From: Schmidtea nova
Taxonomy: Eukaryota
Length of the DNA stretch: 60,133 bases
Direction of reading: 5' to 3'
NCBI GenBank assembly: GCA_044892505.1
Contig: CM097884.1
Span: 18,972,001-19,032,133 of the forward strand
How positions within the stretch are numbered: the first letter of the stretch is position 1; each line of letters starts with the position of its first letter. Shown one piece after another: positions 1 through 60,133 of this stretch. A program made the position numbers and the translations under genes. The notes below the pieces were generated by a model. That model was not told where the DNA came from, did no database searches, and saw only the letters and a list, made by a program, of their open reading frames with translations.

Positions 1-187
1 CAATCATAAATTGTGGCCCTGAAGAGGGCCGATTGTTCGTTCTCATATCTTTTTTTTTTTTTTTTTTTTTTTTGGTTTTTTCTTTGTTGAATTTTTTCGG
101 CTTTTTTCTTTTTGCATATCTTTTTTTTTTTTTTTGTTATTTCATTATCCTCATCCTCATCATCTCTCATCATCATCATCATTCGCA

Positions 188-247
188 TCATGCGAAATAA
201 TCCCGTGCCGTCGGGTCATAAAAATCGTACGGATCATCTGAGGTACC

Positions 248-288
<41 letters not shown>

Positions 289-3200
289 GAAGCTCTTGAT
301 TGCCATCCCGATCACCTACAAATATAGTGGTGTCACCCCCCATATAGTGGCCATACGCCAAACTTTTATTTTTTTCCACCCAGTTCCTCTTATCGTCCCT
401 ACAAGATAAAGCCCTCTTATTACTTTTAATACTAAAGAGCTGATGGTTTTTGCTCGTAATTCGGAACTGGGGGACATTATATATTTTGTCATTTAAAAAG
501 CAGTCAAGGTAAGACTGGTGTGTGAGACCTGCATCTTTCAAACAGATCCCCTTCGCTTTCATGCAGGCCTCGTCTCCCATCAGGCTATAACACTTAGGTC
601 TTAAGAAAACCCACTCATCATACAGTAGACCCTTATTCTCATCCTTAAATTTACCAATCACAGAATCAAGGGTCCTACTATACAATGTATGATGAGTGTC
701 GTAATTAGAGGTATCCAAAAGCCTATCGTCAATCATTGCGGTCAAAAGAGTATTTAAAGGCAGATTTTTGATTTCCAAGAAGAAGGAATCAGTATCCCCA
801 GCAACGATGTTAATTTCGCAGTTGAAGTCGTTACGATATTTTTGTAACTCTTCATACTGCAGCTGGTACATACGAAGTTTGGATAAATCCAGTACGGTTT
901 GTCCAATGTAGCTGGGTCTATCCAAACATACTGATTCCTTCTGAAGCAATACGGAGATGAGGTCATTGTCGATTTTGGTAGTTTTTTTGGAATTAGCTTT
1001 TGACGTGTAAGTCAGCAGTTTTTGTGCCGAGTTACACAGTCTTAAATTAATTCTTTTTTTTAAATTCTCTACGGTTTTGCCGTAGAGACTATTATTTAAT
1101 AATTTATAAAAGTTCTTATCGAGCTTATTTGTTGATGCAGCTCGTAAGTCGGTGTTTATTTTTATATAATTAAAAAAGATTTTATTTTGTGTAAATTTAA
1201 TAGCGCGATGTATGTGCGTTACCTTCACACCAATTTTAATAAATAGTTGCAGAAGCCGCCAATGAAGAACATAATTCTTCTTTGGAAGATGCGTTAGCAA
1301 CAGCTTCTCAACCTTGGATCCCGGTGCACACATCTTTTCAGCGGCAACTGGAAGATCATCCAGTTTGTCGTGAATCGATGCCGGAATTTCCAAATCCACT
1401 TCTATGGTGTAACCATAATGAAGTGTATCGAGATTTTCCGATGTGCACTCACAAACGATGTTATTTAATAATTGGTCATCAGTGACCCACTCAAAATTAC
1501 CACAAGGCAGGGGTTGGCTTAAGGCCCACCCATATAAATTATTAATATCAATATATAGTAATGCGGTATCCGGGCTCGTCTTGACATAATGTTTATTGAC
1601 AAACGTTAGTCCGCCGCGAATACCGCCCTCGAAAAAGTTATACATCTCCATATCGGTGAGGAGCTCGATAGGAGAGTCAAGAGTTAATAAAGCGGAACTC
1701 CACGACATGCCGGGAATTCCGAGAAAATTTAAAGGCTCAAGCCTGTTATGATTTATTGATTTTAATCGAAATTGCTGAAAATAGTCAGCTAACAAAAACA
1801 CATCCAATTTTAAATAAACCATCATGTAATCGTACAGTGATGTACATGAGGTTTCTTGCCAGATTTTATGGGCAGCAGCATACTCGACAGCAGTTATATC
1901 TTTCCATTTGGGGGGTAAACACAAGGTAGATTTTAAAACCTCTAAAGAAGTGGCCGCGTCGTAAGGAAAAATGCCCTTGGCAGTGACTATAGTACCGCGA
2001 AATTCAGAGTTTGTTAAAGGTAAGCTAGTAAGTGTTTTTACTGCATTATTTAGAGACTCACTTACAAACTGATAAGAGTCAATAAATTTTACGGTCAGGC
2101 TATCGATGTACGCGAAAAGACTTAAAAACTTTTCGCTGGTCAAGGGTATACAACTAATATTCCAACTGTTGTATTTGGAAAGACCATATTTTAAAATATG
2201 GTGCAAATCGTAACCCTTCAAGTTATGAAAAATTACGGGCAAAGAGTGGCGTATTTGCCGGGACTTGTTACACTCTGAGCAGGCTGCTCCAATATAAAGA
2301 CCTGTGAAATGGTCGTGATCCCTAACAGGTGCCACTAAAAGTTTTTTGCATAAATAGTAATTAGTGCTATTATCAAATTGTCGCTGTTGGGTCGCAGTAA
2401 TAGTCATACGTTTTTGATAATTTTTATAATAATAAGGTGTTACTATATACCGACTGATTGACTCAATTTCTCTTAAGAATTGATCAACACAGTCTAGCCC
2501 TACAAAAGATTTGTATATTCTCACCCCAGTAAAGTTGTTAATAAGAAGGAGACCTGCAGCAATAGGAAGATGTTTTTGGTGGTGAACAATATCTTTAGGT
2601 AATATTGCCTCGAAATCCGCATATATTACAAAAGGAGGAGTTACTGTTTTTTTCCAATCAGTAAACTCCAAAAATTTATTTTTTGGTAAGGTGTACAGTG
2701 TGGTACCCAACTGATTTTTGTTACAAAGACCCTTATGACGATTAAAGGCTTCGTCGTTCCTAAACCCATTCAAGCAACGAGGGCACCATTGACTGCAAAT
2801 CCTAACTGGGGTGATTGTGCTGTTTCGGCAATTCAAAAAACGATTCAGGTCGGTAATCGCAAGATAATGAAAATTATCTTTTTTCTCCAAGAGAAGCAAA
2901 TTTATGGGAATTGCCCCGACTACTTTACTGCGATATACTATGTCTATAAAAGGGTGTTTAAGTACGACATTATCATCATTATCGCTATCACTTATATCAA
3001 TTTGGGCCTTTTCATCATATGTAAGGACATTAATACTATAGCCACTGTTTTGTCTCTCAAATTTTTTTATGTTAACTAATTTCATGGGCATGTCGTTGGG
3101 GTCAAAAACAATTTGGGAAAGATCATAAGAAGTAGTCCTATGCCTGTATTGGCGTTCAATACTATTATATTTAACTACTGCTAAAAAGCTATATAAAAAG

Positions 3201-4384
3201 CAATAGGTGTCGTTATTTTGGACATTAACTAAACAACTTAAATTTTTTAAAGTATTCGGAGTCTCGATATAACTGCTGCCGCTCAATCGACTAATTTCAG
3301 AAAATTTAGTCACTAAAAAACTAATATATTCTATTTTGGAGATTGTCCAATTACTCCCCTTTTCGTTAATCTGGACAATCTTCTCATTTAAATTAGTGAC
3401 ACCTTCCTCAATAAAGGTATCACTCCACTCTCTAGCAGAATTTGAGATGACGAAAGATTGTAATTGATCATCTTTCTCAAATTCTACCTTGAGACAAAAT
3501 TGAATTTTTACTGATTTTAAATTAATTATATATGATTTTAGTTTTTCTAATAATATATCCGGCACAGAGACCGTTTTTAATAATAAATTAGAAACATCCA
3601 TTTTTATAATAAAATGGGTATCGTTCAAGTCGGAAGTAACTTCAACAATACCCATTCCAATTTGATTATTATTATTATTTAAAATATTAACATAATCGTC
3701 AAATTCATCATCATTGACGATTATGTCATCGGCGGATATAATACTGATATTAGTACTTTTATTATAAATAAGATCATCCTCATCANNNNNNNNNNNNNNN
3801 NNNNNNNNNNNNNNNNNNNNNNNNNNNNNNNNNNNNNNNNNNNNNNNNNNNNNNNNNNNNNNNNNNNNNNNNNNNNNNNNNNNNNNNNNNNNNNNNNNNN
3901 NNNNNNNNNNNNNNNNNNNNCTGATGTCGATTATTATAATTTTTTTAGGAACTGAATCCGTTAATGTAGTATTTTTTCTTTTATTTATATTAGATGTATT
4001 TATTTTATTTAGATTATTAATTTGATTTTGATTATTAGTATTTTGTAAATTATTTGTGTTAATATTATTTGTATTTGGATTTTGTAAATTATTTGTATTT
4101 GTATTATTTTGTAAAATATTTCTATTATTTGTATTTGGATTTTGTAAATTATTTGTATTTGTATTTGGATTTTGTAAATTATTTGTATTATTATTAAGAT
4201 TGTTATTAGTAATATAATTTTTATATAAAGAATTAAAAAGAGATTTTTTAGATGGTTGATATTGGGAAAGGTGTAACCTATGAAAGATATAAAATTCCCT
4301 ATAAGATGTCGTCTCAATAATTTTACATTTAGGGCATAGGAGGTGGGTGACACCATTATATTTATATGAATAATACTTTTCCAT
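188..4384 (-). CDS. Protein-primed family B DNA polymerase (pPolB) with EndoVII-like insert; spans an N-gap
   Basis: ExoI YADFEA, ExoII HNLKGYD, ExoIII YLKLDV, PolA YIDINNLYG, PolB KLLNNSLYGK, PolC GDTDS; RDHDH...CSECN insert; Asn-rich N-terminus, polyQ C-terminus. Confidence 0.97.
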
Positions 4385-5279
4385 AATGACATGACAGTCA
4401 CTATGGAAAGTATTGTTGCAAAAATTTTGATATATTGAGCCTGAATATGATGAAAAAAATTAAATCAAAGGCTACAATTAAAAAATAATCACAGTAAAAT
4501 AAAATATATAATTTAACTTATTATTTAATAAATATTTTAAACAATAATATGTTTTTGGATAATAATAACTTTTATTTATTTATTTTTTCTTTGAACAATT
4601 ATTTATATTTAAAATAATAGGTAATTGTTTAAAAAACATTTACATATTATATTAAATATAAATTTTTTATATCTATGCATAAAAAAAAATATATTATAAT
4701 AATCAAAGTTTTTTATATCTATACATAAAAAAAAAACATAATTATTCCATTATAAGATATTAATAAAATAGCATTAAAATAACTTAATCTTTTTCATAAA
4801 AAATATCTTTAAAATATCAAAAGATTCATTTTCTTCATTTAAATTATTTAAATTAAAATATCAAAATATTAGCTTCTTCATTATAATTCTTCATTAAAAT
4901 TCATCATTAAAATTCATCATTAAAATATCAATAAATTCATTATTTCATAAAAATATCCTAAAATATCAAAATACTATCTTCTTCATTAAAATTCATCATT
5001 AAAATACCATTAAAATATAAAAAAAAATTATTCTTTATTTCATAAAATATCAAAAGATTCATCTTCTTAATAAAAAATTATTTGGTCTTTAAAATATCAT
5101 CTTGTTCTTCATTAATAAACATCAAAAATTCATTCTTTTTCATTAAATTTCTTCATTAAATTTCTTCATTAAAATAACAAAAATTCATCTTCTTCATTAT
5201 AAAAAAGTACCATCATCATCATCGATAATATTAATAATTTATTTAAAAGATAGTAATTAAATTTTTAAAAAAAAAAAAA

Positions 5280-5686
5280 TCATATAATTACATTATCATC
5301 ATATAAAATACTAATATAAAAATTACATTTTTTAGAGTTTTTAAAACTCTGTCCATTAATATAGTTCGGGACATCAGTATAGTTCGGAACATCAATAATC
5401 GGGACATCAATAATCGGTACATCATCATCAATAAGAGAGCCATCTATATCGACGTTTTGGAAATTATTGCCTAAAAGTTTAATAATAAACAAAATAAAAT
5501 AGTATAAATTTTTACCAATTAAGTTATTTTTATTTCTGAGTCCGTTTGTCAAAGATCCTGACATATTATTAGCTAAATTAACACCTAGAAATAACATAAT
5601 ATAAATATAATAAAATAAAAATTAATAATTTTACTTTTTAGACCTCCGGCGATCCTTGTTGGTAAATTTATATTTAAATTTTGCAT
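5280..5686 (-). CDS. Spliced accessory ORF (MQNLNINLPTRIAGGLKSVNL...), exons 5686-5635, 5584-5516, 5470-5280; 3' end uncertain
   Basis: Two GT-AG introns (5634-5585, 50 nt; 5515-5471, 45 nt) join an ATG exon in frame; DVP repeats; CCAAT/TATA-like motifs upstream. Confidence 0.5.
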
Positions 5687-6064
5687 TATTTCTTCTTTAA
5701 AATAATTTGAAATTCGATTTAAAATTTGAAAGTAAAAAGTGACGAAATAATGCAAGTATATACTATATAAAGGTGAATTTTATTAACCGGCCAATCAGAA
5801 TCGAGATAGGATAGGCAAATACATGCACACATACTGCACACATAATGTACCTTTGTTTATGTGTGTTTGACGTCACGATATTGCTTTGTATTGTGACAAA
5901 GACATGACATGTCACGTTTTATCATGTGCTTATCACGCATTGATCACGCACTGGTCATGCCTTTGTGATGAAAATAATAATAAAAATAATTAATAATAAT
6001 AAAAATAATAATTAATAAAAATAATAATAAAAAATAATAATTAATAAAAATAATAATAATACAT

Positions 6065-6466
6065 TTATTGTTTTAAATAATCAACAACAGCAGACAAGCA
6101 CCCTTTATAGGCACACATACAATGATCTTTATAGGGACATGAAATGTTTTCAGGAACATATTCAACTTCTTTAAAATTATATTTAATTAATCTTAATTTG
6201 GGGAAATACTTCTTCAAAACATACATCTTTTCATTATCTGTTACATAGAAAATAGCTCCTTTATCGGTAATATCATCCATTATACATTTTGGGCAAAAAT
6301 AATCTTGTCCTTCAAACGATTCTATACGATCAGGCCATAAAGATAAATCACTGTATATATAATACTGAGGTGTGAAAATATTATTGACATTCATAATACA
6401 TAATTCCTTAATTGTTGTTCCACCCATTTCATTATATCCATAAAAATCGATAAAATAACAAGACAT
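6065..6466 (-). CDS. Polinton accessory protein, DnaQ/DEDD-exonuclease-like (probably inactive) with C-terminal Cys/His cluster
   Basis: IDFYGY...IKEL N-terminal pattern lacking the second acidic residue; CPYKDHCMCA tail. Confidence 0.45.
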   Translation of the reverse strand: MSCYFIDFYGYNEMGGTTIKELCIMNVNNIFTPQYYIYSDLSLWPDRIESFEGQDYFCPKCIMDDITDKGAIFYVTDNEKMYVLKKYFPKLRLIKYNFKEVEYVPENISCPYKDHCMCAYKGCLSAVVDYLKQ

Positions 6467-6498
6467 TTTTTCAAATAAAGTTTATTAAAATAAATTGT

Positions 6499-6876
6499 TT
6501 ATAACATTGATTTCAACCATGCAAGGCAATGTTCACCACAAGTGATTGTTAAAGGATGCTGATACCGAATTCTATTATACACAATAGGTTTACCAATAGT
6601 TTGTAGTTTTCGAACAAGTAAATTCGGATAATAATATCCAAAGGGATCAAATACATGTATTCGATCTGGTTTCACATAAACTGCAATCCAATGTTCACCG
6701 CCCAATGTAGATGTCTGAGTATTTACAATGATGGCTTGATTCATTTTCAAATAAGGTATTTTATCGAGAGGGAATACTCCAATAAATTGATTTCCCAATA
6801 GTTTTTTACCTTGTTGTAATACCTGAAAAGAACTATTTAAAAATAAATAACTAATCAATTAAAAATCTTACTCCAT
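6499..6876 (-). CDS. Adenain-like cysteine protease, spliced (exon 6876-6872, intron 6871-6833, exon 6832-6499; 112 aa)
   Basis: GEHW, FDPFG, YQH...TCGEHC catalytic motifs; splicing yields the start MDSFQV. Confidence 0.92.
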
Positions 6877-6955
6877 AATAAGAATAATAAAAATAATAAC
6901 TTTGATCATTTATACTGTTTGAGCTCTGTTCAAACTAATAATGTTTAAGCTTTGC

Positions 6956-8176
6956 TTAAACCAGTATTGTTCTATTGGCAGTAATTTGAACTTCATTTTC
7001 AAAAACTCCATAAATAACTACATGAACCGGTTCATCAATAGGTTTGGCAAACTTTATATCGAGTCGTAAATTTCCGTTTTGAGGGATTTGGCTTTGATTC
7101 AAATCAAAGTCGGGAGCGAGCACAAATGTAAAGAATGGATAACTAGATTTAAATTCATCCAGACTTATACCACAATTCAAGTTTTTATCCAAATATCCTA
7201 GATTTCGGACAAGACTTTGCATATATGATGCACTAAAATTATCATTTTCAAAATCTTGAGTATAAGTTTCTCGAAAATCAGTATTTTTCGATAACGATAA
7301 TGAAGTCACATTGAAATGTTTGAATGTAGATGCAGATTCAGCATATGATCCATTATATTGATTTTCAGTTTGAAAAGCCACAAGAATGAAATTAGGCATT
7401 CTTCTATCTCCAAATATTTGCTCCTTGTAAAATGACGATGCCCCTTTACCGATTGCAAACGATACGATTTCTTTGGATTTTAATGGATAAATTGCATGTT
7501 TACTATTTAAACCAATTTGATGACCGGCCAATACTGAAGAATCACATCGAACTCTTCTTACCATTAATTTTGCATCAACTATTTGGATTATAGGTTTCCC
7601 AGCTGCAGATTTCAATGATAATGAAGATTCAGATCTCTTCAATCTAATATGTACATTAACTCCGGGAAGTAAGTATTTTGGTTGATCCATAAAATCGAGT
7701 TGTAATGATGAACACATGTTGAAAAGTTTAGATCCCTTGATCCATTTTTTCCGATCGTCAGATGAACCATATCCCATTGGAGTAAGACATGTTTCTTTTG
7801 TATCGCTAGTATAATTTAAAACAGTTTCGATTATGGCCTTGTGTGCATATGTATTGTTTCCACCCTCGATTTTTATATTATTAAATCCAAGAATCGCATC
7901 TTTGAAAAGAGTATGAAATAGGTAATTATTAGGCACTACATCACTCGCATCAACTAATTTATTTTTATCTTTATCTAGAACCTTGACAGTAACGGATAAT
8001 AAAGTATCGTTCAAATCCAAATATTCGGTTGCCGATCCATTAATGTAAAATTCTACATCATTTCTACTATCTGTAATAGAATTCATTGGAAAAACATCTT
8101 CAAACACCCCATATTCAATAACTGCTTGAGGTGATGGTCGATCAAAAAGACATAATTCAGATTTACCGCAAATCAT
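6956..8176 (-). CDS. Major capsid protein (double jelly-roll)
   Basis: 406 aa; SELCLF..P.PQ N-terminus, EFYING...YLDL pattern, C-terminal LRLDIKF; position between protease and core proteins. Confidence 0.88.
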   Translation of the reverse strand: MICGKSELCLFDRPSPQAVIEYGVFEDVFPMNSITDSRNDVEFYINGSATEYLDLNDTLLSVTVKVLDKDKNKLVDASDVVPNNYLFHTLFKDAILGFNNIKIEGGNNTYAHKAIIETVLNYTSDTKETCLTPMGYGSSDDRKKWIKGSKLFNMCSSLQLDFMDQPKYLLPGVNVHIRLKRSESSLSLKSAAGKPIIQIVDAKLMVRRVRCDSSVLAGHQIGLNSKHAIYPLKSKEIVSFAIGKGASSFYKEQIFGDRRMPNFILVAFQTENQYNGSYAESASTFKHFNVTSLSLSKNTDFRETYTQDFENDNFSASYMQSLVRNLGYLDKNLNCGISLDEFKSSYPFFTFVLAPDFDLNQSQIPQNGNLRLDIKFAKPIDEPVHVVIYGVFENEVQITANRTILV

Positions 8177-8538
8177 TCTTCAAATATAGTTCCATGACCT
8201 TTCATTCGTTTGTTTATACGTTTTCTAATCTTTTTACGTCTTGGTCCTACCGGTTCAGGTTGCGGTTCGTTTTTGGAAAACATATTTGAAATTGACGGTA
8301 TCGCCTTGGATACAGCCTCCATAGCATTCGTTTTCAATGTAGGTAAAATTTTCTGATCTTTCATTATAACGTCTTTAGCAGTTTTCATTCCAAAACTGCC
8401 CAGTCGCTTAAGTAGTGGAAGTGCAAATCTTCCAATAGTTTTCAACCAACCTGATCCATACTGTTTACCTATAAAATACGGTAATTCGCCACCAGTTTGG
8501 CTATTACTGTACAATGAAATTATATCGGGATTACTCAT
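8173..8538 (-). CDS. Small basic core/membrane-lytic-like protein (adenovirus pVI-like)
   Basis: QTGG and QYGSG motifs, amphipathic WLKTIGRFALPLLKRLG, basic tail ending MKGHG. Confidence 0.6.
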   Translation of the reverse strand: MSNPDIISLYSNSQTGGELPYFIGKQYGSGWLKTIGRFALPLLKRLGSFGMKTAKDVIMKDQKILPTLKTNAMEAVSKAIPSISNMFSKNEPQPEPVGPRRKKIRKRINKRMKGHGTIFEE

Positions 8539-9556
8539 GATGTTTTCGAAAATGTAGAGTCAAATGAGTTTTTGAATTTTTTGGAAAGTTTATTAAATTA
8601 CCTCTATCATCTCGGATATTTATTTCTATATTGTTTATACAGGATGTTGAAACAGATAAATACATTGGATTTTCAACTTGTATTTGAACAACCTCATCCT
8701 GTTCATATTTTTCAATCCATACAGATTTCAACATGGGAACTAATGAATCACCGACAATTATAGGATTGACTATATTACTGTAAATGAACATTTGCTGATG
8801 AAGTTTAATTATTTTTGGTTTATATATTCCAACAATGAAGCTTCCGTCTTGAGCATATGTAGCTTTCGCTAATCCCAATGTTTTTACAAGGTTATTGTCA
8901 AAAGTTATTTCGCTAACATCTGCATTCAAACTGAATTTGAAGTAACTATCATCTACCAATTCCAGAGATTTAAAAATACTTGCACAATTTAGAATAAAAT
9001 ATGATTGCATTTCATCCAGTTTCGATATGTATAAATTATCGGTAAATGTATGTATAAATACAGAATCAGCCTTGTACTCCATCTTTATTCTAATTTTTTC
9101 CGTTAATGGACCATCTATACCATAATATGGTAACGGTATCTTGTATGTATCTGTAGGACTTACAATACTCTGTTTCGTTAATCCCATTCTTTTTGCCATT
9201 GCCAAAGTATCAAAAGTTATAGTGAAGGGAAAATTATCACAGGTAAAATAAATAGAATGTCTATCGCTACTGATTTGAGCAATATCATCGGCAGGATTAG
9301 ATATATCAACTTCACAAAATTGATTGTTGATAATCAAATTTTTATATTTTGTATGTATAGTTTTCTTTTTGTACCGAATTTCTGATTTACTGTAAAATGG
9401 AAATGGATTATACACAAATGTAAAGTCTAAGAGAGCGACTTCCCAAATTCCGTCCAAATACATTGGATTTTGGAGATTGACCATGAAATTACTGGAAGTA
9501 TTATCTGGATGTATATCTGGACAACTGTTGCTAGGTAGAATCATATAAAAATTCAT
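8531..9556 (-). CDS. Minor capsid protein (penton); likely start at 9556 (MNFY), track start 9583
   Basis: FYMILPSN...NTSSNF...L..P..LDG.WEVAL N-terminus and LTLHFRK C-terminus. Confidence 0.88.
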   Translation of the reverse strand: MNFYMILPSNSCPDIHPDNTSSNFMVNLQNPMYLDGIWEVALLDFTFVYNPFPFYSKSEIRYKKKTIHTKYKNLIINNQFCEVDISNPADDIAQISSDRHSIYFTCDNFPFTITFDTLAMAKRMGLTKQSIVSPTDTYKIPLPYYGIDGPLTEKIRIKMEYKADSVFIHTFTDNLYISKLDEMQSYFILNCASIFKSLELVDDSYFKFSLNADVSEITFDNNLVKTLGLAKATYAQDGSFIVGIYKPKIIKLHQQMFIYSNIVNPIIVGDSLVPMLKSVWIEKYEQDEVVQIQVENPMYLSVSTSCINNIEINIRDDRGNLINFPKNSKTHLTLHFRKHHE

Positions 9557-10600
9557 TTTACTAGGTTTTTTGATGATATCCATGATGGTTCTTTATATCC
9601 GTGCCACTTTACATAGTATTGTTTATCCTTACCCACCATTTTAGATTTCAGGATTTTTTGAATTCTAAATATTGTCGGTGGAGGAATAACTTGTAATTCT
9701 TGTTCGTAGAATTTCCCACTGATTATATTGTTATCAGAGTCACAAATAGTATACATGACAGGATTCTGCACTGTGTTGACTTTCGATATTTGATATACCT
9801 CATCACTCCAATTATTATCAAAATTTTTAATGAATGGCGATGCACTAATCTTGCTAATTCGAACATGATCACCAATTTTATATTTTGGTTTCTTTACTTT
9901 TACTTCACTCACAATATTTTCAGTATCAACTACTTCTGCCGGTTTCCTGCCATTTATACCCCGATGAGCACTATGATTATAACTATGAATCAATTGAGGT
10001 AAAACATTAATCCAGGTTTTATTGCCTTTAAAAACAAAGTATTTTTTCAATCGATCCCGCAAAGTTCGATTAAATCTCTCGACATGAGCGGCTTTGAATT
10101 GCGAGAATACCGAATAATGATTTATTCCCTTGATAACTTCCTTGACTTTACTGTTGTAAAATTCCTTTCCTAAAAAATATTAAAAAATGTATAAATTTAA
10201 ATTAAAATTTACCCAAATCGGTTTGTAAATTAGTTGGCCGATCCTTTTTCATCATTGTCTTGATAGCGATTGCCATGTCATTAGCTGATTTCGATTTTAC
10301 TCCAATTGCTCGAGCAAATCTACTGTAAACATCAATACATGTTAAAATATACTTGTACCCCTTGTTAATAGCGGAATACGGAATCATTTCCATCAAATCC
10401 ATTTGCCACAAATCATTGATTCTATATGTTTTATATGCTCGGGTTGGAAACCGTTTCAACATCGGTTTGTTTAGACTGTATGCAAGTTGCCCCGATAACC
10501 AACTTTGTGTCTGTTGTTTCGACTTCTGTGCTTTTTTCCTTAGCTTTTCGACTCCACCGAAACCGGCGTCGTCTTTTGGGTTCGTCCAGATCTTCTCCAT
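9553..10600 (-). CDS. Retroviral-type (rve) integrase with C-terminal chromodomain, spliced (intron 10212-10170; 334 aa)
   Basis: WQMDL, then QTDLG|KEFYN across the intron, VERFNRTL, YYVKWHGY chromodomain; spliced length 1005 nt, no internal stop. Confidence 0.95.
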
Positions 10601-10655
10601 TACAACAAGAAGATTTAAAGTTTAAATTCAAATTAGGTAATGATTGACCCATTGT

Positions 10656-11201
10656 TTATGACCTTTGTCCCAATAAACCAGCACCTCCCAATAATGATAA
10701 AGCTAGTGGTAATAATGCGGCAATAAATCCTCCTTGTTGTTTATATATTATTTTTCGCATAAGTTTTCGATTTTTTGTTTTTACTAGCGACAACAATGGT
10801 TTCTTATGCTTGTTCAAAACACGTCGATTAGATGGACTGAGATGCATTTTACCTCGTACTACTTTAATTAAAATAGTGAGTAAATCATCGATAACGTAAT
10901 TAGGAAACGATTGAAGAATACCCATTCTTCTAGCGGATGGGGCTTTAAGCAATGCATTAAAAAACGGAAAACTCCGATGATGTACTTGTTTAGCATTTGA
11001 TTTCAAATTAATTGGAATTTGATTTTGTTTGGGAAAATTATCCATAATTAGTTTTTTCGATGGTGTATAACTTGTTTTTGAAACTGATTTTGAAACGGAT
11101 TTCTTTGTCGATTTCTTTCTTCGACCTGCTTTCTTACCTATTTTCATTGATTTTCGAGCTTTTATCAATCGTTCAAACTTTACTCGAGATTTCATTAACA
11201 T
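10656..11201 (-). CDS. Basic core protein with adenovirus pX-like C-terminus
   Basis: K/R-rich; ends QQGGFIAALLPLALSLLGG. Confidence 0.55.
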   Translation of the reverse strand: MLMKSRVKFERLIKARKSMKIGKKAGRRKKSTKKSVSKSVSKTSYTPSKKLIMDNFPKQNQIPINLKSNAKQVHHRSFPFFNALLKAPSARRMGILQSFPNYVIDDLLTILIKVVRGKMHLSPSNRRVLNKHKKPLLSLVKTKNRKLMRKIIYKQQGGFIAALLPLALSLLGGAGLLGQRS

Positions 11202-11221
11202 TATTATTACTGTAAATCAAT

Positions 11222-11845
11222 TTAACTTTGTTTATAAACCATGGCTCCTTCCTTGTTAAAAATATCAGTTCTAACCCTTAAATCATCACTGCATTGTTGA
11301 GTAAAATCCAAGAAAATATATCCATGAGGAGATTTTGTAGCATCCTGAAAGGCTTCAATCAAAAAGTTACGATTTGAAGGATAAGCTTGTCTTGCCAGAA
11401 AATCAATAACTGTTGCATCTCTAGGATTTTTAAAAACAACAAGATATTGAACATTTAAATTACGAGTTCGATGACTACCGCCCTGATGAAATAAATTCTG
11501 AGTTATAAAAATAACAGTAACACCTTTATGTCTACTGATTTTCGTAAATAAATTATTAAAATCCTTTTCTTTATTTGCTTCTTGATACAAGTCGTCAATG
11601 ATAATCACATCACCTTGTTTTAATCTAGATGACCAGTTTTTATCGAAACCTTTTATGATTGTCATTTTTATTTTACAAAACTGATCTTGTGTCATTCCAC
11701 TTTCGTCGTCAGCACCCCTATGCCAATAAATATTATTAAATTTCGACTTGAATAATTTCGATTGCAATAATTTACAAACAAATAAAGTTTTTCCACTCCC
11801 GCTAGGACCAACAATTTGAAACACTGCATCATTTCTTAATTCCAT
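11222..11845 (-). CDS. A32-like genome-packaging ATPase
   Basis: Walker A GPSGSGKT, Walker B IIIDDL, SRH..VTVIFITQ, KNPRD. Confidence 0.93.
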   Translation of the reverse strand: MELRNDAVFQIVGPSGSGKTLFVCKLLQSKLFKSKFNNIYWHRGADDESGMTQDQFCKIKMTIIKGFDKNWSSRLKQGDVIIIDDLYQEANKEKDFNNLFTKISRHKGVTVIFITQNLFHQGGSHRTRNLNVQYLVVFKNPRDATVIDFLARQAYPSNRNFLIEAFQDATKSPHGYIFLDFTQQCSDDLRVRTDIFNKEGAMVYKQS

Positions 11846-11938
11846 ATTTAAAAATTATATTTTCTTAATATTATTGTTTATATTTGTTTTAAATACCTGT
11901 TCTCAAAGTAATCATTTCATTTAAAAATATTTTCAGTA

Positions 11939-12406
11939 ATGATTAGAAACATTAATTACAAGGGTAAGACAGATGTATCACACATGAAATTTCCAAATGG
12001 AAAACCCCAGCAAATTGTAGATCGAAGTGGAAAATACCCAATAATATACTTTAAATCAGGAAGATATAGAATAATGGGATGCAGGGAATTTATTAGTGAC
12101 GAACAAGTTGAGTTTTACGATTTAAAGATACAATCGATAACTGTAACTGCAGATTTAGGATTTATTTGTAATTTGAATGAATTATCGAAATTAATACCAT
12201 GTGTTTACGAGCCAGAATTATTTCCAGCTTTGAGATATATCAAATATAATCCCATGTGTGTAAATATATTTGCAAGCGGAAAATTAGTCATATTAGGATT
12301 AAAAAACAAAGACTATAGTACTATAGTTGATGATATTATTTACGATATAAAATCAATTATAGAAGATAAAGCCTTTGTTGATTTCATACTAACATGTGAC
12401 TCATGA
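11939..12406 (+). CDS. TATA-binding-protein-like protein
   Basis: ITVTADLGF..NL, YEPELFPAL and IFASGKLVILG match the TBP second repeat; IYFKSGR resembles a degenerate first repeat. Confidence 0.85.
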   Translation: MIRNINYKGKTDVSHMKFPNGKPQQIVDRSGKYPIIYFKSGRYRIMGCREFISDEQVEFYDLKIQSITVTADLGFICNLNELSKLIPCVYEPELFPALRYIKYNPMCVNIFASGKLVILGLKNKDYSTIVDDIIYDIKSIIEDKAFVDFILTCDS

Positions 12407-12574
12407 CTGCAATATCGATGCATTAGAAATGCACGATTCTGATTGGCTCTGTGTGTATCGTTAGAATAAAGACATGTTGTGCATGCTTCATTCTGATTGG
12501 TTCATTATGTGTGTTTCAAATCATGTGTGTTTCTTTGATATATATACTATGAACAATCTCGCATATTCACAATA

Positions 12575-13221
12575 ATGTCTCTTACGCAAACACTAATTAA
12601 AAGCCGTAAGGATTTTTAATTATTTATTTATTAAAATTAATATTATTTCTTTTTTTAGAAAAGCTGATGAACGTCATATATCGGAAGCTGGAGGAACTGT
12701 TCCCAAATCTGATGCCGGCTCTGGTCTACACGGCTCCGGAGATGTTCCCATATAAAATTATGGTCCTGACTGGTATCGATATAAACCAGATTGTGCTCGA
12801 TCATATGACGAGCCAGAATACCGATTTGCCAGTGGTACCCGAGCACATTATCTGTGCGTACCAATGCGGAAGTTGTGTTGAGCGCATTCGCCAATTCAAC
12901 ATTTGGGTTTTGCGAAACTCATTGAAATTATACGAAGTCCAACAAATGGACAAAATCAATGAGGAGGAGGAGGAGGACCAAATCAAGGAAACCTGGCCCA
13001 ACTCAACTCCGGAGCCGACTGATGAAACAACAACAACAACAACAGAATTGGAAGCACCAACTCTAGATGGTCCGTTTCCATCCGATGAATCCGATGAATC
13101 CAATGATTGTATGGATTCGCCACAATCACCGGATTGTGCAGAATGCCATCGACAAGCTGATGGTGGTGTTGAGGAGGAAGAAGAAGAAGAAGAAAAAGAA
13201 AAAGAAAACACCGAACAATAA
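12575..13221 (+). CDS. Spliced accessory protein, Cys-rich and acidic (intron 12606-12658; 197 aa)
   Basis: GTAAGG...TTTTAG intron joins MSLTQTLIKS in frame to QKLMNVIY; paralog at 27609-28043. Confidence 0.7.
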
Positions 13222-13747
13222 TTTGATGTGTGTGTGTGTTTAATGTATTTAGTTTTTAGTTTTGTAATTTTAGATTAATAAAAGTTTTTTTTTTTTTTTT
13301 TTTTTATTCATTTTAGTTTTTATTTTTATTTAAATAATAGTAATACTTTTTGATAAAAAAATTTTTTATTAGTAGTTTTTTATTAACTATATAAAATAGT
13401 AATTAGTTTTTATTAAATAATTAGTAAGAAAGTGTTTTATGAAAGATAATATTAATAATAATAATAAAAAATAATAAAAATAATTGTTAAATAAACAAAT
13501 AAGTAAATACATTAGTAGCAGAACATTGCAAACAGAACCCTGGACGTAGAACTTATTCTGTGATTGTTTTTATATGAAAAAGCTTCATAATAAATAATTA
13601 AAACATACATGCATGCATACAACAAAGACATTGCAATACATGTGCATACTGTGTGCAAAACAAATGCATGAATATGATTGGACAAAGACATCCAGTCATC
13701 AGTATAAATACAAAGACATTTTATAAAATATTGTCACTATTTACAAC

Positions 13748-14164
13748 ATGCAATCACGAAAACAAAATCTCGATATATGCGATGAAAAAATATACCAGAC
13801 TGAGGTAAAACCAGTTCAGATGTACTATGACAGCCGACTTTATTTTTTGGTTAATGAAATACCGTATCGATTATCATTTCCGGTAAAATTAACAAAATCT
13901 TTATATGATAGTCTTGCTGTAATTATTGCCAAGGAAGATATTATCGCATTAAATAGATTATTTTCAAAGATGAATGTTAATTTGACATGTAAAGAAACCA
14001 TGTACATCAATAACAGAAAAACTCGGTTTCATGATGCTTTTCAAACTATTGATTTCATGGATCAAGAACACTGGTTCGTTACAGTTATTATTCAAGGGTA
14101 CAAGATTGATAAAAAAGATGTTGTTACTCCGATTTGGAGAGTTGACAATGCAAGATACGCATAA
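13748..14164 (+). CDS. Polinton accessory protein of unknown function
   Basis: 138 aa; clear paralog at 31656-32063 (shared PVQM, FLVNE, FHDAFQ, IQGYKID, PIW). Confidence 0.7.
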   Translation: MQSRKQNLDICDEKIYQTEVKPVQMYYDSRLYFLVNEIPYRLSFPVKLTKSLYDSLAVIIAKEDIIALNRLFSKMNVNLTCKETMYINNRKTRFHDAFQTIDFMDQEHWFVTVIIQGYKIDKKDVVTPIWRVDNARYA

Positions 14165-14228
14165 TTGTTTTTTAATAAATATTTTAGTATGAACAAATTT
14201 AGTTTTTATATTAGTTTTTGTTTTTAAA

Positions 14229-14816
14229 ATGAAATTAATTATAGTTATTTTATTATTATGTGTTGATAATACTGAAGGAGAACAAGCTTTGGAAGATTGT
14301 CAATCATCCCATCCGTTTCGAAAACAAGATAGTACTTGCGCGAGTTATAACGATATATGTCTTTACTCAAACATTGAATGCAATCAAATAAAATTACAAT
14401 GTAATCAATGTCCTTCCAAAAATAATGTGATTAATAAAGATATTGAAAAAATGATTAACAAAATAATGATGAAAATAGTTGAAAGATTAAAATGTATAAA
14501 TCAAACTATTGTTAAAAAAGAATATGAAGTCAGATACCAAAATCAAACAGTGGAAAACGAAAAAACAGCAATTGTTTTACATTATATAAGTTTATTTATA
14601 TTAATAATTATAATGATGTTATCGGCATCCATACGGCTGGAGAAGATTTCAAATATTCCAAAGAATAATATTCCGACAAATACTAGTATTCCGATGAATA
14701 ATATTACAATGAATAATAATAATATTCCTATGAATAATATTCCGAGTAATAATTCAGATGTAAATAATTTTGAAACGAAATTTTGTACACGTACACAACG
14801 ATATATTTATAAATAA
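14229..14816 (+). CDS. Predicted type I membrane protein with Cys-rich ectodomain
   Basis: Signal-like MKLIIVILLLC, Cys-rich segment, TM IVLHYISLFILIIIMMLSA, Asn-rich tail. Confidence 0.55.
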   Translation: MKLIIVILLLCVDNTEGEQALEDCQSSHPFRKQDSTCASYNDICLYSNIECNQIKLQCNQCPSKNNVINKDIEKMINKIMMKIVERLKCINQTIVKKEYEVRYQNQTVENEKTAIVLHYISLFILIIIMMLSASIRLEKISNIPKNNIPTNTSIPMNNITMNNNNIPMNNIPSNNSDVNNFETKFCTRTQRYIYK

Positions 14817-14830
14817 ATTTTGGCTTTTTA

Positions 14831-14995
14831 ATGTCTTTGTTTATGTTGTACATGTGTTGCACGCATGTGTCTTTGTTTAGTTTGCATGTGTATTGCAATG
14901 TCTTTGTTCATGTTGCACGCGTGTTGCAAAGTCCTTGCACGTGTGTTGCAATGTTTTTGTTAACTTGCACGCGTGTTGCAATGTCTTTGTTTAGT
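14831..14995. repeat. Imperfect tandem repeat of ATGTCTTTGTT / GTTGCACGCGTG units
   Basis: Several ATGTCTTTGTT and TTGCA(CGCG)TG copies visible. Confidence 0.7.
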
Positions 14996-15219
14996 TTGAA
15001 AGATAATAATTAAATAAAAAACATTAGTAGCAGAACATTTAGTATCAGAACCCTGGAAGCAGAACATTGCGATCAGAACCCTGGAAGCAGAACCTCTTCT
15101 GTGATGGTTTTGAAGTGCAAAAGCTTCATACTTGACAAATAATAATTAATTAAAAATGCACACATATAAAAATGTCTTTGTTTGCACACCTGTTGTAAAT
15201 ATTTTTGATGACTCTAATT

Positions 15220-15590
15220 TGGTCTTATAAAAATAATTTGTCTTAAAAAAAAAATTTTTGAAAAAAATAATTTGTCTTAAAAAAAAAAAAATTTTTTGAA
15301 AAAAATATTTGGTCTGAAAAAAAAATTATTGAAAAAAAAAATTTGGCGCGAAAAAAAAATTTTGAAAAAAAAATTGGCGCGAAATAAATATTTGAAAAAA
15401 AAAATTTGGCGCGAAAAAAATTTTTGAAAAAAAAATTTGGCGCGAAAAAAAATTTTGAAAAAAAAATTTGGCGCGAAAAAAATTTTTGAAAAAAAAATTT
15501 GGCGCGAAAAAAATTTTTGAAAAAAAAAATTTGGCGCGAAAAAAATTTTTGAAAAAAAAATTTGGCGCGAAAAAAATTTTTGAAAAAAAA
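15220..15590. repeat. Subterminal ~31-bp tandem array with 8 TTGGCGCGAAA (E2F-consensus) cores
   Basis: GGCGCG cores start at 15345, 15376, 15408, 15439, 15470, 15501, 15533, 15564; three degenerate units precede. Confidence 0.9.
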
Positions 15591-15597
15591 AAAATTA

Positions 15598-15771
15598 TGA
15601 CTCATCGATGACTCATCGATGACTCATCAAAAAAAAGTATGACTCATCGATGACTCATCAAAAAAATTTTTTTTTCTACCCCCCCCCGGGGGGAGGGGGG
15701 TCTTTGTTCTTTTTTTCCGCCCACGCATGAGTCATAATGTCTTTGTTCCCGGCTCCACACATCTACCTACT
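15598..15771. promoter_or_regulatory. Right terminal region with TGACTCA (AP-1-consensus) repeats and C/G-run palindrome
   Basis: Five TGACTCA in 15598-15660, TGAGTCA at 15728, C-run/G-run at ~15679-15700. Confidence 0.7.
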
Positions 15772-18700
15772 AGAGAAAGTAACAAGAAACTCACACCACT
15801 CTTCAAAGCAGAAGCACCATACCAAGCTAGACTAGATGCGATACAAGAAAAAGCAAAAGAATTGTTACCGGAATTCGAGAATAGTAAACATGCACTGGAA
15901 ATACTCGGTGCATTAGTTGAAAAAGTACACGCATACGCAAAAGGAACATACAATGGTAACGATATAACGACTATAAAAAAGGAGATGCCAGTAACATTTT
16001 TACTACCAAAGGACGGAATAATGCCCATACATAGAGCTCTACGAAATGGCAAAGATAAAAAAGTAATGGAAATTGCAAGAGTAATGTTAAACTGCGGAAG
16101 CAACATGAATATGGTAGACGAGAAAGGAGATACACTCATGATATTTGCAGCAAGGGCCAAAACGAAAACAAAAGTGCTGGAAGAACTATACAAAGCAGGT
16201 GCAGGACTTACAGGAAAGACAGACAAAGATAATTCAATTCTGGATGTAGCATTACTAACACATAATTGGGAAATGGTCAACTTCATTAAAACAATCTCAA
16301 ATCAGGAAGAAATAGATTACCTAACTGATACGGTCAGGAAACCCAGTGTACTAACAATGATGCATAATGTCGAACTAACAGAAGCAATACTTACGTGGAT
16401 AAATCCGAATACTATCGAACCAGCATTCAGGATTAATGAGTTTACAGAACATAACCAAAATTGGTGCATAAGAAGTGCCTTAATAACGTATAAATGGCCA
16501 GAGATATTGAAGATGTTTATGGAAAGAAAGGATCTAAGGATCACAACCAGCCCGAAGGAAGAAAAGTACACAGGCAAATGGAAAGAATTGATGAAGACAT
16601 ACATCAACAATTGGATCAAGGCCAAAAAGGAAATCTTAGAATATAAATCCACTAACAAAGTAATACCAGAACAGGTAGAAACACAAGAGTTTGAGGCAAG
16701 TAATCTAACGACATTAGCGTATGCGAAACTAATAGAAGAAATCAATGTCGAGGACGACATTTTCGACGAGCCAGGGGGAGATGACAATACAGATAGTGAC
16801 GACGGTAACAACGCAGAAAATTCAAACGATCACGAACCACCCGATAAAGAGGAAAACGAGAGAAAAGACAAGAAACGAGACAAGGAAGAAAAGAAAAGTA
16901 AAGACGAAAAACAAAGAGATGAAGAGGGAGAACAAGGAAAAAACGACCAAGGAGATAAAAATGACACCCAAAGAACAGGTTATAAATCAACCATAAAACC
17001 ATTCTTCAAACCAGAATTACTATTATTAACAGTGATTTTAACGTTAATTAACCCAAGTCAAGGAATGACATGTGAAGAAAGGGCAATAATACAAATAAAA
17101 AACGCGAAAGGAATCGAACGAGTATGTTGGTCAAAAAAGGACAAAATCACGGAACAAAATAGTCCGATGGATTGCAGAATCTCAAAACACGAGCAAGAGA
17201 TCATAGAGATCAATGACCTAGATCTAAATACCTGGTACAAAATATGCACCGTTAGAAAACAAAAGCATCCAAGATCACGCAACACAATCGCATGTGCAAA
17301 ATACCAAACACCTAAAGCAGCCATGACAATACAACAGTCACCCAAAGGAGATTACATCCTCGGAAAATGTGGAAGAACAGAGACACAGGGAACAGAAAAC
17401 AAAAAACCCCAGGCAATAGATAAGCAAGCAACACCAACCCTACGAATTACAATAAAGAGGCCCGAAGCAAGAGTTGCCACAAACGAAACCGAAAGAGTGT
17501 CTTACCAAATGGAAGTATTATGTTTAGCACTCATACTAATAATAATAAAACGATTAGAGGAAGGGATAGAAATCGAAACTATGACAATAACAGAAGTAGA
17601 AGATACACAGAATACTAACATAAAATGTTGGGCGAGGAATAACGAGGAAATCGGCGTAAATGAAATAAGGAAAAGTCGAAAACCAACAACGAATAAAGTA
17701 ATTAAAGTATCCGAAGTAAAAGCAGATAAAACGTACAAACTATGCCTACTAGAAAAAGAGAGAAACAAGAAAGGTACCAAAAAATGTAAAACATTCCAAC
17801 CTGGAGAAGTAATAAAGTTCAGAAGGAGAACGAGGAAGAGAAATAAACAAATCAAGCGGAAAGTAAACATAACATTAGAAATAAAAGAGATAGAACCAAA
17901 TGTGAAAGGAGTATGCTGGAGGAAGTACGAAAAAGAAGTAAATAAAAGAACGACACCACAATGTCGAACAAACACAGGAACAACGACGATTCAAATAAAA
18001 GGTTTAGAAAGTAAACAAACCTACGAAATATGTTTGGTAAAGAAAAATGATCAGATAACGATAAACGACCTAGAATGCGGAATATATACAACTTCATCCG
18101 GAACAAGAACCAAAACGTTAACACGGAAAAATAAAAGGAAACAACAAAACAAAGAAAAACCGAAGTACACCACTACCTTTAAAAACAATAAACAACCAAC
18201 AAACCAAGAAGTTACGACGAAACCCGAGAGAAAAACATCAGCAACTCTAACATTATGGAAAATAGAGAATAAAACATTAGAAATATGTTGGATAATAGTA
18301 CAGAAACATATAAGAAGACAATCAAGAGAATGCAGAAAAACAAATAAAGAAATCAAGATCGAAAAACTACAATTTAATAGCGAGTATGAAGTATGCGCAA
18401 TAGAAATAATGGACGCACTAGGAAACCAACAAGAAAGATTCGAAACCTACTATACACCAGTAAACGCGACATCAAAAGGAATAACAAGGAAACTCGAATT
18501 CAGGGAACTAAGCCAAACGAATGAACAAATGGACGCAGAAAAAATAATAATCGACCCTCAAGCAAAATGGACACCCGAAGAAGTTATCAAAGAAGTCAAA
18601 AGAAAGCAAGAGGAACGAGAACAATTAATGAGAAAACTAAAAGGACAATACGGAATAATGTTCAACCAAAGCAAATCTATACAAACAGACGAGAATTAAC

Positions 18701-18966
18701 AAATCAAAGAATTAATTGGCTTAGGAATATTAACAGCGACCATACCGGTAATAATCGCATTATCAGCTATATGGATACGCAAGATAAGCCCAAGAAAATC
18801 AACAACCCAATGGCTAAATATAGATAATACAAGCCATGGAGTCGAAATACTGGAAGCACGAGAAGAACCAAGATCGACCAGGAATGAGAAAGAAGCAAAA
18901 GGCGGAAAACTGGGAATGAACAACGAAGACAAAGAAATAGAAGAGATTAAAAGCAAAGAGACGTAA
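15727..18966 (+). CDS. Ankyrin repeats + acidic linker + internal signal-like peptide + four FN3-like repeats + TM; in-frame TAA at 18697-18699 precedes the TM
   Basis: About three ANK repeats (GIMPIHRA, GDTLMIFAA, DNSILDVA); CW...C...L.xxYxIC repeats; frame continues as LIGLGILTATIPVIIALSAIWI. Confidence 0.7.
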
Positions 18967-19008
18967 TATGAAAGGCGAACCAGAAGCCTACCGCAGAGTT
19001 CAAAATGG

Positions 19009-20469
19009 TTGGGTCTAACAATAATATTGACATTAATCAATAGGGAAGAAGCAATAAACCCACAGACAGGGATAAAAGTAATAAATGTTCAGGAAGTCGA
19101 GAAAATATGTTGGTATAGAGAAGATGAACCAATTGGAGAAAATAACCCACTAAAATGCATAATCCGAAAATCCGACCAGGATATAGTACGAATAGAAGAA
19201 ATGGATGGAGGGACCATGCATCGGATATGCATAATAGAAAAGGAAAAGAAGTCGGGGCTACCTAAGACAGTCGTATGTCAAAAATATGAAACACCTAGAC
19301 TTGAATGGTATAAAGTAAAACCAACAAAGAAGGAAATTAAAAACACAATAGATCAACCAGCAACTCAGATGAAAAACACAACGGACAAACCAAGAGAGGG
19401 GGAGAGAAGCACAAATAACACGAGAGAAGGAGTATCACCCCAACAAGATTTTGTATGCATAGCGTTAATAATAGCAATGTCCAAACGTATCGATAAAGGA
19501 ATAATAATAGAACAAATGGCTATGACAATAAGGAGAAAAGACCAAAGCAACAACATATGCTGGGGATGGTACAACGAACCTAGGGAATACCAAGTTCAGA
19601 CAAGCGACGAATCACGAACAAACCAGGAAACCGAAATACAAGAAATACAAATGAACGGAGAAGGAAGTATATGTATATGGGAGAAAGGAATCCAAGAAGA
19701 TCAAACCGGAATAGAAAAATGCAAGACATTCCAAAAAGGAGAGATTCTGAAATTCGATAAAAAAGAATTAACCAAAACAGAAAGAACTCTGACATTAACA
19801 GGACTTGATCAGACAGTGAAAGGAATATGTTGGACAAAGCATAACCCAGAAGGAGAAGAAGCCAACCTAACCCACTGTAAAGAAACAGGGAATAAGGAAA
19901 AAGTCGAATTAAAGAAAATGGAAGTAAATAAGACATACGCGATATGTACCTTCACCAGAAAAGGTTCAGAAAAACCAGAATGCGGATTATATCAGATCTC
20001 AGAGAAACTACAACAACAGATCAAACCAGGAAACGTGGAAAACCGAACAAAAGAAAATAACGTCAAACAACTACTAAACCGCCATTGGTCTACCCAAGAA
20101 GTAATGAACAAAATCAAGAGTCAAATACAGAAAGAGAAGAAGCCAGAGGCTCAAACCCAAAATGAGATAAAAGCGAATCAGAAGAAAATCAAAGCAACAA
20201 ACCGTGGAAAAACAGTAATAGGACTAATCAGTATAGGAATATTAATAGCATATGGAATACTGACGACAAGCATAATAGTATATTGGAGATACAGAAAGAG
20301 AAACAAAGCGACAGCCATACAATGGCCAGATATTAAAATTATGAAACAAAGAATAGAGATACCAGAAGAGATACAGAAAGAATTTCAAAGAAGAACGAAA
20401 GGTAAAGAATTCTGGAAACAAATAGAAGATGAAGAACGATACGAAGAAAAGACGATAATGATGGTATAG
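19009..20469 (+). CDS. Membrane protein with three FN3-like repeats and TM; no ATG start, same frame as the upstream ORF
   Basis: Paralogous to the FN3 module upstream (ILTLIN, VCIALII..KR, W.xEV, TM, QWxxI). Confidence 0.7.
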   Translation: MGLTIILTLINREEAINPQTGIKVINVQEVEKICWYREDEPIGENNPLKCIIRKSDQDIVRIEEMDGGTMHRICIIEKEKKSGLPKTVVCQKYETPRLEWYKVKPTKKEIKNTIDQPATQMKNTTDKPREGERSTNNTREGVSPQQDFVCIALIIAMSKRIDKGIIIEQMAMTIRRKDQSNNICWGWYNEPREYQVQTSDESRTNQETEIQEIQMNGEGSICIWEKGIQEDQTGIEKCKTFQKGEILKFDKKELTKTERTLTLTGLDQTVKGICWTKHNPEGEEANLTHCKETGNKEKVELKKMEVNKTYAICTFTRKGSEKPECGLYQISEKLQQQIKPGNVENRTKENNVKQLLNRHWSTQEVMNKIKSQIQKEKKPEAQTQNEIKANQKKIKATNRGKTVIGLISIGILIAYGILTTSIIVYWRYRKRNKATAIQWPDIKIMKQRIEIPEEIQKEFQRRTKGKEFWKQIEDEERYEEKTIMMV

Positions 20470-20594
20470 GGGCGGATTATGACTGTAAATAATAGTGTAA
20501 ATAACAAAGCATTACCGTAATAGTATGGGTATCGATATTATAAAAATTGTAAAAAGATAGAAAAGCAAAGTAAACGATGTATATAATTTAGAAA

Positions 20595-20951
20595 ATGACC
20601 GAACAAGACGAAACAACGGAAATAACTATGGCTATGAGATGGAAGGCACAATGCAATTTATTAGTACGAACAGTCAACTCATTACAGAACCAATTAGCGG
20701 AAAAACAAATGTTACTATCAGAAAGTTATAACAACTGTTTCGAACAATTACACAGAATAGAAGAACAACAAAGAATGATAACCGAACTCACCAGAGAAAA
20801 TCAAACGATAAGCAACATCAATCAAAGACAAGCAATAGAAATAAACCATTTAACACGAGGAGAAAGAGAAGAATCCGAAGAAGGATGGATGAGTTGGGTA
20901 ATAAATAGATTAAACAACGAAGCGGAACCAGATTCAACGAATGAGCCATAG
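20595..20951 (+). CDS. Coiled-coil protein of unknown function
   Basis: 118 aa with heptad pattern; shares the unit A spacer motifs. Confidence 0.6.
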   Translation: MTEQDETTEITMAMRWKAQCNLLVRTVNSLQNQLAEKQMLLSESYNNCFEQLHRIEEQQRMITELTRENQTISNINQRQAIEINHLTRGEREESEEGWMSWVINRLNNEAEPDSTNEP

Positions 20952-21043
20952 ATAAATAAAGCGGAAAATTGTAAATATGTAAAAATAAAAACAAGAAAAA
21001 TCAAAAATAAATGACAAGTCGAATGTATATATTATTGTAGAAA

Positions 21044-22420
21044 ATGGACAGAGAAGAACGAATAATCGAAATTTTGAGACTAGAAAACAAAAAATGGAGC
21101 AAGAGGCTCACATGCGGGAAGTGTAACAATTTATTACGAGAACCTAGACAAACGATATGTGGATGTAGAATATGTACAAAATGTATACAAGAATTAGATG
21201 CAACAGGAATAACAACATGCCCAGAATGTAAAGAAGGAAGAATAGTGTTGGACGAAACCAGAACGGATAAAGCAACCCAGAGAGAAATTATGAGCACCAT
21301 AACGGAGTGCGTAAATACACCTTGTACATGGCAAGGACAAATAAGCAATCTAGAAAATCACATGGAAAATTGCGAAGAGAAAAGAGCCGAATGCGAGAAG
21401 TGTCAACAGATAATAATTCTAAAGAAGAAAGAACAACACAAGGACGAATGTAAAGAAGAAGAAATCGCATGCAAGTATTGTGAAACTCGAGAGACAAGGA
21501 GGAGAATCGAAGAAGAACACTTAAATATAACAGAGGAGAAAGTATGCGGACAATATGTAAGCAAATGTCCAAACAATTGCGAAATAACAGAAGAAATAAA
21601 GTTACATGAACATTGGAAAATATGCACCGAAAGGCCAAGAGAATGTCCATATAACAAGCATGGATGCAAGGAAAAGCGGACGCGAAAAACAATGAAACAA
21701 CACTTGGAAGAAGCAGCATTAATGCATGTGGAGATGACAAACGAGGCGGCAAAAGAAACAGAACAGACAATGCAGAAACTGGAAAAGGAAGTAGAATCAC
21801 ATAAAATAATGATGAGTTTACTACTAGAAACAAGAGAGCAGTTTGAACTAACTCGCAAAAGAATGGAAGAAAAAATAATAGCCATAGAAGAATTGGGAAA
21901 AGGAATGAAAATACAATATAATCAATTAATACGAGAAATTGACGAAAGAAGGGACTTACCAATTGCACCTTACCTATGGAAAATAACAGATTTTAGAGAC
22001 AAACTAGCAGAGGCCCGAAATATGACTAAAACAGCAGTAATAAGCCCACCATTTTATTTATGGAAAAATGGGGTTAAAATAAGATTGAAAGTATACCCAA
22101 ATGGAGACGGAAGAGGACAAGGAACACACGTGTCAATATTTTTCTCGTTATGTAAAGGAGAATACGATGACCTAATAGAATGGCCCTTGAAAGTAGGAGT
22201 CATTATAAGAATCAAAAGTATAGGAAAACCAGTAGAAAAGTTCTTTGAAACAGACAAACATACGAGTACAAGCGAAAAACCAACAACAGAATGCGGACTA
22301 GCAGCAGGAGAACCAATGTTTATAAGGAAAGAAAACCTATGGGAGCGACTGTATGCAGACACGCTATACATAGAGATGGAGAGGCATGAGAAAACAGACA
22401 GAAAAGGATGGTTGGCGTAA
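21044..22420 (+). CDS. Full-length TRAF-family protein (RING, TRAF zinc fingers, coiled coil, MATH)
   Basis: CGKC...CGCRICTKC...CPEC RING; C.N.PCTW and CPYNKHGC zinc fingers; MATH SPPFY...YPNGDGRGQGTHVSIFF...GEYD..IEWP. Confidence 0.95.
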   Translation: MDREERIIEILRLENKKWSKRLTCGKCNNLLREPRQTICGCRICTKCIQELDATGITTCPECKEGRIVLDETRTDKATQREIMSTITECVNTPCTWQGQISNLENHMENCEEKRAECEKCQQIIILKKKEQHKDECKEEEIACKYCETRETRRRIEEEHLNITEEKVCGQYVSKCPNNCEITEEIKLHEHWKICTERPRECPYNKHGCKEKRTRKTMKQHLEEAALMHVEMTNEAAKETEQTMQKLEKEVESHKIMMSLLLETREQFELTRKRMEEKIIAIEELGKGMKIQYNQLIREIDERRDLPIAPYLWKITDFRDKLAEARNMTKTAVISPPFYLWKNGVKIRLKVYPNGDGRGQGTHVSIFFSLCKGEYDDLIEWPLKVGVIIRIKSIGKPVEKFFETDKHTSTSEKPTTECGLAAGEPMFIRKENLWERLYADTLYIEMERHEKTDRKGWLA

Positions 22421-22531
22421 TGAAGAAAGTAACCATGTAAATAAACTGTATAAAACAATATGAAATAACAAATAATCAAAAACAATAAAAATAAAAACTG
22501 ATTAAATATTCTTTTATCTGTAATTATAGAA

Positions 22532-23593
22532 ATGGGAAATATAGAGGTAACCTTACAAGAAGTAACCGTACATCAAGACGAAATGATCAGAAATCACATG
22601 GAGCGGATTGGGATATGGATTCACGCCTATTATCGAAAACAGGAGGAATTAGAAAGACAAACCCAAGCACTAAGAGAAGCCGAGAAATCGAATCAAAGAA
22701 GTCGAGAAAAAATAGAAGAAGTCTACAAACTGCTAAGACAACAAAACGAATACTACAAAGGGATGATGAAAGAGCGACGAGAGGATAGGGATAGACAACA
22801 GATAAAAACAGACCATAAGATTCAGTCAATCACCGAACAAGCAAGATATTGGAAAAAAGAGGCAAAAGACTCTTACAAGGAAGCAAGGGAGATAATAGAA
22901 CGAACAGCGTACAGCGATGATTGGAAACTGTTTAAAGAGATCGATGAATTAAAAGAAGAATTAGGGAAAAAGATCAGTCAAGAAGCGTCAAATAAAGTAT
23001 GGAGTAAGAAAAGACAACAATTCATCAGGGAACAAGCCAAGAAAATTAAAGAATTAACTCACCAAGTGCAAAGAATGGGAGAAGATTTAGCCAATCAAGA
23101 ACAATTAAAAGGTATGCTGACCGGAATGTGGAATCACAAGGAAGAAAACATGAAAAGAGACATAAATGGATATCAAGGAGTGATTACCCAGAAGAAAATA
23201 GAATTAAAAAGAACTAAAGAAAGACTGGAAGAAACGAGGCAGAGTTATGAAGAGAACATAACAAATTTGACAAAAGAAAACGAAGAACTGAGAAAGAAGC
23301 TAACAGAAAAACCAGTACCCACAAAGGAAACAAGTATCACAGCAGCAGTGACCGAAATGATAGAGAAAGAAGAGAGAGAGAAAAAATTAGCAGAACTAGA
23401 AAAACAAATAGAAACCCTAACAGAGCAGGCGAACTATCTGGAATACTTATTAGATGAAGAGATCCAGATATCCCACACGTACCGAGAGGAAGTGGAAATG
23501 TGGAGGAGTACGGTAATATGGATGCCACTCCCCATAAATCAGGTGGAACCTCAAGACGAAGGTTTTCACGAACCTAACGAAACCCTCGTGTAA
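22532..23593 (+). CDS. Long coiled-coil protein
   Basis: 353 aa, E/K/R/Q-rich heptads, MG start. Confidence 0.65.
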   Translation: MGNIEVTLQEVTVHQDEMIRNHMERIGIWIHAYYRKQEELERQTQALREAEKSNQRSREKIEEVYKLLRQQNEYYKGMMKERREDRDRQQIKTDHKIQSITEQARYWKKEAKDSYKEAREIIERTAYSDDWKLFKEIDELKEELGKKISQEASNKVWSKKRQQFIREQAKKIKELTHQVQRMGEDLANQEQLKGMLTGMWNHKEENMKRDINGYQGVITQKKIELKRTKERLEETRQSYEENITNLTKENEELRKKLTEKPVPTKETSITAAVTEMIEKEEREKKLAELEKQIETLTEQANYLEYLLDEEIQISHTYREEVEMWRSTVIWMPLPINQVEPQDEGFHEPNETLV

Positions 23594-23672
23594 ATGAGCG
23601 GAAACCAATTGTAAATAGATGATGTAAAATAAAAAGCGTCAAGCTGTATTGACTCCTATGTAAAGATAGAAA

Positions 23673-24233
23673 ATGAGAAAGCTCGCAATACCAATACTCC
23701 TAGGGTTAATAACCATCACCCTACAGAGAGAAGATCTACAACTTACCGAAACCCAATTACGAGTTCTACCCGACAAAACCTACCAAAAAGTAGACAGCCT
23801 AATCGAAGAAGTAATTAAAGAAATCAACGAATTCCGACAGAAATATCCCCACAATCAAGATCATCAAATCCAACAAATCTTAGATAACCAACAACTGAAA
23901 CTAAAAGAAACCCAAAAAACCCTGAAAGAAGGTAGAGAGCCCATAAAAAGCCTAGCCCAAGCTGAAATAGAATATCAAGAGAAATGGATCATAGCAATCA
24001 TCATAATCCTCTCAATCAGCGTAACTATCATCGCAATCACAATCCTGATTGCCTCCTACCGGATAAAAATCCTCAAACAGAAACAAACCATCGTCAACCA
24101 AACATCAAGGCGAGACAACCGAACCCAAAGACGTATGAGAAACCATCTAGATCGAATTCAGACCCACTACGAATTAGCTACAATCAATGAGAGAACTCAA
24201 ACCCAACCCAATGCGAGCCGGAGGATCGAATAG
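23673..24233 (+). CDS. Small type I membrane protein
   Basis: Signal-like MRKLAIPILLGLITIT; TM WIIAIIIILSISVTIIAITILIASY. Confidence 0.65.
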   Translation: MRKLAIPILLGLITITLQREDLQLTETQLRVLPDKTYQKVDSLIEEVIKEINEFRQKYPHNQDHQIQQILDNQQLKLKETQKTLKEGREPIKSLAQAEIEYQEKWIIAIIIILSISVTIIAITILIASYRIKILKQKQTIVNQTSRRDNRTQRRMRNHLDRIQTHYELATINERTQTQPNASRRIE

Positions 24234-25755
24234 ACTTTGTGAACATTTCTGATGAACCTTTGACTATCCTGTGACAATAATCTGATAATATTCAACTATC
24301 CTATGACAAATCTTATGATGTATATAAATTCTATCACCTTAAGTGATTTTCTTTGTGTTTATGTGTATATCTGTAAAACTTTTTATGTATGATGTTATAA
24401 GTAGATATGTATAATTAATTGCGGGACGCAATTTTAGGGGTCCCCGAGTGATGTTGGGCCCACCAATTGGTCTAAAAAGGCAAAAATATTGTACTAATTT
24501 AAACAATAAATACAAATAATAACCACAAAAAACATTCGAAAAACCTAAATTAAAAATTAAAATAAAATAATAAATAATAATTACTAAATTTCCAGCAAAG
24601 GAAGAAAATCAAATTGACACGAGAACGAGCAGTATGGGGGTCTGAAATAAGAAAATTACAAATAAAATCAAATAAAAGTACAATTAATTGGTTAATTACT
24701 TGAAAAAATCGAGACCACCCAGCGAGAAATCTGAACCGGAAATTTAAAATGGTTTATATTAAAATAAAATAACAAAATTACTTTGATGGACGGCCTGATC
24801 CTGATTGGTCAATCTGACCAACTGGATCAGTATAAATACCGATCCAAAAATCATACAGGTAACACCTAAAAACTTAGCTACCGAACTGATCTATCATAGT
24901 CAACTTTGATACGATAAATATTGTGTAAACTTTTGGAAACGCTGCATCTTGGATTTAAAGAGTAAATTTTTTTGTATTGTATTTTGCACTAATTTTATGA
25001 TATGTTTTACATGATTCCCATTTGTTTCATTTCATTTAATATAATTTATTACTATTAATTGCTCTATTTTCTTATGCTATTATTTTATGATATGATAAAT
25101 ATACTTCCTCAGTAGCTAACGCTGCGAGGGAGCAAGCCGTAAATGTGGGATTTCACCGTTCCACAAGATGGTGAGCAGACTTTTTATGGGTATTTTTATT
25201 TAACTTAATTTTATCAGAGGTTTAACTTTACAGTAAAGTTGTGCAGGGACCAGGACACGAGTAAAATTAGCAGCCAGTGTTTCACATTAGTCAATTAACA
25301 TTCGATCAGACAGGAGAGAATAAACTACAGTAGCTATTATCATGTCAATTGATTTTGCATATACACACGATTTTTTTTTTCTCTCGAATCCACATAGCTG
25401 ATCGAAATAATGTCCGGACACACCGAGACGATTTCGACATGTCAACGATAGTTTCAATTAGGATATAAATAACCACATAATCAGATCGATGCTACTGATT
25501 GAATAAGTAAAATCGTAACCTGATCGCTGTAAATAGCGCAGGTAATAATATGTAAATTTTTTAATATCCCGATCGCTGTATATAGTGACGGTGTTAATTG
25601 AATAGCTTAGAAAATATAATTTTTTTTTATTATTCCTCCCTTTCATATTTTTTTTTGTTGTTGTGTTGATCAACGAGAGGAGCACTTTTCATCAGGTCTC
25701 ACCAAAATTTACGGATTCGTCACAGTAAATTTTATTAGTATTATTATTTTCTCAG

Positions 25756-26256
25756 ATGAAAGCAACGATACTGGATGAATTTCTAACAACTCAACGTCAT
25801 GTGGCACGGGTCGAAAATCCTCTAATCCGGACGCAACAGAAGAAATTGAAGTCGCTCCCACAGGAACTTCTAAGAACGCTAAATGCGTTGATGTATAAAT
25901 GGAGACGGGAACTAGGAAAGAAATGTCCATTTTCGATTTGGGCCGGTGGATTAGATACCATCATTTATCGTGGAGGCCCCGGATGGGAAATTCAGGACGA
26001 AAGAGACCGGGAGACGACCGCGCTGTTCATCATAGTGGTGACAGACAGAGAAGAAAATCCAACGACAGTGATCCATTGGGGATATGTCTCACCGCTCAAG
26101 TTGCTTCAATTCGGGTTGATTCCGAATCACCTACCAAAAACGTGCCATGGGCGTCCCAAACTAAACTGTTCGATGGCTCACATCCGACGAGATCCAGTCA
26201 ATCACGGGTTACATATTACTCCCGTTCACGGCCTCAAGCGAAGCGTTTTTCACTAA
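25756..26256 (+). CDS. Hypothetical protein
   Basis: 166 aa ORF with raised GC; ATG directly after TTTTCTCAG. Confidence 0.4.
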   Translation: MKATILDEFLTTQRHVARVENPLIRTQQKKLKSLPQELLRTLNALMYKWRRELGKKCPFSIWAGGLDTIIYRGGPGWEIQDERDRETTALFIIVVTDREENPTTVIHWGYVSPLKLLQFGLIPNHLPKTCHGRPKLNCSMAHIRRDPVNHGLHITPVHGLKRSVFH

Positions 26257-26440
26257 ACATTATATTCACATTTTTATGAACTAAACTATTTCCATAAATT
26301 AAATGGTATTGATCTGTGTTTTGTTTGTTCTTAGTTAAATTTATTTCTATTTATTTAATCATATAAATTTTACACTCGACGGATAATATTAATCGTGGTA
26401 ACAGAATTGCTACATTATAACATGGGTTTTGTTATTTAGT

Positions 26441-27031
26441 ATGACGGAAACTAGCCAACAGCGAGAATTGGACAAGGCGTGGAGAATCCGCCGAGCCTTA
26501 GAGAGGGAACTAAATCAGGAAAAAGCATTACGAGCCAAGGCAGAAGCTCAGATTCAGCATTTACGGACCAGCTGGTTCGCCCCAGCCCGTATGAAGGAGC
26601 AGATGAGTCGGACGGAAAGGGCTCAAAAGACAGCTGACGATTATCGCACCGAATGGGAAGCAACAAAAATTGAGTTGCGCCGATGTCTCCATTCGGTGAC
26701 GACTTCATTTATCGAGTCCGAATTGAAAGCACAAATCCGACCCATTACCTACCAGAAATGGGTAGGAGAACAGAAAGTGGCCTGCTCAGTCAGTACAGAC
26801 ACCGATGGGCTCGAGGCAACAACAGCGCAGAGTCGGGTGGAAACCACCACTGCACCAAACCCCGCCGGAAAACCGAATAAGCGAAAACGAATCGGCTCCA
26901 AGCGCCGTCGCCAAAGAAAGCTGTTTTCTCAGCAATTGCAGACACAAGTAACCACTATGGCAGAAATGTCGGAGGCCGAGTGGTTATCAGAGATATTCCC
27001 TCCTGAAGGAATTTTCAAAGAATTTCTATAA
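26441..27031 (+). CDS. Hypothetical coiled-coil protein with basic NLS-like segment
   Basis: ATG at 26441 after TTTAGT; KPNKRKRIGSKRRRQRK. Confidence 0.45.
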   Translation: MTETSQQRELDKAWRIRRALERELNQEKALRAKAEAQIQHLRTSWFAPARMKEQMSRTERAQKTADDYRTEWEATKIELRRCLHSVTTSFIESELKAQIRPITYQKWVGEQKVACSVSTDTDGLEATTAQSRVETTTAPNPAGKPNKRKRIGSKRRRQRKLFSQQLQTQVTTMAEMSEAEWLSEIFPPEGIFKEFL

Positions 27032-27608
27032 CAGATAGAATACGATGTCAGATTTTGGACTTAATTAAATTTTTGCTCGTTTTTGTTTTTGTTGTTGTTA
27101 TTTCCGAAGTTTTTCCTTCGATTACCTAATTCATATAATTAAATTACCCGTCACACAATGAAAGGAGTAGCGATGAAGGATTTAAATATTATCAAATTCG
27201 TAGTTTCGTTTTGCTTGTTTTTTTTTTTTTGTTTTTATGGTAAATACATAGCCTCACACGCACAAAATAGAACAATAATTGCGTAAGTCCTTCTACGGCC
27301 GCGTGAACCCGTAAACATAAAGGGGGAGTAGTCCTAGCAATAGTGCTCACCTGCCCCTCATTGTTTAACCACCCTGCGCATCACCAACTTGGTTATCAAG
27401 GGAAATAATCAAGGGCGCTCGAGTGTAGCTTACGACTATTTATGCATGATCATGGATGGGAGATCCCTAGCAATCATTCGAATTTTCACCAAACCGTCCA
27501 TGAACCCAGCATATCTGTTAAAGCTTCATTCAATATTTTATTTACAAATAAGTGTGTGTGTGAAAATAATTAGTATATATACCAGTTATTTTTCATTTAT
27601 ATTCTAAA

Positions 27609-28043
27609 ATGTCAAACTTAACCACAAATGGTAAATTTTGATTATTTGTAATTCATCTTTTAACATTTATTTTAGAAAAACTTATGCAAATTTTAATTAA
27701 CAAGGCAGATGAGCTTTAACAATGTCTTTTAAAAGATTTGATATACTGGGCACCGGAAATTATACCATTTCGAATATGGATGTTAACCGGAATATATCTC
27801 AATGTTGTTTTATTGGATCATTTTAAGACGATTGATCAGGAACTATTGGTAGTAATATATCATGAACCTTGTGTATATCGATGTGAAAGTTGCGTTGATA
27901 GGTTGAAGAACTATCATGTATGGATTCTAAAAAATGAGTTGAGAAAATATCATTTTTCAACCATTGTAGATAAATGTTCAAATATTGATGATAAATGTTC
28001 AAACATGGATGAAAACTGTGCAACCATTGATGAAAACATTTGA
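27609..28043 (+). pseudogene. Paralog of the 12575 ORF, intron 27631-27675, premature TAA at 27717
   Basis: MSNLTTN|EKLMQIL...WAPEIIPFRIWMLTG...CVYRCESCV aligns with the 12575 protein. Confidence 0.8.
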
Positions 28044-28571
28044 TAAATAATAAATGTTAATTTGTTTGTACTTTTAGTATTTTATAGTATTTACATTTGA
28101 AAAATTATTTTGATCAATTTAAGCTCAATCTAATCACAATATATGACATATTCAATACACGTACATAAGACTTGCGATACAAATGCATTACACTAGTAAT
28201 ACAAGTGCATAATACTTGCGTAACATAGATGAATCAATCACACATACACAAGTCATTTTACACATCATTACTTTTTAACCAGAATTTATCTACTTTGTTT
28301 TAAAATAAACCCATCAACATAGCAAACTTTTATTGATTTTTATAACTTTTGTCATTATTTTGATCAATCACCTAATATTTACAGTATTATTGTGTTAAAA
28401 ATCGATTTTATTCACATAAATACTATTTAATTTCATAGACAAGAATGTAAAATCAATAGATTTTACACTTGTGACCTAACTAAAGTACCATATATTTAAC
28501 TAGTTTTACAATAAAATCTTTTAAAATCGTTAAATAATCAGTAAAAATTATAATATCAAACAAAAATACAT

Positions 28572-29106
28572 TTATTTTCGATAAATTAAATCAACTATAA
28601 CATAAATGCTACAGAATCCAATTGTTATCTTCAATAAACGTTTCAATTTTCTTTGGTTCTTCTAATAAATCTACTATTTTCAGCTAATTCTATTAGTTTT
28701 TGCCACTGACCATTTTCTTGAACCCAGGGGCATATTTCACTTTGGATAATCTAAAATAATATTAATAATATAATTAAATAAAAATAATATACCTGTACTG
28801 ACCATTGAAAATAATTTTCATAATTTGAACCCGAAATTTCAATTATTTGTTTTATATACATGAACGCCACAATAACATGTGACCACTTCATTTCAGGCTC
28901 AAATAACGAGTAAAACACTCTTTTGAATGCATGTTTCTTGCTTGTAGTCAATTTTTGATTCAAAATCCATGAATAGTTGATGGGATTGGAATGATATATT
29001 TTCTCGGCATCTGACACCAAGATTTGTAAACTTGATATGATTTCATCATCTTTTCTTTAGACAAGAGACCGTCAATCAAATTTATAATAAAAATTTCTTG
29101 TTTCAT
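28572..29106 (-). pseudogene. Bcl-2-family gene with a 42-nt intron (28792-28751) and two frameshifts
   Basis: BH1-like LFEPEMKWSHVIVAF, BH2-like PWVQENGQW after splicing, BH3-like LQILVSDAE, TM tail ITIGFCSIYVIVDLIY. Confidence 0.75.
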
Positions 29107-29174
29107 TTTATAATTAATCATAAATCTTCAAGTATTTATACAAATTTATCCAAGATGTATGTGTGTATTACTCA

Positions 29175-29285
29175 TGAATTGCAACTTGATTGCATGTCTG
29201 GTGCAACTTGATTGCAATTCTATAGCGACTTGATTGCAATTCTATTGCAACTTGATTGCAATTCTATTGCGACTTGATTGTAAAT
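29175..29285. repeat. ~22-bp tandem repeat GC(A/G)ACTTGATTGCAATTCTATT
   Basis: Five to six units visible upstream of the Bcl-2-like gene. Confidence 0.8.
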
Positions 29286-30129
29286 CACGTGTATAGGCAA
29301 CAAAGAAATTGTAAAACAACTATAGATTTTACTATAATTTATGTGTCAGTAAACCGCCTTAATTTACTATGACAAGTAAGTTTTGGCTAACGGGTATTCA
29401 TATAAGCAATGACCATATTATTTACTTAAATCATCATATAATATACTAAACATGTGTGTTTTCACTAAACTAAAACCATCCATATTAACATATAAAATAA
29501 AAGAAATATTATTTACGACCCCACCCGCTAAACTTTCACAAGAAACATGCGATTTATACATGTTAAATAATTGCGTTGACTTACCTGGTTCTGTTAGAAT
29601 AACATTAATTTTCTACATGAGAAAATAGTTTTACAAAAGAACCTTGTTTTACATAGAAAAATTATTCTATACAAAAACATTGTTCTATACAAGAACATTG
29701 TTCTATACAATAACTGATAATATACAAAATCGTCAGTATTAATTTTAAATTTAGATTTAACTTTAGAATTAACAATCATAGATATGATCAAGTTAATAAT
29801 AATAAAAATAATTATATCAATAATATTTTAAAAATAGTAATAAAAATAATATTAAAAGAGAAATATATCAATAATAGTAATAATAATAATACTTTGAAAA
29901 ATAATAATTTGAGAAATAGTAATAATAATAGTAAAAATAGTATTAAAAGAGAAATATATCAATATTTGTAATAATAATAATAATAATATCAATAATATCA
30001 ATAATACTTTGAAAAATAATAATAATATCAATAATACTTTGAAAAATAATAATAATATCAATAATAATACGTTGCAAAATAGTAATAATAGTAAAAAATA
30101 GTATTAAAAAGAAATATATAAATATAAGT

Positions 30130-30186
<57 letters not shown>

Positions 30187-30228
30187 CAGAAAATAATAAT
30201 AGTAGAAATAAGAAATATATAAATATTA

Positions 30229-30303
<75 letters not shown>

Positions 30304-30304
30304 G

Positions 30305-31214
30305 TATTATCAATAATTCTCATAATGACTATAGATCAAATTTTTTTTATAAACAATAACACAATATTTCGGCACAGCCTTTATCAAGTGTGTATTTCTA
30401 TCGTTATATTTACTTAATCCTAAATAGTAGCCTTAATTATTTTTTTAATATTTTATAATGATTTTATTGGATAAAAAATTTATTTTAATTTTTTTGTGCG
30501 AATTGAATGTTGATGGACGGTTTGTATTTTTTTATGAAAAAAGTCTCGGAAGCTAATCTTTGTAATGAATTTTTGAATCCCTCTTGTAGAATCTGGCATT
30601 TTGTTTCTTCTATAGATGGAGTTGTTTTATGTACTTTCTCCCAGTGTTCGTAATAATTACTGGTTTTGATTTTAGTGTGTTCATTAAGTCGGGTGCGAAA
30701 GGTTCTATGTGTTTCTCCTATGTAAGTAGCGTCACATTTTTGGCAAGAAAGTTTATATACTATATTTTTGGAAAAGCAAAAGCATCGGGTTGTGGAACGG
30801 CAAAGACATTTATGTTTGGAGATGTTGGAAATTGGTGGCTTTCGGAGTTGTGATTTTAACGGTGCGGAGGTTATGAACGTTGGACGGATGTGGATAGGCA
30901 AATCTGTTTGATTAAAAATGTTGGTGATTTTGTTGGCTGTAGTGTCATTTAGGAAAGGTAATCTTAGATATGTTGTGTGTTTCTTATTGTTATTGTGTTT
31001 CTGGCGTTTTCTATTGTTGCGTTTATTGTGGTATGGTTCGTTAAGGAAGTGTTTCTTTACAAAGTCTTCAGGGTATCCATTTTGGAGGAATCGTATTTTG
31101 AAGTTTTCTAATGTTTCTTGTATTTTGTTTGCGTCTGAACAGTTTCTTATGGCTCTTTTTCTTTCTCCTATTAATAATGAGATTTTGCGTTGAAGTGGAA
31201 CGTGGCTTTTCCAT
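30305..31214 (-). mobile_element. 5'-truncated Penelope-like element (GIY-YIG part and 3' end)
   Basis: Near-identical to 37292-38200; flanked by (AAT)n. Confidence 0.9.
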
Positions 31215-31655
31215 AATAATAATAATAATAATTATAATACTTAGGAAAACAAGATCAATATTTCTTTTTTAAATATCAATAATAGTAGAAATATTAATAA
31301 TTATAATAAAAAATTGAAAAATAGTANNNNNNNNNNNNNNNNNNNNNNNNNNNNNNNNNNNNNNNNNNNNNNNNNNNNNNNNNNNNNNNNNNNNNNNNNN
31401 NNNNNNNNNNNNNNNNNNNNNNNNNNNNNNNNNNNNNNNNNNNNNNNNNNNNNNNNNNNNNNNNNNNNNNATAAAAAGAAATATATCCATAGTAGTAATA
31501 ATAATAATAATGATAATAATAATATCAACAAAATACAACAAAGGTCTAATACAACAAAAGTTCAAAACATCACAAGTGCAATAAAACCAATAATAAAGAT
31601 ATAAACCTACAATAATTTCATATAAAATCTTTTCAGTAAATCGAGTCCAATTAAA

Positions 31656-32063
31656 ATGAAACCAGTTAAGAACGATACCAAATCAATTCAAAACAAATTT
31701 GATTTACGACCTGTTCAGATGTTTCACGATTACCAAATGATTTTCTTGGTAAATGAAGTCTCTTTCACGGTCCCAAATCCGGTAAAGCTGTCGACTTCGC
31801 AATATTCAAATTTAATTGGCCAGCTTTATAAAGAAGATGTTGTTGCAATCAATAAAGTGTTGATGAAAATCAACAAGAAATTATCTTTCAATGAAACAAT
31901 ATTCATCAACAACAAGAACACCGAATTTCATGACGCATTTCAATCCCTTGAGTTTATGGACAATGAAAATTGGTTTATTGATACATCGATTCAAGGATAT
32001 AAAATCGATCCAAAAGAATCAATGTCTCCAATTTGGAAGATAAAAAGCGCAAGAATTGCATAG
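31656..32063 (+). CDS. Paralog of the 13748 ORF
   Basis: Collinear similarity over the whole length. Confidence 0.75.
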   Translation: MKPVKNDTKSIQNKFDLRPVQMFHDYQMIFLVNEVSFTVPNPVKLSTSQYSNLIGQLYKEDVVAINKVLMKINKKLSFNETIFINNKNTEFHDAFQSLEFMDNENWFIDTSIQGYKIDPKESMSPIWKIKSARIA

Positions 32064-32194
32064 ATGAAATAACATTTTTGTCATATGTGTATTTATTAAT
32101 AAATGTTGATAAATTCTCACTTGGTGTTTTTGAAAAAATGTTTTGTAAAATTTTATGTTTTGAAAAATCTTTAAGTTTTTATATAATTTTTAGA

Positions 32195-32345
32195 ATTTGA
32201 CCTTAAAAATTGACCTTAGCATGACCTTGACATCATGGTGACCTTAACCTTACCTTGCCCTTAAAGTGTCCTTAAAATTTGACCTTAGTGTCCTTAAAAT
32301 TTGACCTTAAAGTGTTCTCAAAATGTCCTTAAAATTTGACCTTTA
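32195..32345. repeat. Subterminal array of TGACCTT (AAGGTCA nuclear-receptor half-site consensus)
   Basis: Seven exact TGACCTT plus TGTCCTT/TGCCCTT variants. Confidence 0.8.
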
Positions 32346-34431
32346 AAATAAAAAAAATTTATTACTCATTGTTTGTGTAAATAAAAATTTCTCGGGGGGG
32401 TGTCGCAAAAAAAAGTACCCCCGGGTTGGGCTACTTGATTTTGATTGGTTATGACTCATCGATTACGTAATATGTCTTTGTTCTGGAGTGCCTACATCTG
32501 TCTACTGATATTTTTTTTAATTATTAAGCCTTATTTTATAAAATAAATAATTTACTTAATATATTTAATATTGAACTAGATTAACATAATTTGAAAGTCA
32601 ATACAAAGAAAATTATAGGAAATAGTAATTTTTAAATGAATGTCAAAAGTTCCATTCTTATTAAATATTTTTAAAATTTTCATGTAACCCATTAAATAGG
32701 AAACTCAGGTATAAGTAATATCTAATATTTATTTTTAATAATTATTTTCAACATGAATATTCTTAAAAGAATATCTGTTATATTTACCTTTTCATAAATT
32801 TCAAAATATTTATGTAAAAAATAACATTTATATAATTTGTTAATAATTTGCTACATGACATTGTTAATGTTACAGTTATTTTCATTGTATTGTTTCAATT
32901 GTATCCATATTATATAACAAGTAAATTACTTTGGAGATTGGGATGATCAATTTCCCGAATGCCAATTCGAGAGACAAATGAGAAAACAGAAAATTATCAA
33001 AATAATTGTCAAACCATGGAGGTTGGTTAGCTTATTATTTGAACTAATAGTAGTGGCAAGTAGTTAAAAAAGAGCACACGATGACCTATTGTTTTTTCAA
33101 ACTCTTTCTAAGTCCAAAATAGTGACGTGATGAGTCATAATTTAGGCCAAAGTCATTTGAACAAAGACATATTACTATTTATAGACTAAAAATGTTATGA
33201 GCTCAAACTTACTAATCACTTTTCAAAAATAATTTTCATTGACCCCTTAACTAAGAACTTTTTTAAAATTTCTAAATCAATTTAACAAAAAAATTTTTAT
33301 TTTTGGTGACCCCCCCCCCGTTTAAGTTCTACGGAAGGTTGTATGAAAAATATATTTAGTGTTTTGTAATCAGGAAACAATTCTAAGACTTTTATCTAAG
33401 AATAAATATTTTTTATACGGTCATTGCTTTTGAATGGGCGGTTTGTTTTAAAATTCTTGTTTTGGTGAAATATATTTAAAATTTTTGTAAGTTTAAAGAA
33501 ATAACTTAGAAAGAACAAAGACTTTTATTTATATTATTATATGAAATTGACGTGTGTGTTAGTCATGTACATGTACATGTTATTTTTATTTTAATAATAT
33601 GATTATATGAAATTGTGGATTTATGTCTTTGTTTGTGTTGAGGTTTCAAGAATCTCAACTTGGTATCTTATAAAAATAAATAAGATAGCACTGGTTAAAA
33701 GATTTTATTCAATATATAACAATTACAAATTACTTCAAAAAATCTTACAGATTCACAATGCGTGATGTTTCTTTTATATGCATATATATGCGTGTGTATG
33801 CGTCAGTGCCTCCTGAGCTCGATATCTTGTATGCTCGTATTTATTATTTCAATAGTCGATAACAACTATGAAATTCTTCTTATTCAAAGATTTTATGGGT
33901 GGTTTGACTGAAAAATCAGTCAGTTTATAAACTAATTTCTAGTGCACCAAATCTGACAATAATGATTTTTTTCTACTTGAATTGCTTAAATTGTTTTCAA
34001 AAATGAATTGTATTCAAAACATTTATTTTCAAAACAGAATTGTTTTCTTACCTTGGAATTATTTCATTTTGCTGACCTTTTAGGTCATAAGTGTAGTGCC
34101 TCCGTCATATATATATTTATTTATATTTTAACTAATTTATATTTACATAAGTAAATTAAATAAAAAGAGAGATATTTATAAAAAAGTTTTTTTAAAAGAA
34201 CAGAAGTGATATCCGATTTGAAATTCAAACGTAAGCAAATTACGATAAATTTGAAATCCAAACGCAAGCAATTTACAATAAATTTGAAATCCAAAACTCA
34301 ATAATTTATAATTGATTTGAAATCCCAAACGCAAGAAATTTATAAACGCTAAAAAAATTGGAAAATCATAAAAGAAGATATTTTTTAAATAAATGTGTAT
34401 TGAATATTTCTTCTTGTTTAATTTTGTTTTA

Positions 34432-35010
34432 GAGGTATTTGCAATGAAAGTTGCAACCCCTACAATTAGTGTCAGAAGACCTGATCATACCGAATACTTA
34501 GTCAATTTCGTCTCATTTTCTAAACAATATCTTATTGGTCACAAATTTACTATACAATGTAAAGTTATTCCGAAATTAACAAACACCAGCATCACTTTTG
34601 AACAATTGAGACGAGATGATTCGGGTTCTTATAAATGCTCTGTTAAAGGAACTACTGGGACCGGGCCAACAATGGAATTGGAAGCCTCGACATTTCAACC
34701 AGCCTCAGAAACTACATTCCGTCAATCAGTAGGAACAGGAAAGCGCAAAAGTGTCAATTACAACATGCAATCAGTTGAATTCTCAGTCAACATCGTCTCA
34801 TCACCTGAACAATATGTCATTGGTCAAAGATTTACCACGCAACGTAAAGTTTATCCTCAATTCAAAACTGCTAGTTATTCTTTTCCGTTGCGTAAACTCG
34901 GCCTCGGCTCCTATTCCTGTGTGGTTTACGGGTCCACTAACAACCACACTAAAAACGGAGCGGTAATGCAACTGGAAGCGTCTATCTCTCAAAACAATTG
35001 CGGCAGATAT
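34432..35010 (+). CDS. Probable exon with two short Ig-like repeats
   Basis: FTIQC...LRRDDSGSYKC and FTTQR...LGLGSYSC; TTTTAG acceptor-like site upstream; partial duplicate at 38470-38523. Confidence 0.45.
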
Positions 35011-35619
35011 GTGGTATTATCTGGCGATGGGTATTTTATCTCTATTATTTATATTATTAAATTATATAACATATTATACTTATTTACATTACTTTTATTC
35101 ATCCTAAACTTTAAAATTATTTTTATTATTTTTCTCAAAATCCACAAATTTTATGCCCAGTTTTTTTCGACACATTCCATACAAGTCACACCCACAACAA
35201 TTATTTTTCCCCCACAATTGCAGCCATTTTATTAAATTTTATTAATTTATTAATTTTATTTTATCATGAATTTATTTATAAAATTATTATATGATTTACA
35301 CCTACCTCCTCCATATTCCCCATTTTAACGGCAAACCTCACCATCATCAAAATAAAGAGACAACCTGAATCAACTATTCTTCCAGCGTAACTGCCTCCAT
35401 CATACCAACATATATCCTTATACGATTCAACAATAAAATGCGCCAAATCGTTGTCACCTCTGACTTATACTCAGACATCGCCACATCGCTCTCCGTTGAT
35501 AAGAGTTCCTTCTACATATAGCGCAGCGGTTGTTTAATCTCGACTTCCACCATACTCTAAGCTAATTCAATATTAGACGTTAACTCCCGCATTCATGCAG
35601 GTGTCCGATCACCTTCAGA

Positions 35620-36440
35620 ACCGATTTCTTCAGCTGGCTCCCGTCCCATACTGTTTTTCTTAGATCAAGACTGTACACTTTCCTCGTGGTTTTGCATTTT
35701 TGAAGCCCGCACGTCCTCTTTCCAGAAATCACGAGCCGATTACCTCCTTGACAGTTTACCGGCTGAGTTGATAGACGAGCTTGCTCAGAAAATAGCAGAT
35801 GCCCTTGATTCTGATAGCCCATACGAGAACTTAAAAGGACTCATAGTATCCAAATACAATACATCGCAAACCCAAGCCCTACAAAAGTTATTAGCCCCAC
35901 AACGCTTGTCAGGCCAACAACTGAGCCTCTTTTTGGCTGAGATCATTTGCTCAAACGACGCGGCCATAACTGGACTCTCCAAAATTTCACACCTATTGAC
36001 ACACCAATTCCTTTCTGCACTGCTACCCTCTCCACCGTACTATTTTCTCACACAAAACCATCACCAATAGCAATATAAGCATCAACACCAGAACAAGAAC
36101 CAACCAGCACACCTTGCACACCATTAGCAACAACACCAACAACGACATCACCCGCCACACCACACAGAGCACCAACCGCATCATTACAAGCACTAACATT
36201 CACAACATCATTAGAAACACCACTAACAATACCAGAAGCACCGCTCACCTTTTCCGACGACGAAACCTGCACAGACTACACACACATTCTACCACAGCCT
36301 CCACAAACCGCATCTCCGTCATCGCTCTCGCCAACACATATCGTCACGATGGACACTGACTCGTCTTACTCAATACTACCTACCGCCTTCATCGCAGACA
36401 CATCTTGCTCATCATCGACTCTAGCCGCGAAAGGTACACC
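35620..36440 (+). pseudogene. Decayed Ty3/gypsy gag-like remnant
   Basis: SWFCIFEA and PYENLKGLIVSKY...LQKLL...LSGQQLS resemble the gag N-terminus of gypsy elements; frameshifted. Confidence 0.45.
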
Positions 36441-36581
36441 CAAACTGCTCTCCGGTACAAGACAAATTGAGTTTCGCATTCCAAGTTTTTTTTACTCTGA
36501 CCCTTGAATACCGTTTCCAATTTTCCTATACGTTCCGCGTACTTCGGCGAGGGCTATTTTAGTGCCTCCGTCATATATATA

Positions 36582-38200
36582 CCTCTTGTATCTGCAGTTG
36601 ACACTCCTTCCACAACACTTTCTAAAGTTCTTTCAGAAATCCTCAAAACACTTTTGCCTTTGGTTCCTTCTCATCTTAAAAACACAACTGAATTCTTCTC
36701 CGAAATTACAAATACGTCTCTTCCGTTAAACGCAGGACAACAGTACTTCTGGGGATCTCTTGATGTTTCCAATCTTTACGGATTTATTCCTCTTCACGGA
36801 GAGAATAATATTTTCGACATCGCAGCTTCTTTCTTTGAAACTCATAAAACCAATACTGACCTCGCAGACTTAACTAAACAAGACTTTATAGAACTTCTAA
36901 AATTAGCAATAAATTCAGATACTGTCATAATTAAAGAAAAACCATTCAAACAAATTCATGGATTAGCCATGGGTAATAACCTTTCTCCCATCTTAGCCAT
37001 CTTCTACATGAACTTTATAGAATCTAAGATCATATCTTTTTTTGGGGACAAAATACTTTTCTGGAAACGATACATCGACGACATCTTCATAGTCTCCACA
37101 ATCCCTCTCAATCAAATCTTATCACACGCAAATTCTACTAACACCAACATACAATTCACTTTTGAAACACCGAACACAGAAGGTAAAATACCGTTTTTAG
37201 ATACCATGGTAAGTTTCACAAAAGGCAAAGATACACTAAATGCAAACACCGAGCTATATTCTAAAAGTTTACATAGTGGTCATATCCTCCCATGGAAAAG
37301 CCACGTTCCACTTCAATGCAAAATCGCATTATTAATAGGAGAAAGAAAAAGAGCCATAAGAAACTGTTCAGACTCAAACAAAATACAAGAAACATTAGAA
37401 AACTTCAAAATACGATTCCTCCAAAATGGATACCCTGAAGAATTTGTAAAGAAACACTTCCTTAACAAACCATACCACAATAAACGCAACAATAGGAAAC
37501 GCCAGAAACACAATAACAATAACAAACACACAACATATCTAAGATTACCTTTCCTAAATGACACTACAGCCAACAAAATCACCAACATTTTTAATCAAAC
37601 AGATTTGCCTATCCACATCCGTCCAACGTTCATAACCTCCGCACCGTTAAAATCCCAACTCCTAAAGCCACCAATTTCCAACATCTCCAAACATAAATGT
37701 CTTTGCCGTTCAACAACCCGATGCTTTTGCTTTTCCAAAAATATAGTATATAAACTTTCTTGTCAAAAATGTGACGCTACTTACATAGGAGAAACACATA
37801 GAACTTTTCGCACCCGACTTAATGAACACACTAAAATCAAAACTAGTAATTATTACGAATACTGGGAGAAAGTACATAAAACAACTCCATCTATAGAAGA
37901 AACAAAATGCCAGATTCTACAAGAGGGATTCAAAAATTCATTACAAAGATTAGCTTCCGAGACTTTTTTCATAAAAAAATACAAACCGTCCATCAACATT
38001 CAATTCGCACAAAAAAATTAAAATAAATCTTTTCATCCAATAAAATCATTATAAAATATTAAAAAATAATTAAGGCTACTATTTAGGATTAAGTAAATAT
38101 AACGATAGAAATACACACTTGATAAAGGCTGTGCCGAAATATTGTGTTATTGTTTATAAAAAAAAATTTTGATCTATAGTCATTATGAGAATTATTGATA
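36582..38200 (+). mobile_element. 5'-truncated Penelope-like retroelement (RT + GIY-YIG)
   Basis: SLDVSNLY, GLAMGNNLSP, RYIDD, PFLD; VYKLSC..C..TYIGET.R...R..EH; first ~26 codons of the tracked ORF come from flank. Confidence 0.93.
38111..38150 (+). ncRNA. Minimal type I hammerhead ribozyme, U3-A8 variant (also 30356-30395 -, 52687-52726 -, 59291-59330 -, 59728-59767 +)
   Basis: ACAC-UUGAUAA-A-GGC-UGU-GCC-GAAA-UAUU-GUGU: stem I, core, stem II and palindromic AUAU stem III. Confidence 0.7.
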
Positions 38201-40821
38201 ATAATAATAATAATATATATATATATATATATTTATTTATTTATTTATTTATTTATATTTTAACTAATTTAATATATTATATTTACATAACTAAATTACA
38301 ATTAATTTGAAATCCAAACGCAAGCAATTTACAATAAATTTGACATCCTAAACGCAAGAAATTTATAATAGATTTGAAATCCCAAACGCAAGAAATTTAT
38401 AAACGCAAAAAAAATTGGAAAATCAGAAAAGAAGATATTTTTTAAATAAATGTGTATTGAATATTTCTTATTGTTTAATTTTGTTTTAGAGGTATCTGAA
38501 ATGAAAGTTGCAACCCTACAATAAGTATAATTTATTAAAACAAGCAGTAATTTATTTATTTTAATTTATTTAAACAATCAGTATTATTTATTTATTTTAT
38601 TTTTATTATTATTTTTATAATTTATTTTATTGTATTAAAATATTAAAATATAAATCAAAATATAGATCAAAATATAAACCATTTTCCAAATAGTTAAAAA
38701 AATTAATTTTCATAAAGTATTTTCAAAACCAAATATTCTTTCAAAATTACATAAAATTTTATCATTAATTGTGTCCATCACAATAAAATAAAAAATTGTC
38801 AATAAATGTTCGCAAGATCACAAATTGTAAATTGTCATAATTATATTGTTAAATATTAATTGTTATTCTATTAATTGTTATTCTATTCATTGTTTTATCT
38901 TAATTGCCGTCCACATATACATTTATTCGATAAATTTGTCTTCCTATTTGTATTGCACATGTTTTGCATTTTTATTGGATTTTTGTTTTATTAATATTGT
39001 TATATGAAATTGTTGTGTGTTTATGTCTTTCTTATTATTGCACATGTATTGCATTTTTGTTATTTTATTATTATTTTAGAAATATTTTTTTATCAATTTG
39101 ATTTAGGTGTATTCCTTTTGTTAGTCATGAATTTAGCAATTGAATTTTTAAATTGAATATTAAATTTCTATTGCATTTTTGATATTTTTTTATTATTTAA
39201 AACTATTATTAATTAAAAGAGATATGGTTATATGTATGTGTTTGTTATGCACATGTATTGCACTCAAATTGCATTTNNNNNNNNNNNNNNNNNNNNNNNN
39301 NNNNNNNNNNNNNNNNNNNNNNNNNNNNNNNNNNNNNNNNNNNNNNNNNNNNNNNNNNNNNNNNNNNNNNNNNNNNNNNNNNNNNNNNNNNNNNNNNNNN
39401 NNNNNNNNNNNNNNNCTTTGTTAGTATTGCATTTGTATTTCACATGAATCTCATTTTGTTGATGAAAATAGTTTTATTTATATCATTTGAAAAGGTGTCA
39501 GCAAATACGGTTATTTGAGAAATTTGATATCATATTCTTTCAAAATTATTCAAATCCTTCAATAATATATTAAATAATGGTTTCATATACTTATTCGGAT
39601 ATGATAAACTTTAATGGATATTTGATATTTTGAGTGTGTTTTGCACTATAGTGTGATGATAATTTGTGTGTATCGTAAATTTCTAAGTATTTTTGGTTAT
39701 TCTGTGTATTTTTGTACTACAGTGTAAGAATGTTTTGTTTTTCTGAGATATATGTACTTTCTATAGTATAATGATTTTTCACGTGTATTTACAGCAATAT
39801 AGTGTGATATCAATGTTTTTGTCATTTATTGTGATATTTATCATGGTGACAGAACCTTGGTACAGAATCCCATTTGTGATGGTTTATAACCTTAAAAGCT
39901 TCATATTATAACATATATCAATCATTAATTATCACTAAATTTATTGTTACTTCATTTCCAATGACAATGCCTGTTATCACTATTTCAATATAACGGCTTG
40001 ATACTAGTGAAACTTTCGATAAATTGATTGGTTGGTTATTTAAATTATTCCTTTGTGCAATATAAATACAACTTGTAAATATTATTGATTGACGTAAATA
40101 AATAAAGAAACAAATAAAGTTTGTTTTAAATATATTTAAATAAATTAATTATTTTAAACAAGGTTACAGATAATTTCCTTACTTTGGAAAAATGGAATCA
40201 ATCATTTTCAATAATTGATAACCTTTTGACATCAATTGAGAAATTCAAATACTTCAATAATAACTTAATTATTGGTTTCACAGACTCATTCTTTTATGAT
40301 AAATCTATGATGAAATCATCCAGTTTTATTATGACTTTTAATGATAAAGATTCTATTCAATTTAATATGAATACCGTTTTCTGCTCATCCGTGGAATTAT
40401 AATATTGTACAAATTATATGTATTCGCATTTATTTGTACTAACAAACAATAAACAATTAGTCAAAAATCTTCCGCCTTGAACATACATTTGTCGGGGTTA
40501 TTATTAAATAACCCGCCTCTATACTAGTACCACTATTTTTCCTTCATAACGTTCTTCGTCTCTATTTGTCTCCAGCATCCTTTATTCTTCTTTCTTCTTC
40601 TGAATGCGTCTTGTATTTCTTATGGTAGCTCACATTTGTAATCTATGATTTTTTTACCTGGCAATTGCGTTGCTGGTAGTTTTCTTTTCAAGTCGCAAAT
40701 TCATATTATTAATAGTATTTGTTGTGTACGGAAAAGTTAAATAATGGCGATTATTTTTATTATTTTTTATGATTTGTGTCGCGTAGGTAGGCGTAAATTT
40801 CCCCCTTTATGTTGTTGCAAG

Positions 40822-40822
<1 letters not shown>

Positions 40823-40882
<60 letters not shown>
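40823..40882. repeat. (ATT)n microsatellite
   Basis: Direct read. Confidence 0.95.
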
Positions 40883-40883
<1 letters not shown>

Positions 40884-41129
40884 GTTTATTTGAAATTTGA
40901 AATTTGAATTTGGCTAACTATAGCAAACCCTATAGTAAGCCAAATCGACAGAAATTAAAATTGATTAAAAAAATTGAAAGTTGAAATTGAGAATTAAGAA
41001 AGTGATTTTTGTTTAGTAACTATAAAGTTGGAAATTAGAAGTTATAAGATTATTATTTTGGAGTTAGAAAATTTAAAACAGAACCCATCCTTGAGTATTA
41101 GAAAAAAGATCGATCGAAAATAAGAAGAA

Positions 41130-41282
41130 ATTATCCCGAAATTATCCAGAAATTATACAGAAATTATCCAGAAATTATACAGAAATTATCCCGAAATTAT
41201 CCAGAAATTATCCAGAAATTATCCCGAAATCATCTAGAAATTATCCAGAACATTATCCAGAACATTATCCAGAACATTATCA
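41130..41282. repeat. ~11-bp tandem repeat AAATTATCCAG
   Basis: More than ten imperfect units. Confidence 0.9.
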
Positions 41283-41592
41283 AAATATTCTGTTCAAAAT
41301 TTCCGAAATTCCTTCCTCATCCAAAACCGACTTATCACCTCCAAATTTAAAGTAATAATTCATAGTTCTAACATTGTAAAACTTTCTTTTGTGATCATCA
41401 TTTTTTGCGTGAATAATTAATTTATTTTATTATTTTGTTGTTACTATTTTTAGCATTACATAGCATACACCCCGAGTGTCTGCACACGAATACCGCAAGA
41501 CTCTCTCTGGTCCTGACAACCTTCTCTACACACATATAAATAGTATACAAACATTAACTTATATAATAATAGCCGACCTCCTACCCATTGAA

Positions 41593-42620
41593 CTAAAATA
41601 ACAGTATCATTATCAATGGTAAACTTATCATTAATATTCTCACTCCAATTAGTTCTACCACTTGTTTATTTAAGTTTGTCTGGGCTGGTTTACCGTTCCC
41701 AAATCTCATTCCGATGTCTGCGTTTGTAGTTATTAAAACTAATGGAATGTTTCTCATCTGAATCATCTTTTCTTGGATTGGTGTATCTATTTTCTTTCCT
41801 TTTTTCATTGCTTCTTGAAGGCGTTTTCCCCTTTCTTGATCTTCGTCGTCTTCCTCTTGGAAGGTTTTCCTTGTATTTCGTCAAAAGATGCTTCCTGTAA
41901 TTATTGTAGTTGGCATTCTTTTACCTTTGGTTTATATGTGAGTGTTGATATTCCCATTTGCACATGCTTCTATTCATTTTGCACATTATTATCGTTTTCA
42001 TTTCCCCCGTGGGATCGAAGAATGCTTCGTAGCTTTTCAATTCTACTACGTATGTGTCCATTACCACAAGGTTATCCACTGATATTCCAAATATCGGGTA
42101 GGTTCCTTCTTGATAATAACTTGTTCCTCCCGTAATTGCTCCTAATACGTAGAAGGTTTGTTTTATCACCATTCTCGTTTTTCCTTTTATTTTTATTTTG
42201 TCCTTTGTCATCACTTCTCCATTTTTGAATAAGGTTTCGCAATCCTTTCCTTGCAGTACAACCAATTTCCTTTCCGTGCCTGGTACTACGATTGCTAAAT
42301 AATATCGATATCCGCAGAAAAAAAGCGAATTTCGTTCTTTTTATTTTGCATTCGTTGACCGTTGTTTTTATTAAATCCGCTTCCTAGTATACGTGATACC
42401 ATTGTTCTTTCTTAAGCGTTTTTAATTCTGTTAGTGTTGCATCTTTGAATTGATTCGTGCCTTGTAATGAATATTCCCCCAACGTTATCTGATCGCAATC
42501 GAACACTTCAAATGTTGCTACTCCTTCCGGGCTTAATAACCATATTAGCATCATAATAATACTTGAATTTAAATTTAACGTTGACTTTCTGTTTCCTTGT
42601 GCTGTCTGTCCGTTTTCCAT
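41593..42620 (-). pseudogene. Class III fusion glycoprotein-like (gB/chuvirus-type env) pseudogene, internally deleted
   Basis: Signal-like IIMMLIWLLSPEGVA then FEVFDC...EYSL; after one TAG and one frameshift ECKIKR...FCG...DCETLFKNG...MCKW; TM-like tail at 41593-41660. Confidence 0.6.
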
Positions 42621-45420
42621 TTTTTCAGTATTCCTTCGAGTTTCTTTTTCATCAAATTTGATTTGTCTTTTGTTTGGTTATCTTATGCGAATTCTCCCAT
42701 CCTTCTTTTTCTAGAATATATGACTCGATCTCATTCCTTATATGTCTTCCCATTGAACTTATTTTTGGGCCTCCTCTGCTCAACGTTAGTAAATTGTAGA
42801 TTGTGTACGCAATAGCCACTAGGTATTTGCTGTCGGTCCCTACTCCATCGAGTAACCTTTTGATTAATACAGTAGTTCCTTGACAATGTAGATGATTTGA
42901 TTTGGTTCTTGCTTTTATCAATTCTGACATAATCGGTGCGATAAAGTTGTGCAGTAACTTTGCTTTCGTGCTAACGTCGTTTATTCGCATAGATTTTTCA
43001 ACTCTGGATCAATTATCGTTAATACATCCATTATTGCTTTCGTGAGCCATTCTTCTCGTTGACAGGGCTGATTTTCTTCTTTGCCCCTGGTTTCGGCAAT
43101 TTTGTCCAGTTTCTTTAGGCATATTTCCCATTGTTCTTGCCTTTTCTCTTTTCTAGTCTTTTGAACCGTCGTCGTTGGATCGATCTTTGGTCTACATCTA
43201 GGTTGCTTTTCTATTCCAGTTCCTGTTTCTATGCATCTTGCTGCTCTTCTAGTTTCTTCTGTGACATCTTCGTCTTCTCTTTGCTAAAGCCATCTTTTTA
43301 TTTCTTGAGTTAATTGTAGCTGTTCTTTGTTTGTCCTTTCGATATCATGTTCTGTTTCGTTTACCATTTCTACATTTATATCTTATTCAACTCCTTGTTA
43401 GTTGGTGAGCGCTTGTGACGTTGTTCGTGATTCTATTATTCTGTCGAATATATTGCCTGTTTGTGCTTGGATTAACTTTGTTAACTCCTCAATTACTTGG
43501 TCGCTATCTGTTAGTAATTTGTCAGTGTCGTGCGCTTTTGCTGGAATCCTCTCGCTTGGTTTTATCGATGTCTGTCTTGTTCCTCCGGTACTCGTTCCGG
43601 GTACTTGCTTTTGTTGGCTCAGCTTATTCAAGCTTCCTTTCGGCTTTTTTTCTTCCTTAAGTTTCAATGGTTGGCCTGCTATTTCTACCACTGTTAGCGT
43701 ATGTGTAATATCTAATTTCACTGGCGTTATCTCGATTTCGAGACTGCTATGTAATGATCGTCCTTGATGTTGTAGATGAAATGGAGTCTCGTACATGAGC
43801 TTTTCCTTGATATCTTAGATTTTCTCAGTTATCATTACTCAAAACTCTTTTTATTGCTGTGGTTCTTCTGAGAATTCTTGATTTCTCCATCTTTTAAATA
43901 GGTGATCCAATTGCTCTAGGCACCATTTGTTGACTCTCTTAAATTCTGTGATGACTTTCGCTTTTTTCCTCAGACTCTTTATGTCTTCACCATGTGCTGT
44001 TAGGTATAGTGCAAAACTTTTGACATCTTGTTTTTGTTGTTGGCGTTACCTTTTAACAATTATATCAATTCTTAAATCTTTCGTCTTTCGTTTCTCGATT
44101 TCTAGTTGCATGGCTGCTGCTTCTGGTCCATCTAAATCTATTTGCATGATTTTTCATGTCACCATACATATTCTTTTTGCATCTGGTTCGTATTTATCCT
44201 CCATTTCTCTTTTCGGTTCTACTTCATACACATCTTCTTTTATATTCTAGCATATCTTTTAATTATAACATTGTTTCTCCCAAGGTTCTTTTCGGCGTTT
44301 ATAAAGATCTAGTTTCTCCAACTTTGTTTCTAACTCTGGTTTTATCTGCCATCTTTTGTAGATTTTTATTATTTCCCTCAATCTGTAAAAGATGTCTTCT
44401 TGTTGTTTTCGCATTTGTCTTTCATCTCTTTGTGTTTCTCTTGGAGGATCATTCATCATAATTATTTGTATCGTTTGGTAACTATCCCAGATGCCTAGTT
44501 TATACATCCACATTTTCTCATGCTTCTAGCTCGTTTTGCACTTTGGCCCATTGTAATACTGTGTTGTCAAGAACCTCTAATAACTCTTGAATTGTGCAGT
44601 CTGGTTCGAGTCCAATATCCATCTTGTCTTCGTTTGGTAATTTCACTGTGATCTTTAGTTATGTCACCTCCCCTCGTTTATACACTGCTTTGCTCATTTG
44701 TGTAATTAATCTGTTAGTTTTGTAACTGGAATGTCGAGTTCGGTTTGTATCTCGAACGCTTTTCATACACTCCTTTAGATCTTTATATTCGCTTCGCATC
44801 AATTGTTTCTAATTTTTATCGATATAGTTGATTATTTCCGTTACTATTTCGTTTAAATTGTCCCGTAATATCTTTTTATTTATCATTAACAGTTGTGGTT
44901 TTATTTTGGTTTCGAACCATACGTTTGCTTCCTTTGCTATCTCATGTGAAGTTTCCTCTTTCTTTTCAACGCATAAGAATGACGTCATTATTTCCCCTAG
45001 CCATATCAACGTATTGGCCAGCCATGTATCTCTCTTCATGATTCCGTCCTCTGAATATATTATTTTATCTTTATACGAGTTTTCCAATCTTTCTCGTATC
45101 CATTAATATAGTTCGTCTGTTTCTACACTTTTGATCCATATTTTTGGGGCATATTGGTCTATCCATATTTGAATTATAAATTCGTTTGTTGGTTCTTCGT
45201 GTAGTGCTTTGACATAGTTCCCCAGTCTGTTTAAGTCCTTTTTTGTCATGAGGTCTACGTTGCTCACTCGTAATAACCTTTTCACGAATTTCCTGTATGG
45301 GATTTTGTCGATATATCTCTCATTTCGTATTACTTTTTTTGACTTGATTTCTCTGTGGATGCTTCTTGGTTTGTCGCTTCATTTGTTGTCGCTTCATTTG
45401 ATGTCGCTTTATTTGATGTA
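42621..45420 (-). pseudogene. Fragmented A-rich ORFs upstream of the env-like gene (unit B), identity unknown
   Basis: Same coding-strand A-skew, many stops and frameshifts, no recognisable motifs. Confidence 0.35.

Positions 45421-60133: not shown

Follow-up and report, generated by a model that had tools for sequence, protein, structure and literature searches.

A Polinton in the genome of Schmidtea nova encodes a reduced TATA-binding protein (mini-TBP) with a rewired DNA face, and a variant TATA box, reading mostly TATAAACA, stands just ahead of the packaging and putative capsid genes. This placement of the box suggests that mini-TBP is likely the element's own late-gene switch. Judging from the sequences, we predict with a probability of roughly 70% that the protein is a specificity factor for late promoters, probably working through host TFIIB. 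The DNA analysed (the window) is a stretch of 60,133 nucleotides from contig CM097884.1, in which the gene lies as follows:

11939..12406, plus strand: mini-TBP gene, 155 amino acids, with a reduced repeat 1 (residues 1-48), a linker and a full repeat 2 (62-153)

The original prediction of a TBP-like protein at this place was borne out by profile search and structure model alike. Residues 62-133 match the Pfam TBP family (PF00352; E 1e-13, 51.3 bits against a cut-off of 22.9), and all 35 matches in a PDB sequence search are TBPs (best E 8e-18). An AlphaFold2 model built on a 41-sequence alignment (pLDDT 91.8) produced 44 Foldseek matches at E ≤ 0.001, TBP being every one among the matches listed. 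Residues 1-143 of the model align with residues 66-240 of yeast TBP (Z 11.5, rmsd 3.2, 143 residues aligned). That the alignment runs along both yeast lobes (139-143 residues, Z 11-12) indicates that both lobes of the saddle are present in the model.

The second repeat had been described as near-consensus, with segments YEPELFPAL (residues 90-98) and IFASGKLVILG (110-120) and both intercalating phenylalanines, F95 (yeast F190) and F111 (yeast F207). All of these are present and the description holds for the stirrup and glycine motifs, but not for the DNA-facing surface, where five positions of repeat 2 differ from cellular TBP. The first repeat is shortened as proposed, having lost H1, H2 and the first phenylalanine; however, it keeps more than the IYF to which it was thought to be reduced, since the model shows four strands (residues 2-10, 25-28, 35-38 and 42-48), with no helix before residue 79. 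Two helices remain in place of the canonical four, and the repeat 1 spacers measure 34 and 19 residues, those of two-repeat TBPs 47 and 35. The gene is under purifying selection: dN/dS is 0.12-0.23 in seven unsaturated in-genome pairs (three further pairs being saturated) and has a median of 0.17 in 18 metagenome pairs. These ratios rule out a pseudogene or a chance ORF.

The changes on the DNA face were counted in up to 140 family rows, with up to 64 two-repeat TBPs for comparison. Yeast numbering was assigned through an offset on a canonical TBP and checked against positions in excerpts of PMC12529657 and PMC1636458; the DNA-face positions are those of Table 1 in the former excerpt. Among the canonical minor-groove residues (N69, V71, V122, T124, N159, V161, L205, T215), mini-TBP retains N69 alone. 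Three changes are near-invariant in the family: V122R (122/123), T124M (135/135) and L205N (138/138). To these are added V71N (99/111), N159S/T (137/137) and V161T/S (135/137), while T215 has mostly become leucine (86/136). The canonical set has V or I at 122 in 54/64, T124 in 46/64, N159 in 60/64, V161 in 58/64 and L205 in 57/64. Three intercalating phenylalanines are kept, F116 (121/122), F190 (138/138) and F207 (136/138), whereas the region of the fourth, F99, is without a conserved aromatic and differs in register between alignments. N69 and P191 are kept as well, V213 mostly. So are the stirrup acids for TFIIB, E186 (129/138) and E188 (135/138). The EPELF stirrup of mini-TBP itself is intact, E91, E93 and L94 corresponding to yeast E186/E188/L189, which bind TFIIB (excerpt of PMC10005294). 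The family also has new residues at all three sites altered in the yeast altered-specificity mutant TBPm3, namely R for I194 (123/140), C for V203 (123/137) and N for L205. As these sites contact the second base pair (excerpt of PMC1636458), repeat 2 would face the upstream half of the box, which would leave the downstream half to repeat 1.

The mini-TBP gene belongs to a complete, high-copy Polinton of ~17.6 kb with terminal inverted repeats (TIRs) of ~1 kb. Its other features in the window are:

188..4384, minus strand: putative protein-primed PolB, containing a run of N; no Pfam polymerase match
6065..6466, minus strand: conserved gene with a Cys/His cluster; homologue near TBP in 14/60 metagenome loci
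6956..8176, minus strand: putative major capsid protein; Pfam DJR-like, E 0.005, a weak match below the cut-off; conserved in relatives
8531..9583, minus strand: putative minor capsid protein; an ORF labelled by Polinton layout, no Pfam match
10202..10600, minus strand: rve integrase, N-terminal part, frame interrupted in this copy (Pfam rve, E 3e-8)
11222..11845, minus strand: A32-like packaging ATPase (Pfam Pox_A32, E 5e-7)
13748..14164, plus strand: putative single-stranded DNA-binding protein (SSB); Foldseek top match phage Enc34 SSB, weak at E 0.006
14784..15771, no strand: right TIR of ~1 kb, 90% identical over 1045 columns to a partner ~0.8-1.8 kb left of the window

Of the Polinton/Maverick hallmarks, long TIRs, rve integrase and A32-like ATPase were found; the capsid match is weak and PolB is a putative label. 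We take ORF 188..4384 to be protein-primed PolB, ORF 8531..9583 to be the minor capsid gene from the Polinton layout, and the N-terminal motif of ORF 6065-6466 to be DEDD-like. Intact relatives of the integrase are 348-389 aa long. A probable protease gene at ~6480-6875 (minus strand), presumably adenain-like, has an apparent GT-AG intron directly after its start, as judged by eye. As originally described, the mini-TBP gene opens the plus-strand block, divergent from the ATPase, with 93 bp between the two starts. A homologue of the putative SSB accompanies the TBP gene at 18/60 metagenome loci. The ORF list and Pfam scan of the Polinton revealed no RNA polymerase of its own.

Expansion of the Polinton in this genome is very large and young. 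An identical protein was found in 150/150 scored matches (out of 19,111 candidates), DNA identity among 30 copies is 98.5-99.4% and all six other copies compared are colinear; older in-genome subfamilies go down to ~48-69% protein identity. At 25 in-genome loci, five picked by TBP and 20 by ATPase, a TBP homologue was always present (16 intact, nine flagged broken or partial). Each TIR carries seven exact tandem copies of TTTGGCGCGAAA (15342-15572 in the right one). We take these to resemble overlapping E2F sites, and they could link the Polinton to S phase; a search for p53-type sites gave no pair, just three half-sites on their own. Past the TIR, an A-rich block of long intronless ORFs (15727-24233, plus strand) is absent from the Polinton's copies and includes Pfam matches to ankyrin (weak) and to a TRAF-like RING/zinc-finger/MATH protein; possibly, it is another mobile or viral element that received the Polinton insertion. 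Elsewhere in the window, repeats at 30473-38033, 52636-53266 and 59240-59795, among them an inverted pair of 742 nt and ORF fragments resembling RT/GIY-YIG, are presumably Penelope-type elements.

The variant box, (T)ATAAACA, occurs in the window before or within the following genes:

6495..6503, minus strand: TATAAACAA box upstream of ORF 6065-6466, from upstream-region reading
8210..8218, minus strand: TATAAACAA box ahead of the putative major capsid gene, from upstream-region reading
8631..8639, minus strand: TATAAACAA box within the putative minor capsid coding sequence, upstream of ORF 8173-8538 (8/8)
9619..9627, minus strand: GATAAACAA box ahead of the putative minor capsid gene, in the C-terminal region of the integrase (7/7)
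10652..10660, minus strand: CATAAACAA box upstream of the integrase, from upstream-region reading
10737..10745, minus strand: TATAAACAA box within ORF 10656-11201, from sequence scan
11228..11236, minus strand: TATAAACAA box within the final codons of the ATPase (Y-K-Q), ahead of ORF 10656-11201 (25/25 copies)
11874..11882, minus strand: TATAAACAA box ahead of the packaging ATPase, within the 93-bp divergent spacer (23/25 in-genome copies)

In elements with mini-TBP, 48 of 51 regions upstream of late genes (packaging, putative capsid and those further down the late block) have ATAAAC on the sense strand within 120 nt. The regions were drawn from 24 related, not independent, loci after removal of near-duplicates; PZ, integrase and protease, whose starts are uncertain, were left out of the count. 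The antisense strand scores 1/51, random windows 7% and shuffles at most 13/51, and ATAAAC is the top-ranked 6-mer upstream of late genes. Five separate gene positions each bear the box: ATPase (13/13), minor capsid (8/8), ORF 8173 (8/8), major capsid (9/9) and ORF 6065 (10/13), the first four together making 38/38. Before TBP and SSB genes it is found in 7/44 regions, and the putative protease gene has no consistent box. Over the whole window ATAAAC is not enriched (88 against 79 expected), so the signal is positional. The distance from box to ATG is 27-47 nt in 33/48 cases, like that of the canonical TATA of TBP genes. The box is held at the DNA level even within coding sequence: ATPase ends read TAT AAA CA in 13/13, the integrase box is xAT AAA CA in 7/7, where the first residue is D, H, N or Y and the bases are fixed, and the minor capsid box is xxT ATA AAC A in 8/8, against background codon usage of 0.39 for ATA and 0.24 for AAC.

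These findings displace the target sites first put forward, near 5765, 12545 and 13705. The latter are ordinary TATA-like sequences with CCAAT nearby (before the putative SSB gene, canonical TATAAATA at 13703-13710 and CCAAT at 13675-13681) and probably serve host factors as early promoters, and mini-TBP likely targets TATAAACA. As for the TBP genes, a canonical TATA lies no more than 120 nt upstream in 18 of 39, followed in 13/18 by a TCA initiator-like motif 28-30 nt further on. No such TATA is present at this window's copy, and at locus L040, from a relative, the TBP gene comes after a box-bearing gene, so that early timing of TBP is not uniform. The same locus contains a ubiquitin-conjugating enzyme gene (222-719, Pfam E 2e-12) and two tandem minor-capsid-like genes (5616-7687), each preceded by a box.

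Could the box simply be a weak TATA for host TBP, or for some other core factor of the host, mini-TBP being otherwise employed or topping up TBP activity without new specificity? Its spacing is that of a TATA box, and TATAAACA departs only at position 7 from the consensus TATA(T/A)A(A/T)(A/G). Furthermore, PDB 1qn3 is, by its title, a crystal of wild-type TBP on a C(-25) TATA variant, so weak recognition of the box by host TBP is conceivable. This explanation is unlikely all the same. It does not account for the base following TATAAA, which is C in 41/51 late-gene cases versus 1/15 before TBP genes, nor for the invariant changes in the DNA face, nor for the behaviour of a distant Polinton lineage whose TBPs have near-canonical contacts and whose late-block genes use TATAA[AG]. 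That lineage, represented by five contigs of one bacterial assembly bin (two of them ending short of the TBP gene), has full-length two-repeat TBPs, 183-188 residues long (L143: Pfam E 1e-36). The full-length Polinton TBPs are located as follows:

L143, 11565-12122
L160, 2229-2780
L149, 1418-1984
L161, at the contig end

The contrast-lineage proteins keep four phenylalanines, N69 and N159 and are near-canonical at 122/124, with V71S and an altered V213; their gene is head-to-head with a gene of no assigned family. ATAAAC precedes 4/34 of the late-block genes in this lineage and ATATAA 18/34, and the four gene classes that score 38/38 elsewhere have the box in 1/15 (counted by eye). Conversely, locus L078 (25-540) encodes an intermediate form of 171 aa in which the helices are kept, the DNA face is rewired and the box is present. 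Taken together, the scarcity of the box in the contrast lineage and its presence at L078 suggest that the box follows the rewired face, so far on few lineages, the co-variation being between two.

The original prediction had offered two roles, a promoter-specificity factor or a dominant-negative of host TBP. The former is favoured by the rewired, conserved DNA face and the strand-specific box. As a decoy, mini-TBP would occupy host TATA boxes or TFIIB and shut down host transcription, and its retained stirrup acids and missing regulatory helices would suit that role. Yet a decoy needs neither invariant new DNA-face residues nor a co-varying box; here the face is strongly constrained anew rather than decayed, such a box exists, and the genome tolerates very many intact copies, expressed or not. 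We therefore regard this second role as quite improbable. More doubtful still is recognition of the box by a forkhead protein of the host, with no connection between box and TBP gene. ATAAACA does fit the forkhead consensus RYAAAYA, but the usual best site, GTAAACA, is found in none of the 51 late upstream regions, and the box is strand-specific (48 versus 1) and position-biased, as expected of a core element. Least probable of all is a 3'-end signal of the upstream gene, suggested by likeness to AATAAA variants, which are polyadenylation-type signals, and by frequent proximity to where the preceding gene ends. Against it, no same-strand gene lies upstream of the ATPase box (11874-11882), and other boxes lie inside the preceding coding sequence, one ~100 nt before the stop, where cleavage would truncate.

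Homologues of mini-TBP are widespread. Searches at E ≤ 0.001 returned 58 and 1184 proteins (the best 150 of the latter were examined), and 140 of 205 sequences scored fit the family profile better than the canonical one. Of 60 metagenome loci, 22 have a Polinton core gene and 38 some homologue of the element's genes; core genes are present in all six that exceed 5.3 kb. Members of a long kind, with helix-length spacers, to which the L078 protein belongs, make up 15 of 109 full family rows, and R44, M46 and N109 are already present in 15/15. Scans of viral contigs for a TBP-less Polinton found no relative. An own-genome search with a distant ATPase gave back this family again, 20/20 loci having a TBP homologue alongside, and of four loci on genome contigs two have a TBP gene and two are too short or cut to judge. 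A quick tree of 105 rows placed its 35 family rows (30 sampled at random plus five) on one side of a branch with SH-aLRT 98. In the proposed comparison with TBPs, the family is separated from those of the host, TBP and paralogues alike; no donor emerged from this tree, in which giant-virus TBPs were not included. Three full-length Polinton TBPs fall outside the mini family, and the family does not group with four host TBP-family stretches, among rows that contained no identified TRF2. The host genome has a canonical TBP (L110) and several divergent TBP-family stretches (loci L110-L115 and L120), of which L112 and L114 are apparently intronless. Recent capture from this host's TBP is ruled out by the tree and by an identity of ~33%.

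In the proposed mechanism, mini-TBP would be made early, often from a canonical TATA and initiator promoter read by host TBP, and would then bind the TATAAACA box before the packaging and putative capsid genes. The box would be contacted in the minor groove with three phenylalanines, and invariant R44 (yeast V122), on the presumed downstream-facing lobe, would read the non-consensus C at position 7. E91, E93 and L94 would bind host TFIIB, TBP and TFIIB being a textbook pair whose contact needs DNA, and recruitment of TFIIB and RNA polymerase II to the box would bring about the early-to-late switch. In the host genome an unbroken TFIIB core was not found; a long match in the TFIIB search looks, we presume, like Brf1. 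TFIIA, Brf1, TAF1 and Mot1-type control act through repeat-1 helix surfaces; loss of these helices would remove them, leaving a polymerase II-only factor outside TFIID. The reading of C by R44, the binding of TFIIB and the escape from host regulators are all inferred. Were mini-TBP indeed a late factor, it would prefer TATAAACA over TATAAAAG. We are evenly divided on a broader proposition, that a wide Polinton clade runs one-protein orthogonal transcription, in which a TBP of ~150 aa made of saddle and stirrup would use a private TATAAACA code and escape host TBP regulators, while TBPs of other lineages would pair with other boxes, co-evolving as natural altered-specificity pairs that gate the transposon-to-virus switch. 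The pair of factor and box would address the timing of Polinton capsid expression and hence virion formation. If the late-factor reading is correct, mini-TBP would also rank as the smallest TBP-type specificity factor of natural origin met in this analysis, and the family would provide a natural map of saddle residues that change TATA reading.

Mini-TBP belongs to the TBP fold family and departs from canonical TBP in three features. With the cellular proteins (eukaryotic TBP/TRF and archaeal TBP; PF00352), it shares the two-lobed saddle, F116/F190/F207, N69, P191, SGK turns and the EPELF stirrup; unlike them, it lacks F99 and the H1/H2 of repeat 1 and has at least seven DNA-face substitutions. 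As for the TBP homologues in large viruses, invoked at the outset, the model has 18 BFVD viral matches at E ≤ 0.001, several of them named TATA-box binding protein. The Nucleocytoviricota and mirusvirus proteins share the viral TBP fold and are 11-21% identical to mini-TBP, with lengths of 189-547 aa unlike its 155. Many of these viruses have their own RNA polymerase.

Closer in genome type are the MELD viruses with adintovirus-like PolB, for which 'TBP' is a label in the Figure 5 legend of Starrett et al. 2021 (PMC8502044); the likeness, that a genome of Polinton type has a gene like TBP, is at the level of this label. The word 'promoter' does not appear in that paper's main text, nor 'TBP' in the part of its supplement text covered. 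The original claim of novelty is tempered by this published label and by the abundance of the family in unannotated data. Of the reduced form and the box, the literature covered, subscription papers lying outside its scope, gave no description. Yeast TBPm3, changed at the same positions 194, 203 and 205, is a laboratory product with hydrophobic changes that relaxes position 2 (excerpt of PMC1636458), whereas mini-TBP has natural, polar changes, which reach into the other lobe as well.

The nearest functional parallel lies with the herpesvirus TBP mimics KSHV ORF24, EBV BcRF1 and HCMV UL87, which act on TATT late promoters (excerpts of PMC12529657, here and below). They share with mini-TBP a viral TBP fold and polar changes at V122, T124, V161 and L205, and the ORF24 system, like the one proposed here, combines a variant TATA box before late genes with host polymerase II. 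ORF24 is a 752-aa multidomain protein of a six-protein complex that keeps four phenylalanines and lacks the TFIIB-binding acids; mini-TBP, in contrast, has 155 aa, is a TBP homologue at the sequence level and has the stirrup acids. It is not a member of the ORF24/BcRF1/UL87 family and, by analogy, there is a good chance that it works like one. If so, it would parallel the late transcription of herpesviruses by convergence and might, possibly, serve as an orthogonal promoter tool.

Follow-up and report, generated by a model that had tools for sequence, protein, structure and literature searches.

Could a tandem array of E2F-consensus sites just inside the end of a Polinton tie the element to the cell cycle of its host? 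We know of no account of the replication timing or the latency mechanism of Polintons. The window analysed here is a 60,133-nucleotide stretch of Schmidtea nova DNA with 70% AT and a CpG o/e of 1.04. Judged by gene content and terminus, its positions 1–15771 are a Polinton/Maverick (Table 1), and the element sits within an A-rich ankyrin/TRAF-MATH element resembling the planarian Burro.

The Polinton genes pass Pfam cut-offs, with the capsid below them; capsid homologues share 39–82% identity. The integrase is read as two ORFs parted by a 43-nt A/T-rich GT...AG stretch at 10170–10212, which is probably an intron rather than damage, and a run of N lies inside the polymerase ORF. An acidic, lysine-rich minus-strand frame at 1–200 overlaps the polymerase stop and exits the window, and given this frame there may be another gene before the left end. 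Comparison of window 1–187 with the right end revealed no mirror, 24 of 200 shuffles scoring as high, and the true left end lies outside the window. The right tip at 15771 ends CTACCTACT and reads AGTAGGTAG inward, so that the AG...CT terminal motif is present in a form near, and not exactly, (AGT)2. Its position is fixed by three sister ends in the window that share the AGTAG tip and the AACAAAGACAT-type motif; the alignment with the 48988 end covers 45 nt, with blastn giving 83% over 46 nt (E 2.7e-5). Mavericks generate 6-bp target-site duplications, and the terminal repeats of those in vertebrates average 402 bp, ranging from 46 to 1447 (PMC8097293). The E2F cores lie 203–422 bp inside the tip, which bears out their proposed location at a Polinton end. 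Given these repeat lengths and the putative repeat of about 840 bp in a distant relative described below, the array is probably inside the terminal repeat of an element whose left end falls outside the window.

Other motifs at this end are multiplied as well. Six AP-1-type sites are present, five outward of the array and the sixth at the tip, and ATGASTCAT occurs 10 times in the window against 0.76 expected, 6 of the 10 in the array-bearing end. The ACAAAGACAT motif, which we take to resemble a SOX/TCF site, occurs 13 times against 0.26 expected, with its copies at 13622–13710 oriented with the gene downstream, and its conservation exceeds that of the E2F array. The labels AP-1, CRE, GC-box and nuclear-receptor used here are likewise presumed assignments. 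A 120-bp block at 15058–15180 recurs as a direct copy, with 76% identity, in the intergenic stretch that precedes ORF 13748. An ATG and 15 codons in the final 45 bp of the Polinton read in frame into the interrupted ankyrin ORF beside it, and the resulting chimeric plus-strand frame at 15727–18699 (990 codons) starts just downstream of the E2F/AP-1 array. Beyond the tip, 15772–24450 is an A-rich run of ORFs (AT skew about 0.5) that lack introns, encode ankyrin, TRAF-zinc-finger/MATH and coiled-coil domains and resemble planarian Burro retroelements (PMC6431247). Farther along, 742-bp inverted repeats flank a reverse-transcriptase ORF, and a divergent proteasome alpha fragment and long palindromes are found. 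Four sequencing runs of one study and organism contained 0.68–0.80 of the words of 11000–15800; as they may include the source sample, they lend no independent support, and a soil-metagenome run at 0.34 is not counted as evidence. Among the runs listed no RNA run carried these words.

Table 1. Features of the Polinton, its right end and the surrounding window (positions in the window; "." denotes no assigned strand).
Feature	Position	Strand	Basis
Polinton gene body	188..14816	.	Pfam profiles, ORFs
pPolB	188-4384	-	DNA_pol_B_2 E 1e-22
Protease (adenain)	6499-6858	-	Peptidase_C5 above Pfam cut-off
Capsid (double-jelly-roll)	6956-8176	-	DJR-like E 0.005, below cut-off
Integrase with chromodomain	9553-10600	-	rve above cut-off
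A32 packaging ATPase	11222-11845	-	Pox_A32 above cut-off
TBP-like protein, 155 aa	11939-12406	+	Pfam TBP E 1e-13; Atlas TBP clusters 0.96
Three ORFs ending at 14816, directed towards the array	up to 14816	+	ORF list
Subterminal repeats, periods 31, 30, 28/14, with four inward-pointing ACAAAGACAT motifs	14830..15190	-	repeat and motif scan
Four inner variant units, GTCT cores (TTTGGTCTT, TTTGTCTT twice, TTTGGTCTG), longer A-runs	15218..15341	.	motif scan
Eight units of 31/32 bp; two-sided E2F consensus core in each, TTTGGCGCGAAA (TTTCGCGCCAAA on minus)	15342..15573	.	repeat and motif scan
TTTGAA (CHR/LIN54-type hexamer), one per unit, midway between cores	15361..15584	+	motif scan; A/T-step peak 15.6 bp
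Five AP-1-type ATGACTCAT sites, 11-bp period, 31-bp block duplication	15597..15660	.	repeat and motif scan
A/T tract, C8-G6 run, partial TCTTTGTT motif, GC box (GGGCGG on minus)	15661..15726	.	read from sequence
Conserved tip: AGTAG terminus, AACAAAGACAT motif, bZIP (AP-1) site	15727..15771	-	shared with ends 32506, 48554, 48988
Predicted 6-bp target-site duplication, its partner outside the window	15772..15777	+	Maverick 6-bp duplications; 5/6 duplication of the 435-bp sister
ACAAAGACAT sites	5896, 13622-13710, 14840-15181, 15746, 32481, 33161, 33632, 48963		Polinton-family intergenic regions and tips
Reverse-transcriptase inverted repeats, proteasome fragment and palindromes, jointly	30473-38033, 49592-50119, 51997-52558, 59263-59795

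The array was originally predicted to hold eight cores 31–32 bp apart, and all eight are exact copies of TTGGCGCGAAA, starting at 15343, 15374, 15406, 15437, 15468, 15499, 15531 and 15562 with spacings of 31, 32, 31, 31, 31, 32 and 31 bp. Tandem amplification of the unit is supported by TRF (15286–15591, period 31, 9.7 copies, 90% matches). The proposed two-strand E2F consensus was likewise recovered, TTTSSCGC being matched in all eight units on the minus strand and in seven of the eight on the plus strand. The full 12-mer TTTCGCGCCAAA, which we take to be the E2F site of the DHFR promoter, an identity that the one paper checked for it did not contain, reads on the minus strand of 7/8 units. 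With TTSSCGC taken as the E2F consensus from Table 1 of PMC5716687, the cores match TT(T)SSCGC at the level of sequence. Only two further TTTSSCGC matches occur in the remainder of the 60-kb window, and the scan found none elsewhere in the array-bearing Polinton.

Each unit is itself built from two T-run...CAAA monomers of 15/16 bp, one with the CGCGC core and the other with TTTGAA on the plus strand. Of the 1024 possible five-base cores between TTT and CAAA, two give the consensus on both strands, and at window base frequencies the chance of such a core is 1.9e-4 (2.2e-3 for one strand), values that are uncorrected for the many other motifs one could notice. As a single origin was amplified by tandem duplication, the eight cores count as one event and not eight. 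Compared with unit 5, the array contained 0/42 differences in the core and 8/175 in the flank (P=0.17, A/T-boundary shifts scored as differences); the core sequence is thus invariant across the eight units, without significant excess conservation over the flanks. A 120-codon minus-strand ORF over the array was rejected as low-complexity read-through. The single-strand DNA fold scored z -3.9, but the centroid retained only short A/T hairpins, as expected for such repeats, and an Rfam search returned four matches, all far under the gathering score.

On the inner side the array was thought to end in three decayed units. There are in fact four variant units, with cores starting at 15218, 15237, 15271 and 15308 (three of them inside 15220–15590), and GTCT is common to every one, which marks them as a second unit type and not as independent decay products. 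The unit adjoining the array, TTTGGTCTG, is intermediate in form. These units resemble TAAGGTCAAA repeats of the sister ends, with 9/10 matches of that motif in terminal regions, the motif having been picked post hoc. Derivation of the inner units from the sister-end TAAGGTCAAA repeats was not confirmed by unbiased tests, which failed to single out the 32506 end; it gave a local score of 36 (tied 3rd–6th of 588 tiles) and stood outside the top ten by shared 7-mers. The E2F core may accordingly reflect either a gain from the GTCT type or the reverse.

The original prediction also attached significance to the shape of the DNA. The cores do share one helical face; as evidence, however, this phasing is unremarkable, since near-three-turn periods are common by chance: among 42 tandem arrays in the window, a list chosen by hand from tandem-repeat output, 11 have a period within 1 bp of a multiple of 10.5, as compared with 10/37 of the integers from 10 to 46. 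Bending by phased A-tracts was not borne out. The A/T-step periodicity peaks at 15.6 bp with an amplitude of 53, against 9 at 10.5 bp, and in a crude two-state roll model the net roll of the array was 3.6–9.1 units (helical repeats 10.2–10.6) versus 80.6 for an ideal phased tract, about a tenth of the ideal and at the 16th–69th percentile of window tiles. Since the A-tracts are a full turn long and recur every 15.6 bp (1.5 turns), their bends cancel and no curvature is predicted. A/T tracts exclude nucleosomes. Their share of the array is 71%, the highest value in the window, against 12% in the median tile, and nucleosomes should therefore be disfavoured here; of the structural proposals, nucleosome exclusion is accordingly judged likely from composition. 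PATCs of C. elegans, which derive from Helitron minisatellites, are similar as A/T-cluster-rich transposon minisatellites that could resist silencing (bioRxiv 10.64898/2026.08.08.743475). They are, however, described there as having 10-bp periodicity and curvature, whereas the array is almost without a 10–10.5-bp component, and under the roll model it does not appear to be intrinsically bent DNA of the PATC kind.

How far the array is shared was judged from other Polinton ends. In the window these comprise an orphan right end of the same family at 32140–32506, with nuclear-receptor-like AAGGTCA repeats and no left partner found within the window, and a gene-less 435-bp element at 48554–48988 with AGTAG/CTACT Polinton-type ends, imperfect inverted repeats, a 6-bp target-site duplication (5/6) and CRE, AP-1 and CCAAT motifs. 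Further AP-1 and ACAAAGACAT motifs occur near the orphan end at 33130–33640. The tip, the AACAAAGACAT-type motif and bZIP sites are common to all four ends of the window, while the E2F consensus is present in one of the four, ends 32506, 48554 and 48988 having T-run-GCGA only. Protein searches of genome contigs returned three loci, of which just one (L022) extends to an end. This distant relative, a near-complete Polinton at 1–12067 with a capsid 45% identical, was found in a bacterial soil MAG and is probably a binning contaminant there. Its putative terminal repeat of about 840 bp contains tandem repeats of 138 and 63 bp, and no E2F consensus was found anywhere in L022, this repeat included. 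Across the related elements compared, the E2F sites thus appear not to be conserved (0/3 sister ends, 0/1 distant relative), and each end examined bears its own, differing repeats.

Tandem pairs of the TTGGCGCGAAA core were observed in 4 of 2.9 million viral contigs, belonging to two families. The first has five to six core copies with a 27-bp period beside a phoH gene, and the second two copies beside a phage terminase gene. The pattern can therefore arise without E2F. In two IMG/VR contigs of this kind (L020 and L021) the 27-bp TTGGCGCGAAA array lies at 4001–4150 near an intein-bearing phoH and possibly represents phage origin iterons. Neither the array pattern together with TTTGAA nor the Polinton terminus pattern gave a match in the viral contigs, and protein searches of these contigs with capsid and ATPase found no relative. 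In metagenome contigs the terminus pattern was matched 17 times, and all 17 were judged chance on inspection.

Adenovirus is a relative of Polintons. The E1A enhancer of Ad5 contains an E2F site, TTTCGCGGGAAA, at nt 280 from the genome end (within nt 270–290) that is described as conserved across serotypes, bound by E2F/Rb, repressive and needed for persistence (PMC4726734). Like the array, this is a two-sided TTT-GC-AAA site that a few hundred bp separate from the terminus of a linear, protein-primed dsDNA element, and it lies among AT-rich repeats and other host-factor sites, as in the Polinton end. It differs, by the same description, in being a single conserved functional site upstream of an immediate-early gene, whereas the Polinton has eight tandem sites that are downstream of the nearest genes, absent in sister ends and only predicted to be bound. 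The adenovirus precedent, if applicable, indicates repression and persistence as much as S-phase activation. Mobile DNA offers a further comparison, Henaff reportedly having described in 2014 that Brassicaceae MITEs amplified E2F sites. Transposon-borne E2F sites of Brassicaceae are bound in vivo (PMC5950925, PMC7329337), although PMC6268010, a supporting paper cited for MITE E2F sites, is listed as retracted. As presented in these sources, a DNA transposon there multiplies a single E2F motif, and the proposal is that the element benefits and not its host; unlike the Polinton, which is animal, self-synthesising and virus-like, it is a plant, non-autonomous cut-and-paste element.

The reading that we prefer, tentatively, is that the array was amplified recently, is specific to its lineage and serves as a docking platform for host E2F-DP/Rb where chromatin is open, comparable to the repressive E2F site of the adenovirus E1A enhancer. 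It draws support from the two-strand consensus, the presence of just two other sites in the window, the low chance of the core, the Ad5-like position, the AP-1 enrichment, the A/T-tract cover and the in vivo binding of E2F sites in Brassicaceae transposons. Planarian neoblasts, moreover, express e2f4-1 and lin9 (PMC4494696), and stem-cell promoters there are marked by T-stretches, although the available text of that promoter study reports no transcription-factor motif driving neoblast genes and contains no mention of E2F (PMC10558129). The reading is weakened by the lack of TTTSSCGC elsewhere in this Polinton, by the absence of the consensus from 4/4 other ends, by the core/flank comparison and by the viral tandem cores. 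Those last three observations also favour a neutral minisatellite, produced by slippage in strand-displacement replication at Polinton ends, in which the E2F-like core arose by chance and is unselected, with incidental binding possible. That every end examined carries different repeats, and that TTT/AAA flanks come free with A/T runs, would follow from such an origin, which we regard as possible though doubtful: the core is among just two of 1024 with the two-strand consensus, it is GC-rich in a 30% GC genome, and the adjoining repeats also multiply host-factor consensus sites. Alternatively, the units could bind a protein of the element itself, either as a packaging signal like the adenovirus A-repeats, with the packaging ATPase acting at CG, or as an origin iteron array. 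The Ad5 packaging domain (nt 220–400) has seven redundant AT-rich repeats at 21-bp spacing (PMC5033970). In the terms of that source, the array has the same distance from the end, a similar number (seven or eight) of redundant AT-rich repeats with CG and a same-face spacing, TTTG and CG occur in its units, and the Polinton codes for a capsid and a protease as well as an A32 ATPase. It is, however, a perfect tandem with a period of 31 and not 21 bp, TTTG-N8-CG has no match on either strand of 15172–15771, the unit is absent from the sister ends, yet the 435-bp element was mobilised, and on the counts given above ACAAAGACAT is the better element-wide candidate. An element-protein array is thus quite unlikely, and the array may nonetheless function like the adenovirus end region while failing the A-repeat comparison.

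Two host-factor alternatives address other parts of the sequence. In a DREAM/MuvB composite, the E2F core and TTTGAA of each unit would jointly recruit E2F4-DP and LIN54. TTTGAA, a canonical CHR, fits the hexamer TTYRAA in 8/8 units, the pairing of an E2F-type GC core with a nearby TTTGAA recalls CDE/CHR and E2F/CLE elements, and a CHR is reported to act without a CDE (PMC5716687, PMC4974476). The spacer that defines those elements is 4 nt, however, against 10–11 nt on the plus and 10–12 nt on the minus strand here, and the array is eightfold and not at a known start site; TTTGAA/TTCAAA also has a background of 2.4 per kb in the window and recurs in the inner non-E2F units. By its spacing the array does not look like a tandem CDE/CHR or E2F/CLE element, and a composite is very unlikely. 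A Smad-response array next to AP-1 sites, in which both core types are Smad MH1 sites, would account for the switch of core type, the eight outer GGCGC and four inner GTCT all lying on one strand, and CAGAC and GGC(GC)/(CG) being given as Smad sites (PMC5727232). As these are 4–5-bp motifs of little information, the full CAGAC occurs in just one inner core, and the TTT...AAA flanks on both sides are left unexplained, this reading is the least credible.

For the E2F-DP/Rb docking platform a sequence of steps can be proposed. The repeat itself displays the first: the 15/16-bp T-run...CAAA monomer makes up a 31-bp dimer, in which CGCGC completes the two-strand consensus, and the unit has been amplified eightfold. 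By established chromatin rules the 12–13-bp A/T tracts would then create a nucleosome-poor region with accessible sites, where E2F-DP could occupy several positions along one helical face. Together with a pocket protein (Rb/DREAM) it would damp the element in non-dividing cells and free it in dividing ones at G1/S, activation being supplied by the neighbouring AP-1 cluster. The nearest three ORFs point towards the array, which is therefore not their proximal promoter, and it would instead enhance or silence at long range, or assist the terminal origin. Coupling to the cell cycle in this form is part of the same tentative reading: the array would silence while cells rest, and once they divide it would act as an enhancer or help the origin. 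The tip, AACAAAGACAT and the bZIP sites are what is conserved in the end, to which this lineage alone would have added the array.

A bolder version, which we consider unlikely, is a latency switch of this Polinton lineage: a GTCT unit would have turned into the two-sided E2F site and been amplified eightfold with LIN54 sites, Rb/DREAM silencing the element in differentiated cells and stem-cell division releasing it. The array would then preserve the intermediate step, TTTGGTCTG beside TTTGGCGCG. Schmidtea Polintons are described as piRNA-silenced and de-silenced during differentiation (PMC8532177), which by itself does not favour a stem-cell switch.

Transposons, and viral genomes near their ends, are already known to carry E2F sites, and the eightfold array at a Polinton end is apparently new by our searches. 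No description of E2F sites in Polinton ends was found in the literature searched, which was mostly open-access and without Repbase reports; among the matches listed, papers naming both E2F and Polinton had one mention apiece, and E2F is not mentioned in the available text of PMC11410931. With eight clean E2F sites in tandem next to an AP-1 cluster, at a position that parallels the adenovirus site, this end offers a short and directly testable candidate control region, and the latency switch, if true, would give a Polinton its first defined region of control by host factors. Without E2F/Rb binding the array would be one more terminal minisatellite. Binding by E2F/Rb, if true, would suggest a way in which such elements target stem or germ cells that divide.

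Follow-up and report, generated by a model that had tools for sequence, protein, structure and literature searches.

A truncated reading frame encoding ankyrin repeats and two FN3-like membrane modules in a multi-copy element of Schmidtea nova

Features of the locus

One reading frame in the window (the whole stretch of 60,133 nucleotides of Schmidtea nova DNA that was analysed) encodes ankyrin repeats followed by two homologous modules of fibronectin type III (FN3)-like repeats, each with a transmembrane (TM) helix (Table 1). Positions 15727, 18697, 18964, 19009 and 20467 fall in the same frame, and its sole stops are TAA 18697, TAA 18964 and TAG 20467; the remaining two frames across 15772-20469 hold 163 and 88 stops. 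The claim of an earlier note that the reading frames opening at 15727 and 19009 are one, split only by the two TAA codons, therefore agrees with the frame check. The 88-codon piece between the two TAAs is open, as were 11 of 5000 base shuffles, and none of 5000 shuffles left the module 2 frame stop-free.

Table 1. Positions of the features described, in window coordinates
Feature	Position	Strand	Basis
Polinton/Maverick in element (polB-like, protease, capsid-like, integrase, A32 ATPase); left end outside window	188..15771	-	Pfam
Polinton right terminal repeat end, with false start ATG 15727	15727..15771	.	Contig departures and end motif
Long reading frame, 5'-truncated, 1566 codons with two internal TAA	15772..20469	+	ORF analysis
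Ankyrin repeats	16030..16287	+	Pfam Ank_2 31.2 bits, cut-off 27.3, E 3.4e-7; Atlas ankyrin clusters 0.97-0.98
Signal-like H1 (with ILTLIN), net charge +4 before, -1 after	17014..17052	+	Motif and charge scan
FN3-like repeat D1, module 1	17074..17313	+	Repeat alignment; weak Fn3_ELFN match
Second short hydrophobic segment H2, without positive n-region	17512..17550	+	Motif and charge scan
FN3-like repeats D2 (17566-17814), D3 (17860-18102), D4 (18232-18462)	17566..18462	+	Repeat alignment; D3 model
Helical stalk, W[TS]xxEV at start	18568..18696	+	Motif scan; stalk-TM-tail alignment
First internal TAA, six codons before TM1	18697..18699	+	Frame analysis
TM helix 1 (TM1), basic residues after; tail QW..I at 18808	18715..18777	+	Motif and charge scan
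Second internal TAA, private to window copy	18964..18966	+	Sister contigs in 4 of 4 runs
Signal-like H3 (with ILTLIN), net charge +3 before, 0 after	19006..19041	+	Motif and charge scan
Module 2 ectodomain: D1' (19057-19296), H4 (19447-19482), D2' (19498-19746), D3' (19774-20004)	19057..20004	+	Module and repeat alignments
Module 2 stalk, TM helix 2 (TM2, 20215-20286), tail with QWPDI, terminal TAG	20086..20469	+	Motif scan, alignment
Four short spacers, 410 nt total, with TGTAAATA and T-rich AG 2-3 bases before each ATG	20470..23672	+	Motif count
Coiled-coil-like ORF, 118 aa	20595..20951	+	Weak coiled-coil family matches only
Intronless full-length TRAF (RING, zinc fingers, coiled coil, MATH)	21044..22420	+	MATH_2 E 3.8e-21, zf-TRAF E 5.1e-7
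Coiled-coil ORF, 353 aa	22532..23593	+	ORF list, Pfam search
ORF, 186 aa: N-terminal hydrophobic stretch and TM segment	23673..24233	+	By eye; Pfam search
Probable element 3' non-coding/terminal part; ORFs 25756-26256 and 26441-27031 of no known family	24234..27031	+	Sister contigs

ATG 15727, previously taken as the gene start, falls in the terminal repeat of a Polinton, and two sister contigs continue upstream. Behind 15771, sets of 152, 81, 85 and 85 contigs depart from the window with unlike flanks (agreement 0.38-0.40), and the first depth bin is ~12-60 times the bins inside the ORF; 15727-15771 belongs to another, far more abundant element than the long frame. The end motif at 15771 recurs at 32506, 48554 and 48988, and a short element with like ends (48554-48988) has a 5-of-6 target duplication. 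The Polinton is recognised by Pfam matches to Peptidase_C5 (E 5.4e-6), Pox_A32 (E 4.9e-7), rve (E 2.9e-8) and chromo (E 1.8e-5); its capsid-like match is weak (DJR-like, E 0.0045), and its polB has motifs found by eye and no Pfam polB match. Its insertion at 15771/15772 removed the 5' part of the frame in the window copy. The frame is accordingly 5'-truncated at 15772, and the protein is longer in other copies.

Downstream, the receptor-like frame adjoins genes resembling immune-signalling adaptors. The best relatives of the TRAF ORF are about 25% identical over 90% or more. Five copies of TGTAAATA lie in the 410 spacer bases versus none in 8052 coding bases, and the spacer signals look polyA-signal-like and splice-acceptor-like in sequence. 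Further on, sister contigs cover all 30 depth bins, with a peak at 24443-24860 that is suggestive only as a sign of an LTR; the two ORFs of 24234..27031 have no Pfam match above noise.

Two homologous modules with an FN3-like fold

The first part of the frame matches Pfam Ank_2 above its cut-off, in keeping with the ankyrin N-terminal part proposed earlier for an ancestral polyprotein. The proposed module duplication is likewise supported, the two modules being 30% identical over 362 columns (E 1e-47). Between the two TAAs lies the TM helix and tail that module 1 otherwise lacks, as had been suspected: this piece aligns with the TM and tail of module 2 with a score of 89 against a shuffled mean of 36, and 0 of 2000 shuffles scored as high. 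Stalk, TM and tail are homologous between the modules. Each of the motifs reported as shared is present in both modules, namely ILTLIN (17035 and 19024), W[TS]xxEV (18568 and 20086) and QW..I (18808 and 20320), together with a TM (18715 and 20224) and a second hydrophobic segment (17515 and 19450). W[TS]xxEV probably just marks where a helix begins (a capping box) and does not identify a family. CW-anchored, Cys-bearing repeats number four in module 1 and three in module 2.

For repeat D3, structure prediction gave a model with pLDDT 84.5 and pTM 0.70, in which DSSP assigns six strands. Its best structural match is LAR FN5 (rmsd 2.7 Å over 74 residues) with Z 7.8, under the level of 8 that the search tool calls distinctive, and nearly all of the 50 rows returned (Z 7.8-6.6) are FN3 domains by title. 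The FN3 fold that the earlier note had assigned to the repeats is thus recovered, with a confident model for one of the seven: as modelled, D3 is a fibronectin type III beta-sandwich, and the remaining six follow by alignment (13-29% identity) and a low-confidence three-domain model. Among Pfam profiles the fn3 cut-off is not reached (best E 0.072, 13.8 bits versus 25, in one of seven repeats), and Fn3_ELFN and Interfer-bind match weakly.

Receptors of the gp130 type are marked by WSxWS in the membrane-proximal FN3 domain and by a proline-rich Box1 after the TM helix. A loose Box1 likeness had been seen in QWPDI of module 2, but the long frame holds no WSxWS, strict or loose, and no Box1-type PxxPxP, WPx[VI]P or PxP, and the module 1 counterpart, QWLNI, is without proline; the gp130 reading is therefore rejected. 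The TRAF-binding motif PxQx[TS] is absent from both tails in a motif scan.

No close relative is present in the databases searched. At E <= 0.001, ORF1 has no protein relative among proteins of 544-1733 aa, and module 2 none among those of 876-2500 aa. A two-module profile matched 2 of 1.84 billion representatives: a bacterial FN3-repeat protein (E 3.6e-7) and a protein with a Ras domain, rejected as a compositional artefact. In the PDB sequence search the module profile had 0 matches and the repeat profile only matches at E >= 0.3. The viral and metagenome contigs searched hold no related loci, and the exact pattern around the first stop has 0 metagenome matches. Atlas matches of module 2 (0.81-0.82) serve as leads only, and a viral structure search with a low-confidence model returned generic FN3/Ig proteins only.

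A multi-copy, A-rich carrier

The window stretch is a multi-copy repeat, found in 5,247-12,074 contigs per run (contig numbers, not copy number) in identity classes from <90% to 99+%, and the frame is carried by a mobile element, not by a host receptor gene. The FN3 frame and the downstream TRAF and coiled-coil ORFs have the same strong A-bias. At fourfold sites the A/T ratio is 3-17 in this unit versus 0.4-1.2 in Polinton, Penelope, Gypsy and host ORFs; a nearby, separate A-rich element with a viral fusion-protein fragment (41921-42340) has 3.7-10.7. The Polinton was considered as the carrier and is ruled out by its terminal repeat at 15771 and its different base bias.

The unit might instead have been carried by a large DNA virus or DNA transposon, or be an amplified cluster of host genes. 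A DNA element would account well for the polyA-like and acceptor-like signals that separate the ORFs, whereas a retroelement needs full-length RNA and is hard to square with internal polyA-like motifs; no RT of this unit is found in the window, and ankyrin, TRAF and FN3 are host-type domains. However, the unit is intronless, its strand-specific A bias is lacking in the Polinton and host ORFs of the window, and the Polinton terminal repeat separates it from the Polinton. We regard such an origin as unlikely, although it is the best placed of the alternatives to the retroelement-like element favoured below.

The two internal stops

At the position of TAA 18964, all contig depth in four of four public runs (7, 8, 4 and 3 contigs) carries a sense codon; the four runs belong to one study, and the window's own source is possibly among them. 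The second TAA is a copy-specific nonsense change or an assembly error. Of the nonsense mutation or readthrough previously offered, readthrough does not stand for this codon, and in sister copies the frame runs on across it. Two other accounts were rejected. A true gene end was considered because the codon lies near the position aligned to the natural stop of module 2, but the sister sense codons argue against it; a changed genetic code conflicts with the TAA codons that end the TRAF and 353-aa ORFs of the element and with the absence of the second TAA from sisters. At least half of the two stops is ordinary decay, and the window copy is dead.

Other sister differences leave the frame intact. 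A frame-keeping 6-base insertion behind 18853 is present in 31-59% of sister depth, and one contig of run X1 passes from the tail of module 1 into that of module 2 at exactly the homologous position, with a net difference of 1512 bases and the frame kept, as would be expected of a one-module relative. Module 2 had been described as lacking an ATG: in the window copy ATG 19005 is out of frame and no in-frame ATG was found before H3, but an in-frame Met at 18916 precedes the second TAA. Another in-frame Met, at 17509, precedes H2.

The first TAA could be conserved in the family and leaky, so that mostly a secreted ectodomain of four FN3 domains is made and a minority of readthrough yields the anchored form and module 2. 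Its place six codons before TM1 is exact for a soluble/anchored switch, and only about 10 of the 717 codons one step from a stop fall at most 10 codons before a TM. CAA directly follows the stop, and CAA after a stop is a leaky context, although the CAR-YYA motif is only half present and the RNA after the TAA has no unusual structure (z -0.86). TAA 18697 is missing from the best 40 of 1054 sister difference rows, an absence that would suit conservation but, given 40 of 1054, says little. With a private stop 89 codons on marking the window copy as decaying, we think a leaky stop improbable, and the first stop, too, may be a private nonsense change.

Membrane topology and possible processing

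H1 and H3 each combine a basic n-region with a short h-region of about 11 residues, as internal signals do. An alternating signal/stop-transfer topology agrees with the positive charge found ahead of H1 and H3 and behind TM1; TM2 is basic on both flanks (+6/+4). Judged by eye, the residues after H1 satisfy the small-residue (-3,-1) rule, whereas a charged residue stands at -3 after H3, so module 2 may stay attached. If membrane-spanning, H2 and H4 would flip the topology.

The poor site after H3, and a motif scan that found no furin-type RxKR or RxRR in the long frame, could also mean that H3, and perhaps H1 too, stays uncleaved as a signal-anchor, in which case one multi-pass protein would display two FN3 ectodomains rather than being processed. 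The short cores are more like cleavable signals than anchors, the site after H1 is a good one, and the frame repeats a complete type I protein in series. To us this arrangement seems about as improbable as the leaky stop.

Interpretation

On balance we favour a decayed copy of a multi-copy, A-rich and most likely giant retroelement-like element, in which the frame would end a longer polyprotein at its 3' side, and this polyprotein would be cut into an ankyrin part and two type I FN3 membrane proteins. By its content the element appears Burro-like, and this class assignment is putative. The family polyprotein would read: ankyrin, charged linker, module 1, module 2, with further sequence ahead. 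Each module would comprise a signal, one FN3, a linker, a hydrophobic patch, further FN3 repeats (three in module 1, two in module 2), a stalk, a TM and a tail. H1 and H3 would act as internal signal sequences that thread the chain through the ER membrane, and H2 and H4 would pass into the lumen. Cleavage would then leave a part with the ankyrin repeats in the cytosol and two glycoproteins of type I in the membrane, their FN3 ectodomains stapled by disulfides, and the TRAF and coiled-coil ORFs may be read from separately spliced, polyadenylated RNAs. As surface receptor mimics or adhesion proteins, the products might, with the TRAF and ankyrin of the element, tune host TNF/NF-kB-type signalling where the element is active.

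A bolder reading, a new class of giant, A-rich, provirus-like animal element with two FN3 mimics cut by signal peptidase from the polyprotein tail, a conserved leaky stop that sets secreted decoy against anchored form, an IkB-like ankyrin part and a spliced TRAF, strikes us as less probable than either the leaky stop or the signal-anchor by itself. Least probable of all, the modules might be separate genes in one frame, entered through internal splice acceptors or Met 17509/18916 like the downstream ORFs: an acceptor-like AG precedes the ATG in four of four of those ORFs, the AG before H1 ranks at the 99th percentile for pyrimidine content among the 433 AGs of the frame, and in-frame Mets exist, but the modules are separated by neither TGTAAATA nor a T-rich spacer, the AGs ahead of H3 and H4 do not stand out (0.36 versus a mean of 0.33), module 2 has no counterpart of the Met before H2, and the module junction stays open across 18964 in sister copies.

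Planarians are known to host mobile elements whose very long polyproteins include apoptosis and ubiquitin domains; receptor-like FN3 membrane proteins are listed for none of them in the literature text searched, and abstract-level searches brought up no retroelement polyprotein described as having FN3-TM modules. If the carrier is a retrotransposon, the cargo range of such elements would extend to cell-surface signalling, and several membrane proteins would be made from one frame by an RNA-virus-like route, through internal signals. The influence of a transposon on the immune or cell-contact signalling of its host would then also become open to test.

Comparison with known systems

LAR, NCAM, Dscam, ELFN/LRFN-type and cytokine receptors share with the modules the FN3 fold and a TM helix with a basic cytosolic flank. 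In contrast, the window repeats are 6-19% identical to them, lack WSxWS, Box1 and a catalytic tail, and make up two receptors that follow a cytosolic ankyrin region within a single frame free of introns. Structural polyproteins of alphaviruses, flaviviruses and the bunyavirus M segment are processed by signal peptidase. They resemble the frame in alternating internal signal and stop-transfer segments, which would yield several type I membrane proteins; they differ in that the window products are FN3 receptor-like rather than fusion proteins, would be cleaved by analogy, and are encoded in integrated multi-copy DNA.

The neighbouring element shares its gene set with Polinton/Maverick elements, and its end motif is close to the (AGT)2//(ACT)2 type (PMC8097293); here it is the inserting element and not the carrier of the FN3 frame, and both its left end and its target duplication fall beyond the window. 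The planarian secretory cell nidovirus also has one long frame that has acquired ankyrin and fibronectin-type domains with a presumed action on the host, but its fibronectin domains are of type II rather than III, and it is an RNA virus with an RdRp, of which nothing is seen here (PMC6211748).

Burro/GYPSM1 elements, giant Gypsy-like LTR retrotransposons of planarians, have a very long polyprotein with ankyrin, many copies and possible proviral status, and carry MATH/TRAF and Smc-like coiled-coil motifs in the giant polyprotein or accessory ORFs (PMC6431247). Their listed domains do not include FN3-TM modules, and the word 'fibronectin' has 0 occurrences in the review text searched (PMC6431247). 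The window holds no gag, protease, RT or integrase of the FN3-bearing element, whose 5' part the Polinton has displaced, and the 24.2-29.5 kb region does not recur in it to form an LTR pair; the Burro-like marks Gag, PR, RT, RNase H and IN and an env-like fusion domain would sit in the displaced upstream part. The TRAF of the window element is a full RING-ZF-MATH gene placed downstream, and the likeness is one of content, without a sequence link. Ankyrin repeats, MATH/TRAF accessory domains, coiled coils, a putative long polyprotein and many dispersed copies are features of the window element, as of Burro (PMC6431247).

A duplicated FN3 module in the frame of a mobile element

The long frame (15772 to 20469, plus strand) belongs to a mobile element and has been truncated by a Polinton; it carries an FN3-TM module that was duplicated within a reading frame shared across the family. 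The observation in the earlier note that drew attention to this frame is real, and its interpretation is right in part. From 15727 up to 20469 the frame contains only three stops, TAA at 18697 (the first stop), TAA at 18964 (the second stop) and the final TAG, as claimed; the other two frames of the same stretch hold 163 and 88. All five motifs that the note pairs between the modules occur in both, and the proposed duplication is borne out by an alignment of 362 columns with 30% identity (E 1e-47). The stalk, transmembrane helix (TM1) and tail of module 1 straddle the first stop and align with their module 2 counterparts (score 89, equalled by 0 of 2000 shuffles), confirming that the piece between the stops supplies the TM of module 1.

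Module 1 comprises four repeats and module 2 three; each of the seven is anchored by a Cys-Trp pair, and the majority contain four cysteines. None of the seven reaches the Pfam fn3 cut-off (best E 0.072); the ankyrin repeats predicted for the N-terminal part pass theirs. Folded with the seven-repeat alignment, the third repeat of module 1 (D3) is modelled confidently as a beta-sandwich (pLDDT 84.5). Of the structures that it matches in a set of 48,161 solved chains, almost all carry FN3 domain titles; the best has Z 7.8 (74 aligned residues, rmsd 2.7 A), and according to the tool Z below 8 may reflect a common arrangement. The model agrees with the FN3 fold anticipated in the earlier note. A low-confidence three-domain model matched fibronectin FN3 tandems (E 1.5e-5), and a module profile matched a bacterial FN3-repeat protein (E 3.6e-7). 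No close relative of the frame or its modules was found in the protein, viral and metagenome collections searched, whose reach is limited.

Genomic setting and downstream ORFs

The window is animal DNA, with proteasome-subunit and WW-domain exons, a Penelope-type RT, Gypsy fragments and a Polinton. Between 15.8 and 24.2 kb the plus strand is packed with intronless ORFs and shows a strong excess of A (AT skew mostly 0.3-0.6). At fourfold sites the unit formed by the long frame and the ORFs downstream has an A/T ratio of 3-17; ORFs of the Polinton, of Penelope and Gypsy elements and of the host have 0.4-1.2, and a decayed element lying at 41-45 kb has 3.7-10.7.

Four ORFs follow the long frame. 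The first encodes a short coiled coil, the second a full TRAF protein (MATH E 3.8e-21; nearest relatives ~25% identical), the third a long coiled coil and the fourth a small membrane protein. The sequence TGTAAATA occurs five times in 410 spacer bases versus 0 in 8052 coding bases, and a T-rich AG lies 2-3 bases 5' of every ATG of these four ORFs; we infer polyA-like and splice-acceptor-like signals. No spacer of the TGTAAATA type separates the two FN3 modules.

Features of the window, with strand where assigned
Position	Strand	Feature
188-11854		Polinton genes
11912-12406	+	TATA-binding-protein-like ORF in the Polinton (Pfam TBP E 1.1e-13)
13727-14164; 31626-32063	+; +	Similar 145-aa ORFs (by eye), no known family; first inside the Polinton, second far from it
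15289-15660		Sub-terminal Polinton arrays: a 31-nt repeat carrying TTTGGCGCGAAA (7 copies) plus repeated TGACTCA, which we take to be E2F and AP-1 sites
15772-17013	+	N-terminal part, holding the ankyrin repeats
17014-17052; 19006-19041	+; +	H1; H3
17860-18102	+	D3
25756-26256; 26441-27031	+; +	ORFs of no known family, with mild A bias and acceptor-like AG right before ATG; possibly within the element's terminal repeat
36501-38021; 30473-31214; 52784-53269; 59263-59795	+; -; -; 	Penelope-type RT ORF and several truncated copies, some in inverted pairs
32506		End of short non-coding element, Polinton-like AGTAG end
34393-35235	+	Ig V-set-like coding stretch (E 1e-6), probably host exons
40508-40688	-	Fragment of a diverged relative of the module 2 tail and stop region (70% identical, 169 nt)
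41400-45500	-	Second decayed A-rich element: remnants of coiled-coil ORFs, fourfold-site A bias like the unit, no RT seen
41921-42340		Fragment in preceding element: weak match to Monjiviricetes viral fusion glycoprotein (E 3.5e-6, below cut-off)
48554-48988		Short non-coding element, Polinton-like AGTAG ends, 5-of-6 target duplication

Sister copies and the 5' end

Related copies were compared over 15665-28200 in contigs of four public runs (X1-X4) from one study, in which about half of the sampled words were present and the window's own source is possibly included. Each run gave 5,247-12,074 contigs, in identity classes from <90% to >99% and covering all 30 bins, and the element therefore belongs to a diverged multi-copy family.

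The ATG at 15727 is not where the gene starts. It sits in sequence that contigs leave behind 15771 for unlike flanks (152, 81, 85 and 85 contigs in the four runs), and depth in the first bin far exceeds that in the others. Ends like the one at 15771 recur at 32506, 48554 and 48988, and they resemble the Maverick end motif of PMC8097293. Two X2 contigs extend upstream of 15772 (median 56 letters), with a 30-letter consensus that by eye is stop-free in the ORF frame, provided it abuts the site. This Polinton-type end and the upstream-running contigs indicate that a Polinton inserted in a longer ORF, of which the window does not contain the 5' part. A contig in two of the four runs joins 15770 to 17702, a Polinton-type end to the frame interior, on a weak short side of 23-25 letters; it may mark a further Polinton-type insertion, in a sister copy.

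In each of the four runs the entire depth at 18964 carries a sense codon (7, 8, 4 and 3 contigs); the second stop is therefore peculiar to this copy or to its assembly. The suggestion of nonsense mutation fits this stop, and at least one internal stop is plain decay; the first stop is not among the 40 difference rows listed of 1054. Among 12 indel rows listed of 67, the long frame accounts for one, a frame-keeping change of six bases behind 18853. A single X1 contig (depth 59) joins 18826 to 20361 through 22 intervening letters and so lacks a net 1512 bases, the exact spacing of the two QW motifs, as would be expected from a one-module relative or a recombinant.

Topology and function

The signal-like segments H1 and H3 have basic residues ahead of short hydrophobic cores, and TM1 and TM2 have basic residues behind. 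The chain could thread with its ankyrin part in the cytosol, then a signal, FN3 domains in the lumen, a TM and a cytosolic tail, followed by the second signal, again FN3 domains in the lumen, a TM and a tail, and cuts after H1 and H3 would release two type I membrane proteins. Three points weigh against this arrangement: it requires that the second hydrophobic segments H2 and H4 do not cross the membrane, the small-residue rule is poorly satisfied behind H3, and basic residues flank TM2 on both sides.

Programmed readthrough of the first stop could act as a switch between soluble and anchored forms, and this stop does lie where such a switch would sit, six codons ahead of TM1, a placement shared by only ~10 of 717 stop-adjacent codons; however, no special RNA structure follows it (z -0.86) and this copy is demonstrably decaying, and we therefore consider the switch improbable. 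The likeness of QWPDI to the Box1 region of gp130 is ruled out, as the frame has 0 WSxWS and 0 Box1-type prolines, the motifs of gp130-type receptors.

We favour the proposal that the protein serves in receptor mimicry or adhesion, acting with the TRAF and ankyrin parts of the element on host signalling. Both tails lack a canonical TRAF-binding motif, so their link to TRAF remains a proposal.

Comparison with known systems

A literature search at the level of listings, with limited reach, found no description of an FN3-TM polyprotein element of this sort. A planarian nidovirus polyprotein shares ankyrin domains with it, but belongs to an RNA virus and has fibronectin type II domains rather than FN3 (PMC6211748). 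Among described systems, the giant Gypsy-like elements of the planarian Burro family come closest. Membership in that family cannot be claimed because no gag, pol or LTR pair of this element was seen in the window. According to the review PMC6431247, ankyrin, MATH/TRAF and Smc-like motifs are found in the Burro polyprotein or in accessory ORFs, together with an env-like domain. Ankyrin and MATH/TRAF are common to both, whereas fibronectin domains, unmentioned in that review, are present here as FN3 modules.

Follow-up and report, generated by a model that had tools for sequence, protein, structure and literature searches.

The window analysed here is a 60,133-nt stretch of Schmidtea nova DNA. 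An 8.7-kb unit within it (15772-24451) belongs to a planarian gypsy LTR retrotransposon of the Burro-like type, 29 kb in length, and makes up its 3′ part; in this copy the element is split by a Maverick, which cuts the unit off at 15771. Copies of the element measure 29.1-29.5 kb, with 3-kb TG...CA LTRs that are 99.6-99.9% alike and a 4-nt target duplication. In a sister copy, a single ORF encodes a 5,493-aa polyprotein with the gypsy domain order; the polyprotein domains identified in Pfam are zf-CCHC, Monjiviricetes_fusion, RVP, RVT_1, RT_RNaseH, rve and Ank. The ankyrin cargo lies within the polyprotein, and the TRAF cargo is a separate ORF, A2 (Table 1). No BIR, BCL2-like or dUTPase-like domain was found in the element by Pfam at E ≤ 0.01, the last ~80 residues lying outside the scan. 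Each element has seven accessory ORFs, two of them inside the LTR. A 990-aa ORF from 15727 was rejected as a chimera, its start belonging to the Maverick end. Judged by its domains, the element with the spacer cassette is probably a variant of the known Burro type rather than one of the exact Burro1-4 families of S. mediterranea.

Table 1. Features of the 8.7-kb unit and the adjoining 3′ LTR, in window positions.
Feature	Position	Strand	Description
Polyprotein ORF, 3′ part	15772..20469	+	ankyrin repeats, membrane-spanning tail; cut by Maverick; stops at 18697, 18964
Spacer 1	20470..20594	+	125 nt; GCGGA, TGTAAATA 20484 and 20496, TGTATATA 20578, candidate acceptor TAG 20589-20591; without AATAAA
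Accessory ORF A1	20595..20951	+	118 aa, coiled-coil-like; no family above cut-off
Spacer 2	20952..21043	+	92 nt; GCGGA, TGTAAATA 20970, TGTA 20978, three AATAAA, TGTATATA 21024, candidate acceptor TAG 21038-21040
Accessory ORF A2	21044..22420	+	458 aa, TRAF-like: weak RING, TRAF zinc finger, MATH
Spacer 3	22421..22531	+	111 nt; TGTAAATA 22436 overlaps AATAAA; TGTA 22447, 22519; candidate acceptor TAG 22527-22529
Accessory ORF A3	22532..23593	+	353 aa, coiled-coil-like
Spacer 4	23594..23672	+	79 nt; GCGGA, TGTAAATA 23610, TGTA 23623/23645/23659, AATAAA 23628, candidate acceptor TAG 23667-23669
Accessory ORF A4	23673..24233	+	186 aa, hydrophobic N-terminus, one likely membrane span
3′ LTR	24452..27511	+	TG...CA, 3,060 nt; 99.64% identical to 5′ LTR at G000:C3:18952504-18955563; 4-nt target duplication
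TATAAATA box in LTR	24831..24838	+	downstream of ATTGG (CCAAT-type) boxes
Conserved LTR block	25104..25176	+	bounded by CAG and ATG/GTGAGC; candidate leader exon, donor 25171; folds into hairpins
LTR ORF L1	25756..26256	+	166 aa; TCAG immediately 5′ of ATG
LTR ORF L2	26441..27031	+	196 aa; TTAG-T precedes ATG

Purifying selection acts on all four of the ORFs A1-A4. A2 contains MATH_2 (E 4e-21) and zf-TRAF (E 5e-7) in Pfam, and its best relatives in protein databases are TRAFs at 23-37% identity, all distant. A protein database search with A3 gave no relative, none of 10 proteins compared with a protein collection matched, and a metagenome search returned no related locus.

The four spacers that separate the polyprotein stop, A1, A2, A3 and A4 are 79-125 nt long (407 nt in total). 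The layout described in the initial annotation is borne out: TGTAAATA begins after each stop, at 20484, 20970, 22436 and 23610 (the 15th, 19th, 16th and 17th base past the stops); an AG precedes each start, as TTTAG-AAA-ATG (20595), TGTAG-AAA-ATG (21044), TATAG-AA-ATG (22532) and GATAG-AAA-ATG (23673); and AATAAA is present in three of the four, spacers 2, 3 and 4. Every spacer also has a second TGTA 8-13 nt past the first, a further TGTA 11-17 nt upstream of the AG's last base, and 2-4 ATGs upstream of the AG. GCGGA lies directly 5′ of the first TGTAAATA in three spacers. The Pumilio element is matched by the UGUA(A/U)A(U/A)A boxes that recur in them. A mini-uORF reading (ATG-TAT-ATA...TAG) was discarded, as it fits spacers 1 and 2 only. 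Folding the spacers together revealed no common RNA structure (alifold 0 to −4 kcal), and Rfam gave 3 weak matches on the sequence, all under the gathering score.

The shared spacer layout is exact and far above chance. In the 8.7-kb unit, 5/5 occurrences of TGTAAATA and 4/4 of TAG-A(2-3)-ATG fall in the 407 nt of spacer, and AATAAA is six times as dense in the spacers as in the coding part. For a single spacer, TGTAAATA is expected by chance within the initial 32 nt with a probability of 0.003-0.005 (20,000 base shuffles) or 0.007-0.020 (2,000 dinucleotide shuffles), and an end in TAG-A(2-3) with one of 0.006-0.009; the four per-spacer chances are not to be multiplied, because the motifs were chosen post hoc and the spacers may share an ancestor.

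The initial annotation had staked its reading on motif positions being conserved in other copies, and the layout is kept both within the family and in a second family. A YAG lies within 8 nt of the ATG in 29/30, 30/30, 30/30 and 29/30 close copies for spacers 1-4, respectively. The second family has 37-52% protein identity. Here, TGTAAATA or TGTAAAAA occurs 16-21 nt past each stop, and a YAG precedes each ATG by 1-8 nt in 16/16, 15/15, 14/14 and 15/15 anchored copies (20 fetched). The YAG spacing differs and TAG changes to CAG; this exchange, with the YAG kept, is as expected of splice acceptors. Between the families, four-fold sites agree at 40/88, near saturation, and the sequence between the motifs differs. 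In both families, the two LTR ORFs and a leader RING ORF also carry a YAG 0-7 nt before the ATG. Genome-wide, the composite motif was counted 1,062 times (control, 1), a figure that is not evidence because 16/30 fetched loci are a coincidence in Maverick DNA polymerase coding sequence.

The spliced leader (SL) is present in about 1,100 genomic copies (1,136 matches), which tag an element whose captured cargo is trans-spliced host mRNA. Of 68 SL loci fetched, 7 are chance matches without the SL and 61 are SL-capture loci; the SL RNA gene itself was absent among 30 loci fetched. Such fossil captures reveal, by DNA sequence only, where host genes are trans-spliced. In the SL-capped retrocopies, the SL joins exactly at a YAG in 11/11 source genes. 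The host performs SL trans-splicing. Two of the 11 host sites read TTTTAG/AAAATG and TTTTAG/AAATG, and in 10/11 the ATG lies 0-33 nt downstream, in all three frames; the AG-to-ATG frame is also free at the four spacers. Host SL acceptors are more T-rich than those of the spacers (Mann-Whitney p 0.018), which counts against SL joining at the spacers; the parasitic-flatworm motif UUNYAG occurs at 2/4 spacers (TTGTAG, TTATAG) versus 9/11 host sites. Ordered by upstream T content, the four AGs come 10th, 2nd, 1st and 28th among the unit's 251 YAGs. TGTA(A/T) lies within 25 nt of only 2/11 host acceptors and is thus no general host SL signal.

The best reading of these data, held with slightly less than even confidence, is operon-like SL trans-splicing of the spacers. 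A single LTR-driven transcript would give rise to separate accessory-gene mRNAs through cis-signals in the spacers. The proposed steps are: 3′ cleavage inside the spacer; addition of the host's SL1 leader at the AG shortly upstream of each start codon; and binding of the repeated UGUA(A/U)A(U/A)A boxes by an RNA-binding protein, which may set processing versus skipping at each spacer. Genomic RNA would require skipping of every spacer. Joining at the AG would drop the upstream ATGs. This reading takes the AGs to be used, the donor to be the SL and not an LTR exon, and the spacers to be where cleavage takes place.

Flatworm operons offer a comparison. As given in the available text of two studies, their most frequent intergenic distance is ~100 bp (PMC8629364) and the median from 3′ end to acceptor is 99 bp (PMC12582326). 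The resemblance of the spacer lengths to these values counts for SL trans-splicing, and all four spacers lie below the 300-nt gene-distance threshold for same-strand genes taken from PMC12582326.

The initial annotation had proposed a polycistronic unit resolved by polyadenylation coupled to (trans-)splicing. The splicing part is supported to a degree: an acceptor before each ORF would fit the comparative evidence, and the host uses its SL at like sites. The UGUA/AAUAAA part, a CFIm-type 3′-processing signal, is weakened. A 3P-seq study of S. mediterranea reported neither UGUA ahead of poly(A) signals nor CFIm-59/68 (PMC5068929); spacer 1 contains none of the five planarian poly(A) signal hexamers. 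No clear U-rich downstream element was seen in the spacers. The other option raised there, viral gene-end/gene-start signals, loses its footing: the unit is inside an LTR retrotransposon that has a TATA-containing LTR and encodes RT and integrase, and signals of a negative-strand RNA virus are unsupported because the unit lies between LTRs.

An extended form of SL processing is possible, though we hold it more tentatively. Here, an eight-cistron operon (two LTR ORFs, the RING ORF, the polyprotein and the four 3′ ORFs) would be resolved by the host SL. The element's own cassette (GCGGA, UGUAAAUA twice, UGUA, YAG) would act as a switch, under protein control, that decides whether accessory mRNAs or full-length genomic RNA is made, and the polyprotein would start behind such an acceptor without an AUG of its own.

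All of the acceptor evidence would serve equally well for another reading, in which a leader exon of the 5′ LTR is cis-spliced to the AGs in the manner of complex retroviruses; alternative poly(A) sites in the spacers, an adenovirus-late-like pattern, may or may not be used as well. Candidate donors lie in the LTR at 24859, 24962 and 25171, and its ATG/GTGAGC block is nearly unchanged in an LTR that is ~74% identical overall and also in an 87%-identical LTR. An upstream cis donor out-competes the SL, according to the accessible part of PMC4558846; as the LTR has candidate donors, this rule favours cis-splicing and counts against the SL. However, cis-splicing would require 20-25 kb introns and weak, A-rich acceptors, and the block was not detected in the LTR of the second family. 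With a leader ending in AAGATG, moreover, A3 and, in many copies, A4 would be preceded by a strong ATG in the wrong frame. We consider this alternative rather unlikely.

Fossil junctions were sought for both donors. An intron-less LTR or leader-joined copy was not found in the genome, a weak test that speaks against cis-splicing. Joining the SL end to the A1-A4 starts gave 1 genome match (control 5), not a junction, and joining it to the gag start gave 13 (control 8), none a junction. ATG joined to the A1 start gave 0 matches; the LTR block joined to ATG gave 5 (control 0), none a junction, one being an LTR with the donor GT reading AT. None of the 61 SL-capture loci carries A1-A4 or gag, which counts against SL joining although captures sample a limited set of mRNAs, and a Burro start was absent, by eye, among the SL matches listed (100 of 156 and 100 of 155). 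As a separate observation, the joints and loose ends listed for four contig runs over 17500-27700 include no junction of SL or LTR with any of the four AGs; these runs are probably DNA, since the loose-end letters resemble a tagmentation adaptor.

It is unlikely that each spacer is instead a compact internal promoter, in which GCGGA and tandem TGTAAATA, which we take to be Forkhead-type GTAAATA sites, start transcription just 5′ of the next ORF. The tandem spacing and GCGGA are conserved across the families, a conserved TATTATAAAA lies in spacer 1 at 55-60 nt from the ATG, and Burro1 is described as tissue-enriched in the available text of PMC8532177. A promoter would leave the conserved YAG with its TAG/CAG exchange unexplained, however, and upstream ATGs would lie in the leaders. 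The TGTAAATA-type motifs keep a fixed distance to the upstream stop and not to the downstream start (63-111 nt). In the LTR, the TATAAATA box is likely the promoter of the element, as suggested by its sequence, and its ATTGG-plus-TATAAATA layout is missing from the spacers. Contig depth is highest around the TATA box of the LTR, with no peak in the spacers, but was left unused, as it cannot rank places.

Quite unlikely, too, is an RNA that stays polycistronic, with the motifs acting in translation or stability as Pumilio-type sites and with reinitiation or internal entry at the A-rich AAAATG. Exact UGUAHAUA occurs 7 times in 407 nt of spacer and 0 times in 8 kb of coding sequence; the start context is A-rich, and in a large subfamily spacer 4 reads AAG-AG-ATG in 7/8 loci, a change that also counts against SL joining. 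Against a polycistronic RNA stand the upstream ATGs of every spacer and the conservation of the YAG even where it reads CAG, a triplet that does not stop translation. Inheritance of a functionless layout through duplication of one spacer is very improbable. In its favour, the first TGTAAATA of the young family, with 0/32 variable columns versus 23/321 in the rest of the spacers, shows no difference that is significant alone; against it, the motifs persist at near-saturated four-fold divergence while the intervening sequence differs.

Burro elements rank with the largest LTR retrotransposons; planarian genomes are full of them, and they are the chief PIWI targets under study in these animals. 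Burro RNA levels are high after smedwi-2 RNAi. The spacers give exact AG positions at which expression of the accessory ORFs (TRAF, RING, membrane protein) can be read. If the SL resolves them, a retroelement would have taken over host operon processing wholesale and would need a switch to protect its genomic RNA.

Known elements share parts of this architecture. The available Burro descriptions (GYPSM1/Burro1-4, PMC6431247) agree in the ~29-30 kb length, one ORF of ~5,000 aa or more, the gag knuckle, the env-like fusion domain between gag and protease, PR-RT-RH-IN, ankyrin, TRAF/MATH and RING functions, and accessory ORFs; as far as that text extends, neither signals in spacers nor the way of expression is described. 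Here, TRAF/MATH is encoded on its own, 3′ of the polyprotein, whereas it lies within the polyprotein in S. mediterranea Burro1 and in an upstream accessory ORF in D. tigrina. The element further differs in that BIR, BCL2 and dUTPase were not found by Pfam, and in its seven accessory ORFs, two in the LTR. Bdelloid Terminons (PMC6431247) are giant retroelements as well, rich in accessory ORFs of the coiled-coil and membrane types, but are Penelope-like, telomeric and without LTRs. Flatworm and C. elegans SL2-type operons, as portrayed in the text available from PMC12582326 and PMC8629364, share same-strand genes ~100 nt apart, a YAG near the ATG and a host SL. Unlike them, the retroelement must also make unprocessed genomic RNA, and its spacers are A-rich with repeated UGUA boxes in place of U-rich tracts. 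The C. elegans gypsy element Cer1, in the available account (PMC3315495), makes an SL1 trans-spliced subgenomic mRNA together with unspliced gag-pol RNA that skips sites, a precedent on an LTR element that counts for SL trans-splicing; Cer1 has one subgenomic mRNA and one SL site, in contrast to the row of cistrons and the repeated spacer cassette found here.

The spacers belong to a long terminal repeat (LTR) retrotransposon present in many copies: all 37 scored candidates, from 874, match the region at 94-100%. The window spans G000:C3:18972001-19032133; its composition, this element and the spliced-leader match described below suggest a Schmidtea-type planarian as host. Three copies with flanks define elements of 29.1-29.5 kb bearing 3-kb LTRs (pairs 99.7-99.9% alike), and one of these carries an intact 5,493-aa ORF with the same four accessory ORFs, A1-A4, downstream. 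The domain order of this ORF is: CCHC knuckle; viral fusion domain; protease; RT; RNase H; integrase; and ankyrin repeats. The same architecture is described for planarian Burro elements (PMC6431247, excerpt). In the window copy, the 5' half lies upstream of the window, the two LTRs are 99.64% alike, and the target duplication measures 4 nt. A Maverick of 17.6 kb, with its own 6-nt duplication, splits this copy at 15771, and stops at 18697 and 18964 break the rest of its polyprotein ORF. As the unit is the 3' part of this split element, spacer 1 comes after the polyprotein stop. A2 is TRAF-like; a domain search found no family above the cut-off for A1, A3 or A4. Codon variation in 30 close copies is 2-6% at third positions and 0.5-2% at first and second positions.

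The inserted Maverick/Polinton has capsid-like and A32 ATPase matches, integrase-like and TBP-like ORFs recognized by eye, and a 31-nt repeat array with TTTGGCGCGAAA, which we take to be E2F-like. Two ORFs inside the LTR (166 and 196 aa) each lie behind an acceptor-like AG, with ATTAAA and a U-rich tract downstream. Quite different LTR types are combined with near-identical internal regions (L081-L088), which suggests LTR swapping.

Coordinates of features in the window and at extracted genomic loci (L numbers)
Feature	Position	Strand	Other loci
Maverick/Polinton	1-15771
31-nt repeat array in Maverick	15289-15632
First TGTAAATA, spacers 1-4	20484; 20970; 22436; 23610
Middle of spacer 1	20500-20545
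Two ORFs inside LTR	25756-27031
Repeat beside AAT tracts	30216-31214; 37292-38289; 52653-53213; 59138-59795
Decayed Burro-like fragment, short	40520-40700	-
Decayed Burro-like fragment, long	41700-44300	-
SL-capture copy	51589-51736 (cargo 50360-51588)	-	L169-L198; L201-L218
GIY-YIG-like stretch	near 53070	-
ATG-less polyprotein frame	G000:C3:18957891 onward (L200)		L039:3224-3688; L089:6502-6864

The four spacers (125, 92, 111 and 79 nt) share the layout described by the initial annotation, with TGTAAATA at the tabulated positions after each stop and TAG-A(2-3)-ATG at the start of each next ORF. Together, their 407 nt contain 5/5 TGTAAATA and 4/4 TAG-A(2-3)-ATG of the entire 8.7-kb unit. For motifs picked after the fact, shuffles give a chance per spacer of 0.003-0.020 for TGTAAATA and 0.006-0.009 for the TAG-A(2-3) ending. 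GCGGA precedes the first box in three of the four, a second TGTA follows 8-13 nt beyond it, and further TGTA lie 11-17 nt ahead of the AG end. Beyond the common motifs, the middle of spacer 1 (CAT-ACCGTA...GTATGGGTAT...TATTATAAAA) is also kept in five copies drawn from two families, and it is predicted to form only a weak hairpin.

The first TGTAAATA is invariant across the 30 close copies (0/960 cells variable), and the AG-bearing TAG is kept in 29/30, 30/30, 30/30 and 29/30 of them (spacers 1-4), a constancy that carries little weight because the copies are too alike. A second family, reached via the longer of two fragments left by a decayed, more distant Burro-like element, encodes the four ORFs at 37-52% identity, with 40/88 four-fold sites identical. 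Here, TGTAAATA follows the stops at +16, +19 and +17, and TGTAAAAA at +21; YAG lies 8, 1, 1 and 2 nt ahead of the ATGs, as CAG in spacers 3 and 4. This layout holds in every anchored copy (16/16, 15/15, 14/14 and 15/15) of 20 extracted, the remainder being without a search anchor. The shorter fragment stops a few bases past the polyprotein stop, at the expected beginning of spacer 1. In both families, each of the ORFs inside the LTR, as well as the leader RING ORF, also has YAG 0-7 nt ahead of its ATG. The exchange of TAG and CAG, with free spacing, would be splice-acceptor behaviour, unlike that of a stop codon or start context. Counting against a conserved acceptor at spacer 4, 7/8 loci in a subfamily whose A4 protein is ~85% identical read AAG-AG-ATG.

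Host trans-splicing provides a reference. An 18-nt piece of planarian spliced leader SL1 (PMC10899757, part of the supplement) has 1,136 matches in the assembly (control, 0). All 30 extracted loci comprise a fixed ~100-nt sequence, the complete leader, and varying mRNA-like sequence. Source loci identified for 11 cargos place YAG exactly at the join in 11/11 (TAG 8, CAG 3), two reading TTTTAG|AAAATG and TTTTAG|AAATG; in 10/11, the first ATG falls 0-33 nt past the join, in all three frames. The eight spacer acceptors are poorer in T than those of the host (p 0.018). The spacer AGs thus resemble acceptors that could be used but are weak, set in an A-rich strand. As TGTA(A/T) lies within 25 nt of only 2/11 host acceptors, the UGUA boxes read as a signal of the element itself.

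Taken in aggregate, the comparisons indicate that the spacer signals are real, conserved in a known kind of element and functional-looking, and a processing mechanism is likely. The spacer AGs are probably splice acceptors for subgenomic mRNAs. The host SL would be joined at a spacer AG, giving a subgenomic mRNA of the next ORF. The SL is a tentative donor, favoured over the LTR since spacer size matches flatworm operons (PMC12582326, PMC8629364; excerpts) and AG-to-ATG frames are free. Cis-splicing from an LTR donor is unlikely: candidate donor sites are present, the best donor block shows strong conservation from one related LTR to the next, and cis donors are said to outcompete the SL (PMC4558846, excerpt), but introns of 20-25 kb into weak sites would be needed, and a search of the LTR of the second family did not recover that block. 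Among the matches listed, no fossil copy has a Burro ORF joined to either the SL or the LTR block, and in one set of SL loci 0/61 carry a Burro ORF behind the SL; this is weak evidence, because the captures represent only a limited selection of mRNAs. Four sequence datasets aligned to the region, probably of DNA, show no SL or LTR junction at the four AGs among the joints listed. The 3' processing proposed initially has partial support: AATAAA is denser in the spacers than in coding sequence (2.0 vs 0.3 per 100 nt), but spacer 1 has none, and planarian poly(A) sites are reported to lack UGUA (PMC5068929, excerpt). Internal promoters in the spacers and translation-level control by the spacer motifs are both improbable. 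These motifs presumably match Pumilio and Forkhead motifs.

Ahead of its first ATG, the polyprotein frame has an open, ATG-free stretch of 155-194 codons in the first family (27/27 anchored of 30 copies, and four divergent copies) and of 121 codons in the second (20/20 anchored of 30). In both, it starts at or near TAG, then AAAATTGA; it shows five indels, each a multiple of three, but its protein sequence drifts neutrally. If the SL ended in AUG, this AUG would be in frame with the polyprotein in the first family only. A leader-supplied or non-AUG start is possible.

The fossil SL copies form a repeat of their own: a fixed ~100 nt, the complete 42-nt SL1, and 5' portions of a wide range of mRNAs, often leading into a common proteasome-alpha-like segment. 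AAT repeats and short inverted repeats surround the copies, many of which are spaced ~5 kb apart. The window cargo is presumably CEP164-like, cargo names being our recognition of translations, not database matches. Direct and inverted copies of another repeat beside AAT tracts are probably Penelope-like ends; a GIY-YIG-like stretch was seen by eye. The SL-capture repeat is likely a Penelope-like non-autonomous element switching template at the SL; Penelope repeats capture host genes (PMC3846280, excerpt). A literature search found no description of this element; compared with the spacers, it may be the more novel finding. Separate searches found no paper describing Burro spacer signals or Burro trans-splicing, with the main papers of Grohme, Zayas and Rossi lying outside their reach.

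Every structural feature tested for a Burro-type gypsy element is present here; the assignment rests on these features, and domain placement differs from that of Burro1-4. For spacer processing, the comparison systems are SL2 operons and adenovirus. Among LTR elements, Cer1 is known to use the SL (PMC3315495, excerpt).

Follow-up and report, generated by a model that had tools for sequence, protein, structure and literature searches.

A spliced Bcl-2-family gene, now most likely a pseudogene, as probable cargo of a highly repeated Polinton

Does a short, interrupted reading frame on the minus strand at positions 29106-28572 of the window (the whole stretch of 60,133 nucleotides analysed here) represent a gene of the Bcl-2 family, and does it belong to the mobile element around it? 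The initial annotation described a spliced Bcl-2-family gene with a 42-nt intron and two single-base frameshifts in A-rich runs, located in the remnant of a second Polinton (Polinton 2). We found all of its pieces on the minus strand, with the intron at the place described, and they make up a two-exon gene of ~170 codons with one short intron and a tail anchor. The N-terminal piece (29054..29106) opens with the ATG at 29106, holds helix 1 at a BH4-like position, and terminates at the first frame change, which lies in a short A run near 29056-29050. The remainder of exon 1 (28793..29053) is read in a single frame (29053-28793) and contains a degenerate BH3 region, BH1 (KWSHVIVAF) and helices 5-6. 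It is followed by a phase-0, AT-rich GT..AG intron of 42 nt (28751..28792) and by exon 2 (28650..28750), which keeps the same frame, carries BH2 (PWVQENGQW) and runs until the second frame change, again in a short A run (near 28652-28647). The tail piece (28572..28649) is in a different frame and encodes a hydrophobic 19-mer and then basic residues; the stop at 28572 overlaps AATAAA. At the other end, a TATAAATA box stands ~30 nt 5' of the ATG, in an upstream region (29133..29287, minus strand) that also holds 11-bp TGCA-rich repeats like those in the right arm of the first Polinton of the window (Polinton 1).

To evaluate family membership, we used the middle part of the gene read through, with an X at the intron stop (P0001), and scored the outer pieces separately. 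The profile search proposed in the initial annotation returned Bcl-2 (PF00452) as the single Pfam family matching P0001 (E 4e-5), at 24.5 bits and thus under the cut-off of 31.4; the exon 1 remainder alone reached E 0.004. The best PDB sequence matches of P0001 were to Bcl-xL (E 0.002, and E 3e-8 with a profile). An unfiltered search of 1.84 billion proteins with the window piece gave two relatives at E up to 0.001, and profile searches raised this to five in all (5/492 and 5/826 candidates), which are 35-38% identical to the window gene in the alignment and all come from short contigs. When a profile was built from these five relatives alone, the exon-1 peptide ranked first of the 2359 six-frame peptides of the window, with 88.2 bits vs 6.8 for the next, and the same profile found no second Bcl-2-like gene among these peptides. 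Other searches were less productive. A word-indexed homologue search with a single window piece retained none of seven candidates, and none of seven proteins matched PHROGs. Among viral contigs, the exon-1 query led to two loci (L001 and L002) with only 16-residue matches, which we took as chance, and the relatives' alignment, the Polinton 1 capsid and ORF-B (a small Polinton gene) retained 0 of 63, 7 and 205 pattern matches, respectively. Among metagenome contigs, one of 271 pattern matches was retained (L003), a locus in which other recognisable genes were absent. None of the five relatives could be tied to a Polinton.

One of the relatives (P0002) is an intact natural protein of 166 aa that is 36% identical to the window gene and was retrieved with the window piece, at E 1.4e-12, from 1.84 billion proteins. 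It matched Pfam Bcl-2 with 45.3 bits, above the 31.4 cut-off. Its predicted model (pLDDT 85.7, pTM 0.82) superposed on Bcl-xL with Z 15.7 and an rmsd of 2.5 over 131 residues. Each of the first 36 rows of that fold search was a Bcl-2-fold protein, and a separate Foldseek search gave E 1e-5. The eight-helix Bcl-2 fold is therefore predicted for the window gene through this relative. The window piece's own model, which lacks helix 1 and includes intron residues, was poor (pTM 0.37) and had no significant fold match: its Foldseek rows were of the Bcl-2 family with E at least 0.085, and a wide search gave background. Taken together, the profiles and the fold of the intact relative support the assignment of the window gene to the Bcl-2 family that had been claimed for it.

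With the relatives at hand, the outer pieces could also be judged. The score of the N-terminal piece against the relatives' N-termini was reached by only one of 3000 random window peptides, and on this similarity the piece belongs to the Bcl-2-like gene. The tail piece was weaker (94/3000), and its assignment draws more on hydropathy and position than on sequence; the mean hydropathy of its 19-mer was 1.88, vs 1.83 and 1.74 in P0002 and in a further relative, P0004.

The motifs that had been read in this gene were borne out in part. The tail anchor expected of PF00452 is present (the 19-mer and its basic end, in the other frame after the second break), and so is the BH2 motif (W..GGW), although the window copy reads ENGQW, not GGW (PWVQENGQW vs PWIQENGGW in Bcl-xL and P0002). 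The NWGR-like BH1 did not stand as described: the BH1 region aligns across all six sequences (F..LF....W..(V/I)), but the window copy has KWSH, in which only the W of NWGR is retained. The Gly of NWGR is replaced in all six sequences, and the Arg is kept in 4/5 relatives and absent in the window copy and P0002; the relatives read K/Q-W-S/T-R/Q at this position. The LxxxGD core of BH3, which is LREAGD in Bcl-xL, is absent in either register from the window copy and from 5/5 relatives. Judged from the alignment, the BH1 NWGR and BH3 GD signatures of the window gene are thus degenerate.

The intron is placed by the same comparison. Seven alternative in-frame GT..AG pairs exist in the window gene, and we prefer the 42-nt intron because it fits a 14-residue gap that opens exactly there against the intronless P0002 and P0004. 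In the DNA of L003, P0004 is contiguous, and this locus may be a transcript. P0005 and P0006 show a V and then low-complexity residues at the intron column, as expected for read-through into a GT intron, and P0003 stops at that column, less clearly. The intron interrupts helix 6, ahead of BH2. In vertebrate Bcl-2 and Bcl-xL, an intron lies inside BH2.

The surroundings of the gene were interpreted with Polinton 1 (188..15771) as the reference for gene order. This element encodes a protein-primed PolB, an adenoviral-type protease, a capsid, a spliced integrase, an A32-like ATPase and a TBP homologue (11939-12406, plus strand; Pfam TBP, E 1e-13), followed by ORF-A, ORF-B and a right terminus that ends in CTACT at 15771. 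Its small genes have TATA-like boxes, and the five-relative profile found no Bcl-2-like gene in it. Polintons (Mavericks) have terminal inverted repeats starting AGT and a 6-bp target duplication. Polinton 2 (27512-32506) is recognised by the two genes, the motifs and the terminus that it has in common with Polinton 1, and has the order ORF-A, Bcl-2-like gene in antisense, a Penelope fragment plus a gap, ORF-B and terminus, compared with ORF-A, ORF-B and terminus in Polinton 1. Its ORF-A (27609..28043, plus strand; intron 27631-27675) is 40% identical over 96 aa to the Polinton 1 ORF at 12661, and the similarity continues through an in-frame stop at 27717-27719. ORF-B (31656..32063, plus strand) is 47% identical to the Polinton 1 ORF at 13748-14164. 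The right terminus (32403..32506, plus strand) ends in CTACT at 32506 and can be aligned to the end of Polinton 1 at 15771, as well as to either end of a mini-element; the left end is absent. Between the gene and ORF-B, the 3' fragment of a Penelope-like retroelement (30305..31214, minus strand) has been inserted, 95% identical to 37292-38289. At least six TTGCA/TGCAA words occur in only four of the 121 500-bp bins of the window, two of them in Polinton 1 and one upstream of the Bcl-2-like gene. Synteny with Polinton 1, the shared terminus and motifs, and the repetition of the stretch in sequencing runs (see below) all agree with the location inside a Polinton 2 remnant given in the initial annotation, and we consider it very probable that the gene is Bcl-2-family cargo of a Polinton.

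The left truncation point of Polinton 2 lies at 27512..27540 (plus strand), against an A-rich giant element. At 27520 we found the second half of a motif of which Polinton 1 has two complete examples. The first half is supplied by other copies, where 8 contigs of run X2 and 5 of run X4 show it in loose ends that precede 27512; Polinton 2 was therefore cut at 27512 by the giant element. The giant-element stretch (15772-27511; 43% A, 20% T) contains ankyrin, repeated cysteine-containing domains, a single-exon TRAF and coiled-coil ORFs, and resembles the planarian Burro elements that have been described. Polinton 1 ends inside the first long ORF of this element, which in turn abuts Polinton 2, and the three look nested. 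Judged from this Burro-like neighbour (ankyrin, TRAF and an env-like fragment), the host would probably be a flatworm.

Several other features of the window are recorded here as observations in their own right. One Penelope-like element, with its RT at 36501-38021, is represented by pieces that are 92-99% identical (30305-31214, 36501-38289, 52653-53213 and 59138-59795), one pair being inverted. A region of TGCA-rich repeats (38950-39950) contains a AAAGCTTCAT motif and matches 31547-31661 over 118 bp; its sequence suggests a further Polinton-related fragment. A second skewed stretch (about 41000-46000) includes a fragment at 41921-42340 (minus strand) that matches a Monjiviricetes-type fusion glycoprotein (E 3.5e-6, under the cut-off); Burro elements are reported, in passages of PMC6431247, to have a mononegaviral type of env. 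Host-like fragments on the minus strand (a proteasome alpha subunit and a WW-domain protein; 49592-50119 and 51179-51598) are apparently single-exon.

The overall reading that we favour, and hold to be probably correct, is that of an accessory Bcl-2 gene with a pro-survival role in a repeated Polinton family, of which the window copy is dead. On this reading, a divergent, multi-motif Bcl-2 gene is an accessory to a family of highly repeated Polintons (Maverick/adintovirus-type). It lies in the right arm of the element, antisense between two conserved small genes. Working copies would be transcribed from their own TATA promoter and then spliced, and the protein, anchored in the mitochondrial or ER membrane, would bind and sequester the BH3 helices of host proteins that promote death. 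Cells would thereby survive replication or recent integration of the element. The anti-apoptotic function itself is something that we infer. Bax/Bak-like effectors have the BH3 core LxxxGD, and its lack in 6/6 sequences speaks against a killer of the Bax/Bak type. In parts of PMC11209288, most viral Bcl-2s are described as inhibitors.

It is possible, if unlikely, that the same gene in the same place encodes something other than a plain survival factor, such as a protein that controls autophagy, blocks immune signals (like the poxviral A46, A52 and B14) or antagonises host Bcl-2. With the BH1 Gly replaced in all six sequences and the Arg missing in the window copy and P0002, a canonical BH3 groove would not be assured, and the loss of the Gly may leave room for another use of the fold. 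This would be consistent with the degeneration of both NWGR and LxxxGD across the window gene and its relatives, with the non-apoptotic viral Bcl-2-fold proteins in the fold list of P0002 (Z 6.8-8.5), and with the TRAF of the neighbouring giant element, by which signalling cargo is common in this genome. Nonetheless, the closest proteins by fold and sequence are the pro-survival Bcl-xL and Bcl-2 (Z 13-16 vs 7-8.5), and BH2 and the tail anchor are retained.

A rather improbable variant of the Polinton reading concerns the carrier: the gene could sit mainly on a non-autonomous Polinton derivative, or form a repeated unit of its own that is nested between ORF-A and ORF-B, instead of belonging to autonomous Polintons. 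The gene is missing from Polinton 1, and PolB or capsid genes of Polinton 2 are absent from the window, its left part having been cut off at 27512. We saw no complete Bcl-2-bearing Polinton among the window and the contigs of the runs. The spacers hold many loose ends of other copies (28058, 29175-29279), and a 435-bp non-autonomous mini-element at 48554-48988 has Polinton 2-like inverted ends on both sides, with 6-bp flanks that match at 5/6 bases. On the other hand, the upstream repeats and the TATA/AATAAA layout are the same as in Polinton 1's own genes, a search around the Bcl-2-like gene revealed no terminal repeat of its own, and a contig links ORF-A to it in two runs.

With regard to the two frame breaks, it had been left open whether they mark a pseudogene or errors of the assembly. 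The four runs that we compared (X1, X2 and X4 among them) are from one organism and one study, consist of contigs only, and may represent another lineage than the source of the window. At the first break, other copies differ from the window by an indel at 29050 in 4/4 runs, at 8-18% of the depth there; the contigs are too short to show which state is the majority at this position. Other copies also have loose ends at 29051, 28650 and 28647. Of the A/T runs in the Bcl-2-like gene, 2/17 are broken vs 0/194 in the Polinton 1 core genes (7986 bp), an excess with a Fisher p of 0.006 that was calculated post hoc. At position 27719, in the in-frame stop of ORF-A, nearly all contigs of the four runs differ from the window. 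The comparison gave 189 variant places, of which 40 are listed, all of them near-fixed differences. Among these 40, 14 fall in the Bcl-2-like gene, 7/14 at third codon positions (p 0.15), and in the conserved core all 5/5 listed differences are at third codon positions, a subset that was chosen after the fact. Further indels between window and runs lie in spacers. The third-position differences hint at selection on the Bcl-2 cargo family, and they may also mean that the runs come from another lineage.

We consider it most likely that the window copy is a true pseudogene that decayed in place, because the adjacent ORF-A is broken by an in-frame stop, because the element has been both cut short and interrupted, and because frameshifts are absent from the neighbouring Polinton genes. 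Pseudogenisation, as proposed at the outset, is thus favoured over assembly error, though not proven. That the locus encodes a working protein and owes both breaks to the assembly seems to us improbable. Such a reading could draw on the position of both breaks in short A runs, on the differences of other copies at both sites, and on the third-position pattern of the core, which would point to fairly recent selection on the lineage (post hoc, and not evident in the whole gene). It has against it that the stop of the next gene, ORF-A, is independent and of substitution type, that none of the comparable runs in the Polinton 1 core genes is broken, that further indels separate window and runs in the spacers, and that the element is itself truncated and interrupted.

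The runs also bear on whether this could be host DNA. The stretch 27400-29760 was covered in 30/30 bins in all four runs, by 1922-5574 contigs per run, a coverage that indicates highly repeated sequence and is not a copy number. Single contigs of X1 had depths of 450-1200, one of them inside the Bcl-2-like gene, vs 4-13 in the pieces of low depth. In both X2 and X4, a single contig connects ORF-A (27981) with the 3' end of the Bcl-2-like gene (28581), and no contig in the four runs spans the whole stretch. Being highly repeated in four runs, the gene is therefore element cargo and not a single-copy host gene, and a position in host DNA outside the element is contradicted by the repeats and the Polinton flanks. 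Nor does the intron argue for host DNA, since AT-rich GT..AG introns of 43-53 nt also occur in the Polinton 1 integrase (10212-10170, minus strand, 43 nt) and in ORF-A of both Polinton 1 (12606-12658, plus strand, 53 nt) and Polinton 2 (27631-27675, plus strand, 45 nt); the 5' end of the Polinton 1 protease also appears spliced. That this is a single-copy host gene lying by chance among Polinton fragments, or that it belongs to the Burro-like giant element next to it, is very improbable: the gene does contain an intron, Burro elements are reported with a BCL2-like motif (in passages of PMC6431247), and the Burro-like stretch ends ~1 kb away, but the stretch is repeated, the Polinton genes here contain introns too, the gene lies beyond the 27511/27512 junction, after ORF-A and on the opposite strand, A and T are balanced around it (37/37%) vs 43/20% in the giant element, and the Burro motif is, as described there, a polyprotein domain.

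Bcl-2 cargo in Polintons and adintoviruses is already published. In the portions of Starrett et al. 2021 (PMC8502044) that concern these genes, adintovirus homologues of Bcl2 and IAP are observed, with Bcl2 appearing three times in the maps, and anti-apoptotic genes are noted in most mammal-associated adintoviruses in passages of Buck et al. 2024 (PMC11071296). As in the window, these are Bcl-2 homologues on animal Polintons with PolB, integrase, protease, capsid and ATPase (here those of Polinton 1); unlike them, the window gene is spliced and broken. The Bcl2 of a Branchiostoma lancelet adintovirus (BFVD entry A0A5H3CWZ2) shares 12% identity with P0002 by structure alignment (E 0.085), and the window lineage would probably be a separate capture. 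The main text of PMC8502044 and the text of its Supplementary Fig S2 name no flatworm, and in the literature searched, with most subscription papers outside that search, we found no description of a Bcl-2 gene in a flatworm Polinton.

Compared with cellular Bcl-xL and Bcl-2 (PF00452), the gene shares the BH1-BH2 spacing, the BH2 pattern PW-QENG-W, the eight-helix fold (in P0002) and the C-terminal tail anchor. It differs in its ~20% identity, in KWSH for NWGR, and in the lack of LxxxGD and of the long loop after helix 1. The adenoviral E1B-19K, which the initial annotation gave as precedent, holds as a functional analogy: like the viral Bcl-2s treated in parts of PMC11209288, it shows the Bcl-2 fold in a dsDNA virus from the broad lineage to which Polintons also belong. 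It is not the nearest precedent, which is found in the Bcl2 genes annotated in adintoviruses, i.e., Polintons; the best E1B row against P0002 had E 0.14 and 16% identity, and herpesviral and ASFV Bcl-2s score better. A further comparison is offered by the planarian Burro elements, whose cargo is treated in a review by Arkhipova and Yushenova. These giant LTR retrotransposons are described with BCL2-like, BIR and TRAF motifs (passages of PMC6431247) and likewise bring apoptosis-regulator cargo into a giant mobile element, and a Burro-like stretch with ankyrin and TRAF adjoins our locus. By that description, the Burro motif is one domain of a polyprotein in a retroelement; the gene described here stands on its own, is spliced and lies in a DNA element.

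A far-reaching and decidedly speculative extension is that two unrelated giant selfish elements, Burro and Polintons, captured apoptosis regulators independently in a flatworm-type host, and that a high-copy, selected Polinton Bcl-2 lets element-bearing (stem) cells escape death and out-compete their neighbours. This would amount to a drive at the level of cells, and would add a large dose of non-canonical Bcl-2 to the host death pathway. The window copy itself is most likely a fossil. With this gene, the cargo annotated in Polintons gains a spliced, high-copy case that was probably captured independently. Should the host be a planarian, RNAi and assays of its stem cells would offer a rare chance to test a Polinton accessory gene in a live animal.
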